Origin: a bacterium BMS3Abin11
GTDB lineage: Bacteria; Pseudomonadota; Gammaproteobacteria; BMS3Bbin11
Length of the DNA: 64,000 nucleotides
Assembly (NCBI GenBank): GCA_002897635.1
Contig: BDTD01000009.1
Coordinates: 54,754-118,753 of the forward strand
Reading direction: 5' to 3'
The notes under the pieces were generated by a model. It ran no database searches. It saw only the letters and a list, made by a program, of their open reading frames with translations, and had not been told where the DNA came from. Position numbers and translations under genes: made by a program. Within the stretch, counting starts at the first letter, position 1. Every line of letters starts with the position of its first letter. Positions 1 to 64,000 of the stretch are shown here, piece by piece.

Positions 1-529
1 TGGGCTAGACCAGCCCACTGCAGGCGAGATCACGGTTGCCGGGCAACGTCTGGATACCATGACAGCAGTGCAGCGAGCAGATCTTCGGTTGCATCATATC
101 GGTTTTGTTTTCCAGGCCTACAACCTGATACCTGTATTAAGTGCCCGTGAAAATGTAGAATTTGTCATGCAGTTACAGGGAATAGAGGAAAACCACCGCC
201 GCTCTCAAGCCTTAGAGATACTGGATCAGGTGGGTCTATCCCGCATGGAGAATCGCCGTCCTGCTGAATTATCCGGTGGGCAGCAGCAACGTGTCGCCGT
301 GGCACGAGCAATCGTCAGCAGGCCTGAACTCATCCTGGCTGACGAGCCAACCGCTAACCTGGACTCAGCCAACTCGGACAACCTAATGGAACTGATGCGG
401 GAGCTAAACAGCAACAGCAGAACGACTTTCATCATTTCCACCCATGACGAAGGCGTCATGAAATTCGCCAAACGCCTGGTGAGATTGCATGATGGCAGGA
501 TAGTGGGTGATGAATCAGTTGAAAGTTAA
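1..529 (+). CDS. ABC transporter ATP-binding protein (LolD/MacB-like), 5' end outside window
   Basis: Frame 2 is open from the window edge: [17 protein letters not shown]... Contains the ABC signature [14 protein letters not shown], Walker B ILADEPT and the H-loop STHD. Confidence 0.85.
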
Positions 530-693
530 GGGCGCCTCTATTAATTCATGAATAAGCATCTTGAGTCCAAAACCAGTTATCTCTGCGTTAAGAATCTTCG
601 CAATAGCTAGCTATTACGTGCGATCCTTGCCTTGATATGACAGTTTTTGAATCACAATCTGGCATATCCAGAATTAATAGAGGCGCCCTTAAA
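527..693. repeat. MITE-like intergenic repeat, family A copy 1 (TIR TTAAGGGCGCCTCTATTAATTC)
   Basis: A 22-bp terminal inverted repeat at 527-548 pairs with 671-693. The left end overlaps the TAA stop of the upstream ABC gene. Near-identical copy at 25408-25576 in inverse orientation. Confidence 0.8.
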
Positions 694-719
694 CATCAAA
701 TGATTTTTACTACAGAGGA

Positions 720-1973
720 ATGTTTTTTAAACACCTTCATATAGTTTTCCTGCTCAGCCTGGCTTCAACTGCTATAGCAGAGACGACTTTTGGCGGGCAC
801 GTTAAGTATTTTTATACTTACTCGGACTTTCCTGATGACTCGGTATTAGCCACAGAAGCTGACCCATACCAGGAGTCACTGGGTAATCTGAGATTAAAAA
901 TCATGACCCATTCTGGTCCATGGGATGGCCAGCTGGACTATGAACTCAATGGCCTCTACTCGCCGGATCTGAACAACTGTTTCATACGAGCAGGCCTGGC
1001 CGGGTTTGGTTGTACAACACTCGCAAGCGATCGGAGGCAGTTGTTCGACTTGTCCAATGTTATCTCTGACAACGAGACTTCACTGATATATCAACGCATC
1101 GACAGGCTTGCTGTTTCTTACTCAAGTGAAAGCTTTGTTGCCCGTGTGGGTCGACAGGCCATCAGCTGGGGCAATGGCATGGTCTATAACCCGCTGGATC
1201 TTTTTAATCCATTTGCACCTGCTGCAATAGATAAAGAATACAAACGTGGCGAAGACATGCTTTATTTTCAGGGCCTGTCCAGTTCAGGCAGCGATTTACA
1301 GGCTTTGTACATTCCACGCCGTGACCTTGCTACTGGAGATGTTACCAGTGATAAATCTGCCCTGGCCGGGAAATTTCACTGGTTGATGTCCGGAAATGAG
1401 ATCGATTTACTGCTTGCAAGAAACTACGGTGATACGATTCTTGGTAGTGCTTATACAGGTGAATGGCATAAGAATGTCATCAATGCCAGTATCTCACTGT
1501 CACTGACGAATAAAGGAAATATCTGGTCTTTTGAAACAAATTATAACTATTCTACAGTGCTGCGAGGCTTGAATCTAAGCGGTTTCGTAGAGTTCTTCTA
1601 TAATGGATTCGGCCTGAGGGGCAAACGCTATACTGCCAGTGAAATTACAGAAAATGAAGCACTGTTTTCACGCCTGCTACGGGGTGAGTTGTTTACTATT
1701 GGGCGCTACTACCTGGCAACAGGTGCCCTGCTTGAGCTGACACCTTTGTTTAGTCTGACACCAACACTTTTCATTAATATCGGTGATCGCAGCGGACTGT
1801 TGCAGTTTTCCGGTGCCTATAGTCTGACACAGAATTTTGACCTTCTCGCAGGTATTAACATACCAGTGGGAGAAGATGGAACCGAATTCGGTGGCATTGA
1901 GGCGCTTAGAGACAAAGAACTGACTCTGGCTCCAGGAACCACCTTGTTTGCACGTCTTGCCTGGTATTTTTAG
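720..1973 (+). CDS. putative outer-membrane beta-barrel protein
   Basis: N-terminal signal peptide (LLSLASTAIAETTF). Alternating amphipathic pattern and a C-terminal aromatic ending ...ARLAWYF, typical of OMP barrels. No specific family recognised. Confidence 0.5.
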   Translation: MFFKHLHIVFLLSLASTAIAETTFGGHVKYFYTYSDFPDDSVLATEADPYQESLGNLRLKIMTHSGPWDGQLDYELNGLYSPDLNNCFIRAGLAGFGCTTLASDRRQLFDLSNVISDNETSLIYQRIDRLAVSYSSESFVARVGRQAISWGNGMVYNPLDLFNPFAPAAIDKEYKRGEDMLYFQGLSSSGSDLQALYIPRRDLATGDVTSDKSALAGKFHWLMSGNEIDLLLARNYGDTILGSAYTGEWHKNVINASISLSLTNKGNIWSFETNYNYSTVLRGLNLSGFVEFFYNGFGLRGKRYTASEITENEALFSRLLRGELFTIGRYYLATGALLELTPLFSLTPTLFINIGDRSGLLQFSGAYSLTQNFDLLAGINIPVGEDGTEFGGIEALRDKELTLAPGTTLFARLAWYF

Positions 1974-1990
1974 CAATCATAGAGATTTTT

Positions 1991-2058
1991 TGTAGGTGCG
2001 AATTCATTCGCACAAGGTGTTTAAAGGAGTCTTGCTGTGCGAATGAATTCGCACCTAC
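1991..2058. repeat. palindromic repeat family B copy 1 (arms TGTAGGTGCGAATTCATTCGCACA)
   Basis: 24-bp arm at 1991-2014 and its reverse complement at 2035-2058 around a 20-nt loop. A second copy with identical arms lies at 59067-59137. Sits where a terminator for the upstream gene would be. Confidence 0.75.
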
Positions 2059-2127
2059 ATCCATTATCACGTCAAGGCAGACTCAAAACAAATTTCAATA
2101 CCCTCGCGCTTACTATAAAATCAACGA

Positions 2128-3783
2128 ATGACTGAAAGCACGCCACGACTCACCAACCTGCCCGCATGGAAAAAACTTCAGGCTCATTATGATGAGATTT
2201 CCAGTCTCCACATGCGTGAACTGTTCGCAAGCCAGCCAAATCGCTTCGAAGAATTTTCGATTACACTGGATTCTCTGTTTCTGGATTACTCCAAGAATCG
2301 GATCAACCTGAAAACTATGCAGCTGTTAACAGACCTGGCCAGGGAGTGTTGTGTCCCCGAAGCAATTGATAGCATGTTCAAAGGCGAAAAGATCAATACC
2401 ACAGAAGACCGGGAAGTTCTTCACACCGCTTTAAGAAGTGATATAGATAAGCCTTTCATCATTGCAAGCGGCGATGATGTGATGCCTGAAATCCGGGCAG
2501 AATTAGAGAAAATGAAAAGGTTTTGTGACGCTGTGCATAAGGGTGAAAACACCGGTCACACCGGCAAAACCTTCACCTCGATAGTGAATATTGGCATAGG
2601 GGGTTCAGATCTTGGTCCTCACATGGTGGTTAATGCCCTGAAGTTCTATCAGAAAGATCTTGATATCCATTTTGTATCCAATGTTGATGATGCCGATATA
2701 GCCGAAACACTGAAAAAACTTAACCCGGAAACTACACTGTTTATTATTTCATCAAAAACATTCACAACCTGGGAAACACTGACCAATGCCCACAGCGCCC
2801 GAGACTGGTTTTTGCAATCAGGGGCTAATCAGACCGCCCTGTCAAAACATTTTATTGCCGTCTCCAGTAATATCCCGGCCGCAACGGCTTTCGGTATTAC
2901 TGAGGAAAATATATTTGAATTCTGGGATTGGGTAGGTGGACGCTATTCCCTGTGGTCAGCGATTGGTTTATCGATTGCTCTGGCAGTCGGTTTTGACAGG
3001 TTCTCCGGGCTCCTCGCTGGCGCGAATTCGATGGACAAACATTTCAGGGAGGTTCCGCTGGAGAGAAATATCCCTGTCATTCTGGGATTACTGGGCATCT
3101 GGTACAATAATTTTTTTGGTGCCGATACGCAGGCGATAATTCCGTATGATCAGTATCTCCAGTACCTCCCGGCCTACCTTCAGCAGGCGGATATGGAGAG
3201 CAACGGCAAGCATGTTACGAAAGGTGGGGAAGAAGTCGATTACAGTACCGGCCCGATTATATGGGGTACGACCGGAACCAACGGCCAGCATGCCTATTTT
3301 CAGCTATTGCATCAGGGTACTCGTCTGATTCCGGTTGACTTTATCGCCCCAGTTGAATCATTGAACAATATTGGCATACACCATCGCCTGTTGATTGCCA
3401 ATTTCCTCGCACAGACGGAGGCACTGGTCAGAGGAAAAACCAGAGCTGAGGCCAGGGCCACACTGGAAAAATCCGGACTGAGCGAGAAAAAAATAGAGGA
3501 AATTCTTCCACATAAAGTCTTTCCCGGCAACCAGCCTACCAACACCCTGTTCTATCAAAAATTGACGCCCTGGAATCTTGGTGCCCTGATTGCCATGTAT
3601 GAGCATAAAATTTTCGTGCAGGGCGTGATCTGGGATATCAATTCATTTGATCAATGGGGGGTCGAGCTGGGCAAAAAACTTGCCAGGATAATCTACGATG
3701 AACTGGAAGACAGTGTACCTGTCAAAACGCACGGTCAGTCAACACGTGGGTTAATTAATTATTTTAAGAAAAAGTCACCTTAA
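2128..3783 (+). CDS. pgi: glucose-6-phosphate isomerase
   Basis: 551 aa with PGI motifs: IGIGGSDLGP, ISSKTFTT.ET, GGRYSLWSAIGL, QQADMESNGK, GTNGQHAYFQLLHQG. Confidence 0.95.
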   Translation: MTESTPRLTNLPAWKKLQAHYDEISSLHMRELFASQPNRFEEFSITLDSLFLDYSKNRINLKTMQLLTDLARECCVPEAIDSMFKGEKINTTEDREVLHTALRSDIDKPFIIASGDDVMPEIRAELEKMKRFCDAVHKGENTGHTGKTFTSIVNIGIGGSDLGPHMVVNALKFYQKDLDIHFVSNVDDADIAETLKKLNPETTLFIISSKTFTTWETLTNAHSARDWFLQSGANQTALSKHFIAVSSNIPAATAFGITEENIFEFWDWVGGRYSLWSAIGLSIALAVGFDRFSGLLAGANSMDKHFREVPLERNIPVILGLLGIWYNNFFGADTQAIIPYDQYLQYLPAYLQQADMESNGKHVTKGGEEVDYSTGPIIWGTTGTNGQHAYFQLLHQGTRLIPVDFIAPVESLNNIGIHHRLLIANFLAQTEALVRGKTRAEARATLEKSGLSEKKIEEILPHKVFPGNQPTNTLFYQKLTPWNLGALIAMYEHKIFVQGVIWDINSFDQWGVELGKKLARIIYDELEDSVPVKTHGQSTRGLINYFKKKSP

Positions 3784-3835
3784 GGACTCCCCTATAAATT
3801 CGAACCTGTTGATGTCAACAGACAATGCTTGATAA

Positions 3836-4660
3836 TCAGGATCCTTTACGCAATTTGAAAAAATAATTTGTCGCATCAACAAAACCATGCACACTACCAC
3901 AGTCATAGCGCATGCCGTTAAATTTTAGTGCCAGAACCTTTCCCTGCTTTGCAAGCGTATGTAATGCATCAGTTATCTGTAGTTCCCCACCCTTACCTGG
4001 TTTTGTTTCTCGCAAGGTATCAAAAATTTCAGGTATCAGAATATAACGTCCGATTATGGCCAGGTTGCCAGGTGCCTCTTCATCTGATGGTTTTTCGACC
4101 ATTCCGTTTACTTTGTACACGCCTTCTTCCAGTTCTTCTCCGTCTATAACACCGTATTTGTGTACTTCTGACATAGGAACTTCTTCAATAGCAATAATGC
4201 AAGCCGTTTGTTTTTTATAAAGGCTAAGCATTTGTGACATGACAGGTTCAGGATTACCTACACACAAATCATCTGCCAGAATGACGCCAAAGGGTTCATC
4301 GCCAATAAGGGTTTCACCTGTCAGAATAGCATGCCCCAACCCCTTCATTTCCAATTGCCGAGTGTAGGAGAAGGTACAATGATTGATTAGATGCCTGATA
4401 CCCGTCAGTTTGTTTTCTTTCGATGTACCACTGATCTGATGCTCCAGCTCATAGCTGATATCAAAATGATCTTCAATCGCGCGCTTGCTACGACCCGTTA
4501 CAATAGCTATCTGCTGCATGCCGGCTGCCAGTGACTCTTCTACACCATATTGAATAAGCGGTTTATCGAGTATGGGCATCATTTCTTTTGGCATGGCCTT
4601 GGTTGCCGGTAAAAAACGAGTACCATACCCCGCAGCCGGAAAAAGACATTTACGTATCAT
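3836..4660 (-). CDS. galU: UTP--glucose-1-phosphate uridylyltransferase
   Basis: MIRKCLFPAAGYGTRFLPATKAMPKEMMPILDKPLIQY is the GalU N-terminus. An ATG with a GAGGAG RBS sits 4 codons inside the TTG-initiated ORF. Confidence 0.9.
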   Translation of the reverse strand: MIRKCLFPAAGYGTRFLPATKAMPKEMMPILDKPLIQYGVEESLAAGMQQIAIVTGRSKRAIEDHFDISYELEHQISGTSKENKLTGIRHLINHCTFSYTRQLEMKGLGHAILTGETLIGDEPFGVILADDLCVGNPEPVMSQMLSLYKKQTACIIAIEEVPMSEVHKYGVIDGEELEEGVYKVNGMVEKPSDEEAPGNLAIIGRYILIPEIFDTLRETKPGKGGELQITDALHTLAKQGKVLALKFNGMRYDCGSVHGFVDATNYFFKLRKGS

Positions 4661-4699
4661 GTGGCTCCTCAATGAGAATTAAGTGTTTTGATTTATGAA

Positions 4700-6070
4700 C
4701 TAGAAGATATCCTGTATCTCTCTGACATGCTTAACAGGGATCAGACGTATGCCTTTTTCTTTTTTTCGCGGCATATTCCCTTCAGGAACCATCACACTGT
4801 TAAAACCGAGCTTAATAGCCTCACGAATACGCTGGTCACCACGCTGTACCGGACGCACTTCACCCGTCAGTCCTAACTCACCAAATACAGCCATGTCTTT
4901 GGCCAGTGTATGATCTCTAAAGCTGGAAAAAATTGCCAGTGCAACAGCAAGATCGGAGGCTGGCTCAAATACCCGCACACCACCGACTACATTAACGAAA
5001 ACATCCTGGCCTCCTATCTGTATATCTGCATGACGGTGGAGTACAGCAAGCACCATGGCCAGGCGGGATCCATCCAGACCAACACACAGGCGACGTGGGT
5101 TTGAAAGCTGACTGTCGTCGACCAGGGCCTGTACTTCAACCAGCAAGGATCGCGTACCTTCCTGGGAGGCAAGCACTACACTGCCTGGCGATAATGTCTC
5201 ATTGCGTCCGAGAAACATCGCTGAGGGATTACTGACTTCATGCAGGCCATCATCCTGCATGGCAAATACACCGATTTCATTGACGGGTCCGAAGCGATTT
5301 TTTATTGCCCGTACAAGTCGAAAACGACTGCCGCTGTCGCCTTCAAAATAAAGTACTGTATCAACCATATGTTCCAGTACACGAGGGCCAGCCAGTGCGC
5401 CATCCTTGGTAACGTGACCGACAAGTATTACTGATATACCGGTTTGTTTTGCATATCTGACCAGCAGCGCAGCCGTTTCTCGTACCTGTGAAACACTGCC
5501 GGGTGCCGATTGTAGAACATCCGTAAACAGTGTCTGGATGGAATCAATGACCATTACCGCAGGTTTTACCTTTGATGCCGCATCAATAATTGCTTCTACC
5601 TGGGTTTCCGCCATTAATTTCAATTTGCTGGCATCCAGCCCCAGGCGCTCGGATCGAGAGGCAATTTGCTGTGCTGATTCCTCACCGGAGACATAGAGGG
5701 CAGGCATAATCTGGCTAACATTCGCCAGTGACTGCAACAGCAGGGTCGATTTCCCAATTCCTGGGTCACCCCCAATCAGAACCACCGAACCATTGACGAT
5801 ACCGCCACCCAGTACGCGGTCAAGTTCATTAATTGTTGAGGAAAAACGACGGGTATCTTCTTCTGCGCTGATTTCAGATAAGGTAACAATTTCCTGCTTA
5901 CCGGCAAAGCTTGCAAATCGCAAACCTTTTGAGCCTTCCTTGCCAACTAGCGATGTGGTGACTTCTTCCTGAAAACTGTTCCAGCTGCCACACTGATTAC
6001 ATTGCCCAGCCCATAGTGTTGATTGTGCACCGCAGTCTGAGCAGACATAAAGTGATTTCGCCTTAGCCAT
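4700..6070 (-). CDS. radA: DNA repair protein RadA (Sms)
   Basis: N-terminal C4 zinc finger (CSDCGAQSTLWAGQCNQCGSW), Walker A GGDPGIGKST, KNRFG motif, Lon-like C-terminus. Confidence 0.95.
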   Translation of the reverse strand: MAKAKSLYVCSDCGAQSTLWAGQCNQCGSWNSFQEEVTTSLVGKEGSKGLRFASFAGKQEIVTLSEISAEEDTRRFSSTINELDRVLGGGIVNGSVVLIGGDPGIGKSTLLLQSLANVSQIMPALYVSGEESAQQIASRSERLGLDASKLKLMAETQVEAIIDAASKVKPAVMVIDSIQTLFTDVLQSAPGSVSQVRETAALLVRYAKQTGISVILVGHVTKDGALAGPRVLEHMVDTVLYFEGDSGSRFRLVRAIKNRFGPVNEIGVFAMQDDGLHEVSNPSAMFLGRNETLSPGSVVLASQEGTRSLLVEVQALVDDSQLSNPRRLCVGLDGSRLAMVLAVLHRHADIQIGGQDVFVNVVGGVRVFEPASDLAVALAIFSSFRDHTLAKDMAVFGELGLTGEVRPVQRGDQRIREAIKLGFNSVMVPEGNMPRKKEKGIRLIPVKHVREIQDIF

Positions 6071-7148
6071 GGATGACTTCCTGTCGTTTTACCCTTTCCG
6101 TAACGCCACAAATTAGCTCATACGAAATTGTCCCAGCCCTTTCCGCAACAGTATCCACGGCTACTTCCCTGCCCCAAAGCTCTACCGGGCTGCCTGTTGT
6201 TGCAGAATCAATTCCGCGTAAATCGACAGTAATCATGTCCATCGACACCCTGCCAATCAATTGAGTCAGTTTTCCTGCCACCATCACTGGTGTTCCTGAT
6301 GGCGCGTGTCTCGGATAACCGTCACCATAACCGCAGGCGACTACACCAACTTTCATGTCCTGTTGGCAATGCCAGCTACTACCGTAGCCCACGGTATCGT
6401 CTTTCTGGCAATCTTTTATTGAAATGATTTCAGATCTTAAAGACATTACAGGTCTAAGATTCAGGTTGCTGGCTGATAGATCTACAAAAGGTGAGGAACC
6501 ATAAAGCATGATTCCCGGCCGAACCCAGTCAAGATGGCAGTCAGGATGAGCAAGAATAGCGGCAGAATTGGCTATGCTGCGATCTATGCCACTAGCTTCT
6601 TCTGTGATAATAAGAAATTCTTTCAACTGATGAGCCGTCTTCGGTTTTTTAAGTAGATCAGCATCAGCCAGGTGTGACATCACTGAGACACGCCTGATGC
6701 ACTTCATAGCCGAAAGTCGTTTTAAAACCGATTTAAACTGCTCGGGTACAAAACCCAGCCGTTGCATGCCAGTATCAATTTTTAACCAGACAGCGAGTCC
6801 GATTCCCTGCGGAATGTTATCTAGAATATCCAGTTGCCAATCAGAGTGAATTACCGGCTCGAAATTATTTTCTGCGATTAGAGGTATCTCATCACTAGAA
6901 AAAAAACCTTCCAGCAGACATATCGGATGTGAAAAGCCGTCTTTTCTCAGTGTAATTGCATCCCCGAGATCCAACAAACCAAAGGAATCAGCCTCTTTTA
7001 ATGCATGACAGCACAGCAATAGACCATGCCCGTACGCATCGGCCTTAACGATAGCCATTATCCTGGATTCAGGGCTTAGTCGTTTTACCTGATTGAAGTT
7101 GTGCTGAAGTGCGTCTACATCAATACTTGCGTATATAGGCCGAGTCAT
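6063..7148 (-). CDS. alr: alanine racemase
   Basis: PLP-lysine motif AIVKADAYGHG near the N-terminus. 361 aa. Overlaps the radA start by 8 nt, as in the E. coli dnaB-alr arrangement. Confidence 0.9.
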   Translation of the reverse strand: MTRPIYASIDVDALQHNFNQVKRLSPESRIMAIVKADAYGHGLLLCCHALKEADSFGLLDLGDAITLRKDGFSHPICLLEGFFSSDEIPLIAENNFEPVIHSDWQLDILDNIPQGIGLAVWLKIDTGMQRLGFVPEQFKSVLKRLSAMKCIRRVSVMSHLADADLLKKPKTAHQLKEFLIITEEASGIDRSIANSAAILAHPDCHLDWVRPGIMLYGSSPFVDLSASNLNLRPVMSLRSEIISIKDCQKDDTVGYGSSWHCQQDMKVGVVACGYGDGYPRHAPSGTPVMVAGKLTQLIGRVSMDMITVDLRGIDSATTGSPVELWGREVAVDTVAERAGTISYELICGVTERVKRQEVIHG

Positions 7149-7156
7149 GGGAACGC

Positions 7157-8548
7157 TTAATAATAATCGCCTGCTGCTTCAGCACTAATTGGATTGATGA
7201 AATTTTCGAACTTGGTGTATTCGCCAAAGAATGTCAGTTTTATCGTGCCGGTAGGACCATTTCGCTGCTTGCTGATGATAATCTCGGCTATACCTTTGTT
7301 CTCACTTTCCTCGTTATAGACTTCATCCCGGTAAATGAACATGATCAGATCAGCATCCTGTTCGATCGAACCCGATTCACGCAAATCAGACATTATCGGC
7401 CGTTTATCTGTGCGTTGTTCCAGACTTCGATTAAGTTGAGATAAAGCAATTACCGGTACATTAATTTCCTTAGCCAGTGTTTTCAGGTTTCTGGTAATTG
7501 CTGATAATTCAGTGGCCCGGTTTTCGGTAGTTCCACCGAGTGACATCAGCTGTAAATAATCGATGATGATCAGCCCCAGACCATCCTCATTCTGGCTTGC
7601 CAGGCGCCGGCAGCGTGCTCGAAGCTCAGAGGGACTCAGCCCTGGGGTATCATCGATATAAATCCTGCGCTGATCCAGCAGATTGATTGCCGACGTCAGT
7701 CGGGACCAGTCATCTTCCTGCAAAGCTCCGGTTCTAACGCGTTGTGCATTAATTCGTCCAAGGGAGGTAAGCATACGCCGAACCAGTTGTACTCCTGACA
7801 TTTCCATGCTGAAAATAGCGACCGCCTTATCACTACCAACGGCTACATTCTCTGCAATATTCATCGCCAGTGAGGTTTTTCCCATAGATGGTCGCCCGGC
7901 AACAATAATCAGATCTGAATCCTGCAGGCCTGTGGTCAATTTATCAAGGTCGGCAAAGCCGGTAGATAATCCGGTGAGTTCAGAACCAGATTTGAATAAT
8001 TCCTCTATCCGGTCGACCGTCTGTTTGAGTAACTTATTTACCGCAACAAAACCCGATCCATGTTTTGCGCCCTCGTCAGAAATGGCATAAATCTGCTGCT
8101 CGGCAAAATCCAGAATTTCCTTTGGCGAGCGGCCTTCAGGCGTAAAAATACTTTGATTGATGTCGTTCACCGAATTGAGCAGACGCCTCATTATCGAGTG
8201 TTCCTGCACAATCTTCGCATAGGCCGATATGTTGGCGGCACTTGGTGTATTGCGAGTCAGTTCATCGAGATAGGATAAACCGCCTGCTTTTTCCAGCTCA
8301 CCGCTGTTATCCAGATACTCCTGCGTTGTGATGACATCCGCAGGCATGGAATCTTCAATCAGCCTTTCAATTGATGCAAAGATCAGGCGGTGATCCCTGC
8401 GATAGAAATCATTGGCAACCAGAATATCCGCAACATCAACCCAGCGACTGCTATCGAGCATCAGGCCACCCAGCACAGACTGCTCGGCCTCAATCGAATG
8501 AGGTGGTGTTTTTAGCTCTGCGAGTTTATTTTCGGTACTATAAGACAA
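7157..8548 (-). CDS. dnaB: replicative DNA helicase
   Basis: IEAEQSVLGGLMLD N-terminal motif, Walker A GRPSMGKT, 463 aa. Confidence 0.95.
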   Translation of the reverse strand: MSYSTENKLAELKTPPHSIEAEQSVLGGLMLDSSRWVDVADILVANDFYRRDHRLIFASIERLIEDSMPADVITTQEYLDNSGELEKAGGLSYLDELTRNTPSAANISAYAKIVQEHSIMRRLLNSVNDINQSIFTPEGRSPKEILDFAEQQIYAISDEGAKHGSGFVAVNKLLKQTVDRIEELFKSGSELTGLSTGFADLDKLTTGLQDSDLIIVAGRPSMGKTSLAMNIAENVAVGSDKAVAIFSMEMSGVQLVRRMLTSLGRINAQRVRTGALQEDDWSRLTSAINLLDQRRIYIDDTPGLSPSELRARCRRLASQNEDGLGLIIIDYLQLMSLGGTTENRATELSAITRNLKTLAKEINVPVIALSQLNRSLEQRTDKRPIMSDLRESGSIEQDADLIMFIYRDEVYNEESENKGIAEIIISKQRNGPTGTIKLTFFGEYTKFENFINPISAEAAGDYY

Positions 8549-8670
8549 GAGTATTACTATATATTACAATAGGTTAGCATATATTATTAAAGTAATTTAT
8601 TACCTATCCATGATATTTTTGTATAGGACTTTACTGCACCCTGCATAGACTTGTGCGGTAACTCAGACAC

Positions 8671-8714
8671 AAAAAAGGGCTCGTGGCAGGATACCACGAA
8701 CCCCTATTTTTTTC
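8671..8714. terminator. bidirectional rho-independent terminator
   Basis: A-run, 10-bp stem GGGCTCGTGG/CCACGAACCC with a 7-nt loop, then a T9 run. Confidence 0.6.
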
Positions 8715-8729
8715 TGTCTGTTTTTGTTT

Positions 8730-8995
8730 AAGGAGCCTCTGATCAATTCTGCCATATCTCTGGCTTACAGGCTGATTCACAATCAAGGCGTAGCTTTGAA
8801 AGCATGCCTGGGCCTGGTGAAAAACTGCAACGCTGAGTGTGAATCAGCCTGTAAGCCCCGCAGGGCGAGGCCTGAAGCGCACATCTACGGCATTGTGCTT
8901 CTTGCAAAGGACCGGGCCATTCACTGCAAAGCACGCTTTGTAGCTGCACGCTTCAGGTCTCGCAGAGTTGTGGCTTAATTGGTCAGAGACTCCTT
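8730..8995. repeat. large divergent family-A-related element with nested inverted repeats
   Basis: Outer IR AAGGAGCCTCTGATC (8730-8744) pairs with GGTCAGAGACTCCTT (8981-8995); the termini TTAAGGAGCCTCT...CCTTAA resemble family A. Inside: a 19-bp IR (8757-8775 with 8837-8855) and a ~20-bp IR (8858-8878 with 8948-8966). Confidence 0.55.
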
Positions 8996-9005
8996 AATGT
9001 ATAAA

Positions 9006-9455
9006 CTACGACTCGGAAATTACCGTTACTTTAAGCGACAGATTGACTTCAGGGTGCAAGGAAATGTCAACACTATGCTCACCTACAACTTTAATAGCAC
9101 CTTCAGGAAGATTGACTTCTACCTTATCAAGTTCCTTGCCGATTACTGCGACAGCTTCAATGATGTCCGAAATGGTTACTGATCCAAAGAGTTTACCCTC
9201 TTCACTAGCGCGACGGGCAATTTCAATAGCTACATTTTCCAACTCAGCAGCACGTGCTTCAGCTTTAGCCAAAGCATCCATTGCATTTACTTCAAACTCG
9301 GCGCGGCGACTTTCAAATATTTCTTTGTTTTCCTTTGTTGCCCTGACAGCTTTACCCTGGGGTATTAGATAGTTACGTCCATAACCTGGTTTAACTGAGA
9401 CCTGCGCACCCAGATCGCCAAGGTTACGTATTTTTTCAAGCAGTATGATTTCCAT
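9006..9455 (-). CDS. rplI: 50S ribosomal protein L9
   Basis: MEIILLEKIRNLGDLGAQVSVKPGYGRNYLIPQGKAV..., 149 aa starting at the internal Met of the longer ORF. Confidence 0.9.
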   Translation of the reverse strand: MEIILLEKIRNLGDLGAQVSVKPGYGRNYLIPQGKAVRATKENKEIFESRRAEFEVNAMDALAKAEARAAELENVAIEIARRASEEGKLFGSVTISDIIEAVAVIGKELDKVEVNLPEGAIKVVGEHSVDISLHPEVNLSLKVTVISES

Positions 9456-9471
9456 CTGATTGGTCCTGTAT

Positions 9472-9702
9472 TCAACGATTGTGGTTGTCTGTATAAGGCA
9501 ACAGGGCGAGGAAACGCGCAATTTTTATAGCATTTGCTAGTTGACGTTGATATTTTGGCCTGGTGCCTGTATTACGACTTGGAATAATCTTGCCTGTTTC
9601 AGTAATGTAGGCCTTAAGTATTTCCAGGTCCTTGTAATCGATCTCGGTAATACCTTCAGCGGTGAAACGGCAGTATTTTCTACGGCGGTAAAAACGTGAC
9701 AT
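9472..9702 (-). CDS. rpsR: 30S ribosomal protein S18
   Basis: 76 aa, [12 protein letters not shown]...[31 protein letters not shown]. Confidence 0.95.
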
Positions 9703-9704
9703 GA

Positions 9705-10316
9705 TTATTCAGCCTCCTTTTTTTCTGTATCAGTAGCATCAGGCATATCAGCAGTTGTATCGTCAGCCGATTCGACCGCTACTTCCGCAGCTATTTCCTC
9801 TTCAGCGCCAGAGTCTTCAGTAACCGTATCAGCCGATTCAACCGGTATGTCTGCGGCTATTTCCTGTTCAGTCTCAGATGATTCCGCAGCCGCTTTCTCT
9901 GTTGGTTCTTTAGCTGTTGATGATTCCACTGCTGCAGCATTAGTGCTTGCCGATTCCTTGCTACGCTCTTCTCTACGCGGTGCCACCTCTTCTCTGACTT
10001 TTTCATTCATCAGATGAGAAGATTCTGTCACTGCACCATCTTTCTTTTGCACAAGTGAACGTATAATTGCGTCATTGAAACGGAAGATATTCTCAATTTC
10101 ACGCAGGACTTCCAGGCTGCACTCAATATTCATCAGAACATAATGCGCCTTGTGGATCTTCTTAATGGGGTATGCCAGCTGACGTCGACCCCAGTCTTCG
10201 AGTCGATGGATACTGCCGGAGGCCTCTTCGATGAGCGTTTTATAACGTTCGATCATCGCTGGAACCTGTTCGCTCTGGTCAGGATGGACCAGAAACACTA
10301 TTTCGTAATGTCTCAT
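9705..10316 (-). CDS. rpsF: 30S ribosomal protein S6 with long acidic C-terminal extension
   Basis: [25 protein letters not shown]..., an S6 fold of about 110 aa followed by about 90 aa of E/D/A/T-rich repeats. Directly abuts rpsR, with no priB between them. Confidence 0.9.
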
Positions 10317-10471
10317 GTACTCTCCTTTCGGATATTGCTTCCCTTACCGGTTTTGTCAATGACAGGGTGAAGCAAGGAGTTAACTGGATTTTATTCGGCC
10401 AAAGACCGAAGCCGGCGGATTATATTACTTTTTTGTAGTGGCAACAATGGTAAGTTCAAAAACTTTTTTAC

Positions 10472-10668
10472 CACAGAGGGCACAGAGGAACCCCCATTTT
10501 ATAGATGATTTTACCTGTTATATTTTTTGATTCTTTCATGCACGCACAGGTTTACCATCTGTTAAATGCATTGTTAAAAGCAAAACCCAATGATGATCTC
10601 TCAATGACATAGAGCAACAGGCTTTTATGAAAAAAAGCCAAATAGGTCTCTTTCTCTGTGTCCTCTGT
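10472..10668. repeat. inverted-repeat pair CACAGAGGGCACAGAGGAA / CTCTTTCTCTGTGTCCTCTGTG flanking about 160 bp upstream of rpsF
   Basis: 18 of 20 complementary positions between 10472-10490 and 10647-10668. Lies in the rpsF 5' region. Confidence 0.4.
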
Positions 10669-10681
10669 GATAAGAAAAAGC

Positions 10682-11482
10682 TTAGTAACCCACAACTGCA
10701 GGCTCAATGTGCAGGTCATAATCCTCTAGCCTAACGACTTCTGTTTCGATACCTCCGTCGTATTTTAGTATCAGGCGTCGGTAACCGGGCATGCGCGCAT
10801 CCAGGGAGAACCTGTCGGTATCAGGTTTGAATTGAAAACAGGTTGATGGTGTGCTGATAAATGATACACCCGCGATTTCCTGCCGCCTGTCCTGGTGGAT
10901 ATGTCCATTTAATACTGCCCGTATGGAAGCTTTATTTGCTATTAGCTGTAAAAAGTCATCGGCATTATTCAGTATCATGGTATCCAGCCATGAGGAACCG
11001 CATGGAATTGGCTGATGATGCAGTACAAGCAGGATGTGCCGTTCGCCATCATGGGCATGCTTCTCTATGTAATCCAGCTCAGAAGTTGACAGGTGACCAG
11101 ATTCTTTGCCGGGAATAACAGAATCGAGCAGTAAAATACGCCAGTTACCGGCATTTATTACTGAACGACTGGATAATGGGAAATTTTCCGGGTGATGAAA
11201 ATAGTATGAATTGTCATGGTTTCCTGGAATCCAGTAAACAGGGACTCCGAGTGGTTTTACTATGTCGGCAAATTGCTGGTAGCTTTCCACACTGCCATCC
11301 TGACTGAGGTCTCCAGTAGCCAGTATTCCAGTAACGTCCTCTTCCTTGCTTGCCAGACCAACGACTGCACGAAGACTCGCTTCTGTGTTGACACCAATGA
11401 GTCGCTTTCCAGCATTTTCAAATAAATGGGAATCGCTGATTTGTAAAAATTTTATACCCTCAGGGACTGACATACGCATCAC
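10682..11482 (-). CDS. cpdA: 3',5'-cyclic-nucleotide phosphodiesterase CpdA / Icc-type metallophosphoesterase
   Basis: Calcineurin-like motifs: ISDSHL, GDLSQDG, GNHD, NGH.H. Confidence 0.75.
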   Translation of the reverse strand: MMRMSVPEGIKFLQISDSHLFENAGKRLIGVNTEASLRAVVGLASKEEDVTGILATGDLSQDGSVESYQQFADIVKPLGVPVYWIPGNHDNSYYFHHPENFPLSSRSVINAGNWRILLLDSVIPGKESGHLSTSELDYIEKHAHDGERHILLVLHHQPIPCGSSWLDTMILNNADDFLQLIANKASIRAVLNGHIHQDRRQEIAGVSFISTPSTCFQFKPDTDRFSLDARMPGYRRLILKYDGGIETEVVRLEDYDLHIEPAVVGY

Positions 11483-11498
11483 ACTGACTAACTTTCAC

Positions 11499-11665
11499 CC
11501 AGGGAACCTCTGATCTATTCATGAACTCTTTTTTTACGCTTATAATATCCAGTTTCTTCGTTGCAAACCCTCGCAATAGCTATCTAATACGTGCAATTTT
11601 CACCTCAAATCTGCATATTTTAAATCGCAACCTATCTCGTCCAGAATAAATCAGAGGCTCACTGG
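11499..11665. repeat. family A MITE-like repeat, diverged copy 3
   Basis: Left end AGGGAACCTCTGATCTATTCATGAA versus copy 1 AGGGCGCCTCTATTAATTCATGAA. The internal TCGCAATAGCTATCTAATACGTGCAAT and the right-end CCAGAATAAATCAGAGGCTC are also shared. Fills the cpdA-trmJ intergenic space. Confidence 0.6.
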
Positions 11666-11695
11666 TTATTCCTGTTCAACTAATTTCTTTTCTTG

Positions 11696-12511
11696 CTATT
11701 TTTTGAATTCACAGTTTATCGTCGATAGTCGTTGCAATTCTGTGAGAATACCACGAAAAATATTCACTTCCTCTTCGGTTATCTGACTCTTATAAAAAAA
11801 ACGCATAAGTTTACGCATCAGGGTACGAGTTCGATGTTCCGGCATAAAATGCACCTGAACTAATGTTTCTTCAAAATGATTAAACAGGTTCATCAGGTTT
11901 TTACTGCTCGCCGGTCTGTCTATATCAGCCATATCATTAGAGATGCCAGTCTTTGTAAGAGTTCCTGTCTGACGCTGTTCTTTCAATGCAAGAAAGGATT
12001 TTCGGATTTCATAACTAAATACCTGGACTGCCGCCGCAATATTCAGTGATGAAAAATCCGGATTTGTCGGTAGCCTGGTCATAAAATGACAATGATCCAG
12101 TTCTTCATTATTGAGTCCGCGATCCTCCCGGCCGAATACCATCGCTACCGGCGCCTGCTGACAGTTTTCAACAAGTTTGTGCGCAGCTTCTACTGCATCT
12201 GCTATAGGCCAGGGAATACTGCGCAGTCTGGCACTGGCAGCAATGACCAGTCGACAATCAGAAATCGCTTCACCCAATGTATTGCATATCACTGCTTTAT
12301 TCAGCACATCTGTGGCCCCGGAAGAACGGGCAGCTGAATGCCTGTCAGGGGGTTGTTGCGGCCTGACCAGATACAGAGATTCTAGCTGCATATTCTTCAT
12401 TGCCCGCGCCACGGCACCAATATTCCCCGGATGACTGGTTTCTACCAGCACAATACGTATATTCGCCCACGGAAAGTTTGAATAAATGTTAAAATTTTCT
12501 GTACTACTCAT
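11696..12511 (-). CDS. trmJ: tRNA (cytidine/uridine-2'-O)-methyltransferase TrmJ (SpoU family)
   Basis: SpoU-type motifs (IVLVETSHPGNIGAVARAMKNM, VFGREDRGL). Divergent from suhB, as in E. coli. Confidence 0.8.
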   Translation of the reverse strand: MSSTENFNIYSNFPWANIRIVLVETSHPGNIGAVARAMKNMQLESLYLVRPQQPPDRHSAARSSGATDVLNKAVICNTLGEAISDCRLVIAASARLRSIPWPIADAVEAAHKLVENCQQAPVAMVFGREDRGLNNEELDHCHFMTRLPTNPDFSSLNIAAAVQVFSYEIRKSFLALKEQRQTGTLTKTGISNDMADIDRPASSKNLMNLFNHFEETLVQVHFMPEHRTRTLMRKLMRFFYKSQITEEEVNIFRGILTELQRLSTINCEFKK

Positions 12512-12591
12512 AATGAATAGACTGTAACAAATTGATATCTACTTCGTCCTTCTTTAATAACAGTTTTTTTAAAACCTGAGCTCAATCTACT

Positions 12592-13383
12592 ATGAATCCA
12601 TTTCTCAATACTGCCATCAAGGCTGCCCGTCTTGCAGGCCGTGTCATTTCTTATAATGCTGAGCAACTGGACCGGCTGACTGTCACTGCCAAAGGCCATG
12701 CCGACTTTGTCTCAGAGGTAGACACTAAAGCAGAACAGGAGATCATTCACACCATCAAAGAAGCCTACCCGGAACATGCTATTTTTGCAGAAGAAAGTGG
12801 AAAGTCCGCAGGAAATGAGTTTGAATGGATTATCGACCCGCTGGATGGCACAACCAACTTCCTTCACGGCATCCCACAATTTGCGGTATCAATCGCCATG
12901 CGCGAAAAAGGCGTGCTCAAAGTCGCTGTAGTCTTTGACCCGATTAAGGATGAGTTATTTACGGCGGCAAAAGGTGAAGGCGCAGTATTAAATGATCGCC
13001 GCATCCGGGTTAGTGGAACCAATGATATGGAATATGCACTACTGGCGACAGGTTTTCCCTACAAAGACATGAAGAACCTGGACCTCTGGACAGACTGTTT
13101 TCGATCATTGTTACCGGAGACCAGCGGTGTCAGACGTGCGGGTTCTGCTGCGCTGGATCTTGCATGGGTTGCCGCAGGGCGTTATGACGGTTTTTGGGAA
13201 TTCGACCTGAATGCCTGGGACATTGCTGCCGGGGTTTTATTGATTGAGGAAGCTGGTGGCATGGTATCCGAAGTCGATGGCGGACGTGATCATCTGCTGT
13301 CAGGAGACATCATGGCTGCCAACCCGGCTATCTATAGAAAAATTTTGAGAAAACTGACACCTGTCGTACAAAAATACAGGTAA
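12592..13383 (+). CDS. suhB: inositol-1-monophosphatase
   Basis: IMPase motifs: FAEESG, WIIDPLDGTTNF, a WDIAAG-type C-terminus. Confidence 0.9.
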   Translation: MNPFLNTAIKAARLAGRVISYNAEQLDRLTVTAKGHADFVSEVDTKAEQEIIHTIKEAYPEHAIFAEESGKSAGNEFEWIIDPLDGTTNFLHGIPQFAVSIAMREKGVLKVAVVFDPIKDELFTAAKGEGAVLNDRRIRVSGTNDMEYALLATGFPYKDMKNLDLWTDCFRSLLPETSGVRRAGSAALDLAWVAAGRYDGFWEFDLNAWDIAAGVLLIEEAGGMVSEVDGGRDHLLSGDIMAANPAIYRKILRKLTPVVQKYR

Positions 13384-13395
13384 GGGCACCTCTAC

Positions 13396-15969
13396 ATGGC
13401 AGCAGATCAGTCTCACACCCCCATGATGCAGCAATTTTTGCGCATCAAGGCTGAGCACCCGAAAATTCTGCTGTTTTACCGTATGGGTGACTTCTACGAA
13501 TTGTTCTTTGATGATGCAAAGAAAGCAGCACAACTGCTGGATATAACGCTGACTGCACGGGGGCAGTCTGCCGGAGAGCCCATCCCTATGTGCGGTGTCC
13601 CTTATCACGCAGCCGAGCAATATCTTGCCCGCCTAACCAGGGCAGGCGAATCCATAGCAATTTGTGAACAAATCGGGGATCCGGCCACAAGCAAAGGCCC
13701 TGTTGAACGCAAGGTCGTACGTGTTATTACGCCGGGCACACTGACCGATGAAAATTTGCTTGATGATAAAAAAGAAAATCTGTTGATGGCGATTTCTGAT
13801 GTCTCGGATGGATATGGCATTGCCTGGCTGGAACTGTCTTCGGGGCGCTTTCATGCCAGACATTTACCTGATGTGATGAATCTCTGCGCTGAAATTCAGC
13901 GATTGCAGCCAGCAGAAATACTGGCAGGTGAAAGCGCAGCAAATGAGCTGGCAGATAAGCTACCGGAAAATATCAACTTACAGCGAATACCTGACTGGTA
14001 TCTGGACACAAAGACAGCGACAGAATCACTGAAAAAACAGTTCAATGTACAGTCTCTAGCCGCATTCGATATTGAGGAAAGTCCTGCCGCCCTGCAGGCA
14101 GCAGGCGCTGTCATCCAGTATGCCCGTGATACTCAGGGTGATACCCTGCCGCATATCAACAATCTGAAAACAGAACGACATGGCAGTCATGTCATCATCG
14201 ATGCCGCATCACGACGAAATCTTGAGCTTGATATTAATCTCAGTGGAGGGAGAGAACATACCCTGTTATCGGTACTGGATACCTGTTCGACCTCAATGGG
14301 TTCACGCCTGTTAAGACGCTGGCTATCCAGTCCTGAGCGGAATATTTCACTGCTTCAGGAACGTCATCAAGCCATTGATACGATGATGAACTCAACAGAC
14401 ATAGATCATCTAAATGAAATACTTCGCCATATTGGCGATGTTGAGCGCGTCCTGCCTCGCATCGCCTTAAGAAGTGCTCGGCCCCGAGATTTAAGTACAC
14501 TACGGCAGGCATTGAAACAGCTACCGGGCATACATGATGCCCTTGGCGGTCTTGACTGCCCGCTGACAGGCAAGCTGTTAACGCAAATTGGGCACTATCC
14601 GCAGTTAACTGAGCACCTTGCAGGCGCCATAGTCGATGAACCACCCGCCTTACTACGCGATGGAGGCGTTATTAAACGAGGCTTTAATTCTGACCTGGAT
14701 AAACTGCAAACACTGAAAACAAATGCTGGCCAGTATTTGCTGGGTCTCGAGGCCCGAGAACGTGAACGCAGCGGTATTAACGGGCTTAAAGTGAAGTATA
14801 ACCGTGTGCACGGCTATTACATAGAAATCAGCCGCCTGCATTCTGAACAGGTTCCCGATGACTACACCCGCCGCCAGACGCTTAAAAACGTCGAACGTTT
14901 CATCACACCGGAACTCAAAAAATTTGAAGAACGTGCACTGAGCGCAAAGGAACGCGCGCTGGCACTGGAAAAACAACTCTATTCTGATTTGCTTGAACGC
15001 ATCAACCAGGATCTGCCGCTGTTACAGGCCACTGTGCTGGCTATCGCCACGATTGATGTCATTGCCTCCTCTGCGATCAATGCTAAAAGATTCAACCTGG
15101 TTGCTCCCAGCTATCTCTCTAACCCTGGTATTCACATCCAGGGCGGACGGCATCTGGTGGTCGAACAGAGTAGCCCGAAGCCGTTTGTCCCAAATGACTG
15201 TGAACTCAGTGATAAGACACGTATGCTGATCATCACAGGACCAAACATGGGTGGCAAATCCACCTATATGCGGCAAATCGCATTGATTGCCCTGCTCGCC
15301 TATACCGGCTCCTACCTGCCGGCAGATAAAGTAGAGATTGGTCCCATAGACAGAATATTCACTCGCATCGGGGCATCCGATGACCTGGCCAGTGGCCGCT
15401 CAACCTTCATGGTGGAAATGACAGAAACGGCAACTATATTGCGTAATTCAACAGCCGAAAGTCTGGTCATACTGGATGAAATTGGTCGTGGCACATCCAC
15501 CTTCGACGGACTGTCTCTGGCCTGGGCCTGCGCAGAAGAACTGGCCGGCAAGATTCGGGCATTCACCCTCTTCGCAACCCATTATTTTGAACTGACCAAC
15601 CTCAGCGAGGAGCTTGGTAGTGTACAGAACGTACATCTCACCGCAGTAGAGACTAATGACAGTATTACATTTCTCTACGAAGTACAGGATGGCCCCGCCA
15701 GCCAGAGTTATGGACTACAGGTGGCTTCACTTGCTGGTGTTCCTCAGGCAGTTATTGCGATGGCAAAAAGTAAATTGCTACAGCTTGAGAAAGAACTGGT
15801 GAAACATAGTGATGGTCATCAGCTTTCCATCTTTGACACTATCGATGCAGATGAAGATAAACAATCTGACAGCTTCGTTGAAGAAATTGCAGCCTTAGAC
15901 CCCGATAGAATGTCGGCGCGCGAAGCGCTGGATCTGATTTATCGATGGAAGGAGAAAATCCGGGGTTAA
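13396..15969 (+). CDS. mutS: DNA mismatch repair protein MutS
   Basis: 857 aa, TPMMQQF...[11 protein letters not shown] at the N-terminus, Walker [23 protein letters not shown]. Preceded by a solo family-A terminus AAGGGCACCTCTAC. Confidence 0.95.
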
Positions 15970-15982
15970 AGACATAAAGAGA

Positions 15983-16004
15983 CCCCCCGGCAACCGTGCC
16001 GGGG
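15983..16004. terminator. hairpin shared by convergent mutS and the beta-helix gene
   Basis: CCCCCCGGCAACCGTGCCGGGG stem-loop. On the minus strand it is followed by a T-rich tract. Duplicated at 16963-16984. Confidence 0.5.
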
Positions 16005-16024
16005 AAGCAAACCGGTGATCGTTA

Positions 16025-16867
16025 TCAGTTATTGGTACCCACAGAGGTACCACCGGTAAACGGTATGGTGACATTGCTGGTGAGGTTGTCCATGTACTTG
16101 CCGCGGGCGCGGTCGTAGTAAATCCCATAATACACCCTGGTGATGCGGTTACCAACAACCAGCACATCGTTGGAATTTTCGATGCTTATCCCACGGGCGT
16201 TTCCGTTGCTGGGGGGGGGAACATCATCGATGCGGTTGCCCTCCACCACGGCGCCATTGGAAGAAAGAACCAACCCATATCCTCCAAAGCCGGCGGGTGT
16301 CGCCGCCGTGCCGCTGATGTCATTGTTGAGAGCCCGCCCTCCAGAGCCTCCGAGGCGGATACCATAGGCAGAGCTGTTCACCGTCGAGCCACCGGTATCT
16401 ACCACCCGGTTGCGGCGCACGATGTTGTCGCTGCCCTGGATATGTATCCCCATGAAGGTATTCCTGTCGGCGAGGATGTCTTCGATCAGATGGCCCTGGG
16501 AGGTGTAGGGGGGGGAGCTGTTATCCAGCAAGATTCCCTGGTAAAACCCGCGGATGGTGCCGTTACGGATGGTGATTTTCTTGCGATTCGAGGCATAGAT
16601 ACCGTTGACCGTAGTCCCGACTCCGGCGGGCTTACCGCCGAGCTTCCAGCCATTGAGGTCGATGGTGACGTTGTTGGCCTGGATCTCAATAGCATTGCCC
16701 GAGGTCATATTGGTTTTCAGGCTCCCGGTGAGGCAGTAGACTCCCTGGCTGGTGATGACAGTGGGCAGCGTAGTGATGGGAGTACAATTTACCGTCTCCG
16801 CCCAGGCAGCGGGGACAGCCAGCAACAGGATGGTCAGTTTCAGGTATTTGATTAGTCTTATTTTCAT
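16025..16867 (-). CDS. secreted right-handed parallel beta-helix repeat protein, candidate phase-variable
   Basis: Signal peptide (LLLAVPAAWAET). Repeated NxxIxxN / GxxxxxN beta-helix rungs. Two coding-strand poly-C tracts: C9 (16211-16219) encoding PPP and C8 (16518-16525) encoding PP. Confidence 0.7.
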   Translation of the reverse strand: MKIRLIKYLKLTILLLAVPAAWAETVNCTPITTLPTVITSQGVYCLTGSLKTNMTSGNAIEIQANNVTIDLNGWKLGGKPAGVGTTVNGIYASNRKKITIRNGTIRGFYQGILLDNSSPPYTSQGHLIEDILADRNTFMGIHIQGSDNIVRRNRVVDTGGSTVNSSAYGIRLGGSGGRALNNDISGTAATPAGFGGYGLVLSSNGAVVEGNRIDDVPPPSNGNARGISIENSNDVLVVGNRITRVYYGIYYDRARGKYMDNLTSNVTIPFTGGTSVGTNN

Positions 16868-16956
16868 GTTTTTCTCCTTTATTCAGTCAGATCAGGATAC
16901 ACCCGGATACACCCAGCAGCAAACTGACACATTGATCTATGCCAATGAAAAAGAGA

Positions 16957-17160
16957 CCCCCCGGCAACCGTGCCGGGGGAAGCAAACCGGTGATCGTTAT
17001 CAGTTATTGGTACCCACAGAGGTACCACCGGTAAACGGTATGGTGACATTACTGGTGAGGTTATCCATGTACTTGCCGCTGGAGCGGTCGTAGTAAATCC
17101 CAAAATCCGCCCTAGTAATGCGTTTACCGGCAGCCAGCATATCGTTGGAAAAGAGGATGG
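16957..17160 (-). pseudogene. truncated duplicate of the 3' end of the beta-helix gene
   Basis: Encodes ...SNDMLAAGKRITRADFGIYYDRSSGKYMDNLTSNVTIPFTGGTSVGTNN*, nearly identical to the last about 50 aa of the intact gene. Includes the duplicated terminator hairpin. The upstream sequence is unrelated. Confidence 0.6.
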
Positions 17161-17261
17161 GTATACGTGGGCCTTTAGGTTTTTTTTGCGATAGATTTTG
17201 CGTTCACACTGAGGATTTTAACGACTCGCGATATGATCTCACTGCTTGTTGGACTGCCCTG

Positions 17262-17307
17262 CGAGGCATCCGTAGTAATCAGGTTTTACGAATTTCGTAA
17301 AACCTAA
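17262..17307. repeat. short palindromic repeat family C (CGTAAAACCTAA...CGTAAAA)
   Basis: GGTTTTACGAATTTCGTAAAACCTAAAACATAACCCGTAAAATCGC. A related copy lies at 57781-57830. Both sit at gene 3' ends. Confidence 0.5.
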
Positions 17308-17331
17308 AACATAACCCGTAAAATCGCTCTT

Positions 17332-18060
17332 TTAACCCTGATGATCCAACAGTTTAATCAACTGATCTGCGGGTATGAAGCCCGGTAAAATTTTGCCATT
17401 CTCAAGGATCAAAGTAGGCGTACCGGTAACGCCAATCTTCTGACCCAGCTCGAATTGCTCTAGCACCGGGTTGTCACAGGTTTTCGCCTCAAGCGCACTC
17501 CCTTCTTTTGCCATCCCAAGGGCCTTTTTCTGGTCAACGGCGCACCAAACAGAAACAGATTTTATGAATGTTGGTGATCCAGGACCAGCCCGTGGATACA
17601 TCAGATAACGTACCGTAACACCCGCCTTATTCAGTTTAGGCACTTCCTTATGCAACATTGCGCAATATGGACAATCCACATCGGTAAATACAGTAATCGT
17701 ATGCCGGGTTTTCCCCTCTGCAGGAAATACGATCATTTTTTTCTCATCGTAGCCCTCAATCAACTGCCGGGTTACGTTGTTTTTTGTCTTTTCTGTCAGG
17801 TTTATTTTATCTTCCAGATCGATGATGCTGCCATCGACTATGTAACGGCCATCCTGAGAGATATACAGCACCCTTCCATCGCCAATAAATTCATACAGGC
17901 CCGAAATGGGGGTGGCTTTTACTGAGCTAGCATCATAGCCAGGAACAACGATATCGAGCCGCTTTTTGATAGCAGCGGGTATTTCTGTTGCCAGTGCACT
18001 GTTCATCAGTAAAAAAATCGCCAGAGAGAGAGCAAATGATTTAAATATGGTTTGTTTCAT
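17332..18060 (-). CDS. dsbC: periplasmic thiol:disulfide interchange protein, DsbC/DsbG family
   Basis: Signal peptide, an N-terminal dimerisation region, a thioredoxin fold with CPYC active site, 242 aa. Confidence 0.8.
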   Translation of the reverse strand: MKQTIFKSFALSLAIFLLMNSALATEIPAAIKKRLDIVVPGYDASSVKATPISGLYEFIGDGRVLYISQDGRYIVDGSIIDLEDKINLTEKTKNNVTRQLIEGYDEKKMIVFPAEGKTRHTITVFTDVDCPYCAMLHKEVPKLNKAGVTVRYLMYPRAGPGSPTFIKSVSVWCAVDQKKALGMAKEGSALEAKTCDNPVLEQFELGQKIGVTGTPTLILENGKILPGFIPADQLIKLLDHQG

Positions 18061-18129
18061 AATATTCGGTCGTTTAGGAGATAAGGGAGCTTGTCAGGAA
18101 TAAATAGGACAAAATAATGTGTTATTGGT

Positions 18130-19437
18130 TCACGCCGCAACGGGTGATTTAATAGAGGGGTCTTTAAGTATATCGACTTCACCTTCAGTACGCGCAATGA
18201 TGACGGCTCCGGATGAATCAGAAAAAACATTTACTGTGGTCCGGAGCATGTCGAGTATTCGATCGACGGCCAGGATGAGGCCGATTCCCTCCGCAGGAAG
18301 GCCTGCGGCGGCAAGGATAACAACAATGGCAACAAGGCTTGCTGCTGGTACTCCAGCTACACCTATCGAAGTAAGCAAAGCCGTAGTAACGATAAGAAAC
18401 TGCAGTCCCATGCTCAGGTCTATACCATAGGCCTGAGCGATGAATATGACAGCCACACACTCATACAGAGCGGTACCATCCATGTTTATGGTCGCCCCCA
18501 GCGGCAGGACAAAAGAAGACACCTTGTTAGACACCCCTGCCCGTTTTTCAACAGAATCAAGAGTAACAGGCAATGTCGCAGCCGATGAACTGGTAGAAAA
18601 AGCCATCATCAGAGCTGGTGCCATCGCCTGGTAGTGTCTCAATGGATTTACCCTGCCGATGAATACGAGCAGTAAAGGCAGGGTAATGACTGAATGAAAC
18701 AGCAGGGCAAGAAACACGGTTCCGGCAAAGTTTGCCAGCGGTATCACTGCATCATAACCGGTAGATGCCACAACTTTAGCGACCAGAGCAAATACACCGA
18801 TTGGGGCAAATTTCATCACAAGCTCGGTAATTTCCAGCATGATCAACATCATGGCCTGCCAGAAATTCGTCATCACAGAACCATATTTTGCAGGAATTCG
18901 AACCATGTAATAGGCAAAAAGAAGGCTGAATGTAATAATGCCAAGCATCTGGCCATCGGCAGCAGCCTTGATAATATTGGCCGGCAACATTCGTTCGAAA
19001 ACAGTAACAAAATCACCTGCACCCCTGCCCTGAGCGTTTTCTACAATGTGTGAAACATCTGCTTCCAGCCCCAGAAGGCTACCAGCAGGTACACCGTCCA
19101 CGACGCCGGGCACAATAAGGTTGACGAAAAACAGACCGGTCAGAATTGCCAGCAGGCTGGTAATAAAATAATAAATTACTGTTTTGGATCCCAGGCGTCC
19201 AAATCCCTTTCCAGTTCCTATGCCTGCTACGCCAGTAATGATAGATGCCATAATCAGCGGTACAATCAGCATTTTCAGGGCACTAAGAAACAGCCCTCCA
19301 ACAAAACTGTACATAGAATAAAAAGTAACGCCCCCTATGCTTGCTTCTGTTCCTGTTGCATACCCAAAAATAACCGCAAGAACCATAGCAATAAGAATTT
19401 GCCAATGTAATTTTAATTTAAACATACTGATCGTCAT
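18130..19437 (-). CDS. dicarboxylate/amino acid:cation symporter (DAACS family)
   Basis: 435 aa polytopic protein with hallmark re-entrant loop regions (...VAGIGTGKG..., ...GATINMDGTALYE...). Confidence 0.85.
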   Translation of the reverse strand: MTISMFKLKLHWQILIAMVLAVIFGYATGTEASIGGVTFYSMYSFVGGLFLSALKMLIVPLIMASIITGVAGIGTGKGFGRLGSKTVIYYFITSLLAILTGLFFVNLIVPGVVDGVPAGSLLGLEADVSHIVENAQGRGAGDFVTVFERMLPANIIKAAADGQMLGIITFSLLFAYYMVRIPAKYGSVMTNFWQAMMLIMLEITELVMKFAPIGVFALVAKVVASTGYDAVIPLANFAGTVFLALLFHSVITLPLLLVFIGRVNPLRHYQAMAPALMMAFSTSSSAATLPVTLDSVEKRAGVSNKVSSFVLPLGATINMDGTALYECVAVIFIAQAYGIDLSMGLQFLIVTTALLTSIGVAGVPAASLVAIVVILAAAGLPAEGIGLILAVDRILDMLRTTVNVFSDSSGAVIIARTEGEVDILKDPSIKSPVAA

Positions 19438-19541
19438 AAATTTTTTGTTTGCTGACTCTACACTTTCACTAAGCCAGTGTCACTTGACTCTGCGTTAAAA
19501 GACGCCATTTATTATGCAATAATATTTACCGGGAGAAGAGA

Positions 19542-19973
19542 ATGACAGCAGTTCTTGTAGTCTGCCCCCACTGTGGTGGCATCAACCGTGTTCCGTCTGA
19601 ACGACTGAATGATAAGCCAGTTTGCGGTAAATGCCATAAGGCTGTGCTTGATGGTTTACCTACCAATCTTGGCAGTCATAATTTTGATCGATTTCTCAGC
19701 AACAATGACCTCCCAGTCGTGGTCGACTTTTGGGCTGCCTGGTGCGGTCCCTGCAAAATGATGGCTCCTGCTTTTTCTCAGCTTGCCTCACAAATGTCAT
19801 CACAGATACGTTTCGCCAAAGTCGACACCGAACAGGCTCAGGATATTGCTGCTCGATTCAATATCCGTAGCATCCCGACAATGATTTTGTTTAAAAATGG
19901 CAAAGAAGTTGATCGTGTCTCTGGTGCTCTGGATCAGACTGGAATGAAACAATGGCTGGTTTCATCTTTGTAA
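19542..19973 (+). CDS. trxC: thioredoxin 2
   Basis: N-terminal zinc-finger CPHCGG...CGKCH followed by a thioredoxin fold with WCGPC. Confidence 0.85.
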   Translation: MTAVLVVCPHCGGINRVPSERLNDKPVCGKCHKAVLDGLPTNLGSHNFDRFLSNNDLPVVVDFWAAWCGPCKMMAPAFSQLASQMSSQIRFAKVDTEQAQDIAARFNIRSIPTMILFKNGKEVDRVSGALDQTGMKQWLVSSL

Positions 19974-20019
19974 TAAATGGGAGGTACAGGTTTTTTATTT
20001 AAGTGTCCCTATATTAATG

Positions 20020-20958
20020 TTATTTCCTGATATCCGGATTATTTAAAAAATCATCATAGGTTTTTCGTATGCCATCCTCCAGGCCTGTTTTAAACCTCCA
20101 GCCCAATTTATCAAGCCTGCTAATATCCATTCTCTTTTGCATTGTGCCGTCCTGTTTTGTTGTATCAAAAACAATATCACCCTCAAAACCTACCACCTTC
20201 TTTACCAGGCTGGCTAAATCCTTAATACTTATATCCTCGCCGGTGCCAACATTAATCAACTCGCCTATATCAGCAGTATCATACTGCTCCATCAGATAAA
20301 AACATGCTTCAGCCATATCATCAGCAAACAGGAACTCTCTCCTCGGCTTACCTGTACCCCAAACACTTACTACACTATCTTTATTGGTTTTTGCCTCATG
20401 AAACCGTCTTAATAGCATGGGTAGAACATGTGCATTTTCCGGGTGATAATTATCACCTATACCATATAAGTTCGAAGGCATTACACTAATATAATTTGTT
20501 CCATACTGATCATTAAATGCCCCGCATAATTTTATCCCTGCAATTTTTGCAATCGCATAGGGTTCATTTGTGGGTTCTAATGCCGAAGTAAGAAGGTCTG
20601 TTTCTTTTATCGGTTGTGGGGCGTTTTTAGGGTAAATACAGCTGCTGCCGAGAAATAATAATTTTGATACATCGTTTTTAAATGCTGACTCTATTATATT
20701 ATTCTGGATTTTAAGGTTTTCCAGTAAAAAGTCTGCACGATAGGTATTGTTGGCATAGATCCCACCTACTTTTGCAGCTGCAAGAAATACCCAGTCAGGT
20801 TTTTCTACTTTTAAAAAGTCATCGACAGCCTGCGGATCTAAAAGATCCAGTTGTTTATGTGTGCGAGTAATAATGTCATGGTAACCTCTGCTATTTGCAG
20901 TTCGGTACAAAGCACTTCCGACCATTCCTCTATGTCCGGCTATGTAAATCCTGGGCAT
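20020..20958 (-). CDS. fcl: GDP-L-fucose synthase
   Basis: RIYIAGHRGMVGSAL N-terminus, the SSCIYPK catalytic region, 312 aa. No gmd gene is adjacent. Confidence 0.85.
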   Translation of the reverse strand: MPRIYIAGHRGMVGSALYRTANSRGYHDIITRTHKQLDLLDPQAVDDFLKVEKPDWVFLAAAKVGGIYANNTYRADFLLENLKIQNNIIESAFKNDVSKLLFLGSSCIYPKNAPQPIKETDLLTSALEPTNEPYAIAKIAGIKLCGAFNDQYGTNYISVMPSNLYGIGDNYHPENAHVLPMLLRRFHEAKTNKDSVVSVWGTGKPRREFLFADDMAEACFYLMEQYDTADIGELINVGTGEDISIKDLASLVKKVVGFEGDIVFDTTKQDGTMQKRMDISRLDKLGWRFKTGLEDGIRKTYDDFLNNPDIRK

Positions 20959-21035
20959 TAAAAAAACCTCATAATAAGATTCGATGTTCCTGTCTGACTC
21001 TGTAGATATACACCAGGGTACCTCTGTTAATAGAA

Positions 21036-21413
21036 TCAGTCATCAATCAGTTCTGTATCAGCATGAGAGTAATGAGGGGCACAGCAACACAATACCTTTA
21101 AATCGTTTTCGCCAGTGTTTCTTATTTGATGGGCTGTGCCGGGCAGGATACATACAGTATCTCCAACATTAACCGGGAATCTTTTTCCTCCCAGTGTCAT
21201 TTCACCTTCGCCCTGTGTCACATGGTACAGTTCTTCACAAATGAAATGCTTATGCAGCCGGGTAATACACCCTGCTGAAATGGTAGCCTCAGCAAGACTT
21301 TGATTATGATTTCCATGCAGTTCCGGATGCATTAATTCGCGTATTGTAGAACCATCAGCAGTCGTATATGGAGTAGATTTAGTAATACTTGTTTTTTCTA
21401 TGAAGTCCATCAT
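21036..21413 (-). CDS. cupin domain protein
   Basis: 125 aa with cupin motifs G(X)5HXH...E...G...P.G..H. Confidence 0.6.
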   Translation of the reverse strand: MMDFIEKTSITKSTPYTTADGSTIRELMHPELHGNHNQSLAEATISAGCITRLHKHFICEELYHVTQGEGEMTLGGKRFPVNVGDTVCILPGTAHQIRNTGENDLKVLCCCAPHYSHADTELIDD

Positions 21414-21420
21414 GTTGTCA

Positions 21421-21819
21421 TCATGCTTTCTTCACTAATTTTAGCGACAGTGAATTGACGCAATACCTGAGGCCGGTAGGTTGGGGTCCATCCGGAAAAA
21501 CATGCCCCAGGTGTGAACCACAACGGTTGCACAGTATTTCTGTGCGAGTCATGCCATGTGTACTATCCTGCTCTTCTTTCACCATGTCGTGGTTTAACGA
21601 TTGAAAAAAACTGGGCCAACCAGATCCTGAGTCATATTTTGCAGATGAACTGAATAGAGGTTCACCACAACAACGGCACAGATATGCTCCCTCTTCTTTT
21701 GAATCATAATATTCACCAGAAAATGGTTTTTCTGTACCCTTCTGTCGGCAAACCACAAATTCTTCTGCGGTCAGGCGCTGCTGCCATTCCTCTTCTTTTT
21801 TGGTAATTTTTTCAGTCAT
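21421..21819 (-). CDS. msrB: peptide-methionine (R)-S-oxide reductase
   Basis: Two CxxC pairs and the RYCxNS active-site region (GLRYCVNSLSL). Confidence 0.9.
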   Translation of the reverse strand: MTEKITKKEEEWQQRLTAEEFVVCRQKGTEKPFSGEYYDSKEEGAYLCRCCGEPLFSSSAKYDSGSGWPSFFQSLNHDMVKEEQDSTHGMTRTEILCNRCGSHLGHVFPDGPQPTGLRYCVNSLSLKLVKKA

Positions 21820-22328
21820 AATACGATACTGTAATAGGCAATTAGGTGGAGGATGACAAAAGCAGCCATCCCCGCAAGAACATCATCAATCATGATACCG
21901 AAGCCACCACTAATCCGTTTGTCAGCAAGACTAATTGGCCAGGGTTTGAGGATATCAAAAATACGAAACAGTATGAAACCAACAAGAATCCAGATCCAGC
22001 CCTGCGGTGCAGCAATCATGGTTACCAGGTAACCGACAATCTCATCCCAGACGATTCCGGAATGGTCATGTACACCCAGTTTCTTTGTTGTTTCACCGCA
22101 TAGCCAGATACCAATAAGAAACATTAGCAGGATAATTAACAGATATAACCAAAGCGGAGATTCTTTTAGCAATAAGAAGATCGGGATAGCAGCCAGTGTT
22201 CCGAATGTCCCGGGCGCAATGGGACTGCACCCGCTGCCAAACCCAAATGCGAGCCAGTGAACAGGGTCGCGCATGACTCCTTTACAGGGTGAATCCGGGG
22301 AATGTGAATTTTCAGTCATGAGAAACAT
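21816..22328 (-). CDS. pgpA: phosphatidylglycerophosphatase A
   Basis: LAFGFGSGCSPIAPGTFGTLAAIP and the GIWLCGETTKKLGVHDHSGIVWDE motif. Confidence 0.8.
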   Translation of the reverse strand: MFLMTENSHSPDSPCKGVMRDPVHWLAFGFGSGCSPIAPGTFGTLAAIPIFLLLKESPLWLYLLIILLMFLIGIWLCGETTKKLGVHDHSGIVWDEIVGYLVTMIAAPQGWIWILVGFILFRIFDILKPWPISLADKRISGGFGIMIDDVLAGMAAFVILHLIAYYSIVL

Positions 22329-22372
22329 GTGTGGCCAGTACTTTGGCTGTATGGAGCTTTTTGAGCATTTTT

Positions 22373-23344
22373 TCAGGCATTAAAATGATTATAACCACGT
22401 GCTGCAACTTTCATGAAATCCCCATTGCTGTCTCTCAACAGTATTCCTTCACCTGTCGTGATCTCACCAATGTGCGTCAATAATGGAAATGAGTGACGCC
22501 AGGATTGTTCGAGCTTCAAAACCCTGCTAGCAGGAATTGTAAACAGCAATTCGTAATCATCACCACCATGGAGGGCCGCCTCTATGGTGCTCTTGCCCGG
22601 TAAATCTGCTGCTGCAGGCAGGCAGTTTTTTAGCCTTTCTGAATCAATGACAGCACTGCAGCCACTTGCCTGCAGTATGTGACTCAGATCTGCAGCCAGG
22701 CCATCAGAGGTATCAATCATCGACGAGGCATAGTTTCTTAAAAATTGGCCTTCCAGCAGACGTGGCTGGGGATAATCCAGTTTATTGCGGCACTTCGACT
22801 GTTCTATGTCAGACAGGATAATCTCATCGTTAATTGCTGCAAGACCTAATGCAGCCATGCCAGGCTGACCAGTAACAAAAACAGCATCACCCGGTCTGGC
22901 AGTTGAACGTCTAATCGCCATTTTTTCTGGAATGGTTCCAATAACAGACAATGTTATTGATAATGGGCCTCGTGTCGTATCACCACCTACCAGGCTCACA
23001 CCGAATTGTTTCGCCAGCGTAAGCAATCCATCTGAAAAGGCTTTCAACCAGGTAGAATCAGGCTCTGGCAGGCTAAGGGCAAGGGTAAACCATCGCGCCT
23101 GTCCTGCCATTGCTGCAATATCACTCAAATTAACGGCAAGGGCCTTGTGGCCAATGGCATCAGGGGCCGTCTCTTCAGGAAAATGGACACCGTTAATCAG
23201 CGTATCTGTCGTGAAAAGTAATTCCTCTCCATCAGCAGGTCTTATGATAGCGGCATCATCCCCTATACCGAGAATAACACCGACTTGAGTGGTTCTGCTT
23301 TTAGCGTCGGAAAAATACTGCTGAATGATGGAGAATTCGTCCAA
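22373..23344 (-). CDS. thiL: thiamine-monophosphate kinase
   Basis: EFSIIQQYF...GIGDDAA N-terminus, AIR-synthase-related fold, 323 aa. Confidence 0.9.
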   Translation of the reverse strand: MDEFSIIQQYFSDAKSRTTQVGVILGIGDDAAIIRPADGEELLFTTDTLINGVHFPEETAPDAIGHKALAVNLSDIAAMAGQARWFTLALSLPEPDSTWLKAFSDGLLTLAKQFGVSLVGGDTTRGPLSITLSVIGTIPEKMAIRRSTARPGDAVFVTGQPGMAALGLAAINDEIILSDIEQSKCRNKLDYPQPRLLEGQFLRNYASSMIDTSDGLAADLSHILQASGCSAVIDSERLKNCLPAAADLPGKSTIEAALHGGDDYELLFTIPASRVLKLEQSWRHSFPLLTHIGEITTGEGILLRDSNGDFMKVAARGYNHFNA

Positions 23345-23352
23345 CGCAGTGA

Positions 23353-23784
23353 CTATTGATTTGCTGCAGCCTCAATGGAACGGACTTCTGCACCCATTTT
23401 ATCCAGAATACCATTGACGAAACGATAGCCATTATCAGAACCATAGGTTCTGGACAGTTCAATTGCTTCATTGAGCACTACACGATAGGGAATTTCGGCA
23501 TGGTGAATGAGTTCGTAGGCAGCCAGGCGTAAAACAGCCTTTTCAATAGGGTCAATCAAAGCGATGTCACGGTCTATGTACGGCAAGAGGCTGCTATCGA
23601 TATCTTCTACAAGCCTGGGAATTTCACGTATCAGTTCCTGAAAATAAGCGTTGTCAGTCTTTTTTAAACGATCATCAGCGAGAAAGTATTTTTCAATTTC
23701 CAGGCGTGGCTGCTGCGTCATCTCCCATTGATACAGAGCTTGAATCGCAGCACGTCTTGCAAGATGACGACTACTGCCGGACAT
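23353..23784 (-). CDS. nusB: transcription antitermination factor NusB
   Basis: RRAAIQALYQWEM...143 aa. Confidence 0.95.
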   Translation of the reverse strand: MSGSSRHLARRAAIQALYQWEMTQQPRLEIEKYFLADDRLKKTDNAYFQELIREIPRLVEDIDSSLLPYIDRDIALIDPIEKAVLRLAAYELIHHAEIPYRVVLNEAIELSRTYGSDNGYRFVNGILDKMGAEVRSIEAAANQ

Positions 23785-24260
23785 CAGGATTCTAATTTAT
23801 TAAACAGGCTGATCATTTCGATGGCCGTAACGGCTGCTTCAGCACCTTTGTTGCCGGCCTTTGTCCCTGCCCGCTCAACTGCCTGTTCGATTGTGTCCGT
23901 GGTCAACACACCAAAAATAATCGGCATATCAGCAGCCAGACTGACCTGTGCCAGACCCTTGCTGCATTCACCGGCAACATAATCAAAATGCGGCGTTGAG
24001 CCACGAATCACCGCACCCAGTGCGATAATCGAGTCATAGTTGCCAGTCTGTGCGATCCGCTGAGCACTGATAGGCATCTCGTAGGCACCCGGTACCCGGA
24101 TAATTTCGATATTTTCACTGCTAATGCCGTGGCGTACCAATGCATCAACTGCACCCTCCACCAGGCGCTCAACAATGAATGAATTGAAGCGCGCGGCAAG
24201 GATACAAAACTTTGCATCTCCTGCATTAAAATCTCCGTCTATCGATTTGATATGACTCAT
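23784..24260 (-). CDS. ribH: 6,7-dimethyl-8-ribityllumazine synthase
   Basis: 158 aa with the lumazine synthase motifs [35 protein letters not shown]. Confidence 0.95.
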
Positions 24261-24276
24261 ATTTTTATCCCAATTG

Positions 24277-25407
24277 TTATTGAGTAATGAATTCTACCAC
24301 TTCCAGGTCGAATCCTGCCAATGAGTGCATAATTAATGGCGAGCCGCTAATCACCCGCATTTTTTTCACACCAAGATCCGACAGTATTTGTGAACCGATA
24401 CCAAAGGTTCTGAGGGTTTCCGGATCTGCAGAAACATTTTTGTCTTCATGATCATGCTGATTTTTTTCAACATTTTCCAGCAGCGTGTCTTTCAAACTGT
24501 CAAGCAAACCATTTTTACTGTCAGCATTGTTCAGGATAACCAGTACTGCATTTTCTTCATCTGCCATGTATTCCATCACATTGTTTATGGTCCAGCCTGG
24601 TTCCTCCTGCAGGTCACCCAGCAAATCATAGATTCCATTGTGAACCTGTACACGGATCACCGGCACGGTATCAGCGTCAATATCCCCTCGTACCAGTGCC
24701 AGGTGTTCACGATTGCTTAATGTGTCACGATAAACATTCGCTTTAAGCCGTCCGTAGCGGCTGTCAAAGTGCGTCTCGCCTTCCCGGCGCAACAACGAAT
24801 CATACTGTCTGCGATAACGAATCAGGTCTTCGATGGTACCAATACGTAGCTTGTGCTGCTTGGCGAATTCAAGCAAATCAGGCATGCGCGCCATGGTACC
24901 GTCTTCTTTCAGGATTTCACAGATCACACTGGCTGGTCGCAAACCAGCGAGTGCAGCAAGGTCGACCCCGGCCTCGGTGTGCCCGGCGCGGGAAAGCACC
25001 CCACCTTTTTGTGCCATCAGGGGGAATACATGCCCTGGGGTAATGATGTGATCCGCATGAACCTCTTCATTTACGGCGACTTGCACAGTTTTTGCACGAT
25101 CCGCAGCTGAAATGCCCGTTGTTACTCCTTCAGCTGCCTCGATGGAGACCGTGAAGTTTGTCGCATAGGGTGTACGATTATTGTTAACCATTAAAGGCAG
25201 ATCGAGCTTCCTGCAATGATCTTCTGTCAGCGTCAAACAAATCAGACCGCGTCCATATCGTGCCATAAAGTTAATGTCGTCAGGGGTGACGCATTCTGCT
25301 GCCATCAGCAAATCCCCCTCATTCTCACGATCTTCATCATCCATCAGGATGACCATTTTACCCTGACGCAAATCGTCCAGAATGTCTTCTATTTTATCAA
25401 GGCTCAT
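24277..25407 (-). CDS. ribB: 3,4-dihydroxy-2-butanone-4-phosphate synthase fused to a degenerate GTP-cyclohydrolase-II-like domain (RibBA/RibBX type)
   Basis: N-terminal DHBP synthase motifs ([11 protein letters not shown], the HTEA region). The C-terminal half lacks the Cys zinc ligands of active GCH II. Confidence 0.85.
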
Positions 25408-25576
25408 TTTAAGGGCACCTCTATTAATTCTGGATAGATCAGATTGTATTCCAGATTGTTCATATCAAGGAAAGAATCGCACGTAATAGCTAGCTATTGC
25501 GAAGATTCTTAACGCAGAGAGGGGGAATTTGGGATGCAAGATGAATATTCATGGATTACTAGAGGTGCCCTTAAGT
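25408..25576. repeat. family A MITE-like repeat copy 2 (inverse orientation)
   Basis: TTAAGGGCACCTCTATTAATTC at 25408-25430 and its complement at 25557-25576. The internal sequence is the reverse complement of copy 1. Ends 1 nt from the ribBA start codon. Confidence 0.8.
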
Positions 25577-25586
25577 TTCCGGATGG

Positions 25587-26264
25587 TTAGCGAACGGCAG
25601 TTCCGTCATCCATCATGTCGTGTATCTTTTCCAGCAGGGAATCGTCGCTATTTGCACGCCCCGTCACAATTTTTCCGCATTGAAGCATTCTTTCAAGGTA
25701 GCGCGCAATGATATCAACCTCTATATTAACGTGGCTACCCAGTTTGTAGTGCCCAATAATCGTTTCCTGTTGAGTATGTGGGACGATATTGACCTCAAAT
25801 TCATGATTATGAACAGCATTGACGGTTAGACTTACACCATCAATCGTCACAGAGCCCTTCTGTGCAACATAGCAGGCCAGCTCATTGGGCAACTGCACTC
25901 TCAGGCTAATTGATTCACCCACTGGCCGTATATCAAGCACTTTCCCCAGACCATCAACATGACCACTGACAATATGGCCGCCAAATCGTGTGTCTGGACG
26001 CATTGCCAGCTCCAGATTTACTGGACTGTCGTGTTTCAACTGTCCCAGTGTGGTACGAGAAAGGCTTTCTGCTGAAACATCCGCCTCAAAACCATCTGCT
26101 GCGAATGAAACAGCCGTCAGGCAAACACCATTTACCGCAATGGAGTCACCTATTCCCGAATCACTGAGATCAAGCCTGCCGGTATAGATGCTGATTCTGG
26201 CGTCACTCCCTTTACGCTGAAGGCTGATGGTTTTGCCCGTGGCTTCTATAATTCCTGTGAACAT
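25587..26264 (-). CDS. ribE: riboflavin synthase
   Basis: MFTGIIEATG... twofold internal repeat, 225 aa. Confidence 0.9.
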   Translation of the reverse strand: MFTGIIEATGKTISLQRKGSDARISIYTGRLDLSDSGIGDSIAVNGVCLTAVSFAADGFEADVSAESLSRTTLGQLKHDSPVNLELAMRPDTRFGGHIVSGHVDGLGKVLDIRPVGESISLRVQLPNELACYVAQKGSVTIDGVSLTVNAVHNHEFEVNIVPHTQQETIIGHYKLGSHVNIEVDIIARYLERMLQCGKIVTGRANSDDSLLEKIHDMMDDGTAVR

Positions 26265-26266
26265 GT

Positions 26267-27394
26267 TTATTCCGCTTCGCTCTGATAATCCGGTTGCACC
26301 ATGAACCGCCAGTCCTTCCCTATCGGTCTGACATCTTTCACGTTCATATAGACTCTTTGTGCCATGCTATCAAGTCCTGGTATATCAAAAAGCCCCCTGG
26401 CTGCCGAACCCATAATTACAGGCGCCAGGTATAGTACAATTTCATCAACCAGTTCACTGGCCAGTAGACTGCCGCATACGACCGATCCCGCCTCGACCAG
26501 TATTTCATTGCATAAATAGTCTTCCGCCAGGCATTGCAACAGGTGTTTAGAATTTACACGGCCAGACTCACCTGCAGGAAAAGAGCGGATGTCTATTCCA
26601 AATTGCTTTAGTTGTTGAAAGCGGTCATCTTTTTCACTCAGTGCCGTGGCAAGCAACAATGGATGTCCATCAATAAATATTTTTGCCCTGTCAGGGATAC
26701 TAAGCTTGCTATCCATCACTATGCGCAATGGTTGTCTTGCTGCTTCATTCAGCCTGACTGTTAATGACGGGTCATCCGCAAGCACCGTACCGGATCCGGT
26801 CAGAATTGCACTGCTGGCTGCACGTAGGTGTTGTACATCAGCGCGTGCCGCCGACCCTGTAATCCACTGACTTTCACCATTATGCATTGCAGTGCGTCCA
26901 TCCAGCGATGCACCAAGCTTCACCGTCACCCAGGGTCGGCCACGCTTCATTCGACTAACAAAGCCGCGGTTCAGTTCCATTGCCTGCCGTTTTAACAGAC
27001 CACTGCGAACTTTAATACCTGCCTGTTCCAGTTTTTTTATACCCTGCCCGGTCACCAGTGGGTTAGGATCCTTCATCGCGACAATGACTTCATCTACGCC
27101 ACTTTCTATCAAAGCATCTGCACAGGGCGGTGTGCGACCATGGTGTGAACAGGGTTCTAATGTGACATATGCAACTGCACCCTGTGCCTGTTCTCCAGCC
27201 TCTTGCAATGCCAATACTTCAGCATGCTCGCATCCTGCTTTTTTATGCCAGCCCTGAGCAATTATTTTTTCGTCTTTAACAATGACGCAGCCGACACGTG
27301 GGTTTGGCTGGGTAGTCGCTATTCCTTTGCGTGCCAGAGACAGGGCATCAGTCATCATCTGGTGATCGTACGCGCTAAAAATAGTACTGCTCAC
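26267..27394 (-). CDS. ribD: bifunctional diaminohydroxyphosphoribosylaminopyrimidine deaminase / 5-amino-6-(5-phosphoribosylamino)uracil reductase
   Basis: CDA-type HAE...PCSHHGRTPPC zinc motif, then a reductase domain. 375 aa. Confidence 0.9.
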   Translation of the reverse strand: MSSTIFSAYDHQMMTDALSLARKGIATTQPNPRVGCVIVKDEKIIAQGWHKKAGCEHAEVLALQEAGEQAQGAVAYVTLEPCSHHGRTPPCADALIESGVDEVIVAMKDPNPLVTGQGIKKLEQAGIKVRSGLLKRQAMELNRGFVSRMKRGRPWVTVKLGASLDGRTAMHNGESQWITGSAARADVQHLRAASSAILTGSGTVLADDPSLTVRLNEAARQPLRIVMDSKLSIPDRAKIFIDGHPLLLATALSEKDDRFQQLKQFGIDIRSFPAGESGRVNSKHLLQCLAEDYLCNEILVEAGSVVCGSLLASELVDEIVLYLAPVIMGSAARGLFDIPGLDSMAQRVYMNVKDVRPIGKDWRFMVQPDYQSEAE

Positions 27395-27411
27395 AGTATA
27401 ATACCCGGAGC

Positions 27412-27912
27412 TTATAGTTCTTTGGTTTTAACGATACTGATAGCTGAGTTCTTTTTCTTGCGCTTATGTTTCAGCAGATCCAGTTCGCGATGGAAGGCAT
27501 CCAGATCCTGGAATCTCCGGTATACTGATGCAAAACGTACATATGCAACATCATCAATCATGGCGAGCTCTTCAATTACCCACTCGCCTACCTGCTTGGA
27601 TTCCACTTCGCGTCCGCTGCAGGCTAGCAACTTATGGATAATACGCGCGACTGCAGCATCAATATGCTCTACTTCCACCGGTCTTTTTTCCAGTGCACGC
27701 ATGATACCTGTTCGCAATTTCAACTCAGAGAAATCTGCCAGAGAACCATCATTTTTCTTTATTGAGGGATAGGGCAACTCTGTCTTTTCGTAGGTGGTAA
27801 AGCGCTCATGACAGTTGAGGCATTCACGCCTTCTACGCACTTCTCCGCCATCGTTCGCTAAACGCGAGTCAATAACTTTAGTGTCTTCTGTACTGCAATA
27901 TGGACAGTGCAT
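27412..27912 (-). CDS. nrdR: transcriptional repressor NrdR
   Basis: MHCPYCS...CLNC zinc ribbon plus an ATP-cone, 166 aa. Confidence 0.95.
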
Positions 27913-27942
27913 GACGCGTGGATTTCCTGTGGTTACCCATGC

Positions 27943-29196
27943 CTATTCGTAAACAGGCCGTTCGGCGCAAAGTTCAGTTACCTTAACCCTGGTCTGTGAG
28001 GTAACTGTTTCATCGCTGATGTTGTCGAGGATATCACACATCCAGCCGGCTAGATTACGAGAATCTTCCTCTGTAAAACCACGAGTAGTGGTTGCTGCTG
28101 TTCCAATTCGAATTCCGCTGGTCACAAAAGGTGACTGGGGATCATTGGGTACTGCATTTTTATTGACTGTTATATTGGCCCGGCCAAGCGCAGCCTCTGC
28201 CTCTTTGCCGGTAATTTCCTGTTTTATCAGGTCAATCAACATCAGATGATTGTCGGTACCACCTGAAACTATGCGGTATCCTCTTTCGATGATAGTTTCT
28301 GCCATGGCCCTGGCATTTATCACGACCTGATGTTGATAATCCTTGAATCCAAGATCCAGCGCTTCCTTAAAAGCAACAGCCTTGGCGGCAATAACATGCA
28401 TCAGCGGACCGCCCTGTGTGCCCGGAAAAACAAGAGAATTGATCTTTTTCTCGATAGCTTCATTGCTTCTGGCAAGGATGATTCCCCCCCTGGGACCACG
28501 CAGAGTTTTGTGAGTCGTTGAAGTCGTCACATCAGCAATGGCTACAGGATTGGGGTATTCACCAGTGGCAACCAGACCCGCTACATGGGCCATATCAACC
28601 ATCAAATAGGCACCAACACTGTCAGCAATATCACGAAAATGCTGCCAGTCTACAATTCGGGAATAAGCACTAAAACCGGCAATGATCATCTTCGGATGAT
28701 GTTCATTCGCCAGTCGTTCAACCTCATCATAATCAATTTCGTCAGTATCTGCGCTCAGACCATACTGCACTGCATTAAACAATTTGCCCGAAAAATTCAC
28801 TTTAGAACCATGGGTAAGATGGCCGCCGTGTGCCAGACTCATACCCAGTATTGTTTCACCTGGCTTCAGTAGTGCCAGATATACTGCGGCATTGGCCTGT
28901 GAACCGGAATGTGGTTGTACATTGGCATAATCAGCACCGAATAATTCCTTAACACGGTCAATGGCCAGTTGCTCGGCGATATCGACATACTCGCAGCCAC
29001 CATAGTAGCGTCGCCCCGGGTAGCCTTCTGCATATTTGTTAGTTAATACCGAACCCTGAGCCTCCATCACCCGCGGACTGGCATAATTTTCAGAGGCGAT
29101 CAGTTCAATATGATTTTCCTGACGCATCTTCTCATCTTCAATTGCCGCGGCCAGTTCATCATCATAACCGGCAATTTTCATGTCTTTACTGAACAT
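27943..29196 (-). CDS. glyA: serine hydroxymethyltransferase
   Basis: SHMT motifs ([14 protein letters not shown]). Likely starts at the internal MFSKD Met of the longer ORF. Confidence 0.95.
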
Positions 29197-29251
29197 ATCT
29201 ACTCCACATTTATAACTCAATGGTGCCTCTGGTTAATTTAGACAAAGGCGA

Positions 29252-30256
29252 TCAGGGAGTCGCTTTCTTTTCACCACCTTCCTGTTTCACCTGCAGCAGA
29301 TTCTCACGTGATACGCCAAGCATCAGTACTGCAGGACTGGCGATATATATAGATGAATAGGTACCAACGACAATACCCAGGATTAATGCCACAGAGAAGT
29401 TATGAATAATGTCTCCTCCAAAGAAATACAGCGAGATCAGCACCAGAAGTGTTGTCAACGATGTCAGTATTGTACGCGGCAGGGTCTGGTTTATGGATCT
29501 GTTCATAATTTCCTGCGGACTTTCCTTGCGCAGCTTTCTGAAGTTCTCTCTGATACGATCAAACACAACGATGGTGTCATTTAATGAATAGCCAATTACT
29601 GCAAGAATTGCTGCAAGCACGGTCAGTGTAAATTCCATCTGGAATAGTGAAAATACGCCAATGGTAATGGTGACATCGTGCACCAGGGCGATAACTGAAC
29701 CCACTGCAAAGCGCCATTCAAAACGAAAAGCGACATAGGCAAGAATCCCAAACAAAGCGTACAGCATTGCCAGTCCGCCCTGATTTGCCAGCTCATCGCC
29801 TACCTGCGGACCAACAAACTCTACCCGCCTCATCTGTACCTTACAAACCTGTCGCTGCCCTTTAATCGAGCAGGTCTGTTCCTTGCTTACAGGGTCGGTG
29901 TCGGTAACAGACTCGTCGAGTTTATTATGCAGGGAGCGCATGATCTTCTCACTGACCTGGGCCCCCTTTACCTTGCCTTTTAGCGGCACTCGTATCATGA
30001 CATCTTTAGCAGTACCGAAATACTGTACGATGGCATCGTTAAATCCTGCTTCGGACAAGGTATTCCGCACCTCTTCTATTTCGACCGTATTCTGGTATGA
30101 AACCTCTACCAGCGTGCCACCGGTAAAATCAATTCCGAACGACAGTCCACGTATCGCAAGAGAGGCAATACTGATGATCACAAACAACAATGAAAAGCCC
30201 ATAGCCAGCTTACGCATGCCGAGAAAATCTATATTATATTTTTCTTTGGTAGCCAT
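29252..30256 (-). CDS. secF: protein translocase subunit SecF
   Basis: GIDFTGGT motif, six TM helices, follows secD. Confidence 0.9.
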   Translation of the reverse strand: MATKEKYNIDFLGMRKLAMGFSLLFVIISIASLAIRGLSFGIDFTGGTLVEVSYQNTVEIEEVRNTLSEAGFNDAIVQYFGTAKDVMIRVPLKGKVKGAQVSEKIMRSLHNKLDESVTDTDPVSKEQTCSIKGQRQVCKVQMRRVEFVGPQVGDELANQGGLAMLYALFGILAYVAFRFEWRFAVGSVIALVHDVTITIGVFSLFQMEFTLTVLAAILAVIGYSLNDTIVVFDRIRENFRKLRKESPQEIMNRSINQTLPRTILTSLTTLLVLISLYFFGGDIIHNFSVALILGIVVGTYSSIYIASPAVLMLGVSRENLLQVKQEGGEKKATP

Positions 30257-30267
30257 ATTTATTACTC

Positions 30268-32157
30268 CTAAATCGCCAGCTTTTTGACCTGACGGCCGCC
30301 ATAAATCTTATTGATTATTCCGCGACTGACCATGATTGCGGTAAACATAGAAGTGACAATCCCTATAGACAGGGTGATAGCAAATCCCTTAATCGGTCCG
30401 GTACCAAAGTTAAACAGGACAACCGCCGCGATAAGGGTCGTAACATTTGCATCGACGATAGTTGATAAGGCCTTGTCATAGCCAGCATGTATAGCAGCTT
30501 GAGGGGTGACGCCATTGCGAAGCTCTTCCCGTATGCGTTCAAAAATCAAAACATTTGCATCAACAGCCATGCCTATCGTCAGCAGAATTCCTGCTACACC
30601 GGGTAATGTTAATGTCGCCTGAAACAATGACAATACAGCAACCATCAATATCAGGTTAAGTACCAGCGCGATATCAGCGACTAAACCAAAAATACGATAA
30701 TAAAAAAGCATGAAAATGAGAATTGCGACTAAACCGTACGCGACGGAAAGGAAGCCAGTACGAATATTTTCTTTACCCAGGCTAGGGCCGATAGTTCGCT
30801 CTTCAACAATCTCTATCGGTGCAGCCAGAGCGCCTGCACGTAATAATAATGCAAGATCACGTGCCTCCTTACTACTGTCAAGGCCTTCGATCTGAAAGCG
30901 CTTACCCAGCTGGTCACGAATGACAGGTGCTGTTATGACTTCCTCTATGCGACTTCTTACTCTTACAGGGCGTCCGCTTTTATCAACAACCACATTACCC
31001 TGCTCATCTTTCTTGATTGAACTCTTCTGTTCAACGTAGACCACCGCCATTCGCTTTCCGATGTTTTCACCTGTTATGCGCTGATTTATCGAAGCACCAC
31101 GTGCATCCAGAGTAATGTTGACCACAGCACCGCCATTTCTTGAGTCGATGCCGGCCGATGCGTCAATGATGTTGTTACCAGAATAGATAATCCCTTTTTT
31201 AATCAGTATAGGCGCATTGTGGCGATCACGATAAAGGCGTGAGCCAACCGGCACACGGCCTTCGAGTGCAGCCTGTATGTTGCCGCTGTTTTTCTCATCC
31301 ACCATCATTATTTCAAGTGTTGCCGTACGACCGATAATTTCTTTTGCTCTGGCAGTATCCTGAATGCCCGGTAACTGGACGACAATACGATTATCACCCT
31401 GCTGCTGCACTATGGGTTCTGCGACACCGAGTTCATTAATTCGATTTCTTAGCGCCGTCATGTTCTGTTTGACTGAGGTATCCCTGATTTCTCTTTTGGC
31501 CTTTTCAGTCAGATGCAGAATCAGTGCTGGCTTACCATCTCGTTCAACTTCCTTGGCTGACAGACTGGTAAAATCATCTTTTATCGTGTTAAGGCCCTGA
31601 GTGAGTCGCTCCTGATCAGGGAAAAGCACCTGTATGCCGCCAGTTTTTAAGCTCGCCACACTCAGATAACGTATCTTATTCTCCCGCATACCTGAACGCA
31701 GATCAGAAACCAGGCGCTTTTCTGTATTACTGATCGCGCCGTCTATGTCGACTTCCATCAGAAAATGGACACCACCACGAAGGTCAAGTCCAAGATACAT
31801 GGGTTTGGCATCAAAGATCGCCATCCAGGCAGGAGTTGCCGGAACAAGGTTCAGAGCAACGGTATATTTATCACCCAATTCCTTTTCAACGACCTCTTTT
31901 GCTTTCAGCTGATCATCGGTGTTCTTGAATCGTAGCTGTATACCACTTTCCTGTCTTACCAGGCCGTAAAAAGAAATTTTCTTGTCAGTTAACGCGCTTT
32001 TAATCTGCTGTTCTGTGCCTTCATCAATCACAGCAGTACGTGTAGCTGAGATCTGTAGTGCAGGATCTTCACCATACAGATTTGGTAATGCATACAAAAA
32101 GCCCGGGATGATGACAGCCAGGATAAGCAGATATTTCCACAGTGGATACTTATTCAT
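30268..32157 (-). CDS. secD: protein translocase subunit SecD
   Basis: 629 aa, LGLDLRGGVHF motif, large periplasmic domain, C-terminal TM bundle. Confidence 0.95.
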   Translation of the reverse strand: MNKYPLWKYLLILAVIIPGFLYALPNLYGEDPALQISATRTAVIDEGTEQQIKSALTDKKISFYGLVRQESGIQLRFKNTDDQLKAKEVVEKELGDKYTVALNLVPATPAWMAIFDAKPMYLGLDLRGGVHFLMEVDIDGAISNTEKRLVSDLRSGMRENKIRYLSVASLKTGGIQVLFPDQERLTQGLNTIKDDFTSLSAKEVERDGKPALILHLTEKAKREIRDTSVKQNMTALRNRINELGVAEPIVQQQGDNRIVVQLPGIQDTARAKEIIGRTATLEIMMVDEKNSGNIQAALEGRVPVGSRLYRDRHNAPILIKKGIIYSGNNIIDASAGIDSRNGGAVVNITLDARGASINQRITGENIGKRMAVVYVEQKSSIKKDEQGNVVVDKSGRPVRVRSRIEEVITAPVIRDQLGKRFQIEGLDSSKEARDLALLLRAGALAAPIEIVEERTIGPSLGKENIRTGFLSVAYGLVAILIFMLFYYRIFGLVADIALVLNLILMVAVLSLFQATLTLPGVAGILLTIGMAVDANVLIFERIREELRNGVTPQAAIHAGYDKALSTIVDANVTTLIAAVVLFNFGTGPIKGFAITLSIGIVTSMFTAIMVSRGIINKIYGGRQVKKLAI

Positions 32158-32169
32158 AGGTTTTCCAGG

Positions 32170-32499
32170 TCAGGCTGACTTGATTGTTCCTTTTGGCATC
32201 AGCGCCTGAATGGCTGTCCGCTGTACCTTGATTTCCACACCTGTAGCAACTTCTACTGTGACAAATGATTCACCAACCCCGGTAACTTTACCAAGGGTAC
32301 CGCCATTGGTAACCACTTCATCGCCTTTAGCAATGGCTTCGGTCATTTTTTTGTGCTCTTTTGCCCGTTTCTGTTGTGGGCGAATAAGCAGAAAATAAAA
32401 CACTACAAAAATACCACCGAGGAATATGATTTGCATGAAACCGCCCTGCTGAGGCGCACCGGCAGCCTGTGCGTAGGCATCAGATATAAATAAACTCAT
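32170..32499 (-). CDS. yajC: preprotein translocase subunit YajC
   Basis: 109 aa, a single TM then the KGDEVVTNGG...G.V motif. Confidence 0.9.
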   Translation of the reverse strand: MSLFISDAYAQAAGAPQQGGFMQIIFLGGIFVVFYFLLIRPQQKRAKEHKKMTEAIAKGDEVVTNGGTLGKVTGVGESFVTVEVATGVEIKVQRTAIQALMPKGTIKSA

Positions 32500-32599
32500 G
32501 GTTAACTCCAGTCACATTTTCGAGGAAACGTCTGTTTGTTTCCCTGAAATAATCAAAACAAGGGGATAAGGCAACAGCCCCAGTATAAAAACAGCGGGA

Positions 32600-34754
<2,155 letters not shown>

Positions 34755-34852
34755 GACAGGATATTGTGGAGCGCGAATTCTACCGCAGCACGCACAGCTG
34801 CGATAGACTATACTTGCCCATCACACAGATTCCGATATACTTCGCTTCCACT

Positions 34853-34938
34853 GCCGGAGTGGTGGAATTGGTAGACACGCGAGATTCAAAATTTCGTGGG
34901 CTTTGCTCGTGTCGGTTCGAGTCCGACCTTCGGTACCA
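34853..34938 (+). tRNA. tRNA-Leu (anticodon CAA)
   Basis: GCCGGAGTGGTGGAATTGGTAGACAC... D-arm, anticodon loop TTCAAAA, long variable arm, T-arm GGTTCGAGTCC, acceptor ending CGGTACCA. 86 nt. The AT-rich accessory block begins just downstream. Confidence 0.85.
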
Positions 34939-35054
34939 ATAATTTATTGCCCGAGTATCTCCAGCTATAACTAAGGTCTGTACACACAGCTGCAGAAGTA
35001 CCTAAAACAATAGTGCAGGATCGCTATGCATGAGAAGTATTTTATTATGCGCCC

Positions 35055-36770
35055 TTAACGCTGAGAAATGGCATTTTTTTTACTTCGCCAACCGCCAACC
35101 AGTTCTGACAGTAGCATAAATCCAGCAATAATGAAGATTAGTAATACTGGATAACCAGGAGACATTGCCCGACCTATCTCAGAGTATGATGTAATCTGGA
35201 TCAGCGTCACGATTATCATGTTGGAGAGTATGGCAGCTAAAGCAGACAGCCCCAGGACGGTAGCAGGTCGTACTTTACACTTGATCAGCTCGTATATACC
35301 TCTGGCAGGAATCAAAAAAATGAACAATATGAAGAACCAGGGTACGAGGTGTCTATAAAAGTTATTCCATATATTACGAATAGTTCTTTTCTTCTTTTCA
35401 CTATTTTTCTTATAAAATTCAGGCCTTAAGGCCTGGATACTTCCTCGATCTACTTCGATTTTTTCATTTGTAACAGTTTCGAATAATTGAAATGTCCGGA
35501 ACCATCCTGCACTGAACTGACCTTCTTTTTTATAGTCAAATTTGTCGAAGGTAACTAGCCGTTTCAGATTATCATAGAATGTCGGAATGAGAAGTTTGGT
35601 AAATTCCTTATGCCAGGGGGGTACAAATGGCGACAGCAAACTTGCACATTCTAGCCTGCCTGAATTACAGGCTTTTTTTAGCTCACCACCCATTCTCTCG
35701 TAAAACTCGAATGTCTGTTTGATCGTTTTTGGGTTTTTTGACTGACTGAAATTGTAATATCCCGCTCGTTGTACGGCATCTCGAAATGCCCAGATAAAAA
35801 ATGCAGCAGGAATATCCACTCGATGGCCCTGCCACTGTTTACCTAAGTTTCCCTCGAGGTACGGTCTCAACTCCTGAAAGGCAGGACTCACTGCATAGGC
35901 TTTTATCCTGGCTTCCTTTACCACCGGATAGAAACGCCTCCAGCTATTTGTCTTGATTCGCAGTAGCCCACTATATGCTGATTCGAATTCGCTAGAATGA
36001 ATCTCCAGTGGCGTAAAGACGCCATAGCTCTGCCAGTTTAAAGTTGCCAGAATCAGCGTAGAGAACCAAACCAGAATCACTGGCGTAACATAGAGAACTG
36101 CTATCCTCCTCAGCTTGTAGCCCCTGTTGACCCAGACGCCATACAGGGTAAAAAATAGCAATACAAGTAAGGATGGAATGATCCATATCGCCTCTTCCCG
36201 AGTATGCCAGAATGCTGATAATGAGAAACCGAGTAATAATGACCAGAGGAATGGTTTACCTTTGCCAGAGAGTGTTCTTGCATATAGCCCGTATGCAGAA
36301 GCAATGACCAATATTGTTAGTGCCGGGTAGATACCTAACCGAAATACACGATCTACAATGATGGTAAAAGGATTAAATAGCAGGAATAAGTAGATTACAA
36401 ATAACCACCCCTTGTGTTTTACATCTGGTGATATTGCAATGATAAATACCACGCAGGCAAGCGCATAGAGTAGCTGCTGTGCGGTCAGTAATGGTATACC
36501 GGCAATATTGCTCATTGCTATCCATATTGGATAGAAAACCCCCTTCATCAGGGTATATTGGCTATACTGGTCGTATCGTCCTAACCAGTCTCCGTTTAGG
36601 ATGTAACTGGCAAGTGTAATAAAGTGGTTATCATCATGTGGTGCAAATACTGCTCTTAGAAGATATACGTCTGAGAGCCAGATTTTGTAGTAGGTGGTGA
36701 TAATGATAGCAATCGCCAGATACACCATACTACGAGAAATTGAAAAGTATTTTTCAGAGGATTGTTCCAT
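35055..36770 (-). CDS. polytopic membrane protein, possible GT-C-type glycosyltransferase
   Basis: 571 aa. About 8 N-terminal TM helices with an early loop motif APHDDNHF, a 220-aa soluble domain, then 3 C-terminal TMs. AT-rich. Last gene of the minus-strand trio. Confidence 0.45.
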   Translation of the reverse strand: MEQSSEKYFSISRSMVYLAIAIIITTYYKIWLSDVYLLRAVFAPHDDNHFITLASYILNGDWLGRYDQYSQYTLMKGVFYPIWIAMSNIAGIPLLTAQQLLYALACVVFIIAISPDVKHKGWLFVIYLFLLFNPFTIIVDRVFRLGIYPALTILVIASAYGLYARTLSGKGKPFLWSLLLGFSLSAFWHTREEAIWIIPSLLVLLFFTLYGVWVNRGYKLRRIAVLYVTPVILVWFSTLILATLNWQSYGVFTPLEIHSSEFESAYSGLLRIKTNSWRRFYPVVKEARIKAYAVSPAFQELRPYLEGNLGKQWQGHRVDIPAAFFIWAFRDAVQRAGYYNFSQSKNPKTIKQTFEFYERMGGELKKACNSGRLECASLLSPFVPPWHKEFTKLLIPTFYDNLKRLVTFDKFDYKKEGQFSAGWFRTFQLFETVTNEKIEVDRGSIQALRPEFYKKNSEKKKRTIRNIWNNFYRHLVPWFFILFIFLIPARGIYELIKCKVRPATVLGLSALAAILSNMIIVTLIQITSYSEIGRAMSPGYPVLLIFIIAGFMLLSELVGGWRSKKNAISQR

Positions 36771-36775
36771 TTTCT

Positions 36776-37642
36776 CTATTTCTCCGATGACACAGTTTGT
36801 CTTCCCTGATCAGTCCTGGCATAACTGAGATAATATTCTTTATAGGAAATAGGTTTGCTAATGCTAAACAGACACTCAAGTTTTATTAATACCTTTGATC
36901 TGTTGACATACATTAGATAATTAAGATATTTTTTGTTGTCCAGATCAGGATGCATAAAGCGTTCCTGACTGGTATCAATATCATACGGATGCAAATAGGT
37001 TGTTATCGGATCACCCAGTTTTAGATGATAACGAGCAGAATAGTTTATTATCGGATAGGGTATGACCCTGAAATATACCCCACCTGCCAGTGGTAGTCGA
37101 AGAAAAGGTATAGCGTGTAGAGTAATTGGTATTTCGTATATACCCTGAACATATTTTGGTTTACGGCCAAATTCTTTCCAGCCAAACAGTGGATTGGCTG
37201 CAGGTAACACTGAACTTGAATATTTGAAGCCAGATTCTGACAGGCATCTATAGGCCCATTGTGTTTGCTCGGTAAGTGAGAAGGTAGGTGCCCGGTATCC
37301 GATCACATCCTCTGCACCTGCAGTATACAATGAGTCAAGATTTCTCCTGACATCTTTAAGAAACTCTTCCGGTGTCTGTTTGTTTATTTGAATATGTTTA
37401 TCGCTATGACAGGCAATCTCATGACCATCTGCTATTATCTCTTTGATCAATGATGGGTATTTTCTCGCCACATTGCCGACGACAAAAAAAGTTGCCTTTG
37501 CATTATGCTGCTGCAGGAATTCCAGATATCGTTGAGTATTTTCAGGAACGCCCTCTCGATATGTGCTGCCATTTAATATCTGATCTCTAACGTCTTCCAG
37601 ATCAATGCTGAAAAGCAAATTCCCTTTATTTTTTCTGTTCAT
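36776..37642 (-). CDS. NodB-family polysaccharide deacetylase with DUF3473-like C-terminal region
   Basis: NodB motifs present: IDLED (Asp pair), HSDKH (His pair), YRAPTF (RxP). Confidence 0.75.
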   Translation of the reverse strand: MNRKNKGNLLFSIDLEDVRDQILNGSTYREGVPENTQRYLEFLQQHNAKATFFVVGNVARKYPSLIKEIIADGHEIACHSDKHIQINKQTPEEFLKDVRRNLDSLYTAGAEDVIGYRAPTFSLTEQTQWAYRCLSESGFKYSSSVLPAANPLFGWKEFGRKPKYVQGIYEIPITLHAIPFLRLPLAGGVYFRVIPYPIINYSARYHLKLGDPITTYLHPYDIDTSQERFMHPDLDNKKYLNYLMYVNRSKVLIKLECLFSISKPISYKEYYLSYARTDQGRQTVSSEK

Positions 37643-37693
37643 ATGGCCTTCAGCTATAACACGCTGTCGCTGTGAAAGAACGTAGGTTTGTTA

Positions 37694-38566
37694 TCAGTCT
37701 ACGCTACTCCTACGTATCAGGGACAGTTGTTCGGCAAGTAAGCCCAGCAAAAAAAACAATATTCCTGTAATGGTTAGAAGCAATGTACCGGCCTGGACAC
37801 CCTCACCTCTAAGCAGAAAGGGTAAACCCCAGATGATGCCGGCCAGAACAAAAATAATTGCAAGTGGTAGAAATATCCTGTTTGGATTAAATAATATAAC
37901 AATATTCAAAATCTCCAAAATTGTATCCAGTGCTGTCCTTGTATTTATAGTGCTAGTACCTGATATCCGGGACCTGATCTGTATGTCCTTCTCCAGTACA
38001 AGATGTTTTTGATTGATAAACACGAGAGTGATGATGTCGCTATATGCCATAGTATCCGGACATAAACGGATATATTTCTTGGCCAGATCAGATCTGTACA
38101 CTTTCATACCAGAGTTAAGATCAGTAATTTGAAAGGACATCAGTAATTTTGCAATACTACGAATCATGAATTTACCGAAACGTCGGTACCTGGAACCTTG
38201 ATGACTATCTCTCTTACCAATAACCATATCTGCATCAGTCACCATGAGATAATTAAACAACATTCCGATATCATCAAGAGAATGCTGTCCATCTGCATCA
38301 ACAGTGATCAGGAATTCTGTGTCAACCCTTTCAATGGCTGTCTTGATTGCGCTGCCATAGCCCCTGTTTATTTTGTGATGTATAACTGTCAGCATGTCAC
38401 CCTGATCAGCAGCATCAAGAATTTCCCCTGTAGTATCTGACGAGCCATCATTGACAACAATAAGCTTGTAACCATTTTTTCCGCAATACTCGCACATATC
38501 TTCAAGAAATGTAGGTAGCGACCCTTCTTCGTTGAATGCGGGAACAATTATCGTTAGATCTTTCAA
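37694..38566 (-). CDS. GT2 polyprenyl-phosphate sugar synthase (ArnC/GtrB/DPM1-like)
   Basis: IIVPAFNEEGSL...VVNDGSSD...DADGQH GT-A motifs plus two C-terminal TM helices, typical of Und-P-sugar synthases. Confidence 0.8.
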   Translation of the reverse strand: MKDLTIIVPAFNEEGSLPTFLEDMCEYCGKNGYKLIVVNDGSSDTTGEILDAADQGDMLTVIHHKINRGYGSAIKTAIERVDTEFLITVDADGQHSLDDIGMLFNYLMVTDADMVIGKRDSHQGSRYRRFGKFMIRSIAKLLMSFQITDLNSGMKVYRSDLAKKYIRLCPDTMAYSDIITLVFINQKHLVLEKDIQIRSRISGTSTINTRTALDTILEILNIVILFNPNRIFLPLAIIFVLAGIIWGLPFLLRGEGVQAGTLLLTITGILFFLLGLLAEQLSLIRRSSVD

Positions 38567-39088
38567 AAAATCTCTTCCTAGTGCGTTTTTTATGTTTTCG
38601 TAATTTTACCCTGATTGATTATCCCTGCAACTATAATTGGTCTAGTCAACTACGACTCAATCTTCTCGAGATGAGTACAGCATGCCTAAAATGCTTTGCG
38701 ACAATTCTGTTTTGTATCGAAACACTGCTGTCCCATAAATCTGCGGAGGGATATCTCAACGACTGAACACACCTGTAGGTTGGGCTGAAGAATGAAGCCC
38801 AACAATGTTTCTTCTGACACGCTGTTGTTGGGCTTCGTCCCTCAGCGCCAACTTACACGAGAATGACTTTTCATGTCTCTTGCCCTCAATTCTGGCCATA
38901 CTTGAGTAGCTGGAACCCTTAAAAAGAGATTAGGGTGTTTTTTATGGGACAGTAATGGTATCGAAACTAACCAGTGACTAGAAGTTTTCGAACGTCATAA
39001 AAAACTGATTTACGCTTTACCCTGTGAAAACAGGTGGTTTATACTTCCAGCACCTCCTGGGTGCCGTCCCATTCACTGGATTATTTCC

Positions 39089-40903
39089 ATGTCTTTAAAT
39101 AACAAGTACGTCACCTTCCTGCTTTCTGTTTCGATATTTATCTTATTCTTTAGCTTTTTTTTTATTACATCTAATATTCTACCTCAGGGTGCAGGCCCAG
39201 ACTGGAAATCGAATACCGATGTAACAAAATTTATCTATGAAAATGGCAGGCTGGCAGTTCTCCCTGATGACGAAAAGGATTTGCACTTCACGGTTTATGG
39301 TGGCACGCGGGCACTAAGACCGCCCCTTTCCTATATCGTGTCCGCAGTTGCTGCAAAAGCTCTTGCATTCACCAATCTTGATTCATATGTGCTGTTTCGC
39401 AAAGGATCCGCACTTTTATGTGCCTTAGCCCTGGCTCTAACATTTTATGCTCTGAGTATTTACTTTAACAGTTATGCAATTGGGATTTTGGGCTCCACAA
39501 TTATAGGTCTAATGCCGCAATTCACTTTCATTGCTTCATATAATAATGATGACAGCGGTGCAATTTTCTCTGCCACACTTATGATTGCCGTGCTGGTTCG
39601 TATATACCGTTATGGGGCATCAAATACCAATGCAATTTTACTCGGCCTTGCTGGCGGACTAGTCGTGCTTTCAAAGATGACTGCATGGCTATTAATGCCA
39701 TCTGTCGTTCTATTTCTAATCATTTTCTTCCGGTCTCCTGTGCGCTCACTACTGCGTTACGCCTCCATTGCAGGAGTGGTCTTTATTCTAGCTGGCGGCT
39801 GGTGGTTTGCGTTTAACACCTATCACTATGGGATCGATGATCCACTGCTGAAAAAAATTACCACCACAGTAATAGAGCAGCACAGGCGTCTGCCACCGGG
39901 TTCAGGTGTAGGATTTGCCGCACAGGGAATAGGCTTTTATGAATTATTTGCTGAAAACTATAAAAATTTCCTCGGCGAAACGGCTAAGGCAACCATCGGT
40001 AATCTGGACTGGCTAAAGCTAAAAGTTGGCCCGCTACAGTACACTGTCTATCTGGGTATTTTCTTTTTTGCCCTGTTCTATTATTTTTTCAGCCTATCGG
40101 CATATCTGATAAAACGATTCAGGAATGTAACCGTAAATGATGAACATACCAGGCAGTTAATATTCGAATCACTGCTGCTGTTGATGATAGTTTTTCAGAT
40201 AACCATGTATACCTGGACCAATATCAATAATGATATACAGATACAGGGAAAATACATCATCCCTATTTTTCTTGCCATCCTGCTTTTATTCTTTTCCGGA
40301 ATATATCGATTACCGGGAGTGACCGCCGTTTCAATCAGGAAATTGTCTGAATCGGGTTTCCCTGTAAACGCTTCAAATACTGGCAGGTTTGGTGTATTTT
40401 TGGCAAGCCTGATGTTTATTGTCTATGTACACTGGGATGCATGGCAGAATTATATCATCCCATTTTATCAACCACCTGCGTATGATATAAAGCTGGGAGA
40501 ATTTCATTCTATTCCACTAAATTTAGATCTGAACCAGCGCGCAGATAATCTGGATATACGAGAAACCGGTGGAGGTATTGAGTATATTTCCACAGGTAAA
40601 GACCCAAAAGTCATCTTTAAAAAGGATATCTGCCAGAAGATTTCAACAACATCGATGTTATATCTTGAGTTTAATGCAAAGAATGCAGACACCCTCCAGT
40701 TCTTCATCGATGAAGGTGGAGGTTTTTCGGCGAATATTTCATCCACTGCTACTTATAAACAGGGAGACAACACCCTTTTGCTCCCAATTTCAGCTAACAA
40801 GTGTCAATATCTGCGTTTCGATCCATTTATCGAAAATGGGACATTCATCCTGAAGAAATTTAAGATTGCACCAATGACGATTGTCCCAAGACGAAAGAAT
40901 TAA
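39089..40903 (+). CDS. GT-C glycosyltransferase of the ArnT/PMT (GT39/GT83) type
   Basis: 604 aa. First-loop DDEKDLHF and RPPLSY motifs, about 12 TM helices, a C-terminal about 150-aa soluble domain. Divergent from the GT2-deacetylase operon. Contains a T9 tract near the 5' end. Confidence 0.7.
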   Translation: MSLNNKYVTFLLSVSIFILFFSFFFITSNILPQGAGPDWKSNTDVTKFIYENGRLAVLPDDEKDLHFTVYGGTRALRPPLSYIVSAVAAKALAFTNLDSYVLFRKGSALLCALALALTFYALSIYFNSYAIGILGSTIIGLMPQFTFIASYNNDDSGAIFSATLMIAVLVRIYRYGASNTNAILLGLAGGLVVLSKMTAWLLMPSVVLFLIIFFRSPVRSLLRYASIAGVVFILAGGWWFAFNTYHYGIDDPLLKKITTTVIEQHRRLPPGSGVGFAAQGIGFYELFAENYKNFLGETAKATIGNLDWLKLKVGPLQYTVYLGIFFFALFYYFFSLSAYLIKRFRNVTVNDEHTRQLIFESLLLLMIVFQITMYTWTNINNDIQIQGKYIIPIFLAILLLFFSGIYRLPGVTAVSIRKLSESGFPVNASNTGRFGVFLASLMFIVYVHWDAWQNYIIPFYQPPAYDIKLGEFHSIPLNLDLNQRADNLDIRETGGGIEYISTGKDPKVIFKKDICQKISTTSMLYLEFNAKNADTLQFFIDEGGGFSANISSTATYKQGDNTLLLPISANKCQYLRFDPFIENGTFILKKFKIAPMTIVPRRKN

Positions 40904-40924
40904 TAGAGGGGCCCTTCAGTCTTA

Positions 40925-41398
40925 CTACTTTCTTTTATCCAGGAAGAATGTCTTTAACAAGCTTGAACATTCCTGCTGTAATACACCGGTCGTCACGGTG
41001 ACACGATGATTCAAATGTGGAGAATTCAATAAATTAAACACACTACCTGCCGATCCCGTGCGTGGATCAGGTGTTGCGATAACGATACGCCTGATTCTTG
41101 CTTGCACAATGGCACCTGCACACATTGGGCAAGGTTCAAGCGTGACATAGAGGGTGGTATCAGGTAAACGATAATTATTGAGCTGTTTTGCAGCATCACG
41201 TAAAGCGAGTATTTCTGCATGGGCAGTAGGGTCATCTGCTGATATTGGCTGGTTCCATCCTTGTCCGATGCATTGATTGTCAGAATTAACCAGCACCGCA
41301 CCAACCGGTACTTCTTCGTGCGCTGCTGCAATTTTTGCCAGCTCCCAGGCTTTGTTCATCCAGTCTAGGTCGATATCGTCACTCTCTTCTGGAAACAT
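40925..41398 (-). CDS. tadA: tRNA-specific adenosine deaminase
   Basis: HAEILALR...PCPMCAGA CDA zinc motifs. Starts at the internal MFPEESDD Met of the longer ORF. Confidence 0.9.
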   Translation of the reverse strand: MFPEESDDIDLDWMNKAWELAKIAAAHEEVPVGAVLVNSDNQCIGQGWNQPISADDPTAHAEILALRDAAKQLNNYRLPDTTLYVTLEPCPMCAGAIVQARIRRIVIATPDPRTGSAGSVFNLLNSPHLNHRVTVTTGVLQQECSSLLKTFFLDKRK

Positions 41399-41399
41399 C

Positions 41400-41745
41400 T
41401 TACTCCCACTCGAGATTATAAATAGCCCGACAAAGTCCATTACTAGCGCGGGTTTCCCAGTGGCCGATGGTGCGCGCCAGATGGGTAAGCTCGGCGCTGG
41501 TGGGCGCCTTGACCCAGCGGAACCGGGTGCTTCCATCGGAATGGTCAGTGTACACACCATCGAGGAACAACATATGGAAATGGATATTCAGATTGAGTGC
41601 CGAGCCAAACCGCTGGATGAGGGTGACCGCCCCGGTCCGGGCTGTCTTTTTTGTCAAGCCCGCTTTCTTGATCAGATGGGTGGCAATCACACGGTAGACA
41701 ATGCCGAGCACCCCGCCCGTGACGGCCGGGTGGATTACCAGGGTG
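41400..41745 (-). pseudogene. IS91-family (HUH Y2 rolling-circle) transposase internal fragment
   Basis: ...VYRVIATHLIKKAGLTKKTARTGAVTLIQRFGSALNLNIHFHMLFLDGVY... matches my memory of the IS91-family catalytic region. It is truncated at both ends. High G+C begins here. Confidence 0.55.
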
Positions 41746-42682
41746 CCCGACTGTTGCTGAGGCACAGATCTACCAGGTCGTCGAGGCGCGCGGTCCCGGC
41801 ACACATCACGGTATCCGCGCCACCCCAGTAAATCTTTACGCCGCCGTCGTCATCCGCGACTGCACCGCAGGTAAAAACGACGTTGTGTACATAGCCCGTG
41901 ATCTCCCAGGGATCCTCTGGGGCTAGCACCCATTCATCCGAAACGCCGATAATCTTCGCCGGATTGGCAAGATCGTGCAGCGCCACGCCGAGACGATAGA
42001 CTGCCCCGTCCATGGTCTCGAATACCCCGTGGTAGATGCTGAGCCAGCCGCGTTCGGTGCGGATCGGTGTCGCACCGGGACCGATCTTCGACTCGTCCCA
42101 GTGATACGGCACCGGCTTCATCACCACCTCGGAATCGCCCCAGTGCACCAGGTCCGGCGACCATGACAGCCACACGGACCAGGGGCTGATCTCCGAATGC
42201 GGTCGGTCCAGGCGGGCGTAGCGGCCGTTGAACCGCTGCGGAAAGATAACGACATTGCGCATGTCCGCCTGGGTGATCAACGCCACGCGCTCAATGGATC
42301 GGAAATCACAGGTCCTGGCCAGCCCGATACGCACACCGTGGCGCGAATAGGCGCTGTAGGTAATCAGGTATTCCCCGTCTATACACGAGATTCTGGGGTC
42401 CTCCACCCCAAAAGCCTCGTATTCACCAAAGGCGCCATCTGTCGACGGCACCAGGAACGGCTCCGGGCCGACCGTAAATTTGAAGCCGTCCTCACTCTCG
42501 GCGATGCCGATGATCGACCGGCCGCTACGCAGGTGGGATCGAAACAGCATGATGGTGCGGCCGTCGTATTGTGTCATGCCGGCGTTGTGCACGGTCTCCA
42601 CCGGGTAGGGGATGTCGTCCCGCGTAAGGATCGGGTTGTCCGGACAGCGTTCGATGATTGGCGGTGGTTTAGCTGCGGTCAT
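41735..42682 (-). CDS. GH130 family glycoside hydrolase / beta-mannoside phosphorylase-like
   Basis: Five-bladed beta-propeller GH130/DUF377 signature (NPIL...DIPY, FNAG, EDPRI, YSAY, PWE). The start ATG is preceded by GGAGG. Overlaps the upstream gene's stop by 14 nt. Confidence 0.75.
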   Translation of the reverse strand: MTAAKPPPIIERCPDNPILTRDDIPYPVETVHNAGMTQYDGRTIMLFRSHLRSGRSIIGIAESEDGFKFTVGPEPFLVPSTDGAFGEYEAFGVEDPRISCIDGEYLITYSAYSRHGVRIGLARTCDFRSIERVALITQADMRNVVIFPQRFNGRYARLDRPHSEISPWSVWLSWSPDLVHWGDSEVVMKPVPYHWDESKIGPGATPIRTERGWLSIYHGVFETMDGAVYRLGVALHDLANPAKIIGVSDEWVLAPEDPWEITGYVHNVVFTCGAVADDDGGVKIYWGGADTVMCAGTARLDDLVDLCLSNSRAPW

Positions 42683-44015
42683 AGTCATCCTCCAGCCGGA
42701 TAATATCGTCTTCCCCGAAATAATCTCCCATCTGCACCTCGACCAGAACCAGCGGGATATCACCGGGGTTCGTGATCCTGTGCACTGCACCCTTTGGGAC
42801 ATCCACGGACTGCCCCGGCCTGAGCGGGATTTCCTGATCCCCCACGGTGACCAGCGCTTCGCCACTGACCACGGTCCAGTGCTCGGCCCGGCGCCGGTGC
42901 TTCTGCAGGCTCAGCCGCTGGCCCGGTTGGACGATGATCTCCTTGATTTTGTGATCATCCCGCTCGAGCAGGTTTTCATAGTGTCCCCACGGCCGATAGT
43001 TCTCCCGCTGGTCGAGGATGCTCTGGTAGACCTCCAGGTAGGCGCGTGCCATGTGCCGGCTGGTAAAGCGCTGTTCCACCTCGTCCCGGCAGGCGCGCCG
43101 GTCGAGCGAATCAATCCTGTCCACCGCCTGTACCGCGGCGTTCACATCGGCCACGATGAATCCCGTCTGGCCGTCGCGAATGAGTTCCGGCATTGAGCCC
43201 CGCCCATAGGCGATCACCGGCGTGCCACAGGCCATGGACTCGACCACGCTCAACCCGAACGGTTCGTCGAAGTGAATCAGGTGCAACAACCCCAGCGCAC
43301 CGCCCAGAAGTTCCTGTCTCTTCTCCGGCCCGACGGAGCCAACATATTCCACCATGGATCCATCGATGTGCGGCTCGACCTGTTCCTGGAAGTATGCCTC
43401 GTCCTGCACGATCCCGGCAATCACCAGCCGTAGTCCGGCCCTGCGCGCCACCTCAATGGCATCGTGGACACCCTTATGGTGGTGGATACGCCCGAAGAAC
43501 AACAGGTAGTCTCCCGCGTCTTCGCGGTAGGGGAATTGTGCGAGATCGATGCCATGATGGATGGTTGCGGCGTAATCGAGTTCACAGCTCCTGTCGGCCT
43601 CACTAATGGCCACATAATAGGTGCTGTCATTGTACTTTTTATAAACGGGCAAAATCGACGGCGAAGAGAATCCATGGATCGTCGTGACCAGCGGTGTAGG
43701 GGTAAAACCGCTGTAACTGAGCGGCAGAAAATCGAACTGGTTGTGGATGAGGTCGAACTCATCCGCCCGCCTGAACACCTCGGCGATATGCAGGCATTCC
43801 CAGACCTTGGGATCAATCGAGGGGTCTTCTGAGTAAGGGCGTTCACAAACCCAGGAAAGTTTACCACGGGTAATGGAATCCCCGGTCGCAAACAGTGTCA
43901 CATCGACACCCATCGCCACCAGCTGTTCTGTCAGGAGGCTGACCACATTTTCCCACGGCCCGTAATGGCGTGGGGGTGTGCGCCAGGACAAGGGACTCAA
44001 CATCGCAATCTTCAT
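42669..44015 (-). CDS. GT4 glycosyltransferase fused to a C-terminal mannose-6-phosphate-isomerase-type cupin
   Basis: GT-B/GT4 core (E..GG motif region, EPFGLSVVESMACGTPVIA) followed by the cupin HRRRAEHWTVVSGEALVTVGDQEIPLRPGQSVDVPKGAVHRITN. Confidence 0.7.
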   Translation of the reverse strand: MKIAMLSPLSWRTPPRHYGPWENVVSLLTEQLVAMGVDVTLFATGDSITRGKLSWVCERPYSEDPSIDPKVWECLHIAEVFRRADEFDLIHNQFDFLPLSYSGFTPTPLVTTIHGFSSPSILPVYKKYNDSTYYVAISEADRSCELDYAATIHHGIDLAQFPYREDAGDYLLFFGRIHHHKGVHDAIEVARRAGLRLVIAGIVQDEAYFQEQVEPHIDGSMVEYVGSVGPEKRQELLGGALGLLHLIHFDEPFGLSVVESMACGTPVIAYGRGSMPELIRDGQTGFIVADVNAAVQAVDRIDSLDRRACRDEVEQRFTSRHMARAYLEVYQSILDQRENYRPWGHYENLLERDDHKIKEIIVQPGQRLSLQKHRRRAEHWTVVSGEALVTVGDQEIPLRPGQSVDVPKGAVHRITNPGDIPLVLVEVQMGDYFGEDDIIRLEDDYDRS

Positions 44016-44327
44016 AAAAGAGGCCTGCGTGAACACCTGCGCGCGATCCACGCGCCAGCGGGGTGTTGTTATGATCAGGAACAAATCTGATAGCACAGTA
44101 ACACGATTTGCCTGACGGGCTACAATAACAAAACACCTGACAAAACGAAACCACCGCCCATTCAGATAAGGCTTGGACAGGGTGGAAATTTTACCCTTGC
44201 TGCCGCTAAAGATAGTATAGTGTGTTGAAACAAAAATAGTCTAATCTATTGCCAATTCAACTATAATCCGATATAGCCTGCCACGCAGACCGAACCAGGC
44301 GCAGAGGGCTTGTACCACGTGGAAGCA

Positions 44328-45812
44328 ATGAAAATGGAAAGCAGACCTGACCCCACCACTCCACTCGCGCGGCGCAAGTCGATCGTGATGAAGGCGAAGA
44401 TCAGTCGCGTCATTACCCGGCCGTATCTGCCGTCCGGTGAAGAACGCATCCAAAAAGTTATCCAGCGGGTGTTGAGCCTGGACGAGAATGAGGCGGATAC
44501 GGTGCTGGAAACCCTCTTGCAGGATTTTTCCCACCGCCACCGCTACTTCAGGGAGACCCTGGAGCAAAATTTTGCACGGGTAGCTGACTTTTTGCCGGAT
44601 ATCGATCAGGTATCGAAGCAACGGCGGCTTCTGATCGGCGCGTACTTTACCGCGGAATACTCAGTGGAGGCGGCGGCGTTGTTCAATCCCTCAATCGTTC
44701 AGGTTCCGAACCAGGAGGCGGATCCTGAAGGCACCTGCCGGTTTGTTATGAGCTTCCGTGCCACTGGTGAAGGCCACATCTCCTCCATCGAGTTTCGCAG
44801 CGGGGTTATCGATACCAACAACGATATCTACTTCGATGGCCTGAGCGACTACGTAGCAACCCCGGAAATCCACCCCAACCCAAGCTATGACCGGCACCTG
44901 TTTCGGCTGAAACTCCAGGAGATGGGGGCGAATAATGCGGTAACGCACCAGCTTCTAAACAGGCTGCCGGACAATTTCACCTTCAACGATCTGCAGGGAA
45001 AGATCGCCGAACTCCAGAACAACGGCCAGTTTCCGCCACAGGAGCAGACGGATGCCATTGACATGGCAATGTGGCTGGCGCAATCCAATTACCAGATTTT
45101 GTTTCGCAAGGAACACGCAATTTCCGAGCGGGTGATCTTTCCCGTGTCGGAATCCGAGCGCAAGGGGATCGAGGATGCCCGCTTTGTACGTTTCGTCGAC
45201 GACGACGGCACGGCGGTCTACTACGCCACCTATACCGCGTACAACGGAGAGACGATCCTGCCGCAACTCATCGAGACCCGCGATTTCCTCTCCTTCAAGC
45301 ACATTACGCTGAATGGAGCCCAGGTACAGGGCAAGGGCATGGCCCTGTTCCCGAGAAAGATTGGGGGCAACTACGTGATGCTGTCGCGCCAGGATGGTGA
45401 GAACAATACCATCATGTTCTCGGACAACCTGCACTTCTGGCAGCAGGCCCAGATTCTTCAGGAGCCTGAGTTCCCCTATGAATTCATACAGATGGGCAAC
45501 AGCGGCTCACCCATCGAGATGCCCGAAGGCTGGCTGGTCGTGACCCACGGGGTGGGTCCGATGCGGACCTACAGCCTCGGCATCGAGTTGCTCGACCTGG
45601 ACGACCCGACCCGGATCATCAACCGGATTGAGGAGCCGATCCTGGTGCCGAATGCGTATGAGCGGGAGGGGTATGTCCCGAACGTGGTTTACAGTTGTGG
45701 CGCACTCATCCACCAGGACGAATTGATCATCCCCTACGCCTCGGGCGACCAGCGCTGCGGCATAGCAACCCTGCAGCTACCACAGCTGATGGCCAGGCTG
45801 ACAGCACGGTAG
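44328..45812 (+). CDS. GH130-like beta-propeller protein with an uncharacterised about 250-aa N-terminal extension
   Basis: C-terminal about 240 aa shows GH130/DUF377-like blocks (GIEDARFVRFVDDDG...YYATYTAYNG, GWLVVTHGVG, PNVVYSCGA). I recognise no family for the N-terminal half. The ATG at 44328 follows a GGAAG RBS; the listed ORF starts at an upstream TTG. Confidence 0.6.
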   Translation: MKMESRPDPTTPLARRKSIVMKAKISRVITRPYLPSGEERIQKVIQRVLSLDENEADTVLETLLQDFSHRHRYFRETLEQNFARVADFLPDIDQVSKQRRLLIGAYFTAEYSVEAAALFNPSIVQVPNQEADPEGTCRFVMSFRATGEGHISSIEFRSGVIDTNNDIYFDGLSDYVATPEIHPNPSYDRHLFRLKLQEMGANNAVTHQLLNRLPDNFTFNDLQGKIAELQNNGQFPPQEQTDAIDMAMWLAQSNYQILFRKEHAISERVIFPVSESERKGIEDARFVRFVDDDGTAVYYATYTAYNGETILPQLIETRDFLSFKHITLNGAQVQGKGMALFPRKIGGNYVMLSRQDGENNTIMFSDNLHFWQQAQILQEPEFPYEFIQMGNSGSPIEMPEGWLVVTHGVGPMRTYSLGIELLDLDDPTRIINRIEEPILVPNAYEREGYVPNVVYSCGALIHQDELIIPYASGDQRCGIATLQLPQLMARLTAR

Positions 45813-45828
45813 GGAATGGTAGTCGTCG

Positions 45829-48198
45829 CTATTCCGACGATACTTTCTGAACATCAAGCCGGGTGGGCTCTTCCTCCGGTGTAACCCGATCCCAGCTGCG
45901 GTGGTTATAGACGGCGAGCAGCGCCATGAGCCAGCAAAGCGTGGACTCTGCGCCCTGATTTTCATTCGCGCCCTGCGCTTCCAGCCCGTCCCGGCAGCCG
46001 CCGGTCGCATAATCGCAGAGCGGAACCCCCAGATCGTTCTCGCCTTGGTACCAGTTGAGACAACGGTAGGCATAGGTAATCCATTCCTCATCCCGCGTGC
46101 AGTTGAATGCCTCGATACAGGCGTCCACCATCGCGGCCGCCTCGATGGGTTGTTGATCGAATCGCGCTTTTTCGCCGCCTCTGGGAAACCAGCCGTGATT
46201 GCCGATAGCGACAAAGTGCCGGCCCTTCTCATCGGTCTGAACCTGCTTCAACCAGTCGAGAGAGCGCAACCCCATCTCCAGCATCTCGCTGTCGGGAAGC
46301 CACTGCCCAGACAGCAGTAAAGCCTGTGGCAACCGGGCATTGTCGTAGGTCAGGATGTTGTCACACCAGGGCCAGTCTTCGCTGGCGCACCCCAAGGGCA
46401 CTTCCTGCGGGGCGAAATCCCTGAACCGCTGCATCAGTCGTTCCGAGAGTATCTTGCGCATCATTTTCGCGCGGCTGTCCCCGCTGTAGCGGCCCAGATA
46501 GGCATGAATACCGATAATGGCGAAGGCAATCGCCCGTGGGTGGGTGAAATGTTCGGTGGCGTCCAGTGCACGATGGAACAGGTCGACCGAAAAACCCACC
46601 TGCCCCTTATCCCGCCCCAATGCCACTGCGACGCCCAGCCCCCACACCGCACGACCGTGGGAGTCCTCCGAACCTGTTCCCTCTAGCCAGTAGCGATCAT
46701 AGGACATAAAGTTGCGGAAGCGGCCGGTCTGGTCATTGAAGGCGTGACCCAGAAAACTCAGATAAGTGGCGGCAAGGCCGCTTTGTGCTGAATCCAGAGG
46801 CTGGAGGTCCTGTAGCGTGACCGCGACGATCAACGCGCGGGCATTATCGTCCACGCAATAGCCGTGTGTCCGGTCTGCAACCGTGTACTTGGCGTGTTGC
46901 AACATACCCGTGTCATCGGTCATCCGGCGTAAATAGTCCAGCTTGATCTCCGGTAGCCGTTGCTGGCGTAGTCCGAGGGTCTCCAGCCCGCGCCTGGGTA
47001 CGTTCTTCCTCAATCGCTGTCGTTTGGCTTCTGCAAAGGTGTCGAGATAGCGGCGGCCTACATCACTCCAGACCATTTTGCGACCGTATTGATAGGCCCT
47101 CTCCTGGATGGCGCGGCACTCATCGGGATGATCCAGGAGGTCGATGACTTCCCGCGCCAGAGCGGCCTGATCCCGGAATGGAACCAGCCTGCCCCGATCA
47201 TCAGCGAGCAACTCCTGAGCGTGCCAGAAGGGTGTGGATATCACCGCTTTGCCCATCCCAAGCGCATAGGCAAGCGTGCCGGAAATAATCTGCGCCTCAT
47301 TCAGGTACGGAGTGACATAAATATCTGCCACACCGATAAACTCCAGCAGATCTTCGTCGGCAACGAAACGATCATGAAAAACAATGTGCTCCGAAACGCC
47401 GAGTTCTTTTGCACGCCTGTGAAGGCTGTTTCTGTAATCCTCCCCATCTTCCATCTTAAGGTGCGGATGGGTGGCGCCTACCACCATATAGATGACCTGC
47501 GGGTGGGCCTTCACGATCTCCGGCAAGGCATCTATGACCACCTCAATGCCCTTGCCCGGCGAAAGCAGGCCGAAGGTCAGGATGACTTTCTTTCCGGATA
47601 CGCCGAACTTGTCCTTGTAGGCATCGGATTTGACAAACGGCACGTCAGGGATGCCATGATGTATAAGGACAATCTTCTCCTCCGGCACCTGGTAGATATC
47701 GCGCAGGAATTCGACTGAGCGTTCACTCATCACCACCAGCCGGTCTGAGAACTCGGCAAGTTGCATCATGATGTGCCGGTCCTGAAGGTTCGGATCCTTC
47801 AGGATTGTGTGCAGAGTCGTCACAACCGGCATATTGAGATTACGCAGCAGCTCGATAATAAAGCTGCCCCGCTTGCCACCAAAAATACCGTATTCATGCT
47901 GGAGACAGATCACATCCACCTGGTTAAGGTTGCATAAGTCGGCCGCCAGGCTGTATTCGTTCAGTTGAGACTGGTTGATCTCGAAGCGCACCTGAGACGG
48001 GTAGGAATAGCCTGTTGGCCGGTCGTTCATTGCGACCGCCCAACAGGCTTTGTCCGGTGCATTCAGCGCGATGGATTCAAGCAGGTGGGTGGTGAACGTG
48101 GCGATACCACACTGCCGGGGGAGGTGGTTGCCGATGAGGACGATCGACTTGAGAGCCTCCCATTCTGGTCTTGAGCCTGTCGTGCCGAAGTTATCCAT
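45829..48198 (-). CDS. 789-aa fusion: N-terminal GT4 glycosyltransferase plus C-terminal about 400-aa alpha/alpha-barrel glycoside-hydrolase-like domain
   Basis: N-terminal half has GT4 features (GG-loop, FGLLSPGKGIEV, E..G..V.ST). The C-terminal half (HGYCVDDNARAL..., ENQGAEST) tentatively resembles (alpha/alpha)6 hydrolases. Confidence 0.6.
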   Translation of the reverse strand: MDNFGTTGSRPEWEALKSIVLIGNHLPRQCGIATFTTHLLESIALNAPDKACWAVAMNDRPTGYSYPSQVRFEINQSQLNEYSLAADLCNLNQVDVICLQHEYGIFGGKRGSFIIELLRNLNMPVVTTLHTILKDPNLQDRHIMMQLAEFSDRLVVMSERSVEFLRDIYQVPEEKIVLIHHGIPDVPFVKSDAYKDKFGVSGKKVILTFGLLSPGKGIEVVIDALPEIVKAHPQVIYMVVGATHPHLKMEDGEDYRNSLHRRAKELGVSEHIVFHDRFVADEDLLEFIGVADIYVTPYLNEAQIISGTLAYALGMGKAVISTPFWHAQELLADDRGRLVPFRDQAALAREVIDLLDHPDECRAIQERAYQYGRKMVWSDVGRRYLDTFAEAKRQRLRKNVPRRGLETLGLRQQRLPEIKLDYLRRMTDDTGMLQHAKYTVADRTHGYCVDDNARALIVAVTLQDLQPLDSAQSGLAATYLSFLGHAFNDQTGRFRNFMSYDRYWLEGTGSEDSHGRAVWGLGVAVALGRDKGQVGFSVDLFHRALDATEHFTHPRAIAFAIIGIHAYLGRYSGDSRAKMMRKILSERLMQRFRDFAPQEVPLGCASEDWPWCDNILTYDNARLPQALLLSGQWLPDSEMLEMGLRSLDWLKQVQTDEKGRHFVAIGNHGWFPRGGEKARFDQQPIEAAAMVDACIEAFNCTRDEEWITYAYRCLNWYQGENDLGVPLCDYATGGCRDGLEAQGANENQGAESTLCWLMALLAVYNHRSWDRVTPEEEPTRLDVQKVSSE

Positions 48199-48529
48199 AG
48201 ACGCCTTTTTTTTGCCGGTATTGTTGTGCCGGTGGGTGAATGATTCGATGTTGATACTCCAGTAGTCGAATGCCGCCAGATTGAGAAGCGTACTGCCACT
48301 CGTCAGCTGCCCCTATCTTACATGAATTCAAGGTGATTGGTCGGCTGGACGCCAGGCACCGCAAAACCAGACCACACGTTTTTAAGGTACGTGATATTTT
48401 TAACGCCGATGGGCGGTTACACACCTGCCTTTTTCACGTACGGTATTTTTTTAGAGACACCCTCATCTCGTTGGCGATGTGCTCGAAAGCCTCATACAAT
48501 AAGTTAAAAGCCCCCTACTACAACTTACA

Positions 48530-49726
48530 TCATAATTCCATTATTCCTGACACATTAGGGTGCCTATCAACACGATAGCCTGATTCAACCACGAACTGTG
48601 TCCCAAACATCTTTAAGTTTTCAACTAAATTTTTGCAATATTGAAACCCCGTCTGAGCATCCATTCTTTCCTGGTGTAGGCTTTTTTGCAGCTCGGTTTC
48701 AGATAAATTATCTGCCAGACAGGTCACACTCGTCGGTTTTTTGTTATAAACGTGCGTGTTTAGATCGCTCTCGGCTCGATGCCCCTGAGCATAATAATCC
48801 ACAACCATCTGTATGGCTAAAAATTGGACTTGCGGTTTTTCACTACCCAGCATCAAGAGATCAAAAAATATTTTTGGTAAGTTGAGATCACCCTGACCCA
48901 TTTGAACTCCCAGCTGTGCCCAATATTTGTCGCTCCTGGCTATGAGGACATCCTTGCAATGCGCACCGCGAATATATTCCTGTAAAACCATTATATCGTC
49001 TAACGGCTCTCGGCCAGCTGTAACGGGATTGCCAAAGTCAAACAAAATACCAAGACTGGGATTATTGACGGCCTTAACAATTTCCAGCATTTCAGGACCT
49101 GTTAAGAATTCGTGTTGCTCCAGAAGAAGTTCAATACCCCATTTTTCCACCAATTCAGCGGCGTAACAAAGATCTTTAATCGCTTGCTCGACAATTTCAG
49201 AAAAAGTGCCACCCAATCTGATGTAGCAACGAATAACCGGAACGCCCATGGCACGGGCAACGCGAACCGCTTCTTCAATTTCGCTTTTATCCGTGGAACT
49301 AATATCTATCTGTAAGTCGAGCCTGCGCTCTTTTTTCTGGTATGCAAGATCACGCAGATATTCGTCCGATTCACCTGTCAAGCAAATACAAGGATCGCCT
49401 TTGGCTACATGGAGTTGCGCGCCCGCAAATCCCCACTTTCGCGCATAGGCTAAAAATTCATCGATGGTCAGCTGGTCATGCTTGAAATTAAGCTCCAGAC
49501 TATAACGGTTTAAATACCAAATAATATCATCAACCCGAGTGACAATTATTTTTGCCAAATTTTGATCCAGTATTGGAATTGGAATTCCAGCTACAGGGCC
49601 TCCCGATGGGTTAAGGAATTCCTGGAATTGTTGATTTGCGATCACGCTAGAAGGGGTAAATGTTGATTCATTTATTTTGCCAAACTTGTTAAAATTATTC
49701 ATTTTTAGTCCTGTAATGATTGCCAT
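48530..49726 (-). CDS. sugar-phosphate isomerase/epimerase family protein (xylose-isomerase-like TIM barrel)
   Basis: 398 aa, AP-endonuclease-2 / XylA-like TIM-barrel blocks (E...H..D.G.G...E). Longer than typical family members at both ends. Confidence 0.6.
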   Translation of the reverse strand: MAIITGLKMNNFNKFGKINESTFTPSSVIANQQFQEFLNPSGGPVAGIPIPILDQNLAKIIVTRVDDIIWYLNRYSLELNFKHDQLTIDEFLAYARKWGFAGAQLHVAKGDPCICLTGESDEYLRDLAYQKKERRLDLQIDISSTDKSEIEEAVRVARAMGVPVIRCYIRLGGTFSEIVEQAIKDLCYAAELVEKWGIELLLEQHEFLTGPEMLEIVKAVNNPSLGILFDFGNPVTAGREPLDDIMVLQEYIRGAHCKDVLIARSDKYWAQLGVQMGQGDLNLPKIFFDLLMLGSEKPQVQFLAIQMVVDYYAQGHRAESDLNTHVYNKKPTSVTCLADNLSETELQKSLHQERMDAQTGFQYCKNLVENLKMFGTQFVVESGYRVDRHPNVSGIMEL

Positions 49727-49982
49727 CTACAACGTAGGCGTTCTACCTGGCGTGGTTAGCCTTGCTCTACGAGATTTTAACTATTTAAGGGAATTCTAAA
49801 TATGAAATGTGTCAGTTTGACTACATTGAAATGATTAGAGCGAGAATACGTCTGTTCGTTGGAGCAACATAACGGGTTAATCCAAGTTCCCCTAGATCGT
49901 GGGACTCATCAAAAAGAGGTTATGGCGTCACTTTTCTCTGGTTGAAAAATTGTTAAATTATTCGTAACTATTCGATCTAATC

Positions 49983-50121
49983 AACCTGAATTCGGGATAA
50001 GAAAAACCGGTTTCATTACCGGGGCATTAAGCATTCTCTCATACGTAAACACTTAATTTTGTTCTTACCGTCTTTTATTCGGGAGTCTGAACGGCTTAAT
50101 TTCTTATCCCGAATTCAGGTT
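49983..50121. repeat. perfect 22-bp inverted repeat pair (AACCTGAATTCGGGATAAGAAA) flanking a 95-bp spacer
   Basis: 49983-50004 is the exact reverse complement of 50100-50121. Lies in a 630-bp ORF-free stretch. Confidence 0.6.
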
Positions 50122-50340
50122 AATCAAAGATATCGACACTGACTTTAGATCGGGTTACGAAGAAACTCAAGAGTCCCGAATTCTTACCCGGACGTGATGC
50201 GGAAAACGTCCATTCTATCAAGGTCTTGTCTTTGAGCAATGAATTTCGCAAAGCTATGGCTGTGAGAGTTCGCCAAGAGAAATTCTACGAATATCTCGTT
50301 CGGTAATACTTCCAGAAGTGATTACCTGGGGTTTGATGAC

Positions 50341-50457
50341 ATGGTGATTGGCGATCCAGGGCAAATAAGCCCGGTGCCCGAACCCGCCACCCTCGCACTA
50401 TTCGGCATCGGTCTTGCTGGTCTGGGATTTGCCCGAAAGAAAAGAAAATCTGCATAA
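50341..50457 (+). pseudogene. orphan PEP-CTERM sorting-signal remnant (38 codons)
   Basis: Encodes MVIGDPGQISPVPEPATLALFGIGLAGLGFARKKRKSA*: a PEP motif, a hydrophobic helix and a basic tail. The frame is closed by TGA 27 codons upstream of the ATG, with no signal peptide or mature domain. A terminator follows. Confidence 0.55.
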
Positions 50458-50466
50458 CTTCAACTT

Positions 50467-50490
50467 AACCCGCTTCGGCGGGTTTTTTAT
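50467..50490 (+). terminator. rho-independent terminator
   Basis: AACCCGCTTCGGCGGGTTTTTT: GC stem, a 4-nt loop, then a T-run. Confidence 0.7.
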
Positions 50491-50599
50491 TGTCTGATTA
50501 TCTGGTGTGGTAAGTGCCCGGTTGTGGCCGATAAAAGGCCTTCTCTGAGAGTATAGAAGATATAGAGAGTATAGGAAGAATAAACACCCTTTTTGACCA

Positions 50600-50950
50600 A
50601 GTCCAGCGGCCGTTCACAGCCTATGCCCTGCGCGGTAGCCGTTCGACGCCGAGGAACCCGGCCTGAATTCCGCTTCCAGCGCCAACAATCGAGGATCTTC
50701 TGGATCACCACCGGATCTTCGATGCAGGCGAGAGCCTGCCTCGCGAGCGTAGCGAGTGCTTTGGGCATGACTTTGACTGGCCACCGCATTCACGACACGT
50801 CTCGATGTCGATGCCGAAAACCCGCTTCAGGCGCTGCGCCCAGGTTAATGCCAGGGTGGCATGTATCACTCCCACTCGATTGTAAACGAGCCGGGAAAAG
50901 CCAGTATTGGTGCGGGTTTCAGTGTGGTCATAAGTATCAATACCATGAAA
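50600..50950 (-). pseudogene. IS91-family transposase C-terminal remnant (frameshifted)
   Basis: Minus-strand translation gives ...LTWAQRLKRVFGIDIETCRECGGQ... in one frame and ...ACIEDPVVIQKIL... in another, resembling my recollection of the IS91-family C-terminal region. High G+C like the 41.4-kb fragment. Confidence 0.45.
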
Positions 50951-51090
50951 AATACCATGATAAATGTTTATTGCTAATTACCACTATCCAAAGCCAGCGC
51001 CGTGGCAGATACCATTCCCGACTACCTTTACAATAGACCTATATATGGACTATATTTAGTACCAATTAAACCGGCGAGGAAATACAAACC

Positions 51091-51372
51091 ATGAAATTGA
51101 GTGAATCGGTAAAACCCATCAGCTACTTGAAAAGCCACACCGCCGAGGTTCTGCGGGACGTCAGCGAGGGGCAACGTACCATGGTGATCACACAACACGG
51201 CGAAGCCAGGGCAGTGCTCCAGGACATTGCCAGTTATGAACAAACCCAGGAATCTCTGGCGCTGCTCAAGATGCTGGCCCAAAGTTCCAAAAGTATTCAG
51301 GAAGGCCGCAGCAAACCCATCAAAAAAGCCTTTGCAGATGTTCGCAAACATATTCGGGAAATCACTGAGTGA
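51091..51372 (+). CDS. type II antitoxin, Phd/YefM family
   Basis: 93 aa with a YefM/Phd-like N-terminus (MKLSESVKPISYLKSHTAEVLRDV...TQHGEARAVL). Overlaps the downstream toxin gene by 4 nt. Confidence 0.8.
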   Translation: MKLSESVKPISYLKSHTAEVLRDVSEGQRTMVITQHGEARAVLQDIASYEQTQESLALLKMLAQSSKSIQEGRSKPIKKAFADVRKHIREITE

Positions 51373-51695
51373 AACGCTATCGTGTCCGGCTTACCGAGGA
51401 TGCAGAGCAGGATCTGATCGACATCTACCACTACATTGCGTTCCATGACTCCGTGGAGAACGCAGATTATGTACTGGATCAGCTGGAATCACTCTGCTCG
51501 CGGCTTACCGATCTGTCCGAGCGGGGCCACGTTCCGCCCGAGCTGGTTCGAATCGGAGTAACAAACTATAAAGAGGTCAACTTCAAGCCGTATCGTGTTA
51601 TCTACGAAGTGATCCGGCAGGATGTTTTCATTCATTGCATCCTGGATGGCCGCAGGGATATGCCATCATTACTCGAGCGACGCCTGATTCGTTAG
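51369..51695 (+). CDS. type II toxin, RelE/ParE family
   Basis: 108 aa, ParE-like fold signature (RVRLTEDAEQDL..., RELRIGNYRVIY-type motif YRVIYEV). Confidence 0.75.
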   Translation: MKRYRVRLTEDAEQDLIDIYHYIAFHDSVENADYVLDQLESLCSRLTDLSERGHVPPELVRIGVTNYKEVNFKPYRVIYEVIRQDVFIHCILDGRRDMPSLLERRLIR

Positions 51696-51759
51696 AATTG
51701 TCCCTGGAAAAACCCACCCATGGTTTACCGACAAACCAATCATTGCCTGCCAGTACAGT

Positions 51760-53337
51760 TCACTCCCATTCAATAGTGGCAGGAGGTTTATCTGAAATGT
51801 CATAACTAACACGGGCGATACCATCGATTTCGTTAATAATTCGACGGGACACCAGATCAAGAAAATCGTAAGGCAGATGTGCCCAACGTGCTGTCATGAA
51901 ATCGATGGTTTCTACAGCTCTGAGAGCAACAACATACTGATATCGACGGTTATCACCGACTACGCCTACAGATTTGACTGGTAAAAAGACCGTGAATGCC
52001 TGTGATACCTTGTCATAGAGGTCATGGTTATAAAGTTCTTCGATAAATATATAGTCTGCCCGGCGCAGAAGTTCTGCAAATTCCTTTTTTACTTCTCCGA
52101 GTATACGCACACCCAGTCCGGGACCGGGGAATGGATGCCGAAAGACCATCTCGGTGGGCAAACCCAGCTCGACACCCAGTTTACGTACTTCGTCCTTGAA
52201 CAGCTCTCTTAGTGGTTCGAGCAATTCAAGGTTCATATCATCCGGCAGGCCGCCGACATTATGATGTGACTTGATTACTTTGGCCTTTCCCGTTTTTGAA
52301 CCTGCAGACTCAATAACATCGGGGTAGATTGTCCCCTGGGCAAGCCACTTAACATTCCTTAACTTACTGGCTTCTTCATCAAACACCTCAATAAAGGTGT
52401 GACCGATGATTTTTCGCTTTTTTTCCGGGTCGGCTTCACCTGCCAGGCCACTCAGAAACCGCTCCTCGGCATCAACACGAATCACCCGCACACCCATATG
52501 CTCGGCAAAAGTGGCTATCACCTGATCACCTTCATTTAGGCGTAGTAGTCCGTTATCGACAAAAACGCAGGTCAGCCTGTCGCCTATAGCCTTGTGTAAT
52601 AGGGCGGCAACTACTGAGGAATCAACACCACCAGAAAGACCAAGCAGAACTTCATCATCACCAACCTGGCGACGTATGTTTTCGATGCTGTCCTGTACAA
52701 TATTCGCCGGGTTCCATAATGCCTCGCAGCCACAGATATCGTGCACAAAACGGGCAAGTATACGACTACCCTGTTGAGTATGAGTCACTTCAGGATGGAA
52801 TTGCACACCATAGTAATGACGTGATTCATCTGCCATCCCTGCCAGCGGAGCACTATCCGTAGTAGCAATGACTGAAAACCCTGGGGGTAGTCTGGAAACC
52901 CGATCACCATGACTCATCCAGACATCCAGCAAACCATAGCCTTCTTCCGAAGTATGATCTTCAATATCTTTGAGTAGCTGAGAGTGACCACGCGCCCGTA
53001 TCTGGGCATAGCCATATTCATGATGAGATGAGCTTTCCACTTCTCCACCCAGTTGAGCCGCCATGGTCTGCATGCCATAGCAAATACCCAGTACTGGCAT
53101 GCAGGAATCAAATACCAGTTGACTGATCTTAGGTGTATCGCCTTCAATAACACTCTCCGGCCCACCAGACAAAATATATCCCTTAGCGGCAAACTCTTTT
53201 ATATGAATCTCATCAACATCGTAGGGAAAAATTTCGCAATAAACACCTGCCTCCCTGACTCGCCTGGCAATTAACTGCGTATATTGAGAACCAAAATCGA
53301 GAATAAGAATCCTGTCGGAATGGATATTGTTACTCAT
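51760..53337 (-). CDS. guaA: GMP synthase (glutamine-hydrolysing)
   Basis: [20 protein letters not shown], a GATase Cys-His-Glu triad region, PP-loop SGGVDSSV, 525 aa. Confidence 0.95.
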
Positions 53338-53380
53338 GATTCAGGTATATCTGGAAGGCGGCATTATGATGATGGAAGTA

Positions 53381-54940
<1,560 letters not shown>

Positions 54941-55021
54941 TTACTTGACTGGAGACACATTATTGTTGATTATTAGTGTACATAAATATAAATTTTGAAC
55001 CAATTGAGAGGATTCCTGATT

Positions 55022-55342
55022 ATGAAGAAAATTTTACTTGCAGCCTTTGTCACGTCTGTTTTCGCTGTTAGTGCATGCGCCTCGCCTGGAACTAGTGCCA
55101 AAGCTCCTGATGATGGCTGGGCCAAACAGGTCGCTACAGCTAAAGCTGGAATCAAAGCACTTAAGAAAGAGGACGCACTGTGGCGCGATACGCATAAATT
55201 CCTTAAAAAGGCACAAAAGGCATACAAGGCTGGTGACAAGAAAAAAGCCAATAAGCTAATGAAAAAGGTCAACAGCCAGATAAAATTAGCGGGCCTTCAG
55301 CATGAGAGTCAGAAAAATGCCACGGTTCACATACCTCAGTAG
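55022..55342 (+). CDS. small Lys-rich lipoprotein
   Basis: MKKILLAAFVTSVFAVSAC lipobox (VSAC) after a GAGGA RBS. 106 aa. Terminator immediately downstream. Confidence 0.5.
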   Translation: MKKILLAAFVTSVFAVSACASPGTSAKAPDDGWAKQVATAKAGIKALKKEDALWRDTHKFLKKAQKAYKAGDKKKANKLMKKVNSQIKLAGLQHESQKNATVHIPQ

Positions 55343-55378
55343 TAGTGACCTGTAAGTTACTTTAAAATTTTTCAACTA

Positions 55379-55403
55379 AGCCGGGCAACGCCCGGCTTTT
55401 TTG
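55379..55403 (+). terminator. rho-independent terminator
   Basis: AGCCGGGCAACGCCCGGCTTTTTT. Confidence 0.7.
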
Positions 55404-55434
55404 TTCTTCCATTTCACTTTCGCTCCCTGCTGCT

Positions 55435-56910
55435 ATGCATACTGGCAAGACTATCTATACGGTTTCACTGCTGACAAAAGAAGTTAAAAGGCTGCTGGAA
55501 GCCAGCTATACTAATATTCAGGTAGAAGGAGAAATATCCGGACTCACCCGACCTGCATCCGGTCACCAGTACTTCAATTTAAAAGATGAGAATGCACAGT
55601 TGCGGTGTGTATTTTTCAAAAATAGTGCACGTCTTTCACCTGTTAATCTGGCAAATGGCATGCATGTGATACTCTCGGCCAGAGTGAGCCTTTATGAACA
55701 ACGCGGTGATTTTCAGCTCATCGTACAGGCCGCAGTTGATGCGGGAGAAGGCCTGCTCAGAAAAAAATTCGAACAATTAAAGGCACGACTTGGCGCAGAA
55801 GGATTGTTCGAACTTACAACAAAAAATACTTTGCCGTCCTTACCAAATCGAGTAGGTATCATTACCTCAGCGACTGGCGCAGCAATCCATGACATTATCT
55901 CGGTCTTTAAACGACGCTACCCGGCAATACAATTATTGATTTACCCATCCATGGTACAGGGTGAGCTCGCCGCCGAATCTCTGGTGACAGCAATCAACAC
56001 TGCCAATACTCGCAGAGAGTGTGATGTACTTATTCTTGCTCGTGGAGGTGGGTCCCTGGAAGATCTGTGGCCATTTAATGAAGAAATTGTTGCCAGGGCT
56101 ATCTACCACTGCAAAATACCGCTGGTTTCTGCAGTCGGCCATGAATCAGATTTCACTATTAGTGATCTTGTTGCAGATATTCGCACTGCCACCCCAACAG
56201 CCGCAGCGGAAATGTTATCGCCTGACCTGGAACAATTATCAAAGGTCTATACTAGTCTGCATACAAGACTAACAAATGCATTAAACCGTCACCACGAGGC
56301 CGCAAACCAGCAATTTGACCACTTACACTTACGACTAAATGTATTCAAGCAGCAAACCGATCGTGCCGGATACCGCTACAGCATTTTATCAAAGAGATTT
56401 TCCAGGCTTTCTGCTCCACTAATAAAAGAACGACAGCATCAACTTATCGCATTGGCTACTCGCATTCATCGACCAGACAGTTCGCTGGGGCAATATTCTC
56501 AGCACCGTCTTAATCTTGAACTGCGGCTGGATAGAGCAATAAAAAGCCATATTTCATCTTCATTGTTCTCTTATATTAGTCAGAACAAACGACTATCACA
56601 TCACCTCCCGGAAAATATTGTGCAACATAAATCTATCTACCATGGTGCTGTCAGTAAGCGCTTATGGGCTAAAATACCAGAGTTGTTGCAGCATAGGCGC
56701 AGTCAATTGGAGAGCAAAGTATTTGCATTACAGGCACTAAGCCCATTGCAAACCCTTGCGCGAGGCTTTGCTACATTACAAATACTCGGAGAACAAAAAA
56801 TTGTGAGTTCAGTAAATCAGGTGAAAGTGGGTGATGAACTGCAGGCAAATCTACAGGATGGCTATATACACTGTAAAATTAATAAGGTTCAAAGAGCTAT
56901 CTATGACTAA
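55435..56910 (+). CDS. xseA: exodeoxyribonuclease VII large subunit
   Basis: N-terminal OB-fold (VSLLTKEVKRLLE...IQVEGEISGL...SGHQYFNLKD), 491 aa. Divergent from guaBA as in E. coli. Confidence 0.9.
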   Translation: MHTGKTIYTVSLLTKEVKRLLEASYTNIQVEGEISGLTRPASGHQYFNLKDENAQLRCVFFKNSARLSPVNLANGMHVILSARVSLYEQRGDFQLIVQAAVDAGEGLLRKKFEQLKARLGAEGLFELTTKNTLPSLPNRVGIITSATGAAIHDIISVFKRRYPAIQLLIYPSMVQGELAAESLVTAINTANTRRECDVLILARGGGSLEDLWPFNEEIVARAIYHCKIPLVSAVGHESDFTISDLVADIRTATPTAAAEMLSPDLEQLSKVYTSLHTRLTNALNRHHEAANQQFDHLHLRLNVFKQQTDRAGYRYSILSKRFSRLSAPLIKERQHQLIALATRIHRPDSSLGQYSQHRLNLELRLDRAIKSHISSSLFSYISQNKRLSHHLPENIVQHKSIYHGAVSKRLWAKIPELLQHRRSQLESKVFALQALSPLQTLARGFATLQILGEQKIVSSVNQVKVGDELQANLQDGYIHCKINKVQRAIYD

Positions 56911-57769
56911 ACAAAGCAAGTTCAGACTTTTCGTCTATTCAGTTACAACGCTGCTATTCTACTCAGTATCCGGGTTTTTACCTGTAAGTGCATTCACTGA
57001 ATCTTCTGTACCCGGCGGAGTAACTATCGTTAACCTGGGATCGGCGTCAGAACCAAGGCCTCAGGCCCGCTTCGGCTCAAAAAAAATCATGGTCATTCAA
57101 CGGGATGGAAAATGGAAGGGCCTGGTCGGCCTTTCCCTCAAAACACTGCCGGGAGATTACATCGTCAGTTATAAGGCAGGGGAAAAAAGCAGTTCTGATA
57201 ATGAGATATCCATTAAAGTACAGCCTAAGACGTACCCGGAACAACGAATTAAAATGAAACAGAAAAAATACGTTTCGCCGAACGAGGAACAACTCGCACG
57301 AATAAAAAAAGAAAACAAACATATGGGCAAGTTGTTTAAAATCTGGCGGGATACAGATGTCTCGGTCGATCTAAGCTGGCCAGTCAATGGGCCTGTAAGC
57401 AGTCCTTTTGGTCTAAGGCGATTCTTTAATGATCAACCTCGCAACCCCCATAGTGGCATTGATATCGCAGCGCCGGAAGGCACAGACATTAAATTGCCTT
57501 CAGACGGCACCATCATTGATACAGGAAATTATTACTTCAATGGAAAAACAGTTTTTGTTGATCATGGCCAGGGTATGATCAGCATGTTCAATCATATGAG
57601 CAAAATTACGGTAAAGGCAGGCGACAAGCTAAAACGTGGCGACAAAATTGGCGAAGTTGGCCAAACAGGAAGAGTCACGGGGCCACATTTGCACTGGAGT
57701 CTCAATTTAAACCAGGCCAGAGTAAATCCGATGTTATTCCTGCCGGAGAAGAAAAAAGGGAAGTTTTAG
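56903..57769 (+). CDS. M23 family metallopeptidase (murein endopeptidase-like)
   Basis: HxGxD (HSGIDIAAPEGT) and HLH (GPHLHWS) M23 motifs, an N-terminal TM/signal. The start overlaps the xseA stop. Contains an A8 tract. Confidence 0.8.
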   Translation: MTKQSKFRLFVYSVTTLLFYSVSGFLPVSAFTESSVPGGVTIVNLGSASEPRPQARFGSKKIMVIQRDGKWKGLVGLSLKTLPGDYIVSYKAGEKSSSDNEISIKVQPKTYPEQRIKMKQKKYVSPNEEQLARIKKENKHMGKLFKIWRDTDVSVDLSWPVNGPVSSPFGLRRFFNDQPRNPHSGIDIAAPEGTDIKLPSDGTIIDTGNYYFNGKTVFVDHGQGMISMFNHMSKITVKAGDKLKRGDKIGEVGQTGRVTGPHLHWSLNLNQARVNPMLFLPEKKKGKF

Positions 57770-57774
57770 GTATT

Positions 57775-57830
57775 ATGATTTACGGTTTACGGTTTACGTA
57801 AAACCTAATATGTAAATCGTAAAACGTGTT
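57775..57830. repeat. family C palindromic repeat copy 2 with TTTACGG tandem units
   Basis: TTTACGGTTTACGGTTTACGTAAAACCTAATATGTAAATCGTAAAACG lies between convergent genes. Related to 17262-17307. Confidence 0.5.
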
Positions 57831-57831
57831 T

Positions 57832-59004
57832 TTAAATCGTGGTGCTCATTTCTGCCTCAGCAGAAACCTTGGCAACCAGGAGATCCTGTGAAATATCTCT
57901 CCAGTTGCTATCACTTTGGTCAATCAACTCAGACAGCTTCTTGCTGAGCTTTTGATATTTTAGTTCACTTTCTTCACGCACCATATTGGCTGCTACTTCG
58001 AGGAAGTTAATTACAGCTTCCAGCTTTTTCAGCTTTTCACGCTTGTCCCTGATATCATAGTCTTCATTTTTATCCTCGAAATACTGCTGTGAATTCGTTG
58101 ACATCATCGTGACGGCTTTCTTAAAGCTATTGAAATCAAGCCGAAACATCCCGTAGGCACGCTGATATAGCTTGAAGTAGTCCATCAAGAAGTCTTTTAT
58201 TTTAGCCAGACGACGGTGCTTCTTAAGTGCCGCCACAAAAAGTGTGAATACATCATCGTAATCTTCCCTGATCAATACATCTCTCTCTTTCACTTCTCGC
58301 ATAGTCGGATTCATGGCTTGCTGACACATTGTATTGATTTCTTCCAACAGCTCATCGATTTCTCTTTCCTTTAGTTTAGCTTCGCGCTGAACCATGGAAA
58401 GATTATTTCTTGCTTCTGCATGGTCAAATGTCTGAATAACCTCATCCTTGATGGTTGATTCTATTTCTGACTGTGGGTCATTCCCAAGTGTGCCTGCCAG
58501 TCTCTTCTTCAGCCTGACACTTGCTTCCTTGGCAATCCGATATTCATTTGCTCGTCTGGACTCTACTTCCTTAATTTCCAGAAACTCCGCCATACCGCTA
58601 TTGAATGTTTTTACCTTGAGCAAAAATTGATGGGTAAAGTTCATAAAAGGGGTAAAAAAATCGGCGCTTTCCTGAGGCGTCACTTTGAGGCGATCAAAAT
58701 AACTGCGCAAGTAGGAAACTTTTCGAGCAATAATTTCTGTACTACTTTGAATTCGTGTGCTTATTTTTGATAAATCACTAAAAGCAGTGTGCATTTCTTC
58801 ATTGAAACGCAGAATCTCAATAAGCTTGCGCAACATTGTTTCTTCGCCGCTGGTACGAAGGAATAATGCCTGCAGGCTCTGTTTTGCATCACGCATCTGG
58901 GACTGTGACAGAAGATTATTCTGTTCTGTGTACAGAAGTGCTGTCATAACGATCAGCATTTCCTTCTGTTTTTCCCCGATTGATGTATTTCCTATCTGAT
59001 CCAT
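57832..59004 (-). CDS. hypothetical all-alpha-helical, highly charged protein (no recognisable family)
   Basis: 390-405 aa, start uncertain (ATG at 59004 or TTG at 59049). Predicted all-helical, K/E-rich, coiled-coil-like segments. No catalytic motif or TM segment seen. AT-rich. Confidence 0.5.
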   Translation of the reverse strand: MDQIGNTSIGEKQKEMLIVMTALLYTEQNNLLSQSQMRDAKQSLQALFLRTSGEETMLRKLIEILRFNEEMHTAFSDLSKISTRIQSSTEIIARKVSYLRSYFDRLKVTPQESADFFTPFMNFTHQFLLKVKTFNSGMAEFLEIKEVESRRANEYRIAKEASVRLKKRLAGTLGNDPQSEIESTIKDEVIQTFDHAEARNNLSMVQREAKLKEREIDELLEEINTMCQQAMNPTMREVKERDVLIREDYDDVFTLFVAALKKHRRLAKIKDFLMDYFKLYQRAYGMFRLDFNSFKKAVTMMSTNSQQYFEDKNEDYDIRDKREKLKKLEAVINFLEVAANMVREESELKYQKLSKKLSELIDQSDSNWRDISQDLLVAKVSAEAEMSTTI

Positions 59005-59066
59005 TGCTATTTCGATGAAATTATCTTCAAATAAACTACCCCGCAGCAAGCTGACGGGGTATTAAA

Positions 59067-59137
59067 TGTAGGTGCGAATTCATTCGCACAGCGATGCCAA
59101 TGTTTATGCACATTGTGCGAATGAATTCGCACCTACA
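59067..59137. repeat. palindromic repeat family B copy 2
   Basis: TGTAGGTGCGAATTCATTCGCACA at 59067-59090 and its complement at 59114-59137. Arms are identical to copy 1 but the loop differs. Confidence 0.75.
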
Positions 59138-59327
59138 GTTTTCGTGGCAAGCCACGGGGAATTATGCCCATAGGGATTAATGTCTCTTTATCTGACATCG
59201 TGCTAGCACATTAGTGTTATCTTATGTATAAATAGCGCCATACTAGTAAAGAATTTAGTTGACTGGGGTTTGAATGTCAATCTGTTAAAATATTTCCATA
59301 AATAAATTAATCACTTCCATTGTCTAT

Positions 59328-60680
59328 TTAATGTTTTTTCCCAGGCTTTTTACTCCTTCCTGACGACCGCCTTTCATATGGGTTGACCCCCGCCCTCATT
59401 TCAAGACGAATTGGGGTACCCTGCAATTTGGCTGCTTTTCTGAAGGTGTTTATCAGATACCGCCGATATGAGCCCGGTAATTTATTTAGTTGATTGCCAT
59501 GTATCACAATAACAGGTGGGTTATGCCCTCCCTGGTGGGCAAATTTTGGTTTCATACGCCGGCCAGAGATCATTGGAGGAGGTGTTTTCTCAATAGCCTT
59601 TTCCATAATGCGAGTAAGAAAAGAGGTGGGAAGATCCTTCATTGCTGCGTCATAGGCACGTTCCACTGCTGGGAAAATATTTCCTACGGCAGTACCGTGC
59701 AATGCAGAGATATAGATAAGTTCAGCAAACTGAAGAAAAATCAGTTTGCGATTGATGTCATCTTTTATTCTGAGCCGCTTATCAGGGCTTAATCCATCCC
59801 ACTTATTGACAATTACAACCATTGCCTTCCCCTGCTCAATGGCGTAGCTTGCAAGGGTAGCATCCTGATCTGAGATTTCCCGTTGTGCATCAAGCATCAT
59901 CAGTACGACATTCGCCTGATCTATCGCCTGCAATGTCTTTATTACAGAAAACTTCTCTATTTTTTCATCAACCTTACCTCGCCTTCTCACACCGGCGGTG
60001 TCTATCAATGTATAGTCTTTACCCTCTCTCTCAAAAGGAATCCTTATGCTGTCTCGTGTAGTACCGGGCCGGTCAAAAACAACAACGCGCTGTTCACCTA
60101 ACAAAGCATTTATGAGTGTGGATTTTCCTGCATTCGGTCGACCGATTACTGCTATAACAGGCCCTGAACCCTCGTCTTTATCTGACGATTCTGGAAAACC
60201 ACCCAGCACTTTTGACATCAGGACTGAAACGCCATGCCCATGTGCAGAAGATATCGGCAGGGGTTCACCCAGGCCCAGAGCATAAAAGTCTGACATCAGC
60301 TGGTCAGTATCCAGGCCTTCTGTTTTGTTCACAGCAAGGCTTACACGTTTGTCGAGCTTTCTCAGACGAACCAGGATGCGATCGTCAAGTGACGATAAAC
60401 CCGCACGACCGTCAACGATGAATATTATGGCGTCTGCCTCATCAGCGGCATCCCACGACTGTTTTGACATTATGGATTGTAAGGGGTCAGTGCCATCATC
60501 AAGGCCACCTGTATCAATTATGATAAAGGACCTGTCATGATACCGTGCATTGCCATAAATACGATCACGCGTGATCCCCGGCTGATCGTCGACCAGGGCA
60601 TCCCGACTACGGGTCATGCGATTAAATAATGTAGATTTCCCTACATTTGGTTGCCCTACAAGGGCAATTACAGGTTTCAT
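59328..60680 (-). CDS. der: ribosome-associated GTPase Der (EngA)
   Basis: Two tandem GTPase domains (GQPNVGKST, GRPNAGKST), a KH-like C-terminus, a basic tail. Confidence 0.95.
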   Translation of the reverse strand: MKPVIALVGQPNVGKSTLFNRMTRSRDALVDDQPGITRDRIYGNARYHDRSFIIIDTGGLDDGTDPLQSIMSKQSWDAADEADAIIFIVDGRAGLSSLDDRILVRLRKLDKRVSLAVNKTEGLDTDQLMSDFYALGLGEPLPISSAHGHGVSVLMSKVLGGFPESSDKDEGSGPVIAVIGRPNAGKSTLINALLGEQRVVVFDRPGTTRDSIRIPFEREGKDYTLIDTAGVRRRGKVDEKIEKFSVIKTLQAIDQANVVLMMLDAQREISDQDATLASYAIEQGKAMVVIVNKWDGLSPDKRLRIKDDINRKLIFLQFAELIYISALHGTAVGNIFPAVERAYDAAMKDLPTSFLTRIMEKAIEKTPPPMISGRRMKPKFAHQGGHNPPVIVIHGNQLNKLPGSYRRYLINTFRKAAKLQGTPIRLEMRAGVNPYERRSSGRSKKPGKKH

Positions 60681-60716
60681 AGCTAATTATTGCGGGTATT
60701 TTCGTAGCGATTCCGG

Positions 60717-61880
60717 CTATTCTGTCAACTTCCAGGCATAAACATCACCATCTACAGTCTGAATCCAGGCAGAAAGTCCCCGGGTAACCGGTTGTGCAAG
60801 TAATTCACTGCCGACCTTTGCCCGACCCACGATTTCTCCTGTGCTGGCCTCAAGTACGTGTAGATAACCACTTTTATCTCCAATCAGTATATAGCTACCC
60901 ATTACAGCTGGCGGCGTCAGGCCTCTGTTAGTTAATTTATCCTGCTCCCAGACAGTCTTACCCGTTTTCTGGTCAACTGCGAAAATAACATCTCCTTCAC
61001 CTATTATGTAAAGGTTCTTATCATCTGCATCCATATCTTTGTTAGTAGATATTTTATTTTCCCAGATCATCCTCGCAGAAGGCGCATTGATAGCAATAAC
61101 TCTTGATTGATAGGCTGCCGTATAAACCGTATCGTTAATTATAATAGGTCTTGCATCAACATCTGCCAGCCTTTCAATCTCTGTTTTACCAACAGCATCC
61201 CCTACCCGTACTTCCCAGAGTCTTTGTCCATTATCAAGCCGTATCAACATCATCTTGCCGTTATCAAAACCTGCAAAAACAACATCACTAACGACCAGAG
61301 GGCGACCTCTACCACGCAGCAGTAGACGTGGCGTAGACTCCTGCAAAGTCCAGACCGGTGAACCATCTGTAGCAGATAAGCCGACCAGTCGATCGCCTGA
61401 CGTTGGCACAACAACTATATTCTGTCCACCTTCCGGGCTGGCAAGCACGCCACCCTTTACTTCACCTACCCACGCTGGATTCCCATTACTGGCATACAAT
61501 GCGACAACTTCACCATTCTCAGTTCCAGCAAGCACAAGTCCGTTACCGTATCCAACACCGGCAGACAGTGCCAATTTTAGCTTTCTGCTCCAAAACTGCT
61601 TTCCTGTATCTGCATCAAATGCAGTAATTTCGCCTTCTGAGGATGCGGTATATAGGGTTCTATCGACAAGTATTGGCTGAATCTGCTTATTATTTTTTTT
61701 AATTTTTCCACTGGAAGCCCTCCATACCCGTTGTAATTTCACCTTTTCGACAAATGATTCCAGCTTTGCAGGTTCTGCCTCATTATCCCCTTTCCCCATG
61801 CCGGGGATCACTCCTTTGATAGTTGAGCATCCAGCAAGAAAAATCAAAACAGAGATGAGTATGAGAATTTTTGCTTTCAT
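60717..61880 (-). CDS. bamB: outer membrane protein assembly factor BamB
   Basis: Lipobox LAGCST, PQQ-like beta-propeller repeats, 387 aa. Sits in the der-bamB-yfgM-hisS order. Confidence 0.9.
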   Translation of the reverse strand: MKAKILILISVLIFLAGCSTIKGVIPGMGKGDNEAEPAKLESFVEKVKLQRVWRASSGKIKKNNKQIQPILVDRTLYTASSEGEITAFDADTGKQFWSRKLKLALSAGVGYGNGLVLAGTENGEVVALYASNGNPAWVGEVKGGVLASPEGGQNIVVVPTSGDRLVGLSATDGSPVWTLQESTPRLLLRGRGRPLVVSDVVFAGFDNGKMMLIRLDNGQRLWEVRVGDAVGKTEIERLADVDARPIIINDTVYTAAYQSRVIAINAPSARMIWENKISTNKDMDADDKNLYIIGEGDVIFAVDQKTGKTVWEQDKLTNRGLTPPAVMGSYILIGDKSGYLHVLEASTGEIVGRAKVGSELLAQPVTRGLSAWIQTVDGDVYAWKLTE

Positions 61881-62524
61881 GAACTAGTGTCCGTCGCAAT
61901 AGCATCCAGTTTCATCTTCAAGACCGGTTCATACATTGAGCCTGCAGACAGGCCGTCTATAGCAGCACGGTAAGCATCCCGAGCTTTATCTGCTTGCTTC
62001 AGGCGAAGATAAATATCTCCCCGCATCTCATAATAATGTGATTCAAAACCATCCATATGCTCTACGCTGAGCAATGCAAGAGATTCATCCAGTTTCCCAT
62101 CAATCATTAAAATGCTGGCAAGTCTTAACCTCGCTGTATGCACGGTTTCAAACTGACTGGAGTTATCTATCGCCCAGTTTAATTTTTCTTTGGCTCCCTC
62201 AATATCTTTGTTGTCATATGCAATACGTGCCAATATCAATGCAGCTTTACCAGAATAGGCTGTGTCAGCATAGTCATCGATTATTTGTTGGCCCGCATTA
62301 ATTGCCCGGGCAGTGATTCTGTTACCCTCAACATCATTTTTCTGCATTTCATAATAAAGCTGTGATGCGGCTTCAGCTCTGCCTGTTTTATACCCACCCC
62401 ACCAGTTAAAGCCGATAATAATGGATAGTCCCAGTACTACTCCCGTAATAATAGCCGCACGATTTTCCAGCCACCATTTTCTTGCTTTTTCCTGCTCATC
62501 GTCTTCTACAAGGTTAAGATCCAC
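61877..62524 (-). CDS. yfgM: YfgM-family tetratricopeptide-like membrane protein
   Basis: N-terminal TM (AAIITGVVLGLSIIIGF) then TPR-like helices. Conserved position between bamB and hisS. Confidence 0.75.
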   Translation of the reverse strand: MDLNLVEDDEQEKARKWWLENRAAIITGVVLGLSIIIGFNWWGGYKTGRAEAASQLYYEMQKNDVEGNRITARAINAGQQIIDDYADTAYSGKAALILARIAYDNKDIEGAKEKLNWAIDNSSQFETVHTARLRLASILMIDGKLDESLALLSVEHMDGFESHYYEMRGDIYLRLKQADKARDAYRAAIDGLSAGSMYEPVLKMKLDAIATDTSS

Positions 62525-62528
62525 TATT

Positions 62529-63812
62529 TCACTCCGTCTTTTTAGTGTGGTGTATTAAATAACTGCTGATTTCAGTAAGCAGATTTTCTATAGGTACTGA
62601 AAATTGTATACCATTATCCAGCTGTTTTACCGTCACTGAATTTGTCTGTAATTCATTTTCACCAATTATTAATGCAAGTCGGGCTCCACTGCGATCGGCC
62701 TTTTTCAACTGACTTTTAAAACCTGTGCTGCCAATGTTGCTAATCACCGAAATACCCGCATCGCGCAGTTCCATTGCCAGTGATATACCAATTTCCAGGG
62801 CAGATTCTGAAGTTTGAACGATGTAAACATCCTGCCTTTCCCGGTTCTGACAAAGTTGCTCGATTGTCAACAATTCAACCAGCCGCTCCATGCCAATAGC
62901 AAAGCCTGCGGCGGGAGTCGATTTGCCACCCAGCTTCTCAACCAGCCCATCGTAACGTCCACCACCGCAGATGGCACTCTGGGCACCCAATTTATCGGAG
63001 GTCCACTCGAAAACGGTGCGGCTGTAATAATCGAGGCCACGTACCAGATTTGGGTTCCGAATAAAGCTAATCCCAAGCTTTCCCAGTAACAACTGGACCC
63101 GTTCAAAATGTTCTCTGGATGCATCATCCAGGTATTCAAGTATATCCGGGGCAGATCTGTTTAATTCAATGACAGCCTTGTCTTTGCTATCCAGGATACG
63201 CAACGGGTTTATTTCCAGACGACGCAGGGAATCAGCGTCCAGGCTGTCCCGGCTAGCCTGGTAGTAGTTGACCAGTGCATCACGGTATTCCATTCTAGAT
63301 TCTGGGCTACCAAGCGTATTTATTTCGAGCTTTACCCCAGTCAGTCTGAGTTTTCTCCATAACTGGCTGGTCATTGAAATAACTTCCACATCCAGATCGG
63401 CTTCGGCCATGCCGAAAGCTTCCACACCTATCTGATGAAACTGTCGATAGCGGCCTTTTTGCGGACGCTCATGACGAAACATAGGTCCGAAGTACCAGAC
63501 ACGCTGAATTGCGTTGTGCAACAGGCCATGCTGTAACATGGCACGCACTACCCCTGCTGTTGCTTCAGGTCTGAGAGACAGTTGATCACCATTTCTATCA
63601 TGAAATGTGTACATCTCCTTTTCAACAATATCAGTTGCTTTACCAATAGATCGCGCAAACAATTCCGTTTTCTCAACTACTGGAAGCCTGATCTCGCTGT
63701 AACCAAATTGATTGAAAACCACACTGGCCGTTTGTTCAAGGTGTTGCCAGCATGTTAAGTCATCGGGAAGCTGGTCATTCATACCCCGAATAGCCTGAAT
63801 GGAATTTGACAT
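62529..63812 (-). CDS. hisS: histidine--tRNA ligase
   Basis: Class II aaRS motifs (GMNDQLPDD..., R.E...GRYRQFHQ, GGGRYDGL), 427 aa. Confidence 0.95.
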   Translation of the reverse strand: MSNSIQAIRGMNDQLPDDLTCWQHLEQTASVVFNQFGYSEIRLPVVEKTELFARSIGKATDIVEKEMYTFHDRNGDQLSLRPEATAGVVRAMLQHGLLHNAIQRVWYFGPMFRHERPQKGRYRQFHQIGVEAFGMAEADLDVEVISMTSQLWRKLRLTGVKLEINTLGSPESRMEYRDALVNYYQASRDSLDADSLRRLEINPLRILDSKDKAVIELNRSAPDILEYLDDASREHFERVQLLLGKLGISFIRNPNLVRGLDYYSRTVFEWTSDKLGAQSAICGGGRYDGLVEKLGGKSTPAAGFAIGMERLVELLTIEQLCQNRERQDVYIVQTSESALEIGISLAMELRDAGISVISNIGSTGFKSQLKKADRSGARLALIIGENELQTNSVTVKQLDNGIQFSVPIENLLTEISSYLIHHTKKTE

Positions 63813-63816
63813 CTAT

Positions 63817-64000
63817 TTACTGGTTCACAGCTTCGCCAACAGTAAAACGCGCAAACACACCTCTGGTATGGGCTGGAATATCAATCGGTTTGCCGTTGAA
63901 TTTAACATTTACTCCCTGTGCAAAACCAAAAAATAATGATATAGGTAATTCCCCGGCAAGTGCGATCTTTTCACCTGCTTTCACTGTCCGGTAAAGTAGT
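63817..64000 (-). CDS. rodZ: cytoskeleton protein RodZ, C-terminal part (5' end outside window)
   Basis: C-terminal ...FNGKPIDIPAHTRGVFARFTVGEAVNQ* resembles the RodZ DUF4115 tail (E. coli [22 protein letters not shown]). Position upstream of hisS fits. No ispG between. Confidence 0.5.
   Translation of the reverse strand, partial: LLYRTVKAGEKIALAGELPISLFFGFAQGVNVKFNGKPIDIPAHTRGVFARFTVGEAVNQ

Follow-up and report, generated by a model that had tools for sequence, protein, structure and literature searches.

The window, i.e., the whole 64,000-nt stretch of DNA analysed here, encodes a 448-residue protein that is a genuine two-domain fusion of a GT4 glycosyltransferase with a cupin of the ManC/AlgA C-terminal type. 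On sequence grounds, the protein is probably bifunctional as an enzyme, and its gene belongs to a compact cassette in which it overlaps the downstream gene of a GH130 phosphorylase (Table 1). The reading that we favour, at roughly even chances, is that of a bifunctional GT4-PMI (phosphomannose isomerase) enzyme coupled to GH130 and acting in a horizontally mobile cassette for the cytoplasmic building and phosphorolysis of mannosides.

Table 1. Features of the fusion gene, its cassette and the surrounding island (positions are those of the window).
Feature	Position	Strand	Description and basis
GT4-cupin fusion CDS	42669..44015	-	448 aa; ATG 44015, TAA 42671..42669
GT4 domain (GT-B, retaining; tll1591/TeGSS-like)	43011..44015	-	residues 1-335; PDB phmmer, Foldseek
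Linker and type II PMI-like cupin (PF01050)	42672..43010	-	residues 336-448; Pfam, 30-homologue alignment
Predicted translational-coupling junction	42669..42693	-	GGAGG 42689-42693, GH130 ATG 42680-42682, 14-nt overlap
GH130s, phosphorylase-type (RN-type, TM1225/Uhgb_MP-like)	41735..42682	-	315 aa; PF04041 E 4.5e-54
Divergent intergenic region, GT4-cupin/GH130s operon vs GH130L	44016..44333	.	likely promoter region; gene arrangement
GH130L, long GH130	44334..45812	+	492-500 aa; PF04041 residues 270-495; PDB 9fj8 E 2.4e-33
GT4 + helical domain	45829..48198	-	789 aa; Pfam GT4 domains; PDB PimA E 7e-8
Compositional island carrying the four-gene cassette	41500..48400	.	GC 0.55-0.63 vs flanks 0.39-0.47
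IS91-family (Y2_Tnp) transposase remnant	41471..41633	-	PF04986 E 8.4e-8; between the GH130s stop and tadA

The position of the open reading frame and the joining of a GT4 to a ManC-type cupin had been predicted from the DNA letters, and both were recovered as described, together with the peptide quoted in that original prediction. In Pfam, the protein matches Glyco_transf_4 (PF13439) at residues 22-158, Glycos_transf_1 (PF00534) at residues 169-304 (E 9e-25) and MannoseP_isomer (PF01050) at residues 336-443 (E 2.3e-40; 137.8 bits, cutoff 23.6), and Cupin_2 is matched as well. GT4 and cupin are combined within one protein in more than 240 protein clusters. Both domains lie in a single protein of about 448-460 residues in all of the 120 best hits listed (79-91% identity), and in almost all of 120 further hits listed around the Methanosarcina homologue. 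An identical fusion protein is called on the NCBI MAG GCA_011040115.1 and on Logan SRR7787331, and GBE07589.1 (bacterium BMS3Abin11), deposited under the label 'AlgA', is again the same protein. A frameshift or a chimeric assembly is ruled out as the origin of the fusion by the identical protein on independent assemblies and by hundreds of collinear homologues. A longer form starting at a GTG at 44096 was rejected, because M[KR][IV]AML is the N-terminus of 30/30 aligned homologues.

The N-terminal half is a member of CAZy family GT4, as it matches both GT4 models and carries the E-x7-E motif and the Arg/Lys pair for the donor diphosphate. Its closest solved relative is tll1591 (7fg9/8x3q; PDB phmmer E 1.4e-80 over residues 1-336), a glucosylsucrose synthase with which it shares about 43-48% identity. 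The AF2 model of the fusion superposes on GT4 structures with its two Rossmann-like halves, and Foldseek aligns it to 8x3q/7fg9 with a TM-score of 0.87 (normalised to the target) and 42-43% identity. The catalytic and donor residues of tll1591, i.e., Y18, R179 and K184 (PMC9909042), correspond to Y18, R176 and K181 of the fusion; in an alignment of 30 homologues, Y18 and R176 are invariant and K181 is nearly so (at least 90%). The E-x7-E motif (E251-PFGLSVV-E259) is likewise invariant among the 30, with E251 and E259 both kept. Full-length sequence, structure and the equivalents of Tyr18 and Arg179 all place this half with tll1591/Alr1000. In tll1591, a retaining alpha-1,2-glucosyltransferase, Trp10 stacks on the acceptor fructose (PMC9909042). 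This residue is shifted by one position in the fusion (S10/W11 vs W10/E11), and because the acceptor-stacking Trp is displaced, sucrose is probably not the acceptor; the cassette contains no sucrose-phosphate synthase gene.

For the C-terminal half, the proposed ManC/AlgA type holds, since the PF01050 match is accompanied by 50-60% identity to the C-termini of canonical proteins that combine NTP_transferase with PF01050 (e.g., P0258 and P0275). PF01050 is matched by 30/30 aligned family members, and both cupin motifs (first, Q/H-x-H...E; second, G-x5-P-x-G-x2-H-x3-N) are present. In these 30 diverse homologues, the cupin residues R341-P-W-G344, S369, Q371, H373, E378-H-W380, H412-R413 and N416 are invariant, as are E435, D437, I438, R440, D443 and R447 in the tail, while P407, G434, D436 and Y445 are nearly so (at least 90%). 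The signatures RPWG, SLQxH, EHW, PxGxxHRxxN and GEDDIxRxxDxYxR are kept in this way from bacteria to archaea, and the cupin barrel is modelled with pLDDT above 90 throughout. Residues Q371, H373, E378, H412 and N416 presumably provide the metal ligands of the two motifs. For the 150 cluster representatives (50% identity) nearest to this cupin, the fused partner is GMP in 45 cases, GT4 in about 15 and phosphomannomutase in 1, GMP and phosphomannomutase being enzymes of the mannose-phosphate or GDP-mannose pathway. We take the fused cupin to be a phosphomannose-isomerase domain of type II, with a predicted activity interconverting fructose-6-P and mannose-6-P.

It is conceivable that the cupin is instead non-catalytic and binds mannose phosphate, GDP-mannose or a metal, thereby regulating or oligomerising the GT4 of a protein that would only be a glycosyltransferase. 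Indeed, the cupin is cleanly deleted in frame from three orthologues that are 84-86% identical (L053, L055 and L059), and about 15 of the 80 best loci lack it, as do several more distant cassettes; the domain is therefore dispensable in some hosts. Proteins composed of half a GT4 and a cupin (P0241, P0243 and P0245) would also fit a binding module. The cupin motifs are also retained by enterobacterial ManC, and a separate PMI is nevertheless needed by the cell, so that motif conservation does not in itself prove PMI activity. However, across homologues ranging from Gammaproteobacteria to Methanosarcina, whose overall identity is 55%, complete or nearly complete invariance is seen at the four putative metal ligands as well as in RPWG, EHW and GEDDI. 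This constraint is stronger than a scaffold normally needs and argues against a non-catalytic cupin. The phosphomannomutase-cupin fusion among the nearest relatives speaks against it as well, as do the separate PF01050 genes that adjoin two cupin-less cassettes (L072, E 7e-46; L077, E 1e-32) and lend Rosetta-stone support to the partnership of the fused domains. A non-catalytic cupin is considered rather unlikely, and a PMI domain remains the preferred assignment.

The fusion gene and the downstream GH130 gene share a short overlap, for which the minus strand reads CTGGAGGATGACTATG, with the GH130 ATG 6 nt after GGAGG. The GH130 start, located 14 nt before the stop of the GT4-cupin gene, is also the one used by gene callers on public contigs, and the 14-nt overlap with a GGAGG inside the upstream coding sequence is exactly as first described. 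An in-frame ATG at 42688, which would give a 20-nt overlap, was rejected as the GH130 start because it is not conserved (GAT becomes GAC in many loci), unlike the ATG at 42682, which is conserved in relatives. The overlapping start is kept in 42 of the 52 fused loci that have a GH130 downstream, and a Shine-Dalgarno (SD)-like motif accompanies it in 40 of the 42. Both GGAGG and ATG sit within the codons that specify LEDDY(D/G)R, the conserved tail of the cupin: the Tyr codon supplying the ATG is TAT in 40/40 cases, compared with a TAT share of 43.5% in the rest of these genes, and the GAG codon at the junction is found in 35/36 cases against a background of 0.455. To judge from these codon counts, selection at synonymous sites maintains the embedded start codon and Shine-Dalgarno. 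The junction is retained at loci where the cupin itself is deleted. The SD spacing and a conservation beyond the need of the protein identify GT4-cupin and GH130 as a predicted translationally coupled pair, and the proposal that the two proteins are made together is well supported by the overlap and TAT counts. Both would be produced from one mRNA, with coupling via the SD and start embedded in the last cupin codons. A cupin tail that doubles as ribosome-binding site and start of the next gene would provide a clean, testable dual coding constraint.

The GT4-cupin fusion always lies in one compact cassette, where the GT4, with or without its cupin, is accompanied by the 789-aa GT4/helical protein and one GH130, and often by another GH130. 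The cassette recurs with unrelated flanks in Gammaproteobacteria, Nitrospirota, Nitrospinota, Desulfomonilales, Acidobacteria and Methanosarcina, and its hosts are mostly chemolithoautotrophs and methanogens of sediments and vents. Relatives of the fusion are present in 486 species-representative genomes, including those of cultured Methanosarcina and Pyrinomonas, most of those examined being fused, and the family spans several bacterial phyla and Methanosarcinales. The original prediction called the fusion unusual and held that such a cupin does not normally belong to a GT4, which is correct for GT4s overall but misleading here, where the GT4-cupin forms a large conserved family that accounts for the tenth or so of nearest cupin representatives given above. 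The cassette is widespread, not a rarity, and so far uncharacterised: a literature search found no paper on the fusion or the cassette and no biochemical data for any member of the fusion family. The 3-4-gene cassette, the horizontally acquired island, the location of the junction in cupin-tail codons and the clean cupin deletions lay beyond the first reading of this DNA.

The names under which the family is deposited are either generic or incorrect: examples are 'alginate biosynthesis protein AlgA', 'glycosyltransferase' and 'Mannose-6-phosphate isomerase, bifunctional enzyme'. An AlgA/ManC identity (PMI-GMP, TIGR01479) was rejected, as the fusion matches neither PF00483 nor PF22640 and so has no nucleotidyltransferase or beta-helix domain; the NCBIfam model TIGR01479 (GMP_PMI) aligns only over its last 111 positions (356-466) and scores 139 bits, where the cutoff is 373. 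Because the GT4 replaces the nucleotidyltransferase and beta-helix domains, the 'AlgA' label is a mis-annotation, and the database names can be corrected in this respect.

The four cassette genes of the window have a GC3 of 0.69-0.75, compared with 0.39-0.48 for host genes, and the cassette was horizontally acquired by the host genome. The IS91 remnant, which lies at the edge of the island, corresponds to residues 58-111 of an open reading frame at 41400..41804(-) and covers only the first 58 of 183 PF04986 positions. A TIM-barrel gene at 48530..49726 was rejected as a cassette member, since it has host GC3 and adjoins the cassette only on the organism's own contigs (L001 and L002). A promoter/terminator scan of the island gave weak sigma-70-like matches in the divergent intergenic region and nothing above shuffle expectation.

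Of the partner genes, GH130s matches PDB 1vkd (E 8.6e-57), and an alignment with Uhgb_MP and TM1225 matches its DPR, RN, RP and YHG motifs to theirs. Phosphorylases of family GH130 are distinguished by basic phosphate-binding residues in place of the hydrolase Glu (PMC4599007); by its fold model, the catalytic Asp (DPR) and its basic phosphate-binding residues, GH130s is classed as a GH130 phosphorylase, while no NCBIfam equivalog cutoff was reached that would assign its linkage. GH130L, called on public contigs in a 492-aa form, has a catalytic half resembling beta-1,2-oligomannan phosphorylases, preceded by a conserved domain of about 260 aa at the N-terminus with no relative in Pfam or PDB. 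The 789-aa protein joins a PimA-like N-terminal half to an all-helical C-terminal domain of about 390 aa, which has no Pfam match. This helical domain is defined by its profile match to YPO2471 (PDB 7tem; E 6.8e-19), the AlphaFold model of the protein having a pLDDT of 46.6 from a shallow alignment; a literature search returned nothing on the function of the YPO2471/7tem protein.

In the proposed mechanism, the GT4 domain, as a member of the tll1591 subfamily, would be a retaining alpha-hexosyltransferase that uses nucleotide sugars and most likely extends a soluble cytoplasmic glycoside or oligosaccharide. GH130 would interconvert beta-mannoside plus Pi and alpha-mannose-1-P, a phosphomannomutase of the host would connect mannose-1-P with mannose-6-P, and the fused cupin, by interconverting mannose-6-P and fructose-6-P, would tie the mannose-phosphate pool to central metabolism. 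A route leading from GH130 to mannose-1-P, then by phosphomannomutase to mannose-6-P and by PMI to fructose-6-P, is established (PMC4264767). Neither phosphomannomutase nor guanylyltransferase is encoded in the cassette, and the proposed cycle would therefore depend on host enzymes. As a whole, the cassette would build and phosphorolytically recycle a mannose-containing glycan or compatible solute inside the cell; the GT4 donor and acceptor, the direction in which flux runs and the nature of the product are provisional assignments, as is the PMI activity. GT4s are retaining and yield alpha products whereas GH130s act on beta-mannosides, so that synthesis and breakdown would not be simple reverses of each other, and the true substrate may be a mixed-linkage molecule. 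No link is claimed to the mannosylglucosylglycerate pathway, in which MggA is a GT4 (PMC3736172).

The cassette could alternatively make a surface or envelope polysaccharide, with the cupin supplying mannose-6-P for GDP-mannose. GT4s are frequent in EPS and LPS loci (NCBIfam matches), source names include 'glycosyltransferase involved in cell wall biosynthesis' as well as the alginate label, and a GT2 and a PMT_2-like membrane glycosyltransferase are encoded nearby (window 37694-40903). However, these neighbours have host GC3 (~0.39-0.41), lie outside the island and are not conserved beside the cassette elsewhere, and the fusion, having no NTP_transferase domain, is not AlgA. The cassette itself encodes no transporter, flippase, polymerase, export, lipid-carrier or membrane gene and no N-terminal signal-like sequence. 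GH130 phosphorylases require cytoplasmic Pi and use soluble mannosides (PMC4599007), and the nearest characterised GT4 yields a soluble cytoplasmic oligosaccharide (PMC9909042). An envelope function is considered quite improbable.

We also regard as improbable a purely catabolic cassette salvaging imported beta-mannosides, in which the GT4s would re-use activated mannose and mannose-6-P would be channelled into glycolysis through the cupin. In the cluster of Thermoanaerobacter X-514, two GH130 phosphorylases are similarly found alongside a GT4 and a mannose-1-P guanylyltransferase (PMC4264767), and routes of the X-514 type are known to exit through a PMI step. Yet the X-514 genes include an ABC importer and a GH5, whereas the present cassette never has an internal transporter; its hosts are largely chemolithoautotrophs or methanogens from sediments and vents, and two GT4s, one of them with a second large domain, exceed what catabolism would need.

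Extending the preferred build-and-phosphorolyse reading, it may tentatively be suggested that the cassette is an undescribed prokaryotic system for a cytoplasmic mannose-containing reserve or compatible solute, mannogen-like or of mixed alpha/beta linkage. Two GT4s would synthesise this product and two GH130s would recycle it via mannose-1-P, with GT4-PMI tying it to fructose-6-P, and the system would move horizontally as a unit among marine/hydrothermal chemolithoautotrophs, sulfate-reducer relatives, Acidobacteria and methanogenic archaea. If so, hundreds of species of environmental importance, including sulfur oxidisers, nitrite oxidisers and Methanosarcina, would share an unrecognised carbohydrate cycle, whose product could serve as a carbon reserve or osmolyte for survival in sediments and vents. 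The cassette also contains two conserved domains without known function (the GH130L N-terminal domain and the YPO2471-like domain), and the fusion would be, after PMI-GMP, the second natural case of a phosphomannose isomerase joined to a distal mannose-pathway enzyme.

TeGSS (tll1591) shares with the fusion GT4 the GT-B fold, Y18, R179, K184 and E-x7-E, and it is a cytoplasmic enzyme that elongates a soluble stress-related oligosaccharide (PMC9909042); unlike the fusion, it has no cupin, carries Trp10 (S10/W11 here), adjoins sucrose-phosphate synthase and has no GH130 partners. PMI-GMP enzymes (AlgA, XanB, ManC/CpsB; TIGR01479, PF00483+PF22640+PF01050) end in the same cupin, with shared RPWG, SLQxH, EHW, HRxxN and GEDDIxRxED signatures, and follow a similar logic in which a PMI domain is joined to a later, non-adjacent enzyme of the mannose pathway, but they have a nucleotidyltransferase and a beta-helix where the fusion has a GT4. 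The Thermoanaerobacter sp. X-514 cluster (Teth514_1785-1796) resembles the cassette in its two different GH130 phosphorylases (beta-1,2-mannoside), GT4 and mannose-activation enzyme and in the link proposed via alpha-mannose-1-P (PMC4264767). It differs in its ABC importer, GH5 and separate full GMP, has neither a fused cupin nor a GT4-helical protein, and is confined to one genus, whereas the cassette occurs across phyla. Finally, the mannogen cycle of Leishmania is a functional analogy only: GT108 enzymes, evolutionarily linked to GH130, build up a cytoplasmic beta-mannan reserve and phosphorolyse it, cycling via mannose-1-P (PMC12814180). That system is eukaryotic and relies on single dual-activity mannosyltransferase/phosphorylases with no GT4 or cupin, while the cassette would divide building and recycling between GT4s and GH130s.

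The GT4-cupin gene encodes a genuine fusion protein, and an identical protein is found on an NCBI MAG contig, in a Logan assembly and on a 177-kb 'bacterium BMS3Abin11' contig (GBE07589.1), where it is labelled 'alginate biosynthesis protein AlgA'. Its GT4 is complete (Pfam Glyco_transf_4, residues 22-158; Glycos_transf_1, 169-304) and is followed by a MannoseP_isomer domain (PF01050, residues 336-443, E 2.3e-40) in a region that also matches Cupin_2, while only the last 111 positions of the NCBIfam GMP_PMI model align, far under its cutoff. The original prediction of a GT4 fused to a ManC-type cupin and overlapping a GH130 gene preceded by GGAGG was right in every detail of position, domains, overlap and motif, as judged from the sequence and Pfam.

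Coordinates of the features discussed (window positions unless a locus is named)
Feature	Position	Strand	Remarks
GT4-cupin ORF	ATG 44015 to TAA 42671..42669	-	448 aa; ORF listing and sequence
Short GH130 (GH130s)	41735..42682	-	315 aa; PF04041, E 4.5e-54
N-terminal domain of long GH130 (GH130L)	44334-45110	+	~260 aa, conserved
C-terminal domain of 789-aa GT4	45829-47010	-	~390 aa, all-helical
Compositional island	~41500-48400		7 kb, coincides with four-gene cassette; GC3
IS91-family transposase remnant (Y2_Tnp, PF04986)	41471-41633 (approximate)	-	in ORF 41400..41804
GT2 glycosyltransferase	37694-38566	-	
PMT_2-like glycosyltransferase	39089-40903	+	604 aa, multi-pass
TIM-barrel protein (AP_endonuc_2)	48530-49726	-	398 aa
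Phd/YefM-ParE pair	51091-51372; 51369-51695	+; +	4-nt overlap; Pfam labels from public annotation of L001, a source-organism contig
Cupin-less orthologues	L055 8001-9056; L059 8001-9056; L053 5719-6753		
ORF after GT4-cupin in Pyrinomonas methylaliphatogenes	L062 9508-10737		409 aa

The architecture had also been called unusual, and the cupin not normally part of a GT4, which holds for GT4s overall but overlooks a widespread family of hundreds of clusters and genomes. Both domains occur in one 447-450-aa protein in 120 of the 120 best clusters (79-91% identity; with a few longer or truncated exceptions). A search started from the Methanosarcina homologue gave a further 120 clusters, almost all of them fused; among them are proteins of M. 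siciliae, M. thermophila and Methanolobus halotolerans, all cultured, which are named 'Mannose-6-phosphate isomerase, bifunctional enzyme' or 'glycosyltransferase'. When one genome per species was scanned, 486 genomes proved to have relatives, and the best 80 belong to Gammaproteobacteria (Sedimenticolaceae, Chromatiales, Acidiferrobacterales, Thiogranum, Woeseiaceae), Nitrospirota, Nitrospinota, Desulfomonilales, Zetaproteobacteria, Acidobacteria (Pyrinomonas methylaliphatogenes K22), Clostridia and Methanosarcina. Judged from these sequences, the architecture represents an established, widespread and uncharacterised family. No paper on either the fusion or the cassette turned up in the literature searched; each of the domains is known, and public databases already list the architecture under names that are generic or wrong.

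The closest solved relative of the GT4 half is tll1591/TeGSS (7FG9, 8X3Q; E 1.4e-80 over residues 1-336), on which the AlphaFold model of the fusion (mean pLDDT 85) superposes with a TM of 0.87. TeGSS, a retaining UDP-Glc:sucrose alpha-1,2-glucosyltransferase, makes soluble glucosylsucrose oligomers under stress, with Tyr18 and Arg179 as catalytic residues and Lys184 binding the diphosphate (PMC9909042). These correspond to Y18, R176 and K181 of the window GT4; Y18, R176 and E251-x7-E259 are invariant, and K181 nearly so, among 30 aligned homologues. In TeGSS a Trp stacks on the fructose unit of sucrose; in the window GT4 it is displaced by one residue, which suggests that the acceptor is probably other than sucrose.

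The cupin half shares 50-60% identity with the C-terminal parts of genuine PMI-GMP enzymes. Over 30 homologues with an overall identity of only 52-66%, the motifs R341-P-W-G, S369-x-Q371-x-H373, E378-H-W, P407-x-G-x2-H412-R-x2-N416 and G434-E-D-D-I-x-R-x-x-D-x-Y-x-R447 are invariant or nearly invariant; we take them to be the two metal-binding motifs of cupins, with their putative ligands. That a domain conserved in this way is non-catalytic is a minority possibility, and a PMI activity is the reading we prefer. Of the 150 closest representatives at 50% identity in a cupin-only search (alignment A5, P0241-P0390), 45 are of the canonical type with NTP_transferase, about 15 join the cupin to a GT4 and one joins it to a phosphomannomutase; the others are short or standalone. 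The phosphomannomutase of that single representative is complete (PGM_PMM domains I-III), and the protein is a further mannose-phosphate-pathway fusion of the cupin. Three database entries of 248-284 aa (P0241, P0243, P0245), either real genes or fragments, join the GT4 N-terminal Rossmann half straight to the cupin and miss the nucleotide-binding half.

On the minus strand, the junction with GH130s reads CTG GAG GAT GAC TAT GAC CGC AGC TAA; GGAGG (42693..42689) stands six nt ahead of the GH130s ATG (42682..42680), and the ORFs overlap by 14 nt. An overlap of 11-23 nt recurs in 42 of the 52 fused loci with GH130s downstream; in all 42, the ATG is formed by the Tyr codon and the first base of the next codon in the cupin tail LEDDY(D/G)R, with an SD-like motif upstream in 40. 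As GGAGG and ATG both fall in conserved codons, the protein motif by itself might have produced them, but synonymous sites speak against this: Tyr is TAT in 40 of 40 loci (43.5% elsewhere in the same genes) and Glu is GAG in 35 of 36 (45.5% elsewhere), a bias whose naive probability is overstated, since the loci are related, but whose direction is plain. In deltaproteobacterial versions, an 8-9-nt spacer replaces the overlap, with Phe for Tyr and GAA for GAG. The recurrent overlaps and the codon bias thus argue for the proposal that the two proteins are made together.

About 15 of the best 80 loci carry the GT4 without the cupin. In two of them (L072, L077), a standalone PF01050 gene adjoins the cassette, which by Rosetta-stone reasoning argues for the two working together. 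Three proteins lacking the cupin (L053, L055, L059) are 84-86% identical to the window GT4. In L055 and L059, the cupin core is gone by a clean in-frame deletion, DREN running directly into DIILPEDDYETD and the stop, and the final ~12 codons of the tail are kept; L053 ends in a shorter remnant, REN-DDGTD. L059 and L053 keep the last codons, in which the SD and ATG for the downstream GH130 are embedded, so the cupin is dispensable in some hosts and the junction is not.

When the four island proteins were compared by tblastn with the best 80 loci, a recurring order emerged: a 770-810-aa GT4 with a ~390-aa C-terminal domain, a divergent GH130L, the GT4(-cupin) and GH130s. Flanking genes vary between genomes, which indicates a self-contained cassette. 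Methanosarcina and Pyrinomonas have three genes (GT4 with domain, third-subtype GH130, GT4-cupin) and Desulfomonilales five. The ORF directly after GT4-cupin in Pyrinomonas methylaliphatogenes matches GH5 (Cellulase) weakly (E 0.005), recalling the Thermoanaerobacter GH130 cluster, which has a GH5. The cassette includes no transporter, flippase or membrane protein, and its use for envelope polysaccharide synthesis appears unlikely.

GH130s carries the DPR, RN, RP and YHG motifs of GH130 phosphorylases (criterion from PMC4599007), its nearest relatives being TM1225 and Uhgb_MP, and the catalytic half of GH130L resembles beta-1,2-oligomannan phosphorylase (9fj8, E 2e-33). The GH130L N-terminal domain, with the invariant motifs RFxxSxRxxGEGHxSSIxFRxG and WLAxSNY, has no match in Pfam and none in the PDB, profile search included. 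In the 789-aa GT4 (AlphaFold pLDDT 46.6 for the protein), the C-terminal domain, with conserved DDxxR, SED..GR, YxNA and NQGAE, likewise has no Pfam family; its sole relative is YPO2471 of Yersinia pestis, an uncharacterised structure (7tem, profile E 7e-19).

GC3 is 0.69-0.75 in the four cassette genes versus 0.39-0.48 in neighbouring host genes (tadA, guaA, guaB and others). In several other genomes, cassette and flanks agree in GC. The IS91 remnant, matching the first 58 of 183 profile positions and no more, lies exactly at the low-GC/high-GC boundary between the GH130s stop and tadA. The 90%-identity clusters of cassette proteins count 353 and 807 members drawn from several families, against 9 for host GuaA, sizes compatible with recent horizontal spread. 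We take horizontal transfer of the cassette as shown. The GT2 and PMT_2-like (dolichyl-phosphate-mannose-type) genes adjoin the island but lie outside it, with host-like GC, and the toxin-antitoxin pair lies between the cassette side and guaA. The xylose-isomerase-like TIM-barrel gene directly beside the island is probably unrelated to the cassette, since it has host GC3 and adjoins it only on the source organism's contigs (L001, L002).

With the domain identities, the conservation of catalytic residues and cassette, and the coupling signal established, the genes suggest a cytoplasmic glycoside or oligosaccharide that would be built and phosphorolytically recycled. The GH130 phosphorylases would interconvert beta-mannosides and alpha-mannose-1-P, which enters glycolysis via phosphomannomutase and then PMI (PMC4264767). 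The fused cupin, probably co-translated with a GH130, would supply the PMI step in either direction, while PMM and GMP must come from the host; the tll1591-like and second GT4s would attach hexoses in alpha linkage to a soluble acceptor. Since these GT4s are retaining and the GH130s beta-specific, mixed linkages or separate substrates would be expected. Salvage of imported mannosides as the sole purpose of a cassette with two GT4s is unlikely, and we favour synthesis with recycling. The fusion is possibly part of a new carbohydrate system, in which, as in PMI-GMP, PMI is fused to a distal enzyme of its pathway.

Follow-up and report, generated by a model that had tools for sequence, protein, structure and literature searches.

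The window, a stretch of 64,000 nucleotides from contig BDTD01000009.1 of bacterium BMS3Abin11, encodes a GH130 protein of unusual length, and the question is what fills its N-terminal half, which domain profiles pass over, and what the whole protein would do. The earlier note had described it as a GH130 propeller in the C-terminal half behind a single extension of about 250 residues that resembled nothing known. The gene and its possible starts are as follows.

44328..45812, + strand: long GH130 gene, 494 aa plus stop (ORF list, homologue N-termini, Pfam GH130 at 112 bits)
44310, 44319 and 44334, + strand: other in-frame starts of this gene (TTG, GTG and ATG, respectively)
44321..44325, + strand: GGAAG, Shine-Dalgarno-like, read from the sequence; 2 nt 5' of ATG 44328 and 8 nt 5' of ATG 44334

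In the ORF list the frame (44310/44328..45812) runs uninterrupted on the + strand. The TTG at 44310, previously called the annotated start, merely opens the longest ORF, as the window carries no annotation. An ATG is favoured over it because the N-termini of 120 homologues mostly read MK[T/M]E (corresponding to ATG 44328) or ME (ATG 44334). To that extent the earlier preference for an ATG was sound, but the ribosome-binding argument offered for ATG 44328 suits ATG 44334 better, given the GGAAG spacing. Promoter and terminator scans at the locus returned weak consensus matches only. The protein has no hydrophobic N-terminus, signal peptide or transmembrane segment.

More than 8,000 homologues were found, the best 120 of them 80-99% identical across the full length, and the N-terminal half as sole query retrieves 1,506 clusters at 50% identity; a chance ORF is thereby excluded. 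The family spans more than 10 phyla; its culturable carriers include Geothrix fermentans DSM 14018, Desulfobacter vibrioformis DSM 8776 and Rhodopirellula sp. SWK7. No characterised member was found in the literature searched, which likewise held nothing specific on the long form, on YPO2471 or on GH130 in Acidobacteria, Planctomycetes or Verrucomicrobia. The NCBIfam equivalog models for β-1,2-mannobiose phosphorylase score 148.6 against a cut-off of 450 and 131.7 against 550, so far under both thresholds that the protein is no orthologue of the characterised enzymes. It is a real but moderately novel variant of a known sugar phosphorylase, not an enzyme of a new type.

The anatomy was resolved on an AF2 model built from a 26-sequence alignment (pLDDT 91.9, pTM 0.89); a single-sequence AlphaFold model with pLDDT 39 was discarded. 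Four segments can be distinguished.

44328..44648, + strand: N-terminal accessory module, residues 1-107; a β-hairpin (15-32) and four helices (38-106) in the AF2 secondary structure
44649..44840, + strand: GH130 closing strand and blade 1, residues 108-171, with Asn120 (-1 subsite), Arg144 (+1 subsite) and a family-specific GEGHxSS motif
44841..45113, + strand: helical insertion of about 90 aa, residues 172-262, between strand D of blade 1 and strand A of blade 2 (AF2 secondary structure)
45114..45809, + strand: GH130 blades 2-5, residues 263-494 (Pfam, residue alignments to Teth514_1788 and Uhgb_MS, invariance in 96 sequences)
45171-45176, 45333-45335 and 45387-45389, + strand: codons of Glu282-Asp283, Lys336 and Arg354 in blades 2-5
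45546-45548 and 45747-45749, + strand: codons of His407 and Asp474 in blades 2-5

The propeller assigned earlier to the C-terminal half is confirmed by PF04041, which matches residues 264-489 with 112.3 bits (cut-off 26). This match begins only at profile position 82 and runs to 316 of 320. When residues 173-258 are removed, it lengthens to profile positions 27-316 and the score rises to 120.3 bits. Consistently, Foldseek aligns the model over about 386 columns with a 298-aa target, leaving a gap of about 88 columns at the insertion, and the superposition covers 281 of the 298 residues of a full GH130; the five-bladed β-propeller is complete. With hhalign, Asn120 pairs with the canonical HNAG motif and Arg144 with the LFR motif, the equivalence of Asn120 resting on hhalign and the structural span within a low-confidence stretch of the alignment. 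These results contradict a single extension lying outside GH130. The modules at 1-107 and 172-262 flank a genuine, highly conserved blade 1; besides being extended at its front, the catalytic domain is thus split in two.

The statement that the N-terminal half matches nothing holds at the level of sequence searches: as a single sequence, residues 1-262 have no match in Pfam, NCBIfam or the PDB sequences. It fails for residues 108-171, whose mean pairwise identity (63%) is like that of the core, compared with 35% in the N-terminal module and 32% in the insertion. The truly unassigned parts are thus residues 1-107 and 172-262, two separate modules and not one domain; the peptide quoted in the earlier note corresponds to residues 26-91. 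A 25-member profile of residues 1-262 gave nothing better against the PDB than E 0.065 (a DNA glycosylase) and about 0.3 (calmodulin-like), both treated as noise, and Pfam scans of pieces of this half and of the 25 members one by one yielded scattered single hits only. Relatives outside the family are recognisable for none of the roughly 200 residues of the add-on modules. The searches revealed no known carbohydrate-binding or regulatory domain in the N-terminal half, so the outcome against which the earlier note had staked its reading did not arise. Within the modules, Arg70 and His71 are present in 96 of 96 sequences, Arg27 and Lys195 vary little or not at all, and most of the conserved positions are hydrophobic (F192, F217, L222, L250, L102 and F107). 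Domain databases under-call the catalytic domain by missing blade 1, and an automatically assigned label would read as a truncated GH130 beside a ‘domain of unknown function’.

The active site follows the published rule for GH130 β-1,2 phosphorylases, D / R,H / R,E,K,D (PMC7660257 Table 2), with D283 / R354,H407 / R144,E282,K336,D474, each in all 96 homologues. Asp283 and Asp474 were placed by residue-level alignments; together with Asn120 they are present in 95-96 of the 96 sequences. Arg354 and His407 take the positions of the UhgbMP phosphate pair R168/H231, which are basic and not acidic, as expected of phosphorylases (PMC7660257). The β-1,2-type Glu/Lys pair is equally invariant (96/96), Glu282 standing beside the catalytic Asp and Lys336 at the position of UhgbMP R150. 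Conservation of such residues had been proposed as the means to tell phosphorylase from hydrolase; Asp283, Arg354/His407 and Glu282/Lys336 prove invariant throughout, and this points to a phosphorylase. One phosphate contact departs from the pattern: the equivalent of Uhgb_MS Arg242 is Gln, Lys or Leu in the family, here Q388. Many further basic residues are invariant across the 96 sequences, and these could mean that the donor differs or that the acceptor is anionic.

The neighbouring genes are as follows.

45829..48198, - strand: partner GT4 (PimA-like) with a YPO2471-like C-terminal domain, 789 aa (Pfam, NCBIfam, PDB searches)
42669..44015, - strand: GT4 fused to a mannose-6-phosphate isomerase (PMI) cupin (Pfam, NCBIfam, synteny), likely start MKIAML
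41735..42688, - strand: canonical 317-aa GH130 with a Glu/Arg pair (β-1,3 type; Pfam 183 bits, NCBIfam, synteny)

Of the 51 loci whose flanks are complete, 50 have the GT4-YPO2471-like gene (~780 aa), whose C-terminal domain has no Pfam model, next to the long GH130. In 54 of 68 loci it immediately precedes the long GH130 on the same strand, separated from it by a median of 89 nt. Such loci occur in more than 10 phyla with unrelated outer flanks. The GT4-PMI cupin gene, divergent from the long GH130, and the canonical GH130 make up the optional half of a four-gene module. Across loci no conserved linkage to transporters or secreted glycosidases was found; the linkage is to glycosyltransferases. 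The PMI cupin on the neighbouring GT4 and a HAD/phosphomannomutase-like domain fused to one long GH130 (P0192) are links to mannose-phosphate metabolism.

Taken together, we consider it fairly probable, judging from signature residues, topology and gene linkage, that the protein is a cytoplasmic β-1,2-mannoside phosphorylase-type GH130 in which an add-on cap restricts the acceptor and the substrate is made by the partner GT4. The predicted chemistry is inverting phosphorolysis, or reverse phosphorolysis, of a β-1,2-mannoside. Asp283 would act as proton donor via the sugar O3, Arg354 and His407 would hold phosphate, Asn120 and Asp474 the -1 mannose, and Arg144, Glu282 and Lys336 would shape the +1 site; the product would be α-mannose-1-phosphate. 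The AF2 model has the active-site residues where A-strands begin and B-strands end, which would place the D1-A2 connection, and the insertion within it, on the active-site face. The insertion lies in the loop that leads to Glu282-Asp283, some 20 residues ahead of Asp283. From there it may cap the active site and limit or select the acceptor, either alone or jointly with the N-terminal module, in which Arg70-His71 is invariant. Gene linkage suggests as substrate an endogenous glycoside from the co-encoded GT4-YPO2471-like protein, and the acceptor is probably the product of this partner. About one-third of lineages would add to this system a canonical GH130 and another GT4, the latter not always carrying a mannose-6-P isomerase domain.

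A close parallel is found in Thermoanaerobacter sp. X-514, whose Teth514_1788 and Teth514_1789 (PDB 9FJ8, 7FIP) are GH130_6 β-1,2-oligomannan/β-1,2-mannobiose phosphorylases. They have in common with the long form the catalytic Asp, the -1 Asn and Asp (Asn28, Asp92 and Asp281 being the -1 subsite/catalytic reference set of Teth514_1788), the Arg/His phosphate pair, the Glu/Lys pair and a short L2, and their gene cluster likewise includes a GT4 and an enzyme of the GDP-mannose pathway (PMC4264767). However, they are single-module propellers of about 300 aa, whereas the long form carries 107 aa more in front and 90 aa more inside, replaces one phosphate-contacting Arg with Gln and adds family-specific invariant polar residues. 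The Thermoanaerobacter cluster also contains an ABC importer and a GH5, in contrast to the long-GH130 module with its lack of a conserved transporter.

For the action proposed for the insertion, the nearest precedent is the 48-aa lid loop of the GH130_4 β-1,2-mannobiose phosphorylases Uhgb_MS and Lin0857 (PDB 9ERH, 5B0P), which sits on blade 1 at the active-site face, limits acceptor size and touches the +1/+2 sugars through an Arg (PMC12814180). The insertion, predicted to be on the same face, is much larger and shows no sequence similarity to the lid. The lid is a B-C loop of blade 1 (Uhgb_MS 53-100), whereas the insertion is helical, follows strand D and comes with an N-terminal module; in our model strand C (152-161) directly follows the strand of Arg144 (137-146), leaving no GH130_4-type lid there.

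The add-ons might instead serve oligomerisation or docking, with the GT4-YPO2471-like partner as one conceivable ligand, on an enzyme with ordinary β-1,2-mannoside phosphorylase specificity; we regard this as possible, if on the unlikely side, and it is compatible with a cap, the two not being exclusive. The low identity of the add-ons (32-35% against 63% in the core), their mostly hydrophobic conserved positions and the strict gene pairing, which would suit a physical complex, agree with such a role. In GH130, N-terminal extensions and loops are known to serve dimer-to-hexamer assembly (BfMGP, RaMP1). Dimer modes have been discussed for the family (PMC12814180). Against docking as the function stand the (near-)invariant Arg70-His71, Arg27 and Lys195, more typical of ligand contacts, and the predicted entry of the insertion on the active-site face close to the catalytic Asp.

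Unlikely, too, is a protein that acts mainly as a GDP-mannose-dependent β-mannosyltransferase, building a β-mannoside on the partner GT4 product and not degrading it. Its models would be GT108 MTP1/2 or the side reaction known from Uhgb_MS and Teth514_1788. In its favour are the consistent linkage to glycosyltransferases, with neither transporters nor secreted glycosidases linked, and loop L2, which is short as in Teth514_1788 and leaves room for GDP-Man (PMC12814180). The Arg242 equivalent is lost, the extra invariant Arg, His and Lys could hold a diphosphate, and some glycosyltransferase activity occurs in all tested GH130 β-1,2 phosphorylases. However, that activity is weak and its physiological significance is doubtful, the Arg354/His407 pair that defines phosphorylases is invariant, and the phosphomannomutase-like fusion fits turnover of Man1P equally well.

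A hydrolase, that is a β-mannosidase like the GH130_3 proteins BT3780 and BACOVA_03624, is highly improbable: Glu282 beside the catalytic Asp and Lys336 are common to β-1,2-mannosidases (PMC4599007) and the BT3780 NCBIfam model gives a weak match (27 bits), but hydrolases have carboxylates where Arg354/His407 are invariant, the long GH130 carries no signal peptide, and the nearest structures and profiles are all phosphorylases. Hardly tenable is one unbroken, self-standing domain of about 250 aa with a carbohydrate-binding or regulatory role ahead of a truncated or half GH130, for although the Pfam and PDB sequence searches see GH130 from residue 264 only, the near-complete superposition, the missing profile part restored by splicing out the insertion, and the core-like conservation of residues 108-171, which bear the -1 Asn and +1 Arg, already contradict it.

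Two further candidates were set aside. MggA/MggS came from overlapping taxa (MggA is a 530-aa mannosylglucosylglycerate synthase), and was dropped because these synthases are defined as GT4-fold Leloir α-mannosyltransferases (MggA being a GT4 according to PMC3736172), the target being a GH130 propeller. Lac161_ORF10, a DUF377 ‘β-galactosidase’ from a soil cosmid, has canonical length and an unrelated gene context and is thus irrelevant.

Within GH130, meta-nodes UC2, UC5, UC8 and UC9 (Li et al. 2020; now CAZy subfamilies) are uncharacterised, contain non-gut sequences only and were predicted as ‘GPs-β-1-2’ on this D / R,H / R,E,K,D signature; membership of the long family in one of these nodes is very likely. 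The enzymes of GH130 have been described as essentially single-module propellers, its phosphorylases as >99% monomodular, and neither a split domain nor an N-terminal module is mentioned (PMC7660257).

A large, very conserved split-domain subfamily tied to one unusual glycosyltransferase points to an unassigned mannoside pathway in free-living bacteria. Conceptually, the precedent for an endogenous, self-contained mannoside module is the mannogen cycle of the Leishmania GT108 mannosyltransferase/phosphorylases (PDB 2B4W fold), a cytoplasmic β-1,2-mannoside cycle on Man1P and GDP-Man; these proteins belong to another CAZy family, however, share about 10-12% identity, and lack both accessory modules and a GT4 partner. 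We know of no bacterial equivalent of mannogen that has been shown. As a speculation that we hold to be quite unlikely, the long GH130 and its obligate GT4-YPO2471-like partner, with the second GT4/GH130 where present, could form a self-contained cytoplasmic cycle that makes and remobilises an endogenous β-1,2-mannoside, a bacterial counterpart of mannogen across more than 10 phyla, in which the add-ons and the invariant Arg-His would recognise the primer. Were this so, the mannoside could be a reserve or stress solute on an anionic primer, widespread in environmental bacteria. GH130 enzymes already serve as tools for β-mannoside synthesis, and the long GH130-GT4 gene pair is a well-defined target for biochemistry.

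The long GH130 (494 aa, 44328-45812 (+), residues numbered from ATG 44328) is, on well-supported anatomy, a complete GH130 propeller, but a split one. The earlier note had seen GH130 blocks in the C-terminal half only, which is right at the level of sequence searches: Pfam Glyco_hydro_130 matches only residues 264-489 (profile positions 82-316 of 320, 112.3 bits), NCBIfam models for beta-1,2-mannobiose phosphorylase match the same region far under their equivalog cut-offs, and the sequence alignment to GH130 enzymes in PDB begins at about residue 269. Its N-terminal half without recognisable relative also stands for such searches, as residues 1-262 had no match as a single sequence against PDB, as separate pieces against Pfam, as a 25-member family profile against PDB (best E 0.065) or in a member-by-member Pfam scan.

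From a 26-sequence alignment, AlphaFold produced a confident model with mean pLDDT of 91.9 and pTM of 0.89 (a single-sequence prediction gave pLDDT 39). Its secondary structure comprises:

residues 15-32, hairpin
residues 38-106, four helices
residues 108-112, 117-125, 137-146, 152-161 and 167-169, strands
residues 172-262, mostly helical stretch
up to residue 483, four further four-stranded blades

Four observations together show that residues 108-171 are part of the propeller. Foldseek alignments of the model cover 384-386 columns against a 296-302-residue target, a span to be expected of a match that begins around residue 108 and crosses a gap of some 88 residues. When residues 173-258 were spliced out, the Pfam match widened to profile positions 27-316 and rose from 112.3 to 120.3 bits. 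In a global profile-profile alignment with canonical GH130 neighbours, the spliced family has its FNPS (Asn120) on HNAG and its SFRA (Arg144) on LFRS; confidence is low around that stretch, yet the placement is consistent with the structure. Finally, residues 108-171 have a mean pairwise identity of 63% across 96 sequences drawn from many phyla, the same as the core (263-494), against 35% and 32% for residues 1-107 and 172-262, respectively. The proposed single N-terminal extension of 250 aa is thereby contradicted: with residues 108-171 assigned to the propeller, the part without known domain is two modules, an N-terminal one (1-107) and an insertion (172-262), flanking propeller residues.

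The published criteria for a phosphorylase are a proton-donor Asp and an Arg/His phosphate pair (Li et al. 2020; PMC7660257, Table 2), with no second carboxylate and no signal peptide (PMC7660257); at the +1 subsite, Glu/Lys denotes beta-1,2, Glu/Arg beta-1,3 and Tyr/Arg beta-1,4 linkages (PMC7660257, Table 2). Residue-level alignments to Teth514_1788 and Uhgb_MS (numbering per PMC12814180 and PMC4264767) gave the following correspondences:

Asp283, proton donor
Arg354 and His407, phosphate pair
Arg144, Glu282, Lys336 and Asp474, +1 and -1 subsites
Asn120, -1 subsite

Each of these residues is kept in 95-96 of the 96 sequences, which, on the question of catalytic Asp and phosphate-binding residues raised in the earlier note, points to a phosphorylase rather than a hydrolase. 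No signal peptide or membrane segment was detected (hydrophilic N-terminus, top 19-residue hydrophobicity window 1.22). By the published rule the protein carries the 'GP beta-1,2' signature (PMC7660257), and its predicted chemistry is read off this complete set of residues. The main cellular activity may be phosphorolysis, reverse phosphorolysis or nucleotide-sugar transfer. Like Teth514_1788, the family has a short loop L2, which gives space for GDP-mannose (PMC12814180). Unlike Uhgb_MS, in which Arg242 contacts phosphate or diphosphate, it has Gln, Lys or Leu at that position. Also distinct from the characterised GH130 enzymes is a set of family-specific invariant polar residues (Arg70-His71, Glu110, Gln129, Arg138, Glu148, His150, Ser152 and Arg413); Arg27, Lys195, Arg343 and Arg446 are nearly invariant in the 96 sequences.

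The active-site face of propellers is generally formed by B-C loops and D-to-next-A connections. The same follows for the model, in which A-strand beginnings hold Asn120, Asp283 and Lys336, and B-strand ends hold Arg144, Arg354 and His407. Since the insertion is the D1-to-A2 connection, ending about 20 residues before Glu282-Asp283, we infer from the model that it must emerge on the active-site face. The closest mechanistic parallel for covering the active site is the lid of GH130_4 enzymes, 48 residues long, which closes the pocket to di- and trisaccharides, with Arg88 contributed to the +1/+2 sugars (PMC12814180). That lid is a B-C loop, and thus a different loop from the one holding the insertion, but it belongs to the same blade and face, and on this ground the most economical reading of the insertion would be a cap or lid over the active site. 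For the N-terminal module, a role at a ligand or at the catalytic site is favoured by the invariant Arg70-His71, while an interface role would equally fit, as conservation is otherwise low and the conserved positions are hydrophobic.

The long GH130 is clearly a real gene, with more than 8,000 matches among database proteins. The best 120 share 80-99% identity along the whole sequence, each being about 500 aa long. Residues 1-262 alone retrieved 1,506 clusters at 50% identity (964 with E <= 1e-10), in which complete members have 480-505 aa. Public names are only 'glycoside hydrolase family 130 protein' or 'GH43/DUF377'. As read from the sequence, one ORF extends from TTG 44310 to the stop at 45810-45812 (+), with alternative in-frame starts:

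44319 (+), GTG
44328 (+), ATG
44334 (+), ATG

TTG 44310 had been called the annotated start; the window has no annotation and this is only the longest-ORF start. The preference for an ATG was supported: of the 120 closest homologues, most have MK(T/M)E as N-terminus, matching ATG 44328, others start at the next ME (ATG 44334), and conservation is absent upstream, all of which favours an ATG. The ribosome-binding motif GGAAG invoked for ATG 44328 is present (44321-44325), but it lies 2 nt before that codon and 8 nt before ATG 44334, and therefore suits the latter better. The two products differ by two residues, with function unaffected.

The gene is surrounded by:

45829-48198 (-), PimA-like GT4 of 789 aa with a C-terminal domain of ~390 aa (GT4-X), tail to tail with the long GH130
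42669-44015 (-), GT4 fused to a type-II mannose-6-phosphate isomerase cupin, divergent from the long GH130
41735-42688 (-), canonical GH130 of 317 aa with a Glu/Arg pair, following the GT4-cupin gene

The C-terminal domain of GT4-X has no Pfam model; its sole PDB relative is YPO2471 (7TEM; profile E 5.9e-18), an uncharacterised Yersinia 'putative exported protein'. By its Glu/Arg pair, the canonical GH130 would be of the beta-1,3-mannoside phosphorylase type. The beginning of its reading frame shares 20 nt with the end of the GT4-cupin gene upstream of it, suggesting that the two are translationally coupled. Just outside this four-gene module are a 604-aa protein with a weak PMT_2 (membrane glycosyltransferase) match (39089-40903 (+)) and a tRNA-adenosine-deaminase-like gene (40925-41560 (-)), and farther out guaA and guaB (51760-54934) and a GT2 and polysaccharide-deacetylase pair (36776-38566); none of them is conserved beside the module in other genomes.

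A related metagenome contig of 344 kb carries the module in different surroundings. Scanning GTDB species genomes gave at least 80 loci with a long GH130, and the following counts refer to those listed. They belong to Gammaproteobacteria, Desulfobacterota, Acidobacteriota, Verrucomicrobiota, Planctomycetota, Bacteroidota, Ignavibacteria, Spirochaetota, Fibrobacter, Anaerolineae, Gastranaerophilales and others, with cultured carriers including Geothrix fermentans, Desulfobacter vibrioformis and Rhodopirellula sp. SWK7. Where each flank extends for at least 2.5 kb (51 loci), GT4-X is present in 50; it is co-directional and directly upstream in 54 of 68 loci (median gap 89 nt). The complete four-gene set occurs in at least 27 loci, the cupin fusion in 8 of 36 GT4 neighbours, and the outer genes vary from phylum to phylum. 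No conserved transporter or secreted glycosidase was found near the gene among these loci. Synteny, unrelated outer flanks, the lack of a conserved transporter and the fusions together indicate a self-contained, cytoplasmic, mannose-phosphate-linked module with GT4-X and the long GH130 as its core.

The nearest characterised enzymes, the Thermoanaerobacter beta-1,2-mannoside phosphorylases, are single-module; they too lie near a GT4, together with a GDP-mannose enzyme (PMC4264767), but their cluster includes an importer (PMC4264767), and no conserved transporter accompanies the loci listed here. The nearest conceptual precedent is the endogenous beta-1,2-mannoside cycle of Leishmania mannogen and GT108 enzymes. 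GH130 has been described as >99% monomodular, and several of its non-gut meta-nodes were predicted to be beta-1,2 phosphorylases and never characterised (PMC7660257); the long-GH130 family probably belongs to one of these. The split domain, the two add-on modules and the GT4-X pairing were not described in the GH130 literature searched. The long GH130 is a genuine, widespread and uncharacterised architectural variant of GH130. These findings overturn nothing in current understanding; the gene pair is an assay target for CAZyme work.

Two rare fusions were seen, one with a HAD/phosphomannomutase-like domain at the N-terminus of a long GH130 (P0192, 751 aa) and another with a response-regulator receiver domain at the C-terminus (P0208, 622 aa). 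Archaea-binned contigs of a Promethearchaeota MAG (L017) and a Methanomassiliicoccales MAG (L043) encode long GH130 proteins of 49-56% identity, the former with the whole four-gene module, through either horizontal transfer or mis-binning. In Rhodopirellula sp. SWK7, an extra GH130 ORF (L059:4416-5633) directly upstream of the GT4-X/long GH130 pair matches Pfam only from profile position 82 (protein residue 164) onward; this could be a further GH130 whose N-terminal part lacks a model.

Follow-up and report, generated by a model that had tools for sequence, protein, structure and literature searches.

The question raised by this locus is what is done by a protein in which a family 4 glycosyltransferase (GT4) is joined to a second domain of its own length. 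Thousands of database entries carry the name 'glycosyltransferase family 4 protein', which masks a second conserved, enzyme-like domain. The reading frame of 789 codons named in the original prediction, where its strand was not given, was found to be real and uninterrupted from ATG to stop on the minus strand of the window (the whole stretch of 64,000 nucleotides analysed, from the bacterium BMS3Abin11). Coordinates are listed in Table 1. An identical protein is present on an NCBI record under the name 'glycosyltransferase', and the protein was found in three independent assemblies with identical neighbours. Both the start codon and the N-terminal residues MDNFGTTG recur in the two nearest relatives (L005 and L007). 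The gene product is best read as a soluble protein of the cytoplasm that has two catalytic modules and belongs to a large uncharacterised family; a biochemical characterisation of this family was sought in the published literature and not found.

Table 1. Features of the fusion gene and its surroundings, in window coordinates.
Feature	Position	Strand	Basis or remark
GC-rich island with four-gene module	41733..48342	.	GC content and GC3
Short GH130, 315 aa	41735..42682	-	Overlaps the GT4-cupin stop by 14 nt
GT4-cupin fusion, 448 aa	42669..44015	-	Second GT4 plus type II mannose-6-phosphate isomerase cupin domain
Long GH130, 492 aa	44334..45812	+	Convergent with the fusion gene, 16-nt gap
GT4-(alpha/alpha)6 fusion gene	45829..48198	-	Complete ORF, 789 aa plus stop; ORF list and translation
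C-terminal barrel domain, YPO2471/7TEM-like family, not in Pfam	45883..46953	-	
Motif ENQGAEST, residues 746-753	45940..45963	-	Family conservation
Motif HGYCVDDNARAL, residues 445-456	46831..46866	-	Family conservation
GT4 (GT-B) glycosyltransferase domain, residues 1-395	47014..48198	-	Pfam matches, PDB sequence matches, alignments
A8 run (T8 on the plus strand)	48206..48213	-	Ends 7 nt before the fusion ATG

The assignment of the N-terminal half to GT4 was borne out by Pfam, in which Glyco_transf_4 was matched over residues 91-183 and Glycos_transf_1 over 195-370, both above the gathering score (PF00534, 67.9 bits against a cut-off of 26.4; PF13692, 65.9 against 27; PF13439, 36.0 against 28.5). 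The best PDB sequence matches were PimA and PimB, both GDP-mannose-dependent, and MshA was also matched. In the full-length AF2 model, alternating beta-alpha units over residues 18-330 form the two Rossmann-like domains of a GT-B fold; pLDDT is mostly 75-98 over the second of these, the C-terminal half. In PimA and related enzymes the nucleotide-sugar donor is bound by an EX7E motif and an Arg/Lys pair (GR...KG). Neither is found in its usual form in the fusion protein: Q303 and Y311, aligned with E274 and E282 of PimA, replace the Glu pair, and L211 stands at the position of the canonical GR Arg, as placed by alignment to the second GT4 of the window, which keeps both GR...KG and EX7E. K216 and H130 are retained, and the substitutions at L211, Q303 and Y311 are conserved throughout the fusion family. 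The domain may thus have a donor other than an ordinary nucleotide sugar, or its role may be modified.

The C-terminal half, of about 390 residues, matched no family in Pfam or NCBIfam searches. As predicted, it forms an (alpha/alpha)6 barrel of concentric inner and outer helices. The sole match in a PDB sequence search was 7TEM, with homology at the level of both sequence and structure; none of GH15, GH63, GH37, GH100 and GDE_C, the families proposed earlier for comparison, was the closest structural or profile relative. The 7TEM protein is YPO2471 of Yersinia pestis, a structural-genomics entry described as 'putative exported protein', which stands alone with no GT4 domain; a literature search for YPO2471 returned no paper. 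Identity between the two is about 17-19%, and the F-D-Q-Q-P motif is not conserved in 7TEM; D450/D451, D737, N745, N747 and E751 are common to both. The two motifs quoted in the original prediction are present and occupy the family's most conserved columns. The first, HGYCVDDNARAL, contains an invariant D450-D451 pair where the first barrel helix starts, and the pair is also found in 7TEM (IDDVARA). The second, ENQGAEST, stands at the start of the last barrel helix, has N747 and E751 conserved in at least 95% of members, and has a counterpart in 7TEM (NKNSGAEST).

Invariant or near-invariant polar residues (D450, D451, R454, S510, R516, D681, Q682, Q683, D737, N747 and E751) make up a conserved pocket; they are placed where helices 1, 3, 9 and 11 begin and in the hairpin before helix 11. 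Invariant motifs start the helices at 54, 116, 159, 289 and 355, or just precede the helix at 227 (domain numbering). We infer that alternate helices form the inner ring and that the polar, acidic pocket lies at the N-terminal ends of these inner helices. D450/D451, D681, D737 and E751 are candidate catalytic carboxylates, and a hydrolase activity of the barrel is plausible. The barrel could instead be a non-catalytic module, carbohydrate-binding or regulatory, that holds the acceptor or the growing chain for the GT4 domain or docks the GH130 partner described below. This is unlikely, since D450, D451, D681, Q682, Q683, D737, N747 and E751, together with W609 and W611, form a dense invariant set at the barrel mouth. 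The set persists from phylum to phylum at an overall identity of 37-55%, as is usual for an active site. The barrel is also joined, though rarely, to enzymes of unrelated kinds, a hint that it has an activity of its own.

The full-length AF2 model had a pTM of 0.55, with low confidence in the linker (residues 400-409). An interface between the GT4 domain and the barrel was sought in this model and no confident packing of the two was found; the model therefore gives no structural sign of substrate channelling.

The joining of a GT4 to such a domain had been called unusual. In terms of frequency this was wrong, as the fusion predominates in a very large family: at 50% identity the barrel domain falls into 4683 clusters, and it is encoded by the genomes of at least 594 species from many phyla (more than ten), Asgard archaea included. 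The GT4 domain was N-terminal in all 89 representatives that had both domains. Gene linkage was counted in 64 related loci, each with at least 8 kb of flank. The barrel was fused to GT4 in 62 of these, a GH130 gene lay within 9 kb in 56, a second GT4 was present in 46 and a GH130 of the long type in 39; no other partner accompanies the fusion gene as constantly as the long GH130.

In the window the fusion gene belongs to a module of four, with the long GH130, the GT4-cupin fusion and the short GH130. GH130 enzymes act on beta-mannosides. Phosphorylases of this family are recognised by a proton-donor Asp, a phosphate-binding Arg and His and the lack of a catalytic base, and their linkage classes by a signature rule (PMC7660257). 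In alignments to 4UDG, 9FJ8 and 5B0P, the Asp, R168, H231 and D304 were present in both GH130 proteins of the module. Positions 103/150 are E/K in the long protein, the beta-1,2 signature, and E/R in the short one, which has the phosphorylase-type residues and falls in the beta-1,3 class under the same rule (PMC7660257). The GH130 part of the long protein, with its beta-1,2-mannoside phosphorylase signature, spans residues ~267-484. The closest similarity of the long protein is to the two GH130 enzymes of the Thermoanaerobacter cluster treated below (9fj8, E 2.3e-33; 7fip, E 1.9e-29). Residues 1-260 are a conserved extension with no match in Pfam or PDB, and a PDB search with the N-terminal 269 residues returned nothing even at E<=10. 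Neither GH130 reached the cut-offs of the NCBIfam equivalogs.

GT4 enzymes are retaining and make alpha-linkages from GDP-alpha-mannose. Since GH130 enzymes act on beta-linkages, the two activities cannot simply make and break one bond. The same point bears on a chain-length-controlled or cyclising mannan synthase, conceived by analogy with cyclic beta-1,2-glucan synthase, in which a glycosyltransferase elongates, an (alpha/alpha)6 domain transglycosylates or cyclises, and a phosphorylase trims the chain. Such a synthase is very improbable here, because a retaining GT4 would yield alpha-linkages and not the beta-linkages of GH130, and because the barrel is less similar to the cyclisation domain than to AGE, GH76 and MmpH; no cyclic mannan is known in bacteria.

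In the mannan pathway of Bacteroides and Ruminococcus an epimerase prepares the substrate for a GH130 phosphorylase. By the same arrangement, the barrel could be an AGE-type epimerase or isomerase that converts the reducing-end sugar of a mannoside for phosphorolysis by GH130. We consider this quite improbable. None of 46 family members matched Pfam GlcNAc_2-epim, even at E<=10, and an hhalign comparison between the family profile and a genuine AGE protein from a Rhizobium plasmid gave a probability of 0.1; on this lack of similarity, membership of the barrel in AGE was rejected. AGE enzymes have two catalytic His residues in their C-terminal two thirds, for example H248 in YihS (entry title). 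When compared by sequence position and family conservation, the only conserved His residues of the barrel are H435, H445 and H514, all in its N-terminal third, with none after 514 of 789. The superfamily (cellobiose 2-epimerase, mannose isomerase, YihS) thus differs from the barrel both in sequence and profile, where no similarity was detected, and in its catalytic His pair, which the barrel does not conserve. In addition, on one Rhizobium plasmid a separate, genuine AGE gene adjoins the pair of fusion and GH130 genes, which argues against the barrel supplying that activity. GH76 alpha-1,6-mannanases break down fungal mannan and are secreted or located at the cell surface; five of the 46 family members matched GH76 (PF03663), with a best E of 0.018, far below threshold, and the window protein was not matched. 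The catalytic residues of GH76 are an adjacent Asp-Asp; an adjacent pair in the barrel is the invariant D450-D451.

Database names such as 'glycosyltransferase involved in cell wall biosynthesis' and 'GDP-mannose-dependent alpha-(1-...', and the frequency of GT4 enzymes in O-antigen and EPS clusters, are consistent with an ordinary glycosyltransferase of envelope polysaccharides (LPS, EPS or capsule). This is nonetheless a most improbable role for the fusion protein. A hydrophobic segment or a signal-like N-terminus was sought in all four module proteins, and none of the four had a membrane segment or a signal peptide. The conserved neighbourhood is without genes for a flippase, polymerase, chain-length regulator, initiating transferase or export, and holds only phosphorylases and mannose-activation genes. 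Glycoside phosphorylases are cytoplasmic enzymes (PMC7660257).

Besides YPO2471, the AGE superfamily and GH76, three known systems come closest. The first is that of mycobacterial methylmannose polysaccharide, in which a GT4, ManT, works with an (alpha/alpha)6 endo-alpha-1,4-mannosidase, MmpH, that is essential for biogenesis of the intracellular mannan (PMC9883506). ManT and MmpH are two separate proteins, whereas GT4 and barrel are fused in the window protein; the mycobacterial cluster has methyltransferases and no GH130, and the window module the reverse. Homology of MmpH to the fusion barrel was not detected at the sequence level. With the ManT/MmpH pair as a precedent, the suggestion in the original prediction of an enzyme that builds and then trims a glycan is still a reasonable idea. 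The decisive context, absent from that prediction, is the near-obligate pairing with GH130 mannoside phosphorylases and with GDP-mannose genes. The second system is in Thermoanaerobacter sp. X-514 (Teth514_1785-1796), where two adjacent GH130 beta-1,2-mannoside phosphorylases of differing chain-length preference adjoin a GT4 alpha-mannosyltransferase and a mannose-1-phosphate guanylyltransferase (PMC4264767). An ABC importer and a GH5 are also encoded there, and the cluster has been read as salvage of imported oligomannan, whereas the window module has no transporter. The third is the mannogen cycle of Leishmania, a cytoplasmic beta-1,2-mannan reserve that GT108 mannosyltransferase/phosphorylases of the GH130 fold assemble from GDP-mannose or mannose-1-phosphate and break down by phosphorolysis (PMC10913872; PMC12814180). 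It has no GT4 or (alpha/alpha)6 component and resembles the window module by context only. To our knowledge, no mannogen-like polymer has been described from bacteria.

The four genes lie in an island with a GC content of 57.4%, against 44-45% in the flanks, and a GC3 of 0.69-0.75, against 0.40-0.50 in housekeeping genes. The match of a high-GC MAG contig (L007) to the window is confined to 41733-48227, where nucleotide identity is 79-90%. Alphaproteobacterial plasmids carry a reduced module that consists of the fusion and the long GH130, whose reading frames overlap in three of the four plasmids examined, and that adjoins genes for mannose-1-phosphate guanylyltransferase, class I mannose-6-phosphate isomerase and phosphomannomutase. 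Two kinds of mannose-6-phosphate isomerase thus recur with the module, the fused cupin in the window and the class I gene on the plasmids. The module moves horizontally and is carried on plasmids and genomic islands; its culturable carriers include Ilyobacter polytropus DSM 2926 (pILYOP02), Sphingobium yanoikuyae and Novosphingobium pentaromativorans. The island borders were searched for direct and inverted repeats, tRNA genes and marks of mobile elements, and only repeats of chance size were found; a single tRNA was located at 34853.

The T10 tract that had been placed upstream of the gene is a run of 8 nt (T8 on the plus strand, A8 on the coding strand), and the equivalent position in the two nearest relatives is A6. 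The run seems to belong to a conserved ribosome-binding region (AAAAAAGGCGTCT-ATG) and is otherwise unremarkable. A homopolymeric switch for phase variation was rejected, given a length of 8 nt, a non-coding location and a length of 6 nt in the closest relatives; the position of the A8 upstream of GG in the likely ribosome-binding site also disfavours it. A scan for promoters and terminators gave nothing above shuffled expectation.

The reading that we prefer, held tentatively at a little short of an even chance, is a fusion of a mannosyltransferase with a mannoside-processing glycosidase or transglycosylase, which works in the cytoplasm with beta-mannoside phosphorylases in a mobile, self-contained mannoside module. 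The altered donor site of the GT4 domain, the differing linkages of GT4 and GH130 and the lack of confident packing between the two domains speak against it. What the analysis shows directly is which domains are present, the barrel fold, how residues are conserved, which genes are linked, that the module is mobile and that export signals are absent. For donor and acceptor, barrel catalysis and physiological role we infer the following scheme. The GT4 domain would attach a sugar in alpha-linkage to an acceptor, most probably mannose supplied by GDP-mannose. The barrel would act on the same oligo- or polysaccharide as a glycosidase or transglycosylase of a new YPO2471-like family, and might trim the glycan, release it or generate primers. 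The GH130 partners, as putative beta-mannoside phosphorylases, would extend the glycan from alpha-mannose-1-phosphate or degrade it to this sugar phosphate, and the cupin, as a predicted mannose-6-phosphate isomerase, would supply mannose-6-phosphate to the pathway. The product would be an intracellular mannose-based oligosaccharide, made and recycled as a reserve or stress protectant.

A bolder form of this scheme, which we regard as rather doubtful, would make the fusion and the long GH130 the core of an unrecognised mobile pathway for a cytoplasmic beta-1,2-mannose oligomer or polymer in many bacteria and some Asgard archaea. The barrel would then found a new family of glycoside hydrolases or transglycosylases with a part in making or releasing primers, the atypical GT4 domain, which is without the usual nucleotide-binding Arg and Glu residues, might use mannose-1-phosphate or some other unusual donor, and the pathway would be a prokaryotic counterpart of Leishmania mannogen.

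The near-obligate linkage to GH130, the recurrent mannose-6-phosphate, mannose-1-phosphate and GDP-mannose genes, the spread over more than ten phyla and the carriage on plasmids and islands suggest a common, self-sufficient cytoplasmic mannoside pathway that has not been described. Beta-mannoside linkages are difficult to make chemically, hence the practical interest of routes based on GH130 (PMC4264767). Characterisation of the fusion family would probably define a new CAZy family, would assign a function to the 7TEM structure, and might uncover a new bacterial storage or stress carbohydrate.

The 789-residue fusion protein, a GT4 glycosyltransferase joined to a C-terminal barrel, is encoded by an ORF whose ATG start is supported by the two nearest relatives, in which both the initial residues and the 14 nt ahead of the ATG are conserved. 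The GT4 assignment made for the N-terminal half in the original prediction was upheld by two Pfam matches, and both quoted motifs were located, HGYCVDDNARAL at residues 445-456 and ENQGAEST at residues 746-753. The T10 tract said to precede the gene was found to be only eight residues long, T8 on the forward strand (48206-48213) and hence A8 in the coding sense; relatives have A6 at this place, and the run seems to belong to the ribosome-binding region. Within the 5' coding region of the gene (48009-48049; codons about 50-63) there is an inverted repeat of 17 nt, 94% complementary, whose loop measures 7 nt. In one lineage (locus L001, 286-2605; also L002 and L003) the gene is split into ORFs of 293 and 466 aa. 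Three independent assemblies place the break inside the second Rossmann half of the GT4, and either a frameshift or a true division of the gene could account for it.

Coordinates of the island, the four module genes and the Pfam domains of the fusion protein
Feature	Position	Strand	Remarks
GC island carrying the module	41733-48342		57.4% GC, against 44-45% on either side
Short GH130, 315 aa	41735-42682	-
Second GT4 with type II mannose-6-phosphate isomerase cupin, 448 aa	42669-44015	-	14 nt shared between its stop end and the 5' end of the short GH130 gene
Long GH130, 492 aa	44334-45812	+
Fusion ORF, 789 aa	45829..48198	-	uninterrupted from ATG to stop (ORF list, translation)
Glyco_transf_4	fusion residues 91-183		Pfam, well above gathering score
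Glycos_transf_1	fusion residues 195-370		Pfam, well above gathering score

The joining of a synthase to a hydrolase or phosphorylase in one polypeptide had been regarded as unusual. This fusion is not: when 1.84 billion cluster representatives were searched exhaustively with HMMER, 4683 clusters with the barrel domain were obtained at E ≤ 0.001 (1036 at E ≤ 1e-30). The same type of GT4 co-occurred with the barrel in 89 of the best 150 representatives, N-terminal in all 89, and up to 36 of the best 150 may be stand-alone barrels or fragments. Rare architectures with the barrel at the N-terminus carry a GFO/IDH/MocA oxidoreductase in one case and an alpha/beta-hydrolase (BD-FAE) in the other (representative proteins P0136 and P0142). 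With one genome scanned per species, at least 594 loci were confirmed, in Gamma-, Alpha- and Deltaproteobacteria, Planctomycetota, Acidobacteriota, Bacteroidota, Spirochaetota, Chloroflexota, Firmicutes, Nitrospinota, Fibrobacterota and Asgard archaea. An identical protein is already held at NCBI under the name 'glycosyltransferase', and relatives at 83-99% identity were found in Acidiferrobacteraceae, Thiolapillus, Thiogranum and hydrothermal-vent metagenomes. No characterisation of the family was found in the literature; the GT4-barrel fusion is a common yet unstudied architecture.

Residues 395-789 of the fusion gave no match in Pfam or NCBIfam. A search with residues 396-789 yielded thousands of homologues, of which 45 were aligned with the query. 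The AlphaFold2 model built on this alignment is confident (mean pLDDT 85.9, pTM 0.87) and has eleven long helices with short beta-hairpins in between. The C-terminal half is a barrel and not a TPR-like repeat, and the proposed fold was correct in kind. The families proposed as its relatives are not the nearest ones: GH15 (21-23), debranching enzyme (20.8), GH100 invertase (20.2) and GH63 (18.5-19.5) are all more distant, and GH37 was absent from the top 60 matches. In the full-length AlphaFold2 model (pTM 0.55) both domains were folded, the linker (residues 400-409) was of low confidence and no fixed interface between GT4 and barrel was predicted.

Strictly conserved residues (full-length fusion numbering) are H435, H445, G446, Y447, D450, D451, N452, R454, S510, D512, H514, R516, W609, W611, Y618, D681, Q682, Q683, P684, D737, G738, N745, N747, G749, A750 and E751. 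In the model they are placed where helices 1, 3, 5, 7, 9 and 11 begin, either at the N-terminal end or immediately ahead of it, and these helices would form the inner ring; in (alpha/alpha)6 enzymes the active-site funnel is formed by the N-terminal ends of the inner-ring helices. The DD pair, D737, N745, N747 and E751 are also present in YPO2471 of Yersinia pestis (PDB 7TEM), the only relative of the barrel that a sequence search of the PDB brought up.

Membership of the AGE superfamily (cellobiose 2-epimerase, mannose isomerase, YihS) was considered for the barrel. Catalysis by AGE enzymes depends on a pair of histidines located in the C-terminal two thirds of the protein; one such residue, H248 in YihS, is named in a PDB title. 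Membership was rejected because the fusion family has no conserved histidine beyond residue 514, the Pfam model for AGE picked up none of its members even with a cut-off of E ≤ 10, and an hhalign comparison between the family profile and a genuine AGE protein gave a probability of 0.1. Judged from the conserved residues, the carboxylate-rich putative pocket fits a glycosidase or transglycosylase better than an epimerase. GH76 enzymes use adjacent aspartates, to which D450-D451 may or may not be equivalent; Pfam matches to GH76 were weak (5 of 46 family members, best E 0.018). A parallel is offered by the mycobacterial (alpha/alpha)6 endo-mannosidase MmpH, whose catalytic carboxylates lie near the first helix (D47 or D50) and late in the chain (E262) (PMC9883506).

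The best PDB sequence matches of the fusion GT4 domain were PimA and PimB, both GDP-mannose-dependent. K216 and H130 are kept; in the alignments L211 stands where the usual GR...KG motif has its Arg, and Q303 and Y311 take the places of both Glu in the EX7E motif of PimA. These three substitutions (residues 207-217 and 300-314) are conserved across the fusion family, and the canonical donor motifs are kept in the second GT4 of the module. The atypical donor site speaks against a simple reading.

The most informative evidence on the fusion gene is its neighbourhood, which was sampled in 64 related loci with at least 8 kb of flank. GT4 and barrel were fused in 62 of the 64, and 56 had a GH130 gene no more than 9 kb away. 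The long GH130 was present at 39 loci, the short GH130 at 35 and the second GT4 at 46, with all three partners at 28; about a quarter of the second GT4 proteins (13/46) carried the C-terminal cupin (PF01050, E 2.6e-40 in the window). Plasmid pILYOP02 of Ilyobacter polytropus has just the four module genes, with recombinases and an IS256 transposase beside them. In Sphingobium, Devosia, Rhizobium and Novosphingobium the plasmid-borne version is reduced to a pair of genes, the fusion and a GH130 shown by tblastn to be of the long type, N-terminal extension included, and the two ORFs overlap in three of these four plasmids. Plasmid neighbours included mannose-1-phosphate guanylyltransferase/isomerase, class I mannose-6-phosphate isomerase and phosphomannomutase, and a genuine AGE isomerase gene lay near the pair on one plasmid. 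Since mannose-6-phosphate isomerases of two different kinds recur with the module and every step to GDP-mannose adjoins it on one plasmid, mannose is, by association, the substrate of the pathway. On alphaproteobacterial plasmids (L089, 3746-12999; L090, 506-10464) groES/groEL and genes for HWE/PAS sensor kinases and a CsbD-family general-stress protein are found close to the pair, which hints at stress-linked expression.

Both GH130 proteins are nearer to phosphorylases than to GH130 hydrolases. Residue criteria taken from PMC7660257 were applied to alignments with Uhgb_MP, Lin0857 and 1,2-beta-oligomannan phosphorylase; the proton donor Asp, the phosphate-binding Arg and His and the equivalent of Asp304 were present in both. 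The long GH130 has the beta-1,2 signature (Glu preceding the catalytic Asp, Lys at +1), and its best PDB matches were both Thermoanaerobacter beta-1,2-mannoside phosphorylases; the short GH130 has Glu and Arg at these positions and TM1225 as its best match. By these rules, specificities of beta-1,2 and beta-1,3, respectively, are predicted. The N-terminal extension of the long GH130 (about 260 residues; 44334-45140, +) is conserved from Fusobacteria to Alphaproteobacteria, matched nothing in Pfam or the PDB, and may be a docking or regulatory domain. The four module proteins have no hydrophobic stretch or signal-like N-terminus (maximum Kyte-Doolittle 19-residue mean 1.56), and glycoside phosphorylases are enzymes of the cytoplasm (PMC7660257), from which it follows that the system operates intracellularly.

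The module has a GC3 of 0.69-0.75, against 0.40-0.50 in eight housekeeping genes of the window, the remainder of which is ordinary chromosome (MutS, DnaB, RadA, SecD, PGI, SHMT, GuaA, GuaB, Der, HisRS). A contig of a high-GC gammaproteobacterial MAG (L007) matches the window only at 41733-48227 (79-90% nucleotide identity), with unrelated flanks. Three independent assemblies have the same island junctions as the window, and the island is therefore not an assembly chimera; a search for repeats flanking it, for an integrase and for a tRNA gene next to it found none. The neighbouring tadA (tRNA adenosine deaminase; 40925-41560, -) is 211 aa long if translated from the first ATG, against 157 aa called in other assemblies. 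Because GC climbs sharply inside the extra 5' part, the left boundary is probably just upstream of the true tadA start. Further left, a low-GC stretch (40-42%) holds two large ORFs, one of 571 aa (35055-36770, -) with no Pfam match and one of 604 aa (39089-40903, +) with only a sub-threshold match to the membrane mannosyltransferase PMT_2 (E 8e-5). Overlapping ORFs for a PhdYeFM antitoxin (93 aa) and a ParE toxin (108 aa) lie at 51091-51695 (+), with the GuaA/GuaB genes on one side and, on the other, the xylose-isomerase-like TIM-barrel gene bordering the island.

A cytoplasmic, self-contained mannoside module is the best-supported reading. The fusion protein would add an alpha-linked sugar, probably mannose from GDP-mannose, its barrel would cut or transfer the resulting glycan, and the GH130 phosphorylases would lengthen or degrade beta-linked mannose via mannose-1-phosphate. 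The main tension in the mannoside-module reading is stereochemical: retaining GT4 enzymes make alpha-linkages and GH130 enzymes act on beta-linkages, so the product would be of mixed linkage, or the GT4 step would make a primer or cap. Functionally, the nearest precedent is the methylmannose polysaccharide system of mycobacteria, in which the GT4 enzyme ManT and MmpH act together, the hydrolase being required for synthesis because it supplies primers (PMC9883506). A second is the Thermoanaerobacter cluster (PMC4264767), and in the mannogen cycle of Leishmania a beta-1,2-mannan reserve is able to turn over by phosphorolysis (PMC10913872, PMC12814180). Systems in which a glycosyltransferase cooperates with a glycosidase and with phosphorylases on a glycan inside the cell are of a known kind; what makes this one interesting is the conserved, mobile module around the gene, together with a barrel domain that is probably the founder of a new family of carbohydrate-active enzymes.

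Follow-up and report, generated by a model that had tools for sequence, protein, structure and literature searches.

The stretch of DNA analysed here (64 kb, in the following called the window) carries on its plus strand at 50341-50457 an open reading frame (ORF) of only 38 codons that ends in a PEP-CTERM sorting signal, and this raises the question whether the ORF is a small gene of its own, a mobile sorting module or the remainder of a larger surface-protein gene. The ORF (MVIGDPGQISPVPEPATLALFGIGLAGLGFARKKRKSA) was present exactly as given by the first-pass annotation. Its last 25 residues scored above the cutoffs of both curated models, namely 33 bits on TIGR02595 (cutoff 16) and 38.2 bits on PF07589 (cutoff 20.7), so that the description as a PEP-CTERM sorting domain holds. 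The tail is arranged as VPEP-ATLALFGIGLAGLGFA-RKKRKSA-stop with the PEP motif, a hydrophobic transmembrane helix of 16 residues and the basic cluster RKKRK at the extreme C-terminus. A six-frame search of the window gave no second PEP-CTERM motif.

The frame is open from 50266 to 50457 and is closed by an in-frame TGA at 50263-50265. The first-pass annotation had correctly noted this closure; the distance to the ATG is 25 codons and not 27. Between the TGA and the ATG at 50341 no GTG or TTG start occurs, and the ATG is the first start of the frame, 12 residues before the PEP motif. The DNA between the ORF and the minus-strand neighbour gene, which starts at 49726, had been described as free of ORFs. 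Indeed, no ORF of 60 aa or more was found in 49727-50340 (∼610 bp; longest 43 aa), but the region is not featureless, as a 137-bp miniature element (MITE) lies inside it.

A first word-indexed protein search (14 matches) missed the family to which the fragment belongs. An exhaustive HMMER search was needed, which gave 2016 matches with the 62-aa open frame as query. Many of these were proteins of 235-260 aa whose extreme C-terminus aligned with residues ∼5-60 of the query at 55-65% identity, and an alignment-based search yielded more than 1,100 family members. Intact members have ∼240-255 aa with a mature domain of ∼190 aa, and are characterised by a signal peptide, several motifs (FGEDL, FE.F and AFGFYGTDIGDFGG among them) and the ending LFWGF.D...YT.I.F.NT...D.FGFDDM.IGD..QV..VPEP, followed by a transmembrane helix and a basic cluster. 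NCBIfam holds no model specific to this family; its members match the generic domain and, below its cutoff, floc_PepA. A local profile was built from 12 members (241 positions). It matched the window at positions 185-240 only, corresponding to 50284-50451 (80 bits, E = 4e-26), and this match excludes the chance resemblance to PEP-CTERM that had been considered as an alternative.

The closest intact relatives were P0191 (240 aa, 77% identity) and P0176 (250 aa, 76%). Their genes aligned with the window DNA in blastn at 50286-50530 and 50286-50502, respectively, with 81-82% identity. The aligned part takes in the remnant and its terminator plus ∼45-70 nt of flanking DNA, and the similarity stops sharply at ∼50284. 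Since the family similarity stops there, 50266-50283 is junction DNA and the true remnant comprises the last ∼57 codons of the gene, including ∼29 family-specific mature-domain codons upstream of the tail. The closest intact genes (loci L087 and L090) are located immediately 3' of prsT: the prsT gene at 1091-3895 of L090 reached 788 bits on TIGR02917 (cutoff 312), and L087 includes the C-terminal part of prsT. The presence of PrsT marks the XrtA/PEP-CTERM system (Haft et al. 2006, PMC1569441). The remnant is not adjacent to prsT; its neighbours are a xylose-isomerase-like TIM-barrel gene and phd/parE.

What is missing from the remnant is the signal peptide, ∼183 codons of the mature domain and the sigma-54 promoter. 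Profile positions 1-184 gave no match in the six frames of 49600-50283 with all filters switched off and stops masked, and the suggestion that an N-terminal part might be reconstructed with frameshifts thus came to nothing in the six-frame hmmsearch. The proposal that a PEP-CTERM surface-protein gene decayed here was borne out and can be refined: the 5' three quarters are gone and not merely frameshifted, without a trace of positions 1-184. According to Haft et al., ∼97% of PEP-CTERM proteins have a signal peptide, and the proteobacterial members are preceded by a conserved sigma-54 element (PMC1569441). In five out of six intact relatives or paralogues, a -24/-12 element (TGGCAC-N5-TTGC, 0-2 mismatches) was located 40-80 nt before the start codon, with a chance expectation of ∼0.06 matches per region (own calculation), while no TGGCAC-N5-TTGC with up to two mismatches exists in 49727-50345. 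The DNA at 50127-50265 matched neither the family nor any fetched locus (HMM, blastn). Compared with functional PEP-CTERM cargo, the fragment has no family N-terminus in any frame, and its passenger domain is limited to what profile positions 185-240 of 241 contain; a full-length profile match, as expected of a family member, is likewise lacking with 56 C-terminal positions out of 241. Without signal peptide, mature domain and promoter, the fragment cannot act as exosortase cargo.

The apparent translation start has its origin in the parent gene. The ATG at 50341 and the Shine-Dalgarno (SD)-like GGGG before it belong to the codons GGG TTT GAT GAC ATG of the conserved G-F-D-D-M motif. The SD-like match amounts to -5.4 kcal/mol, a value equalled at 10% of random positions, and the strength of the ribosome binding site was uninformative as a discriminator for the ORF. 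A sigma-70-like site was not predicted on the plus strand upstream of it (49727-50345). NCBI already holds the exact 38-aa protein under the name PEP-CTERM sorting domain-containing protein. This entry is an over-call: annotation pipelines call the ORF only because its tail matches the PEP-CTERM model.

A clean intrinsic terminator had been reported after the ORF, and it was recovered by the terminator scan (Table 1). Its stem at 50467-50484 has 7 bp with five GC pairs and is followed by TTTTTTATT. A near-identical terminator is present downstream of the genes at L076, L081, L084, L087 and L090, and those of paralogous PEP-CTERM genes are homologous to it. An Rfam scan of 49000-51500 returned a single match, rsmX at 50396-50488, below threshold (20.6 bits vs a gathering score of 56, E = 0.55), which was treated as noise arising from the terminator.

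Table 1. Features at and around the PEP-CTERM remnant (positions in the window).
Feature	Position	Strand	Evidence or remark
Upstream region of the TIM-barrel gene (48530-49726)	49727-49861	-	Only part of the ORF-free stretch common to all sister strains
TAATCA target-site duplication, left copy	49978-49983		Other element copies show 5-7-bp duplications
IS982-derived MITE, 137 bp, no transposase	49984-50120		Terminal inverted repeats of 21-25 nt, ACCTGAATTCGGGATAAGAAA
TAATCA target-site duplication, right copy	50121-50126		Flanks the MITE
Non-coding junction DNA between MITE and remnant	50127-50265		Kept in strain contig L004 from 50167 (alignment)
Six open junction codons (EFAKRN), non-homologous to the family	50266-50283	+	HMM and blastn similarity stops at ∼50284
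3' remnant, last ∼57 codons and stop of a ∼240-aa PEP-CTERM gene	50284-50457	+	Family HMM, blastn from 50286, TIGR02595/PF07589
PEP-CTERM domain within the remnant	∼50371-50451	+	TIGR02595 and PF07589 above cutoffs
Intrinsic terminator of the ancestral gene	50467-50494	+	Stem AACCCGC/GCGGGTT, loop TTCG, T run; terminator scan
3' flank homologous to flanks of intact family genes and paralogues; end of shared module	50495-50530	+	blastn of L087 reaches 50530
IS91/ISCR-type (rolling-circle) transposase, frameshifted C-terminal fragment	∼50690-50865	-	NF052416, tblastn

The MITE lies 163 bp upstream of the remnant and is the only copy in the window. A 25-nt inverted repeat (49980-50004/50100-50124) encloses 95 nt, and the region folds into one long hairpin (z-score -4.1 for the plus strand, -6.3 for the minus strand). 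The 20-mer arm CCTGAATTCGGGATAAGAAA had 69 exact matches in GTDB representative genomes of many phyla, where ∼1 is expected by chance; often a genome had several of them, and often they lay ∼30 nt from the end of a contig. When copies of the element were aligned in the same orientation, conservation started exactly at A-CCTGAATTC, and the interiors varied by lineage. Identical 21-nt termini flank elements of 1029-1128 bp with a 303-304-aa ORF that corresponds to the IS982 transposase NF033520 (259-266 bits, cutoff 130), as well as many ORF-less elements of 105-421 bp, and complete copies show target-site duplications of 5-7 bp. Given the IS982-type termini, the TAATCA on both sides and the absence of a transposase, the element is an IS982-derived MITE. 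MITEs of this family have been described before, e.g. MITECca01 of Cardinium (PMC9769881). In silico excision of the element failed to recover an ORF, because stops remain in every frame.

Downstream, ∼230 bp beyond the remnant, a transposase fragment of the IS91/ISCR type was detected. It matched NF052416 (ISCR clade Ia) with E = 8e-10 at positions 443-485 of 509, with 37.8 bits where the cutoff is 925, and reads on the minus strand as ...RVFGIDIETCRECGG / VKV...ACIEDPVVIQKIL... with a frameshift. In tblastn, similar sequence was found in more than 5000 plasmids. The fragment is itself a remnant and not an intact gene. It shares with IS91/ISCR transposases the C-terminal Cys motif and the ...IEDPxVIxKIL region; unlike intact genes of this type, it has only ∼55-60 codons left, is frameshifted and is further deleted in a closely related strain (contig L004). 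It is followed by a phd/parE toxin-antitoxin pair (51091-51695) and guaA.

Five contigs from four MAG assemblies cover parts of this region. One of them (L005) contains the exact window sequence from 49669 to 53829 with 100% identity, while L003 spans 49719-57967, L001 42530-50244 and L002 46922-50069. The fifth, L004, belongs to a strain that is ∼96.5% identical; it covers 50167-50473 and resumes at 50765. Overlapping contigs agree base for base, and the junction is thus real and not an assembly artefact. All five have an end within 49669-50244, so that a repeat is suspected; going by these contig breaks, the MITE may exist in multiple copies in the host genome.

Relatives were collected by a metagenome scan for synteny that was anchored on the TIM-barrel gene. 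Three (L077, L078 and L079) with 94-97% protein identity were obtained, and their similarity to the window ends at 49940, 49861 and 49878, respectively. Past the junction, L077 continues with the N-terminal zinc-finger part of an IS91-type transposase and then unrelated genes, and L079 with an IS3-type OrfA. L078 has an IS982-type end at the same insertion site as the window (cgatctaTtca|ACCTG...), with a different interior. None of the three has an intact PEP-CTERM gene or the remnant at this locus, and all are rearranged at 49861-49940. As the intact gene is present at the locus in no relative, decay in situ is inferred, not observed. The comparison illustrates how a single intergenic junction is reshaped in different ways by IS982 MITEs and by IS91, ISCR and IS3 elements among strains of 94-97% identity, and how these elements break MAG assemblies.

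Within L004, a 291-bp deletion (∼50474-50764) has taken away half of the terminator, on its 3' side, together with a portion of the IS91/ISCR fragment. The remaining sequence differs from the window by seven substitutions in the 174 nt of 50167-50340. Among them are a K>R change in the junction codons and four substitutions in the 57-nt mature-domain part, of which two to three are non-synonymous (S>T, Ser synonymous, R>G, Leu synonymous). Judged from the sequences, substitutions in the mature-domain part of the remnant look unconstrained. Not a single substitution was observed in the 133 nt of 50341-50473, i.e. the 38 codons and 16 nt of the 3' UTR. For this one strain pair, zero changes in 133 nt against four in the preceding 57 nt correspond to a Fisher p of ∼0.008 (own calculation).

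Altogether, the locus is very probably the non-functional 3' remainder of a gene for a PEP-CTERM (exosortase-sorted) surface protein, an ordinary gene remnant and not a new kind of mini-protein. The ancestor was a member of the ∼240-255-aa family with a signal peptide and a sigma-54 promoter, as in the closest intact members just 3' of prsT. A deletion or rearrangement in the IS-rich intergenic DNA would then have taken the promoter, the signal peptide and ∼183 codons. What it left behind would be ∼57 codons at the 3' end, together with the terminator and a flank of ∼45-70 nt. The start codon of the 38-codon ORF is the conserved Met of FDDM, and its SD-like GGGG is the Gly codon of the same motif. 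The truncation was probably caused by IS activity, with no IS end placed exactly at the 50284 breakpoint. The fragment is presumably not expressed; given the SD-like sequence before the ATG and the intact terminator of the window, translation from a read-through transcript might nevertheless occur. One observation counts against a relic, as the tail is more conserved relative to L004 than expected of a freely decaying pseudogene.

This conservation has to be seen together with the occurrence of the same tail elsewhere. The tail VPEPATLALFGIGLAGLGFARKKRKSA was found in at least 12 intact proteins (170-217 aa) whose passenger domains are unrelated and which the family HMM matched in the tail only. 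In DNA, the genes of these proteins are similar to one another and to the window only between -83 to -86, at the VPEP codons, and +50 to +114 beyond the stop, a span that includes the near-identical terminator ACCCGCTTCGGCGGGTTTTTTATTGCCTGATTATCTGGTG. In three samples, the same three of these paralogues occur together, and every identical-tail protein is encoded on a short, unbinned metagenome contig. As far as the sequences go, tail and terminator form a DNA-level module that is common to paralogues with unrelated mature domains. It appears doubtful, although worth keeping in mind, that tail, terminator and ∼50-100 nt of flank act as a cassette that is exchanged or homogenised among paralogues of this marine gammaproteobacterial lineage whose passenger domains are unrelated, with orphan tails as donors or by-products or, in a variant, with the 38-aa peptide titrating the exosortase. 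If true, this would explain why the tail is frozen between the strains while the adjacent part of the remnant drifts.

That the fragment at this very locus has been kept or regenerated by recombination among PEP-CTERM paralogues, as a portable 3' cassette whose orphans serve as donors or by-products, is improbable. The sharp sharing of DNA between unrelated genes from -83 to -86 to 50-114 nt past the stop and the tail-only HMM matches of the paralogues would fit, and so would the zero tail divergence, which is what gene conversion from paralogous tails would produce. However, the true family members at L087 and L090, which match each other over the whole gene, are similar to the window from -171 and not from -83. 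The ∼29 mature-domain codons kept upstream of the tail mean that the remnant arose by truncation of a complete gene. For this copy, the earlier idea of a mobile module awaiting fusion is therefore not supported. Moreover, no recombination signal, integrase or repeat was found at the cassette boundary, and the paralogue contigs are unbinned metagenome sequences that are not assigned to this genome. Apart from the origin of the fragment, gene conversion from intact paralogous tails could still keep an orphan tail unchanged, as the one strain pair and the unbinned contigs suggest.

The same frozen tail might be read as a sign that the ORF encodes a genuine small membrane protein, a signal-less peptide with a short N-tail and one transmembrane helix, inserted N-out/C-in with KKRK inside, that is bound by the exosortase and acts in cargo processing as a decoy, regulator or competitor. 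This is as improbable as regeneration by recombination. Such a topology is physically plausible from the sequence and from general knowledge of short N-tail insertion, there is an SD-like sequence before the ATG, the window has kept the terminator whole, and the 38 codons with 16 nt of 3' UTR are identical to L004 where the adjacent 174 nt have seven substitutions. But the tail has no synonymous changes either. Selection on a peptide would not remove these, so that gene conversion or recombination explains the frozen tail better than purifying selection on a protein. In addition, ATG and SD-like sequence are inherited from the conserved GFDDM codons and SD-like matches of this strength are common by chance, neither a sigma-70 nor a sigma-54 promoter is predicted upstream, half of the terminator is lost in L004 and the fragment is absent at the locus in the three sister strains. 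An intact long gene broken by mis-assembly or sequencing errors at a repeat can practically be dismissed, since the contig ends inside 49669-50244 and the repeat-family element there are outweighed by the base-for-base agreement of independent assemblies and by the lack of any family-like sequence in the 64-kb window that could complete the gene.

For functional cargo, an exosortase (XrtA/EpsH) and several PEP-CTERM paralogues would be expected in the same genome (Haft et al. 2006, PMC1569441). An NCBIfam scan of all large ORFs found no exosortase, PrsK, PrsR or PrsT in the window. It contains housekeeping genes (pgi, galU, radA, alr, dnaB, mutS, sec, rib, tgt/queA, glyA, guaA/B, xseA, der, bamB and hisS) and, at 41.7-49.7 kb, a cluster of GT4 glycosyltransferases, GH130 mannoside phosphorylases and the TIM-barrel gene. 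A tie to the DUF3473 deacetylase at 36776-37642 had been proposed. This link is weak, as the deacetylase remained below the cutoff of TIGR03006 (188 bits vs 276) and has no XrtA-system neighbours, and it was rejected as a marker of an XrtA locus. The lineage plausibly has an exosortase system, considering that the closest intact homologues adjoin prsT and that many intact proteins carry the identical tail.

With regard to annotation, HMM-driven calls of tail-only ORFs inflate the counts of exosortase cargo, and such ORFs should be flagged as pseudogene fragments. Of wider interest is the lead given by the tail and terminator module common to unrelated PEP-CTERM genes; should complete genomes confirm it, one would learn from it how sorting signals stay uniform or move within a paralogue family.

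Among known systems, the fragment is similar to proteins sorted by PEP-CTERM/XrtA (EpsH) in its PEP motif, 16-residue helix and RKKRK end and in the terminator that directly follows (PMC1569441). It differs from such cargo in that it has no signal peptide, no sigma-54 element, only ∼29 mature residues and not the full length. With the prsT-adjacent family represented by P0191 and P0176 it shares its last 56 residues at 76-77% protein and 81-82% DNA identity including terminator and flank, whereas positions 1-184 are absent and the remnant is placed between a sugar-metabolism cluster and phd/parE-guaA. The upstream element corresponds to IS982-family MITEs as a short, non-autonomous element with IS982 terminal inverted repeats, a target-site duplication and no transposase, while its interior is unrelated to that of any fetched copy. 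Orphan cdiA-CT and rhs-CT modules carry the variable end of their genes and are proven recombination donors. By analogy, the remnant may be compared to them as the 3' part of a gene for a surface or secreted protein, lacking a promoter and having a block of DNA homology in common with full-length paralogues; unlike in these orphans, it is the constant end that is carried, and exchange would be putative here. As a whole, the finding is a real feature, and its explanation is ordinary.

At the DNA level, the 3' ends of PEP-CTERM genes are similar to each other despite unrelated mature domains. This applies to the gene remnant in the window (50371-50535), to the closest intact family genes located directly after prsT (L087, L090) and to PEP-CTERM genes at other loci (L075, L076, L080, L081, L084). 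The similarity has a sharp onset at the VPEP codons (-83 to -86), spans the stop codon as well as a near-identical terminator and ends 50-114 nt further on. Tail and terminator behave as a common cassette. A spacer of ~30 nt between stop codon and terminator is present in the other PEP-CTERM genes compared and absent from the window copy. The Rfam model rsmX matched window 50396-50488, overlapping tail and terminator, with only 20.6 bits against a gathering score of 56 (E = 0.55), and this weak match is most likely noise.

In the region L080:5860-9711, the gene of P0078, a paralogue with an identical tail, adjoins a phage-type integrase, a primase-like zinc-ribbon gene and a DUF3631 gene. It is located within an integrated mobile element and thus, some PEP-CTERM genes of the window-related group travel on islands.

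The 21-nt terminus of the IS982-family element, ACCTGAATTCGGGATAAGAAA, which bounds the 137-bp MITE in the window (49984-50120), is exactly conserved across phyla. It was found at loci L006-L074 in Bacteroidota, Cyanobacteria, Chloroflexota, Verrucomicrobiota and Gammaproteobacteria; the interiors between the termini are completely different. MITEs of 105-421 bp bounded by ends of this type are common, and about ten contigs of a Methylobacter MAG terminate ~30 nt inside the IS982-family element. An imperfect outer inverted repeat (49961-49980, TTCGTAAC..CGATCTAA; 50144-50161, TTAGATCGGGTTACGAA) encloses the MITE together with its target duplication, an arrangement that suggests insertion of the MITE into the loop of a hairpin that was already there. 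A third, partial repeat resembling GAATTCGGGA lies at 50170-50183.

The 575 bp at window 49669-50244 contain an end of each of five contigs from four MAG assemblies, and in one MAG two unmerged contigs overlap there by 526 bp. Both are likely due to the MITE, presumed to be multi-copy, or to strain heterogeneity. In a sister strain (GCA_011052155.1, L004), a 291-bp deletion relative to window 50474-50764 with 2-nt microhomology has halved the terminator, whose 3' side is gone, and has also taken away part of the IS91/ISCR transposase fragment. It shows that this intergenic region is under ongoing erosion. The toxin-antitoxin pair, flanked by the IS91 fragment on one side and guaA on the other, is a further sign of the segment being accessory DNA.

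Features of the window and promoter elements of intact PEP-CTERM genes
Feature	Position	Match
571-aa ORF	35055-36770	no NCBIfam match
DUF3473-type polysaccharide deacetylase	36776-37642	TIGR03006, 188 bits (cutoff 276)
Sugar-metabolism cluster	41735-49726	
GH130-type beta-mannoside phosphorylase homologues (two)	41735-42865, 44310-45812	
GT4 fused to mannose-6-phosphate isomerase C-terminal cupin	42669-44096	
GT4 protein, 789 aa, long C-terminal extension	45829-48198	
Xylose-isomerase-like TIM-barrel protein	48530-49726	
phd/yefM-parE type II toxin-antitoxin pair	51091-51695	PF02604, E = 2e-16; PF05016, E = 9e-17
Sigma-54-type -24/-12 elements	L087:839, L090:4299, L075:268, L081:367, L084:298	

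Some ORF calls of the sugar-metabolism cluster overlap at 42.6-42.9 kb, suggesting that its start sites need curation. The DUF3473-type protein is similar to the deacetylase of the XrtA system, with a score under the cutoff of that model; its neighbours are a GT2 gene and the 571-aa ORF, and the setting is not an XrtA locus.

Intact PEP-CTERM genes of the window-related group carry sigma-54-type elements 40-80 nt upstream (pattern TGGCAC-N5-TTGC, 0-2 mismatches), in agreement with the PrsK/PrsR regulon that Haft et al. 2006 described.
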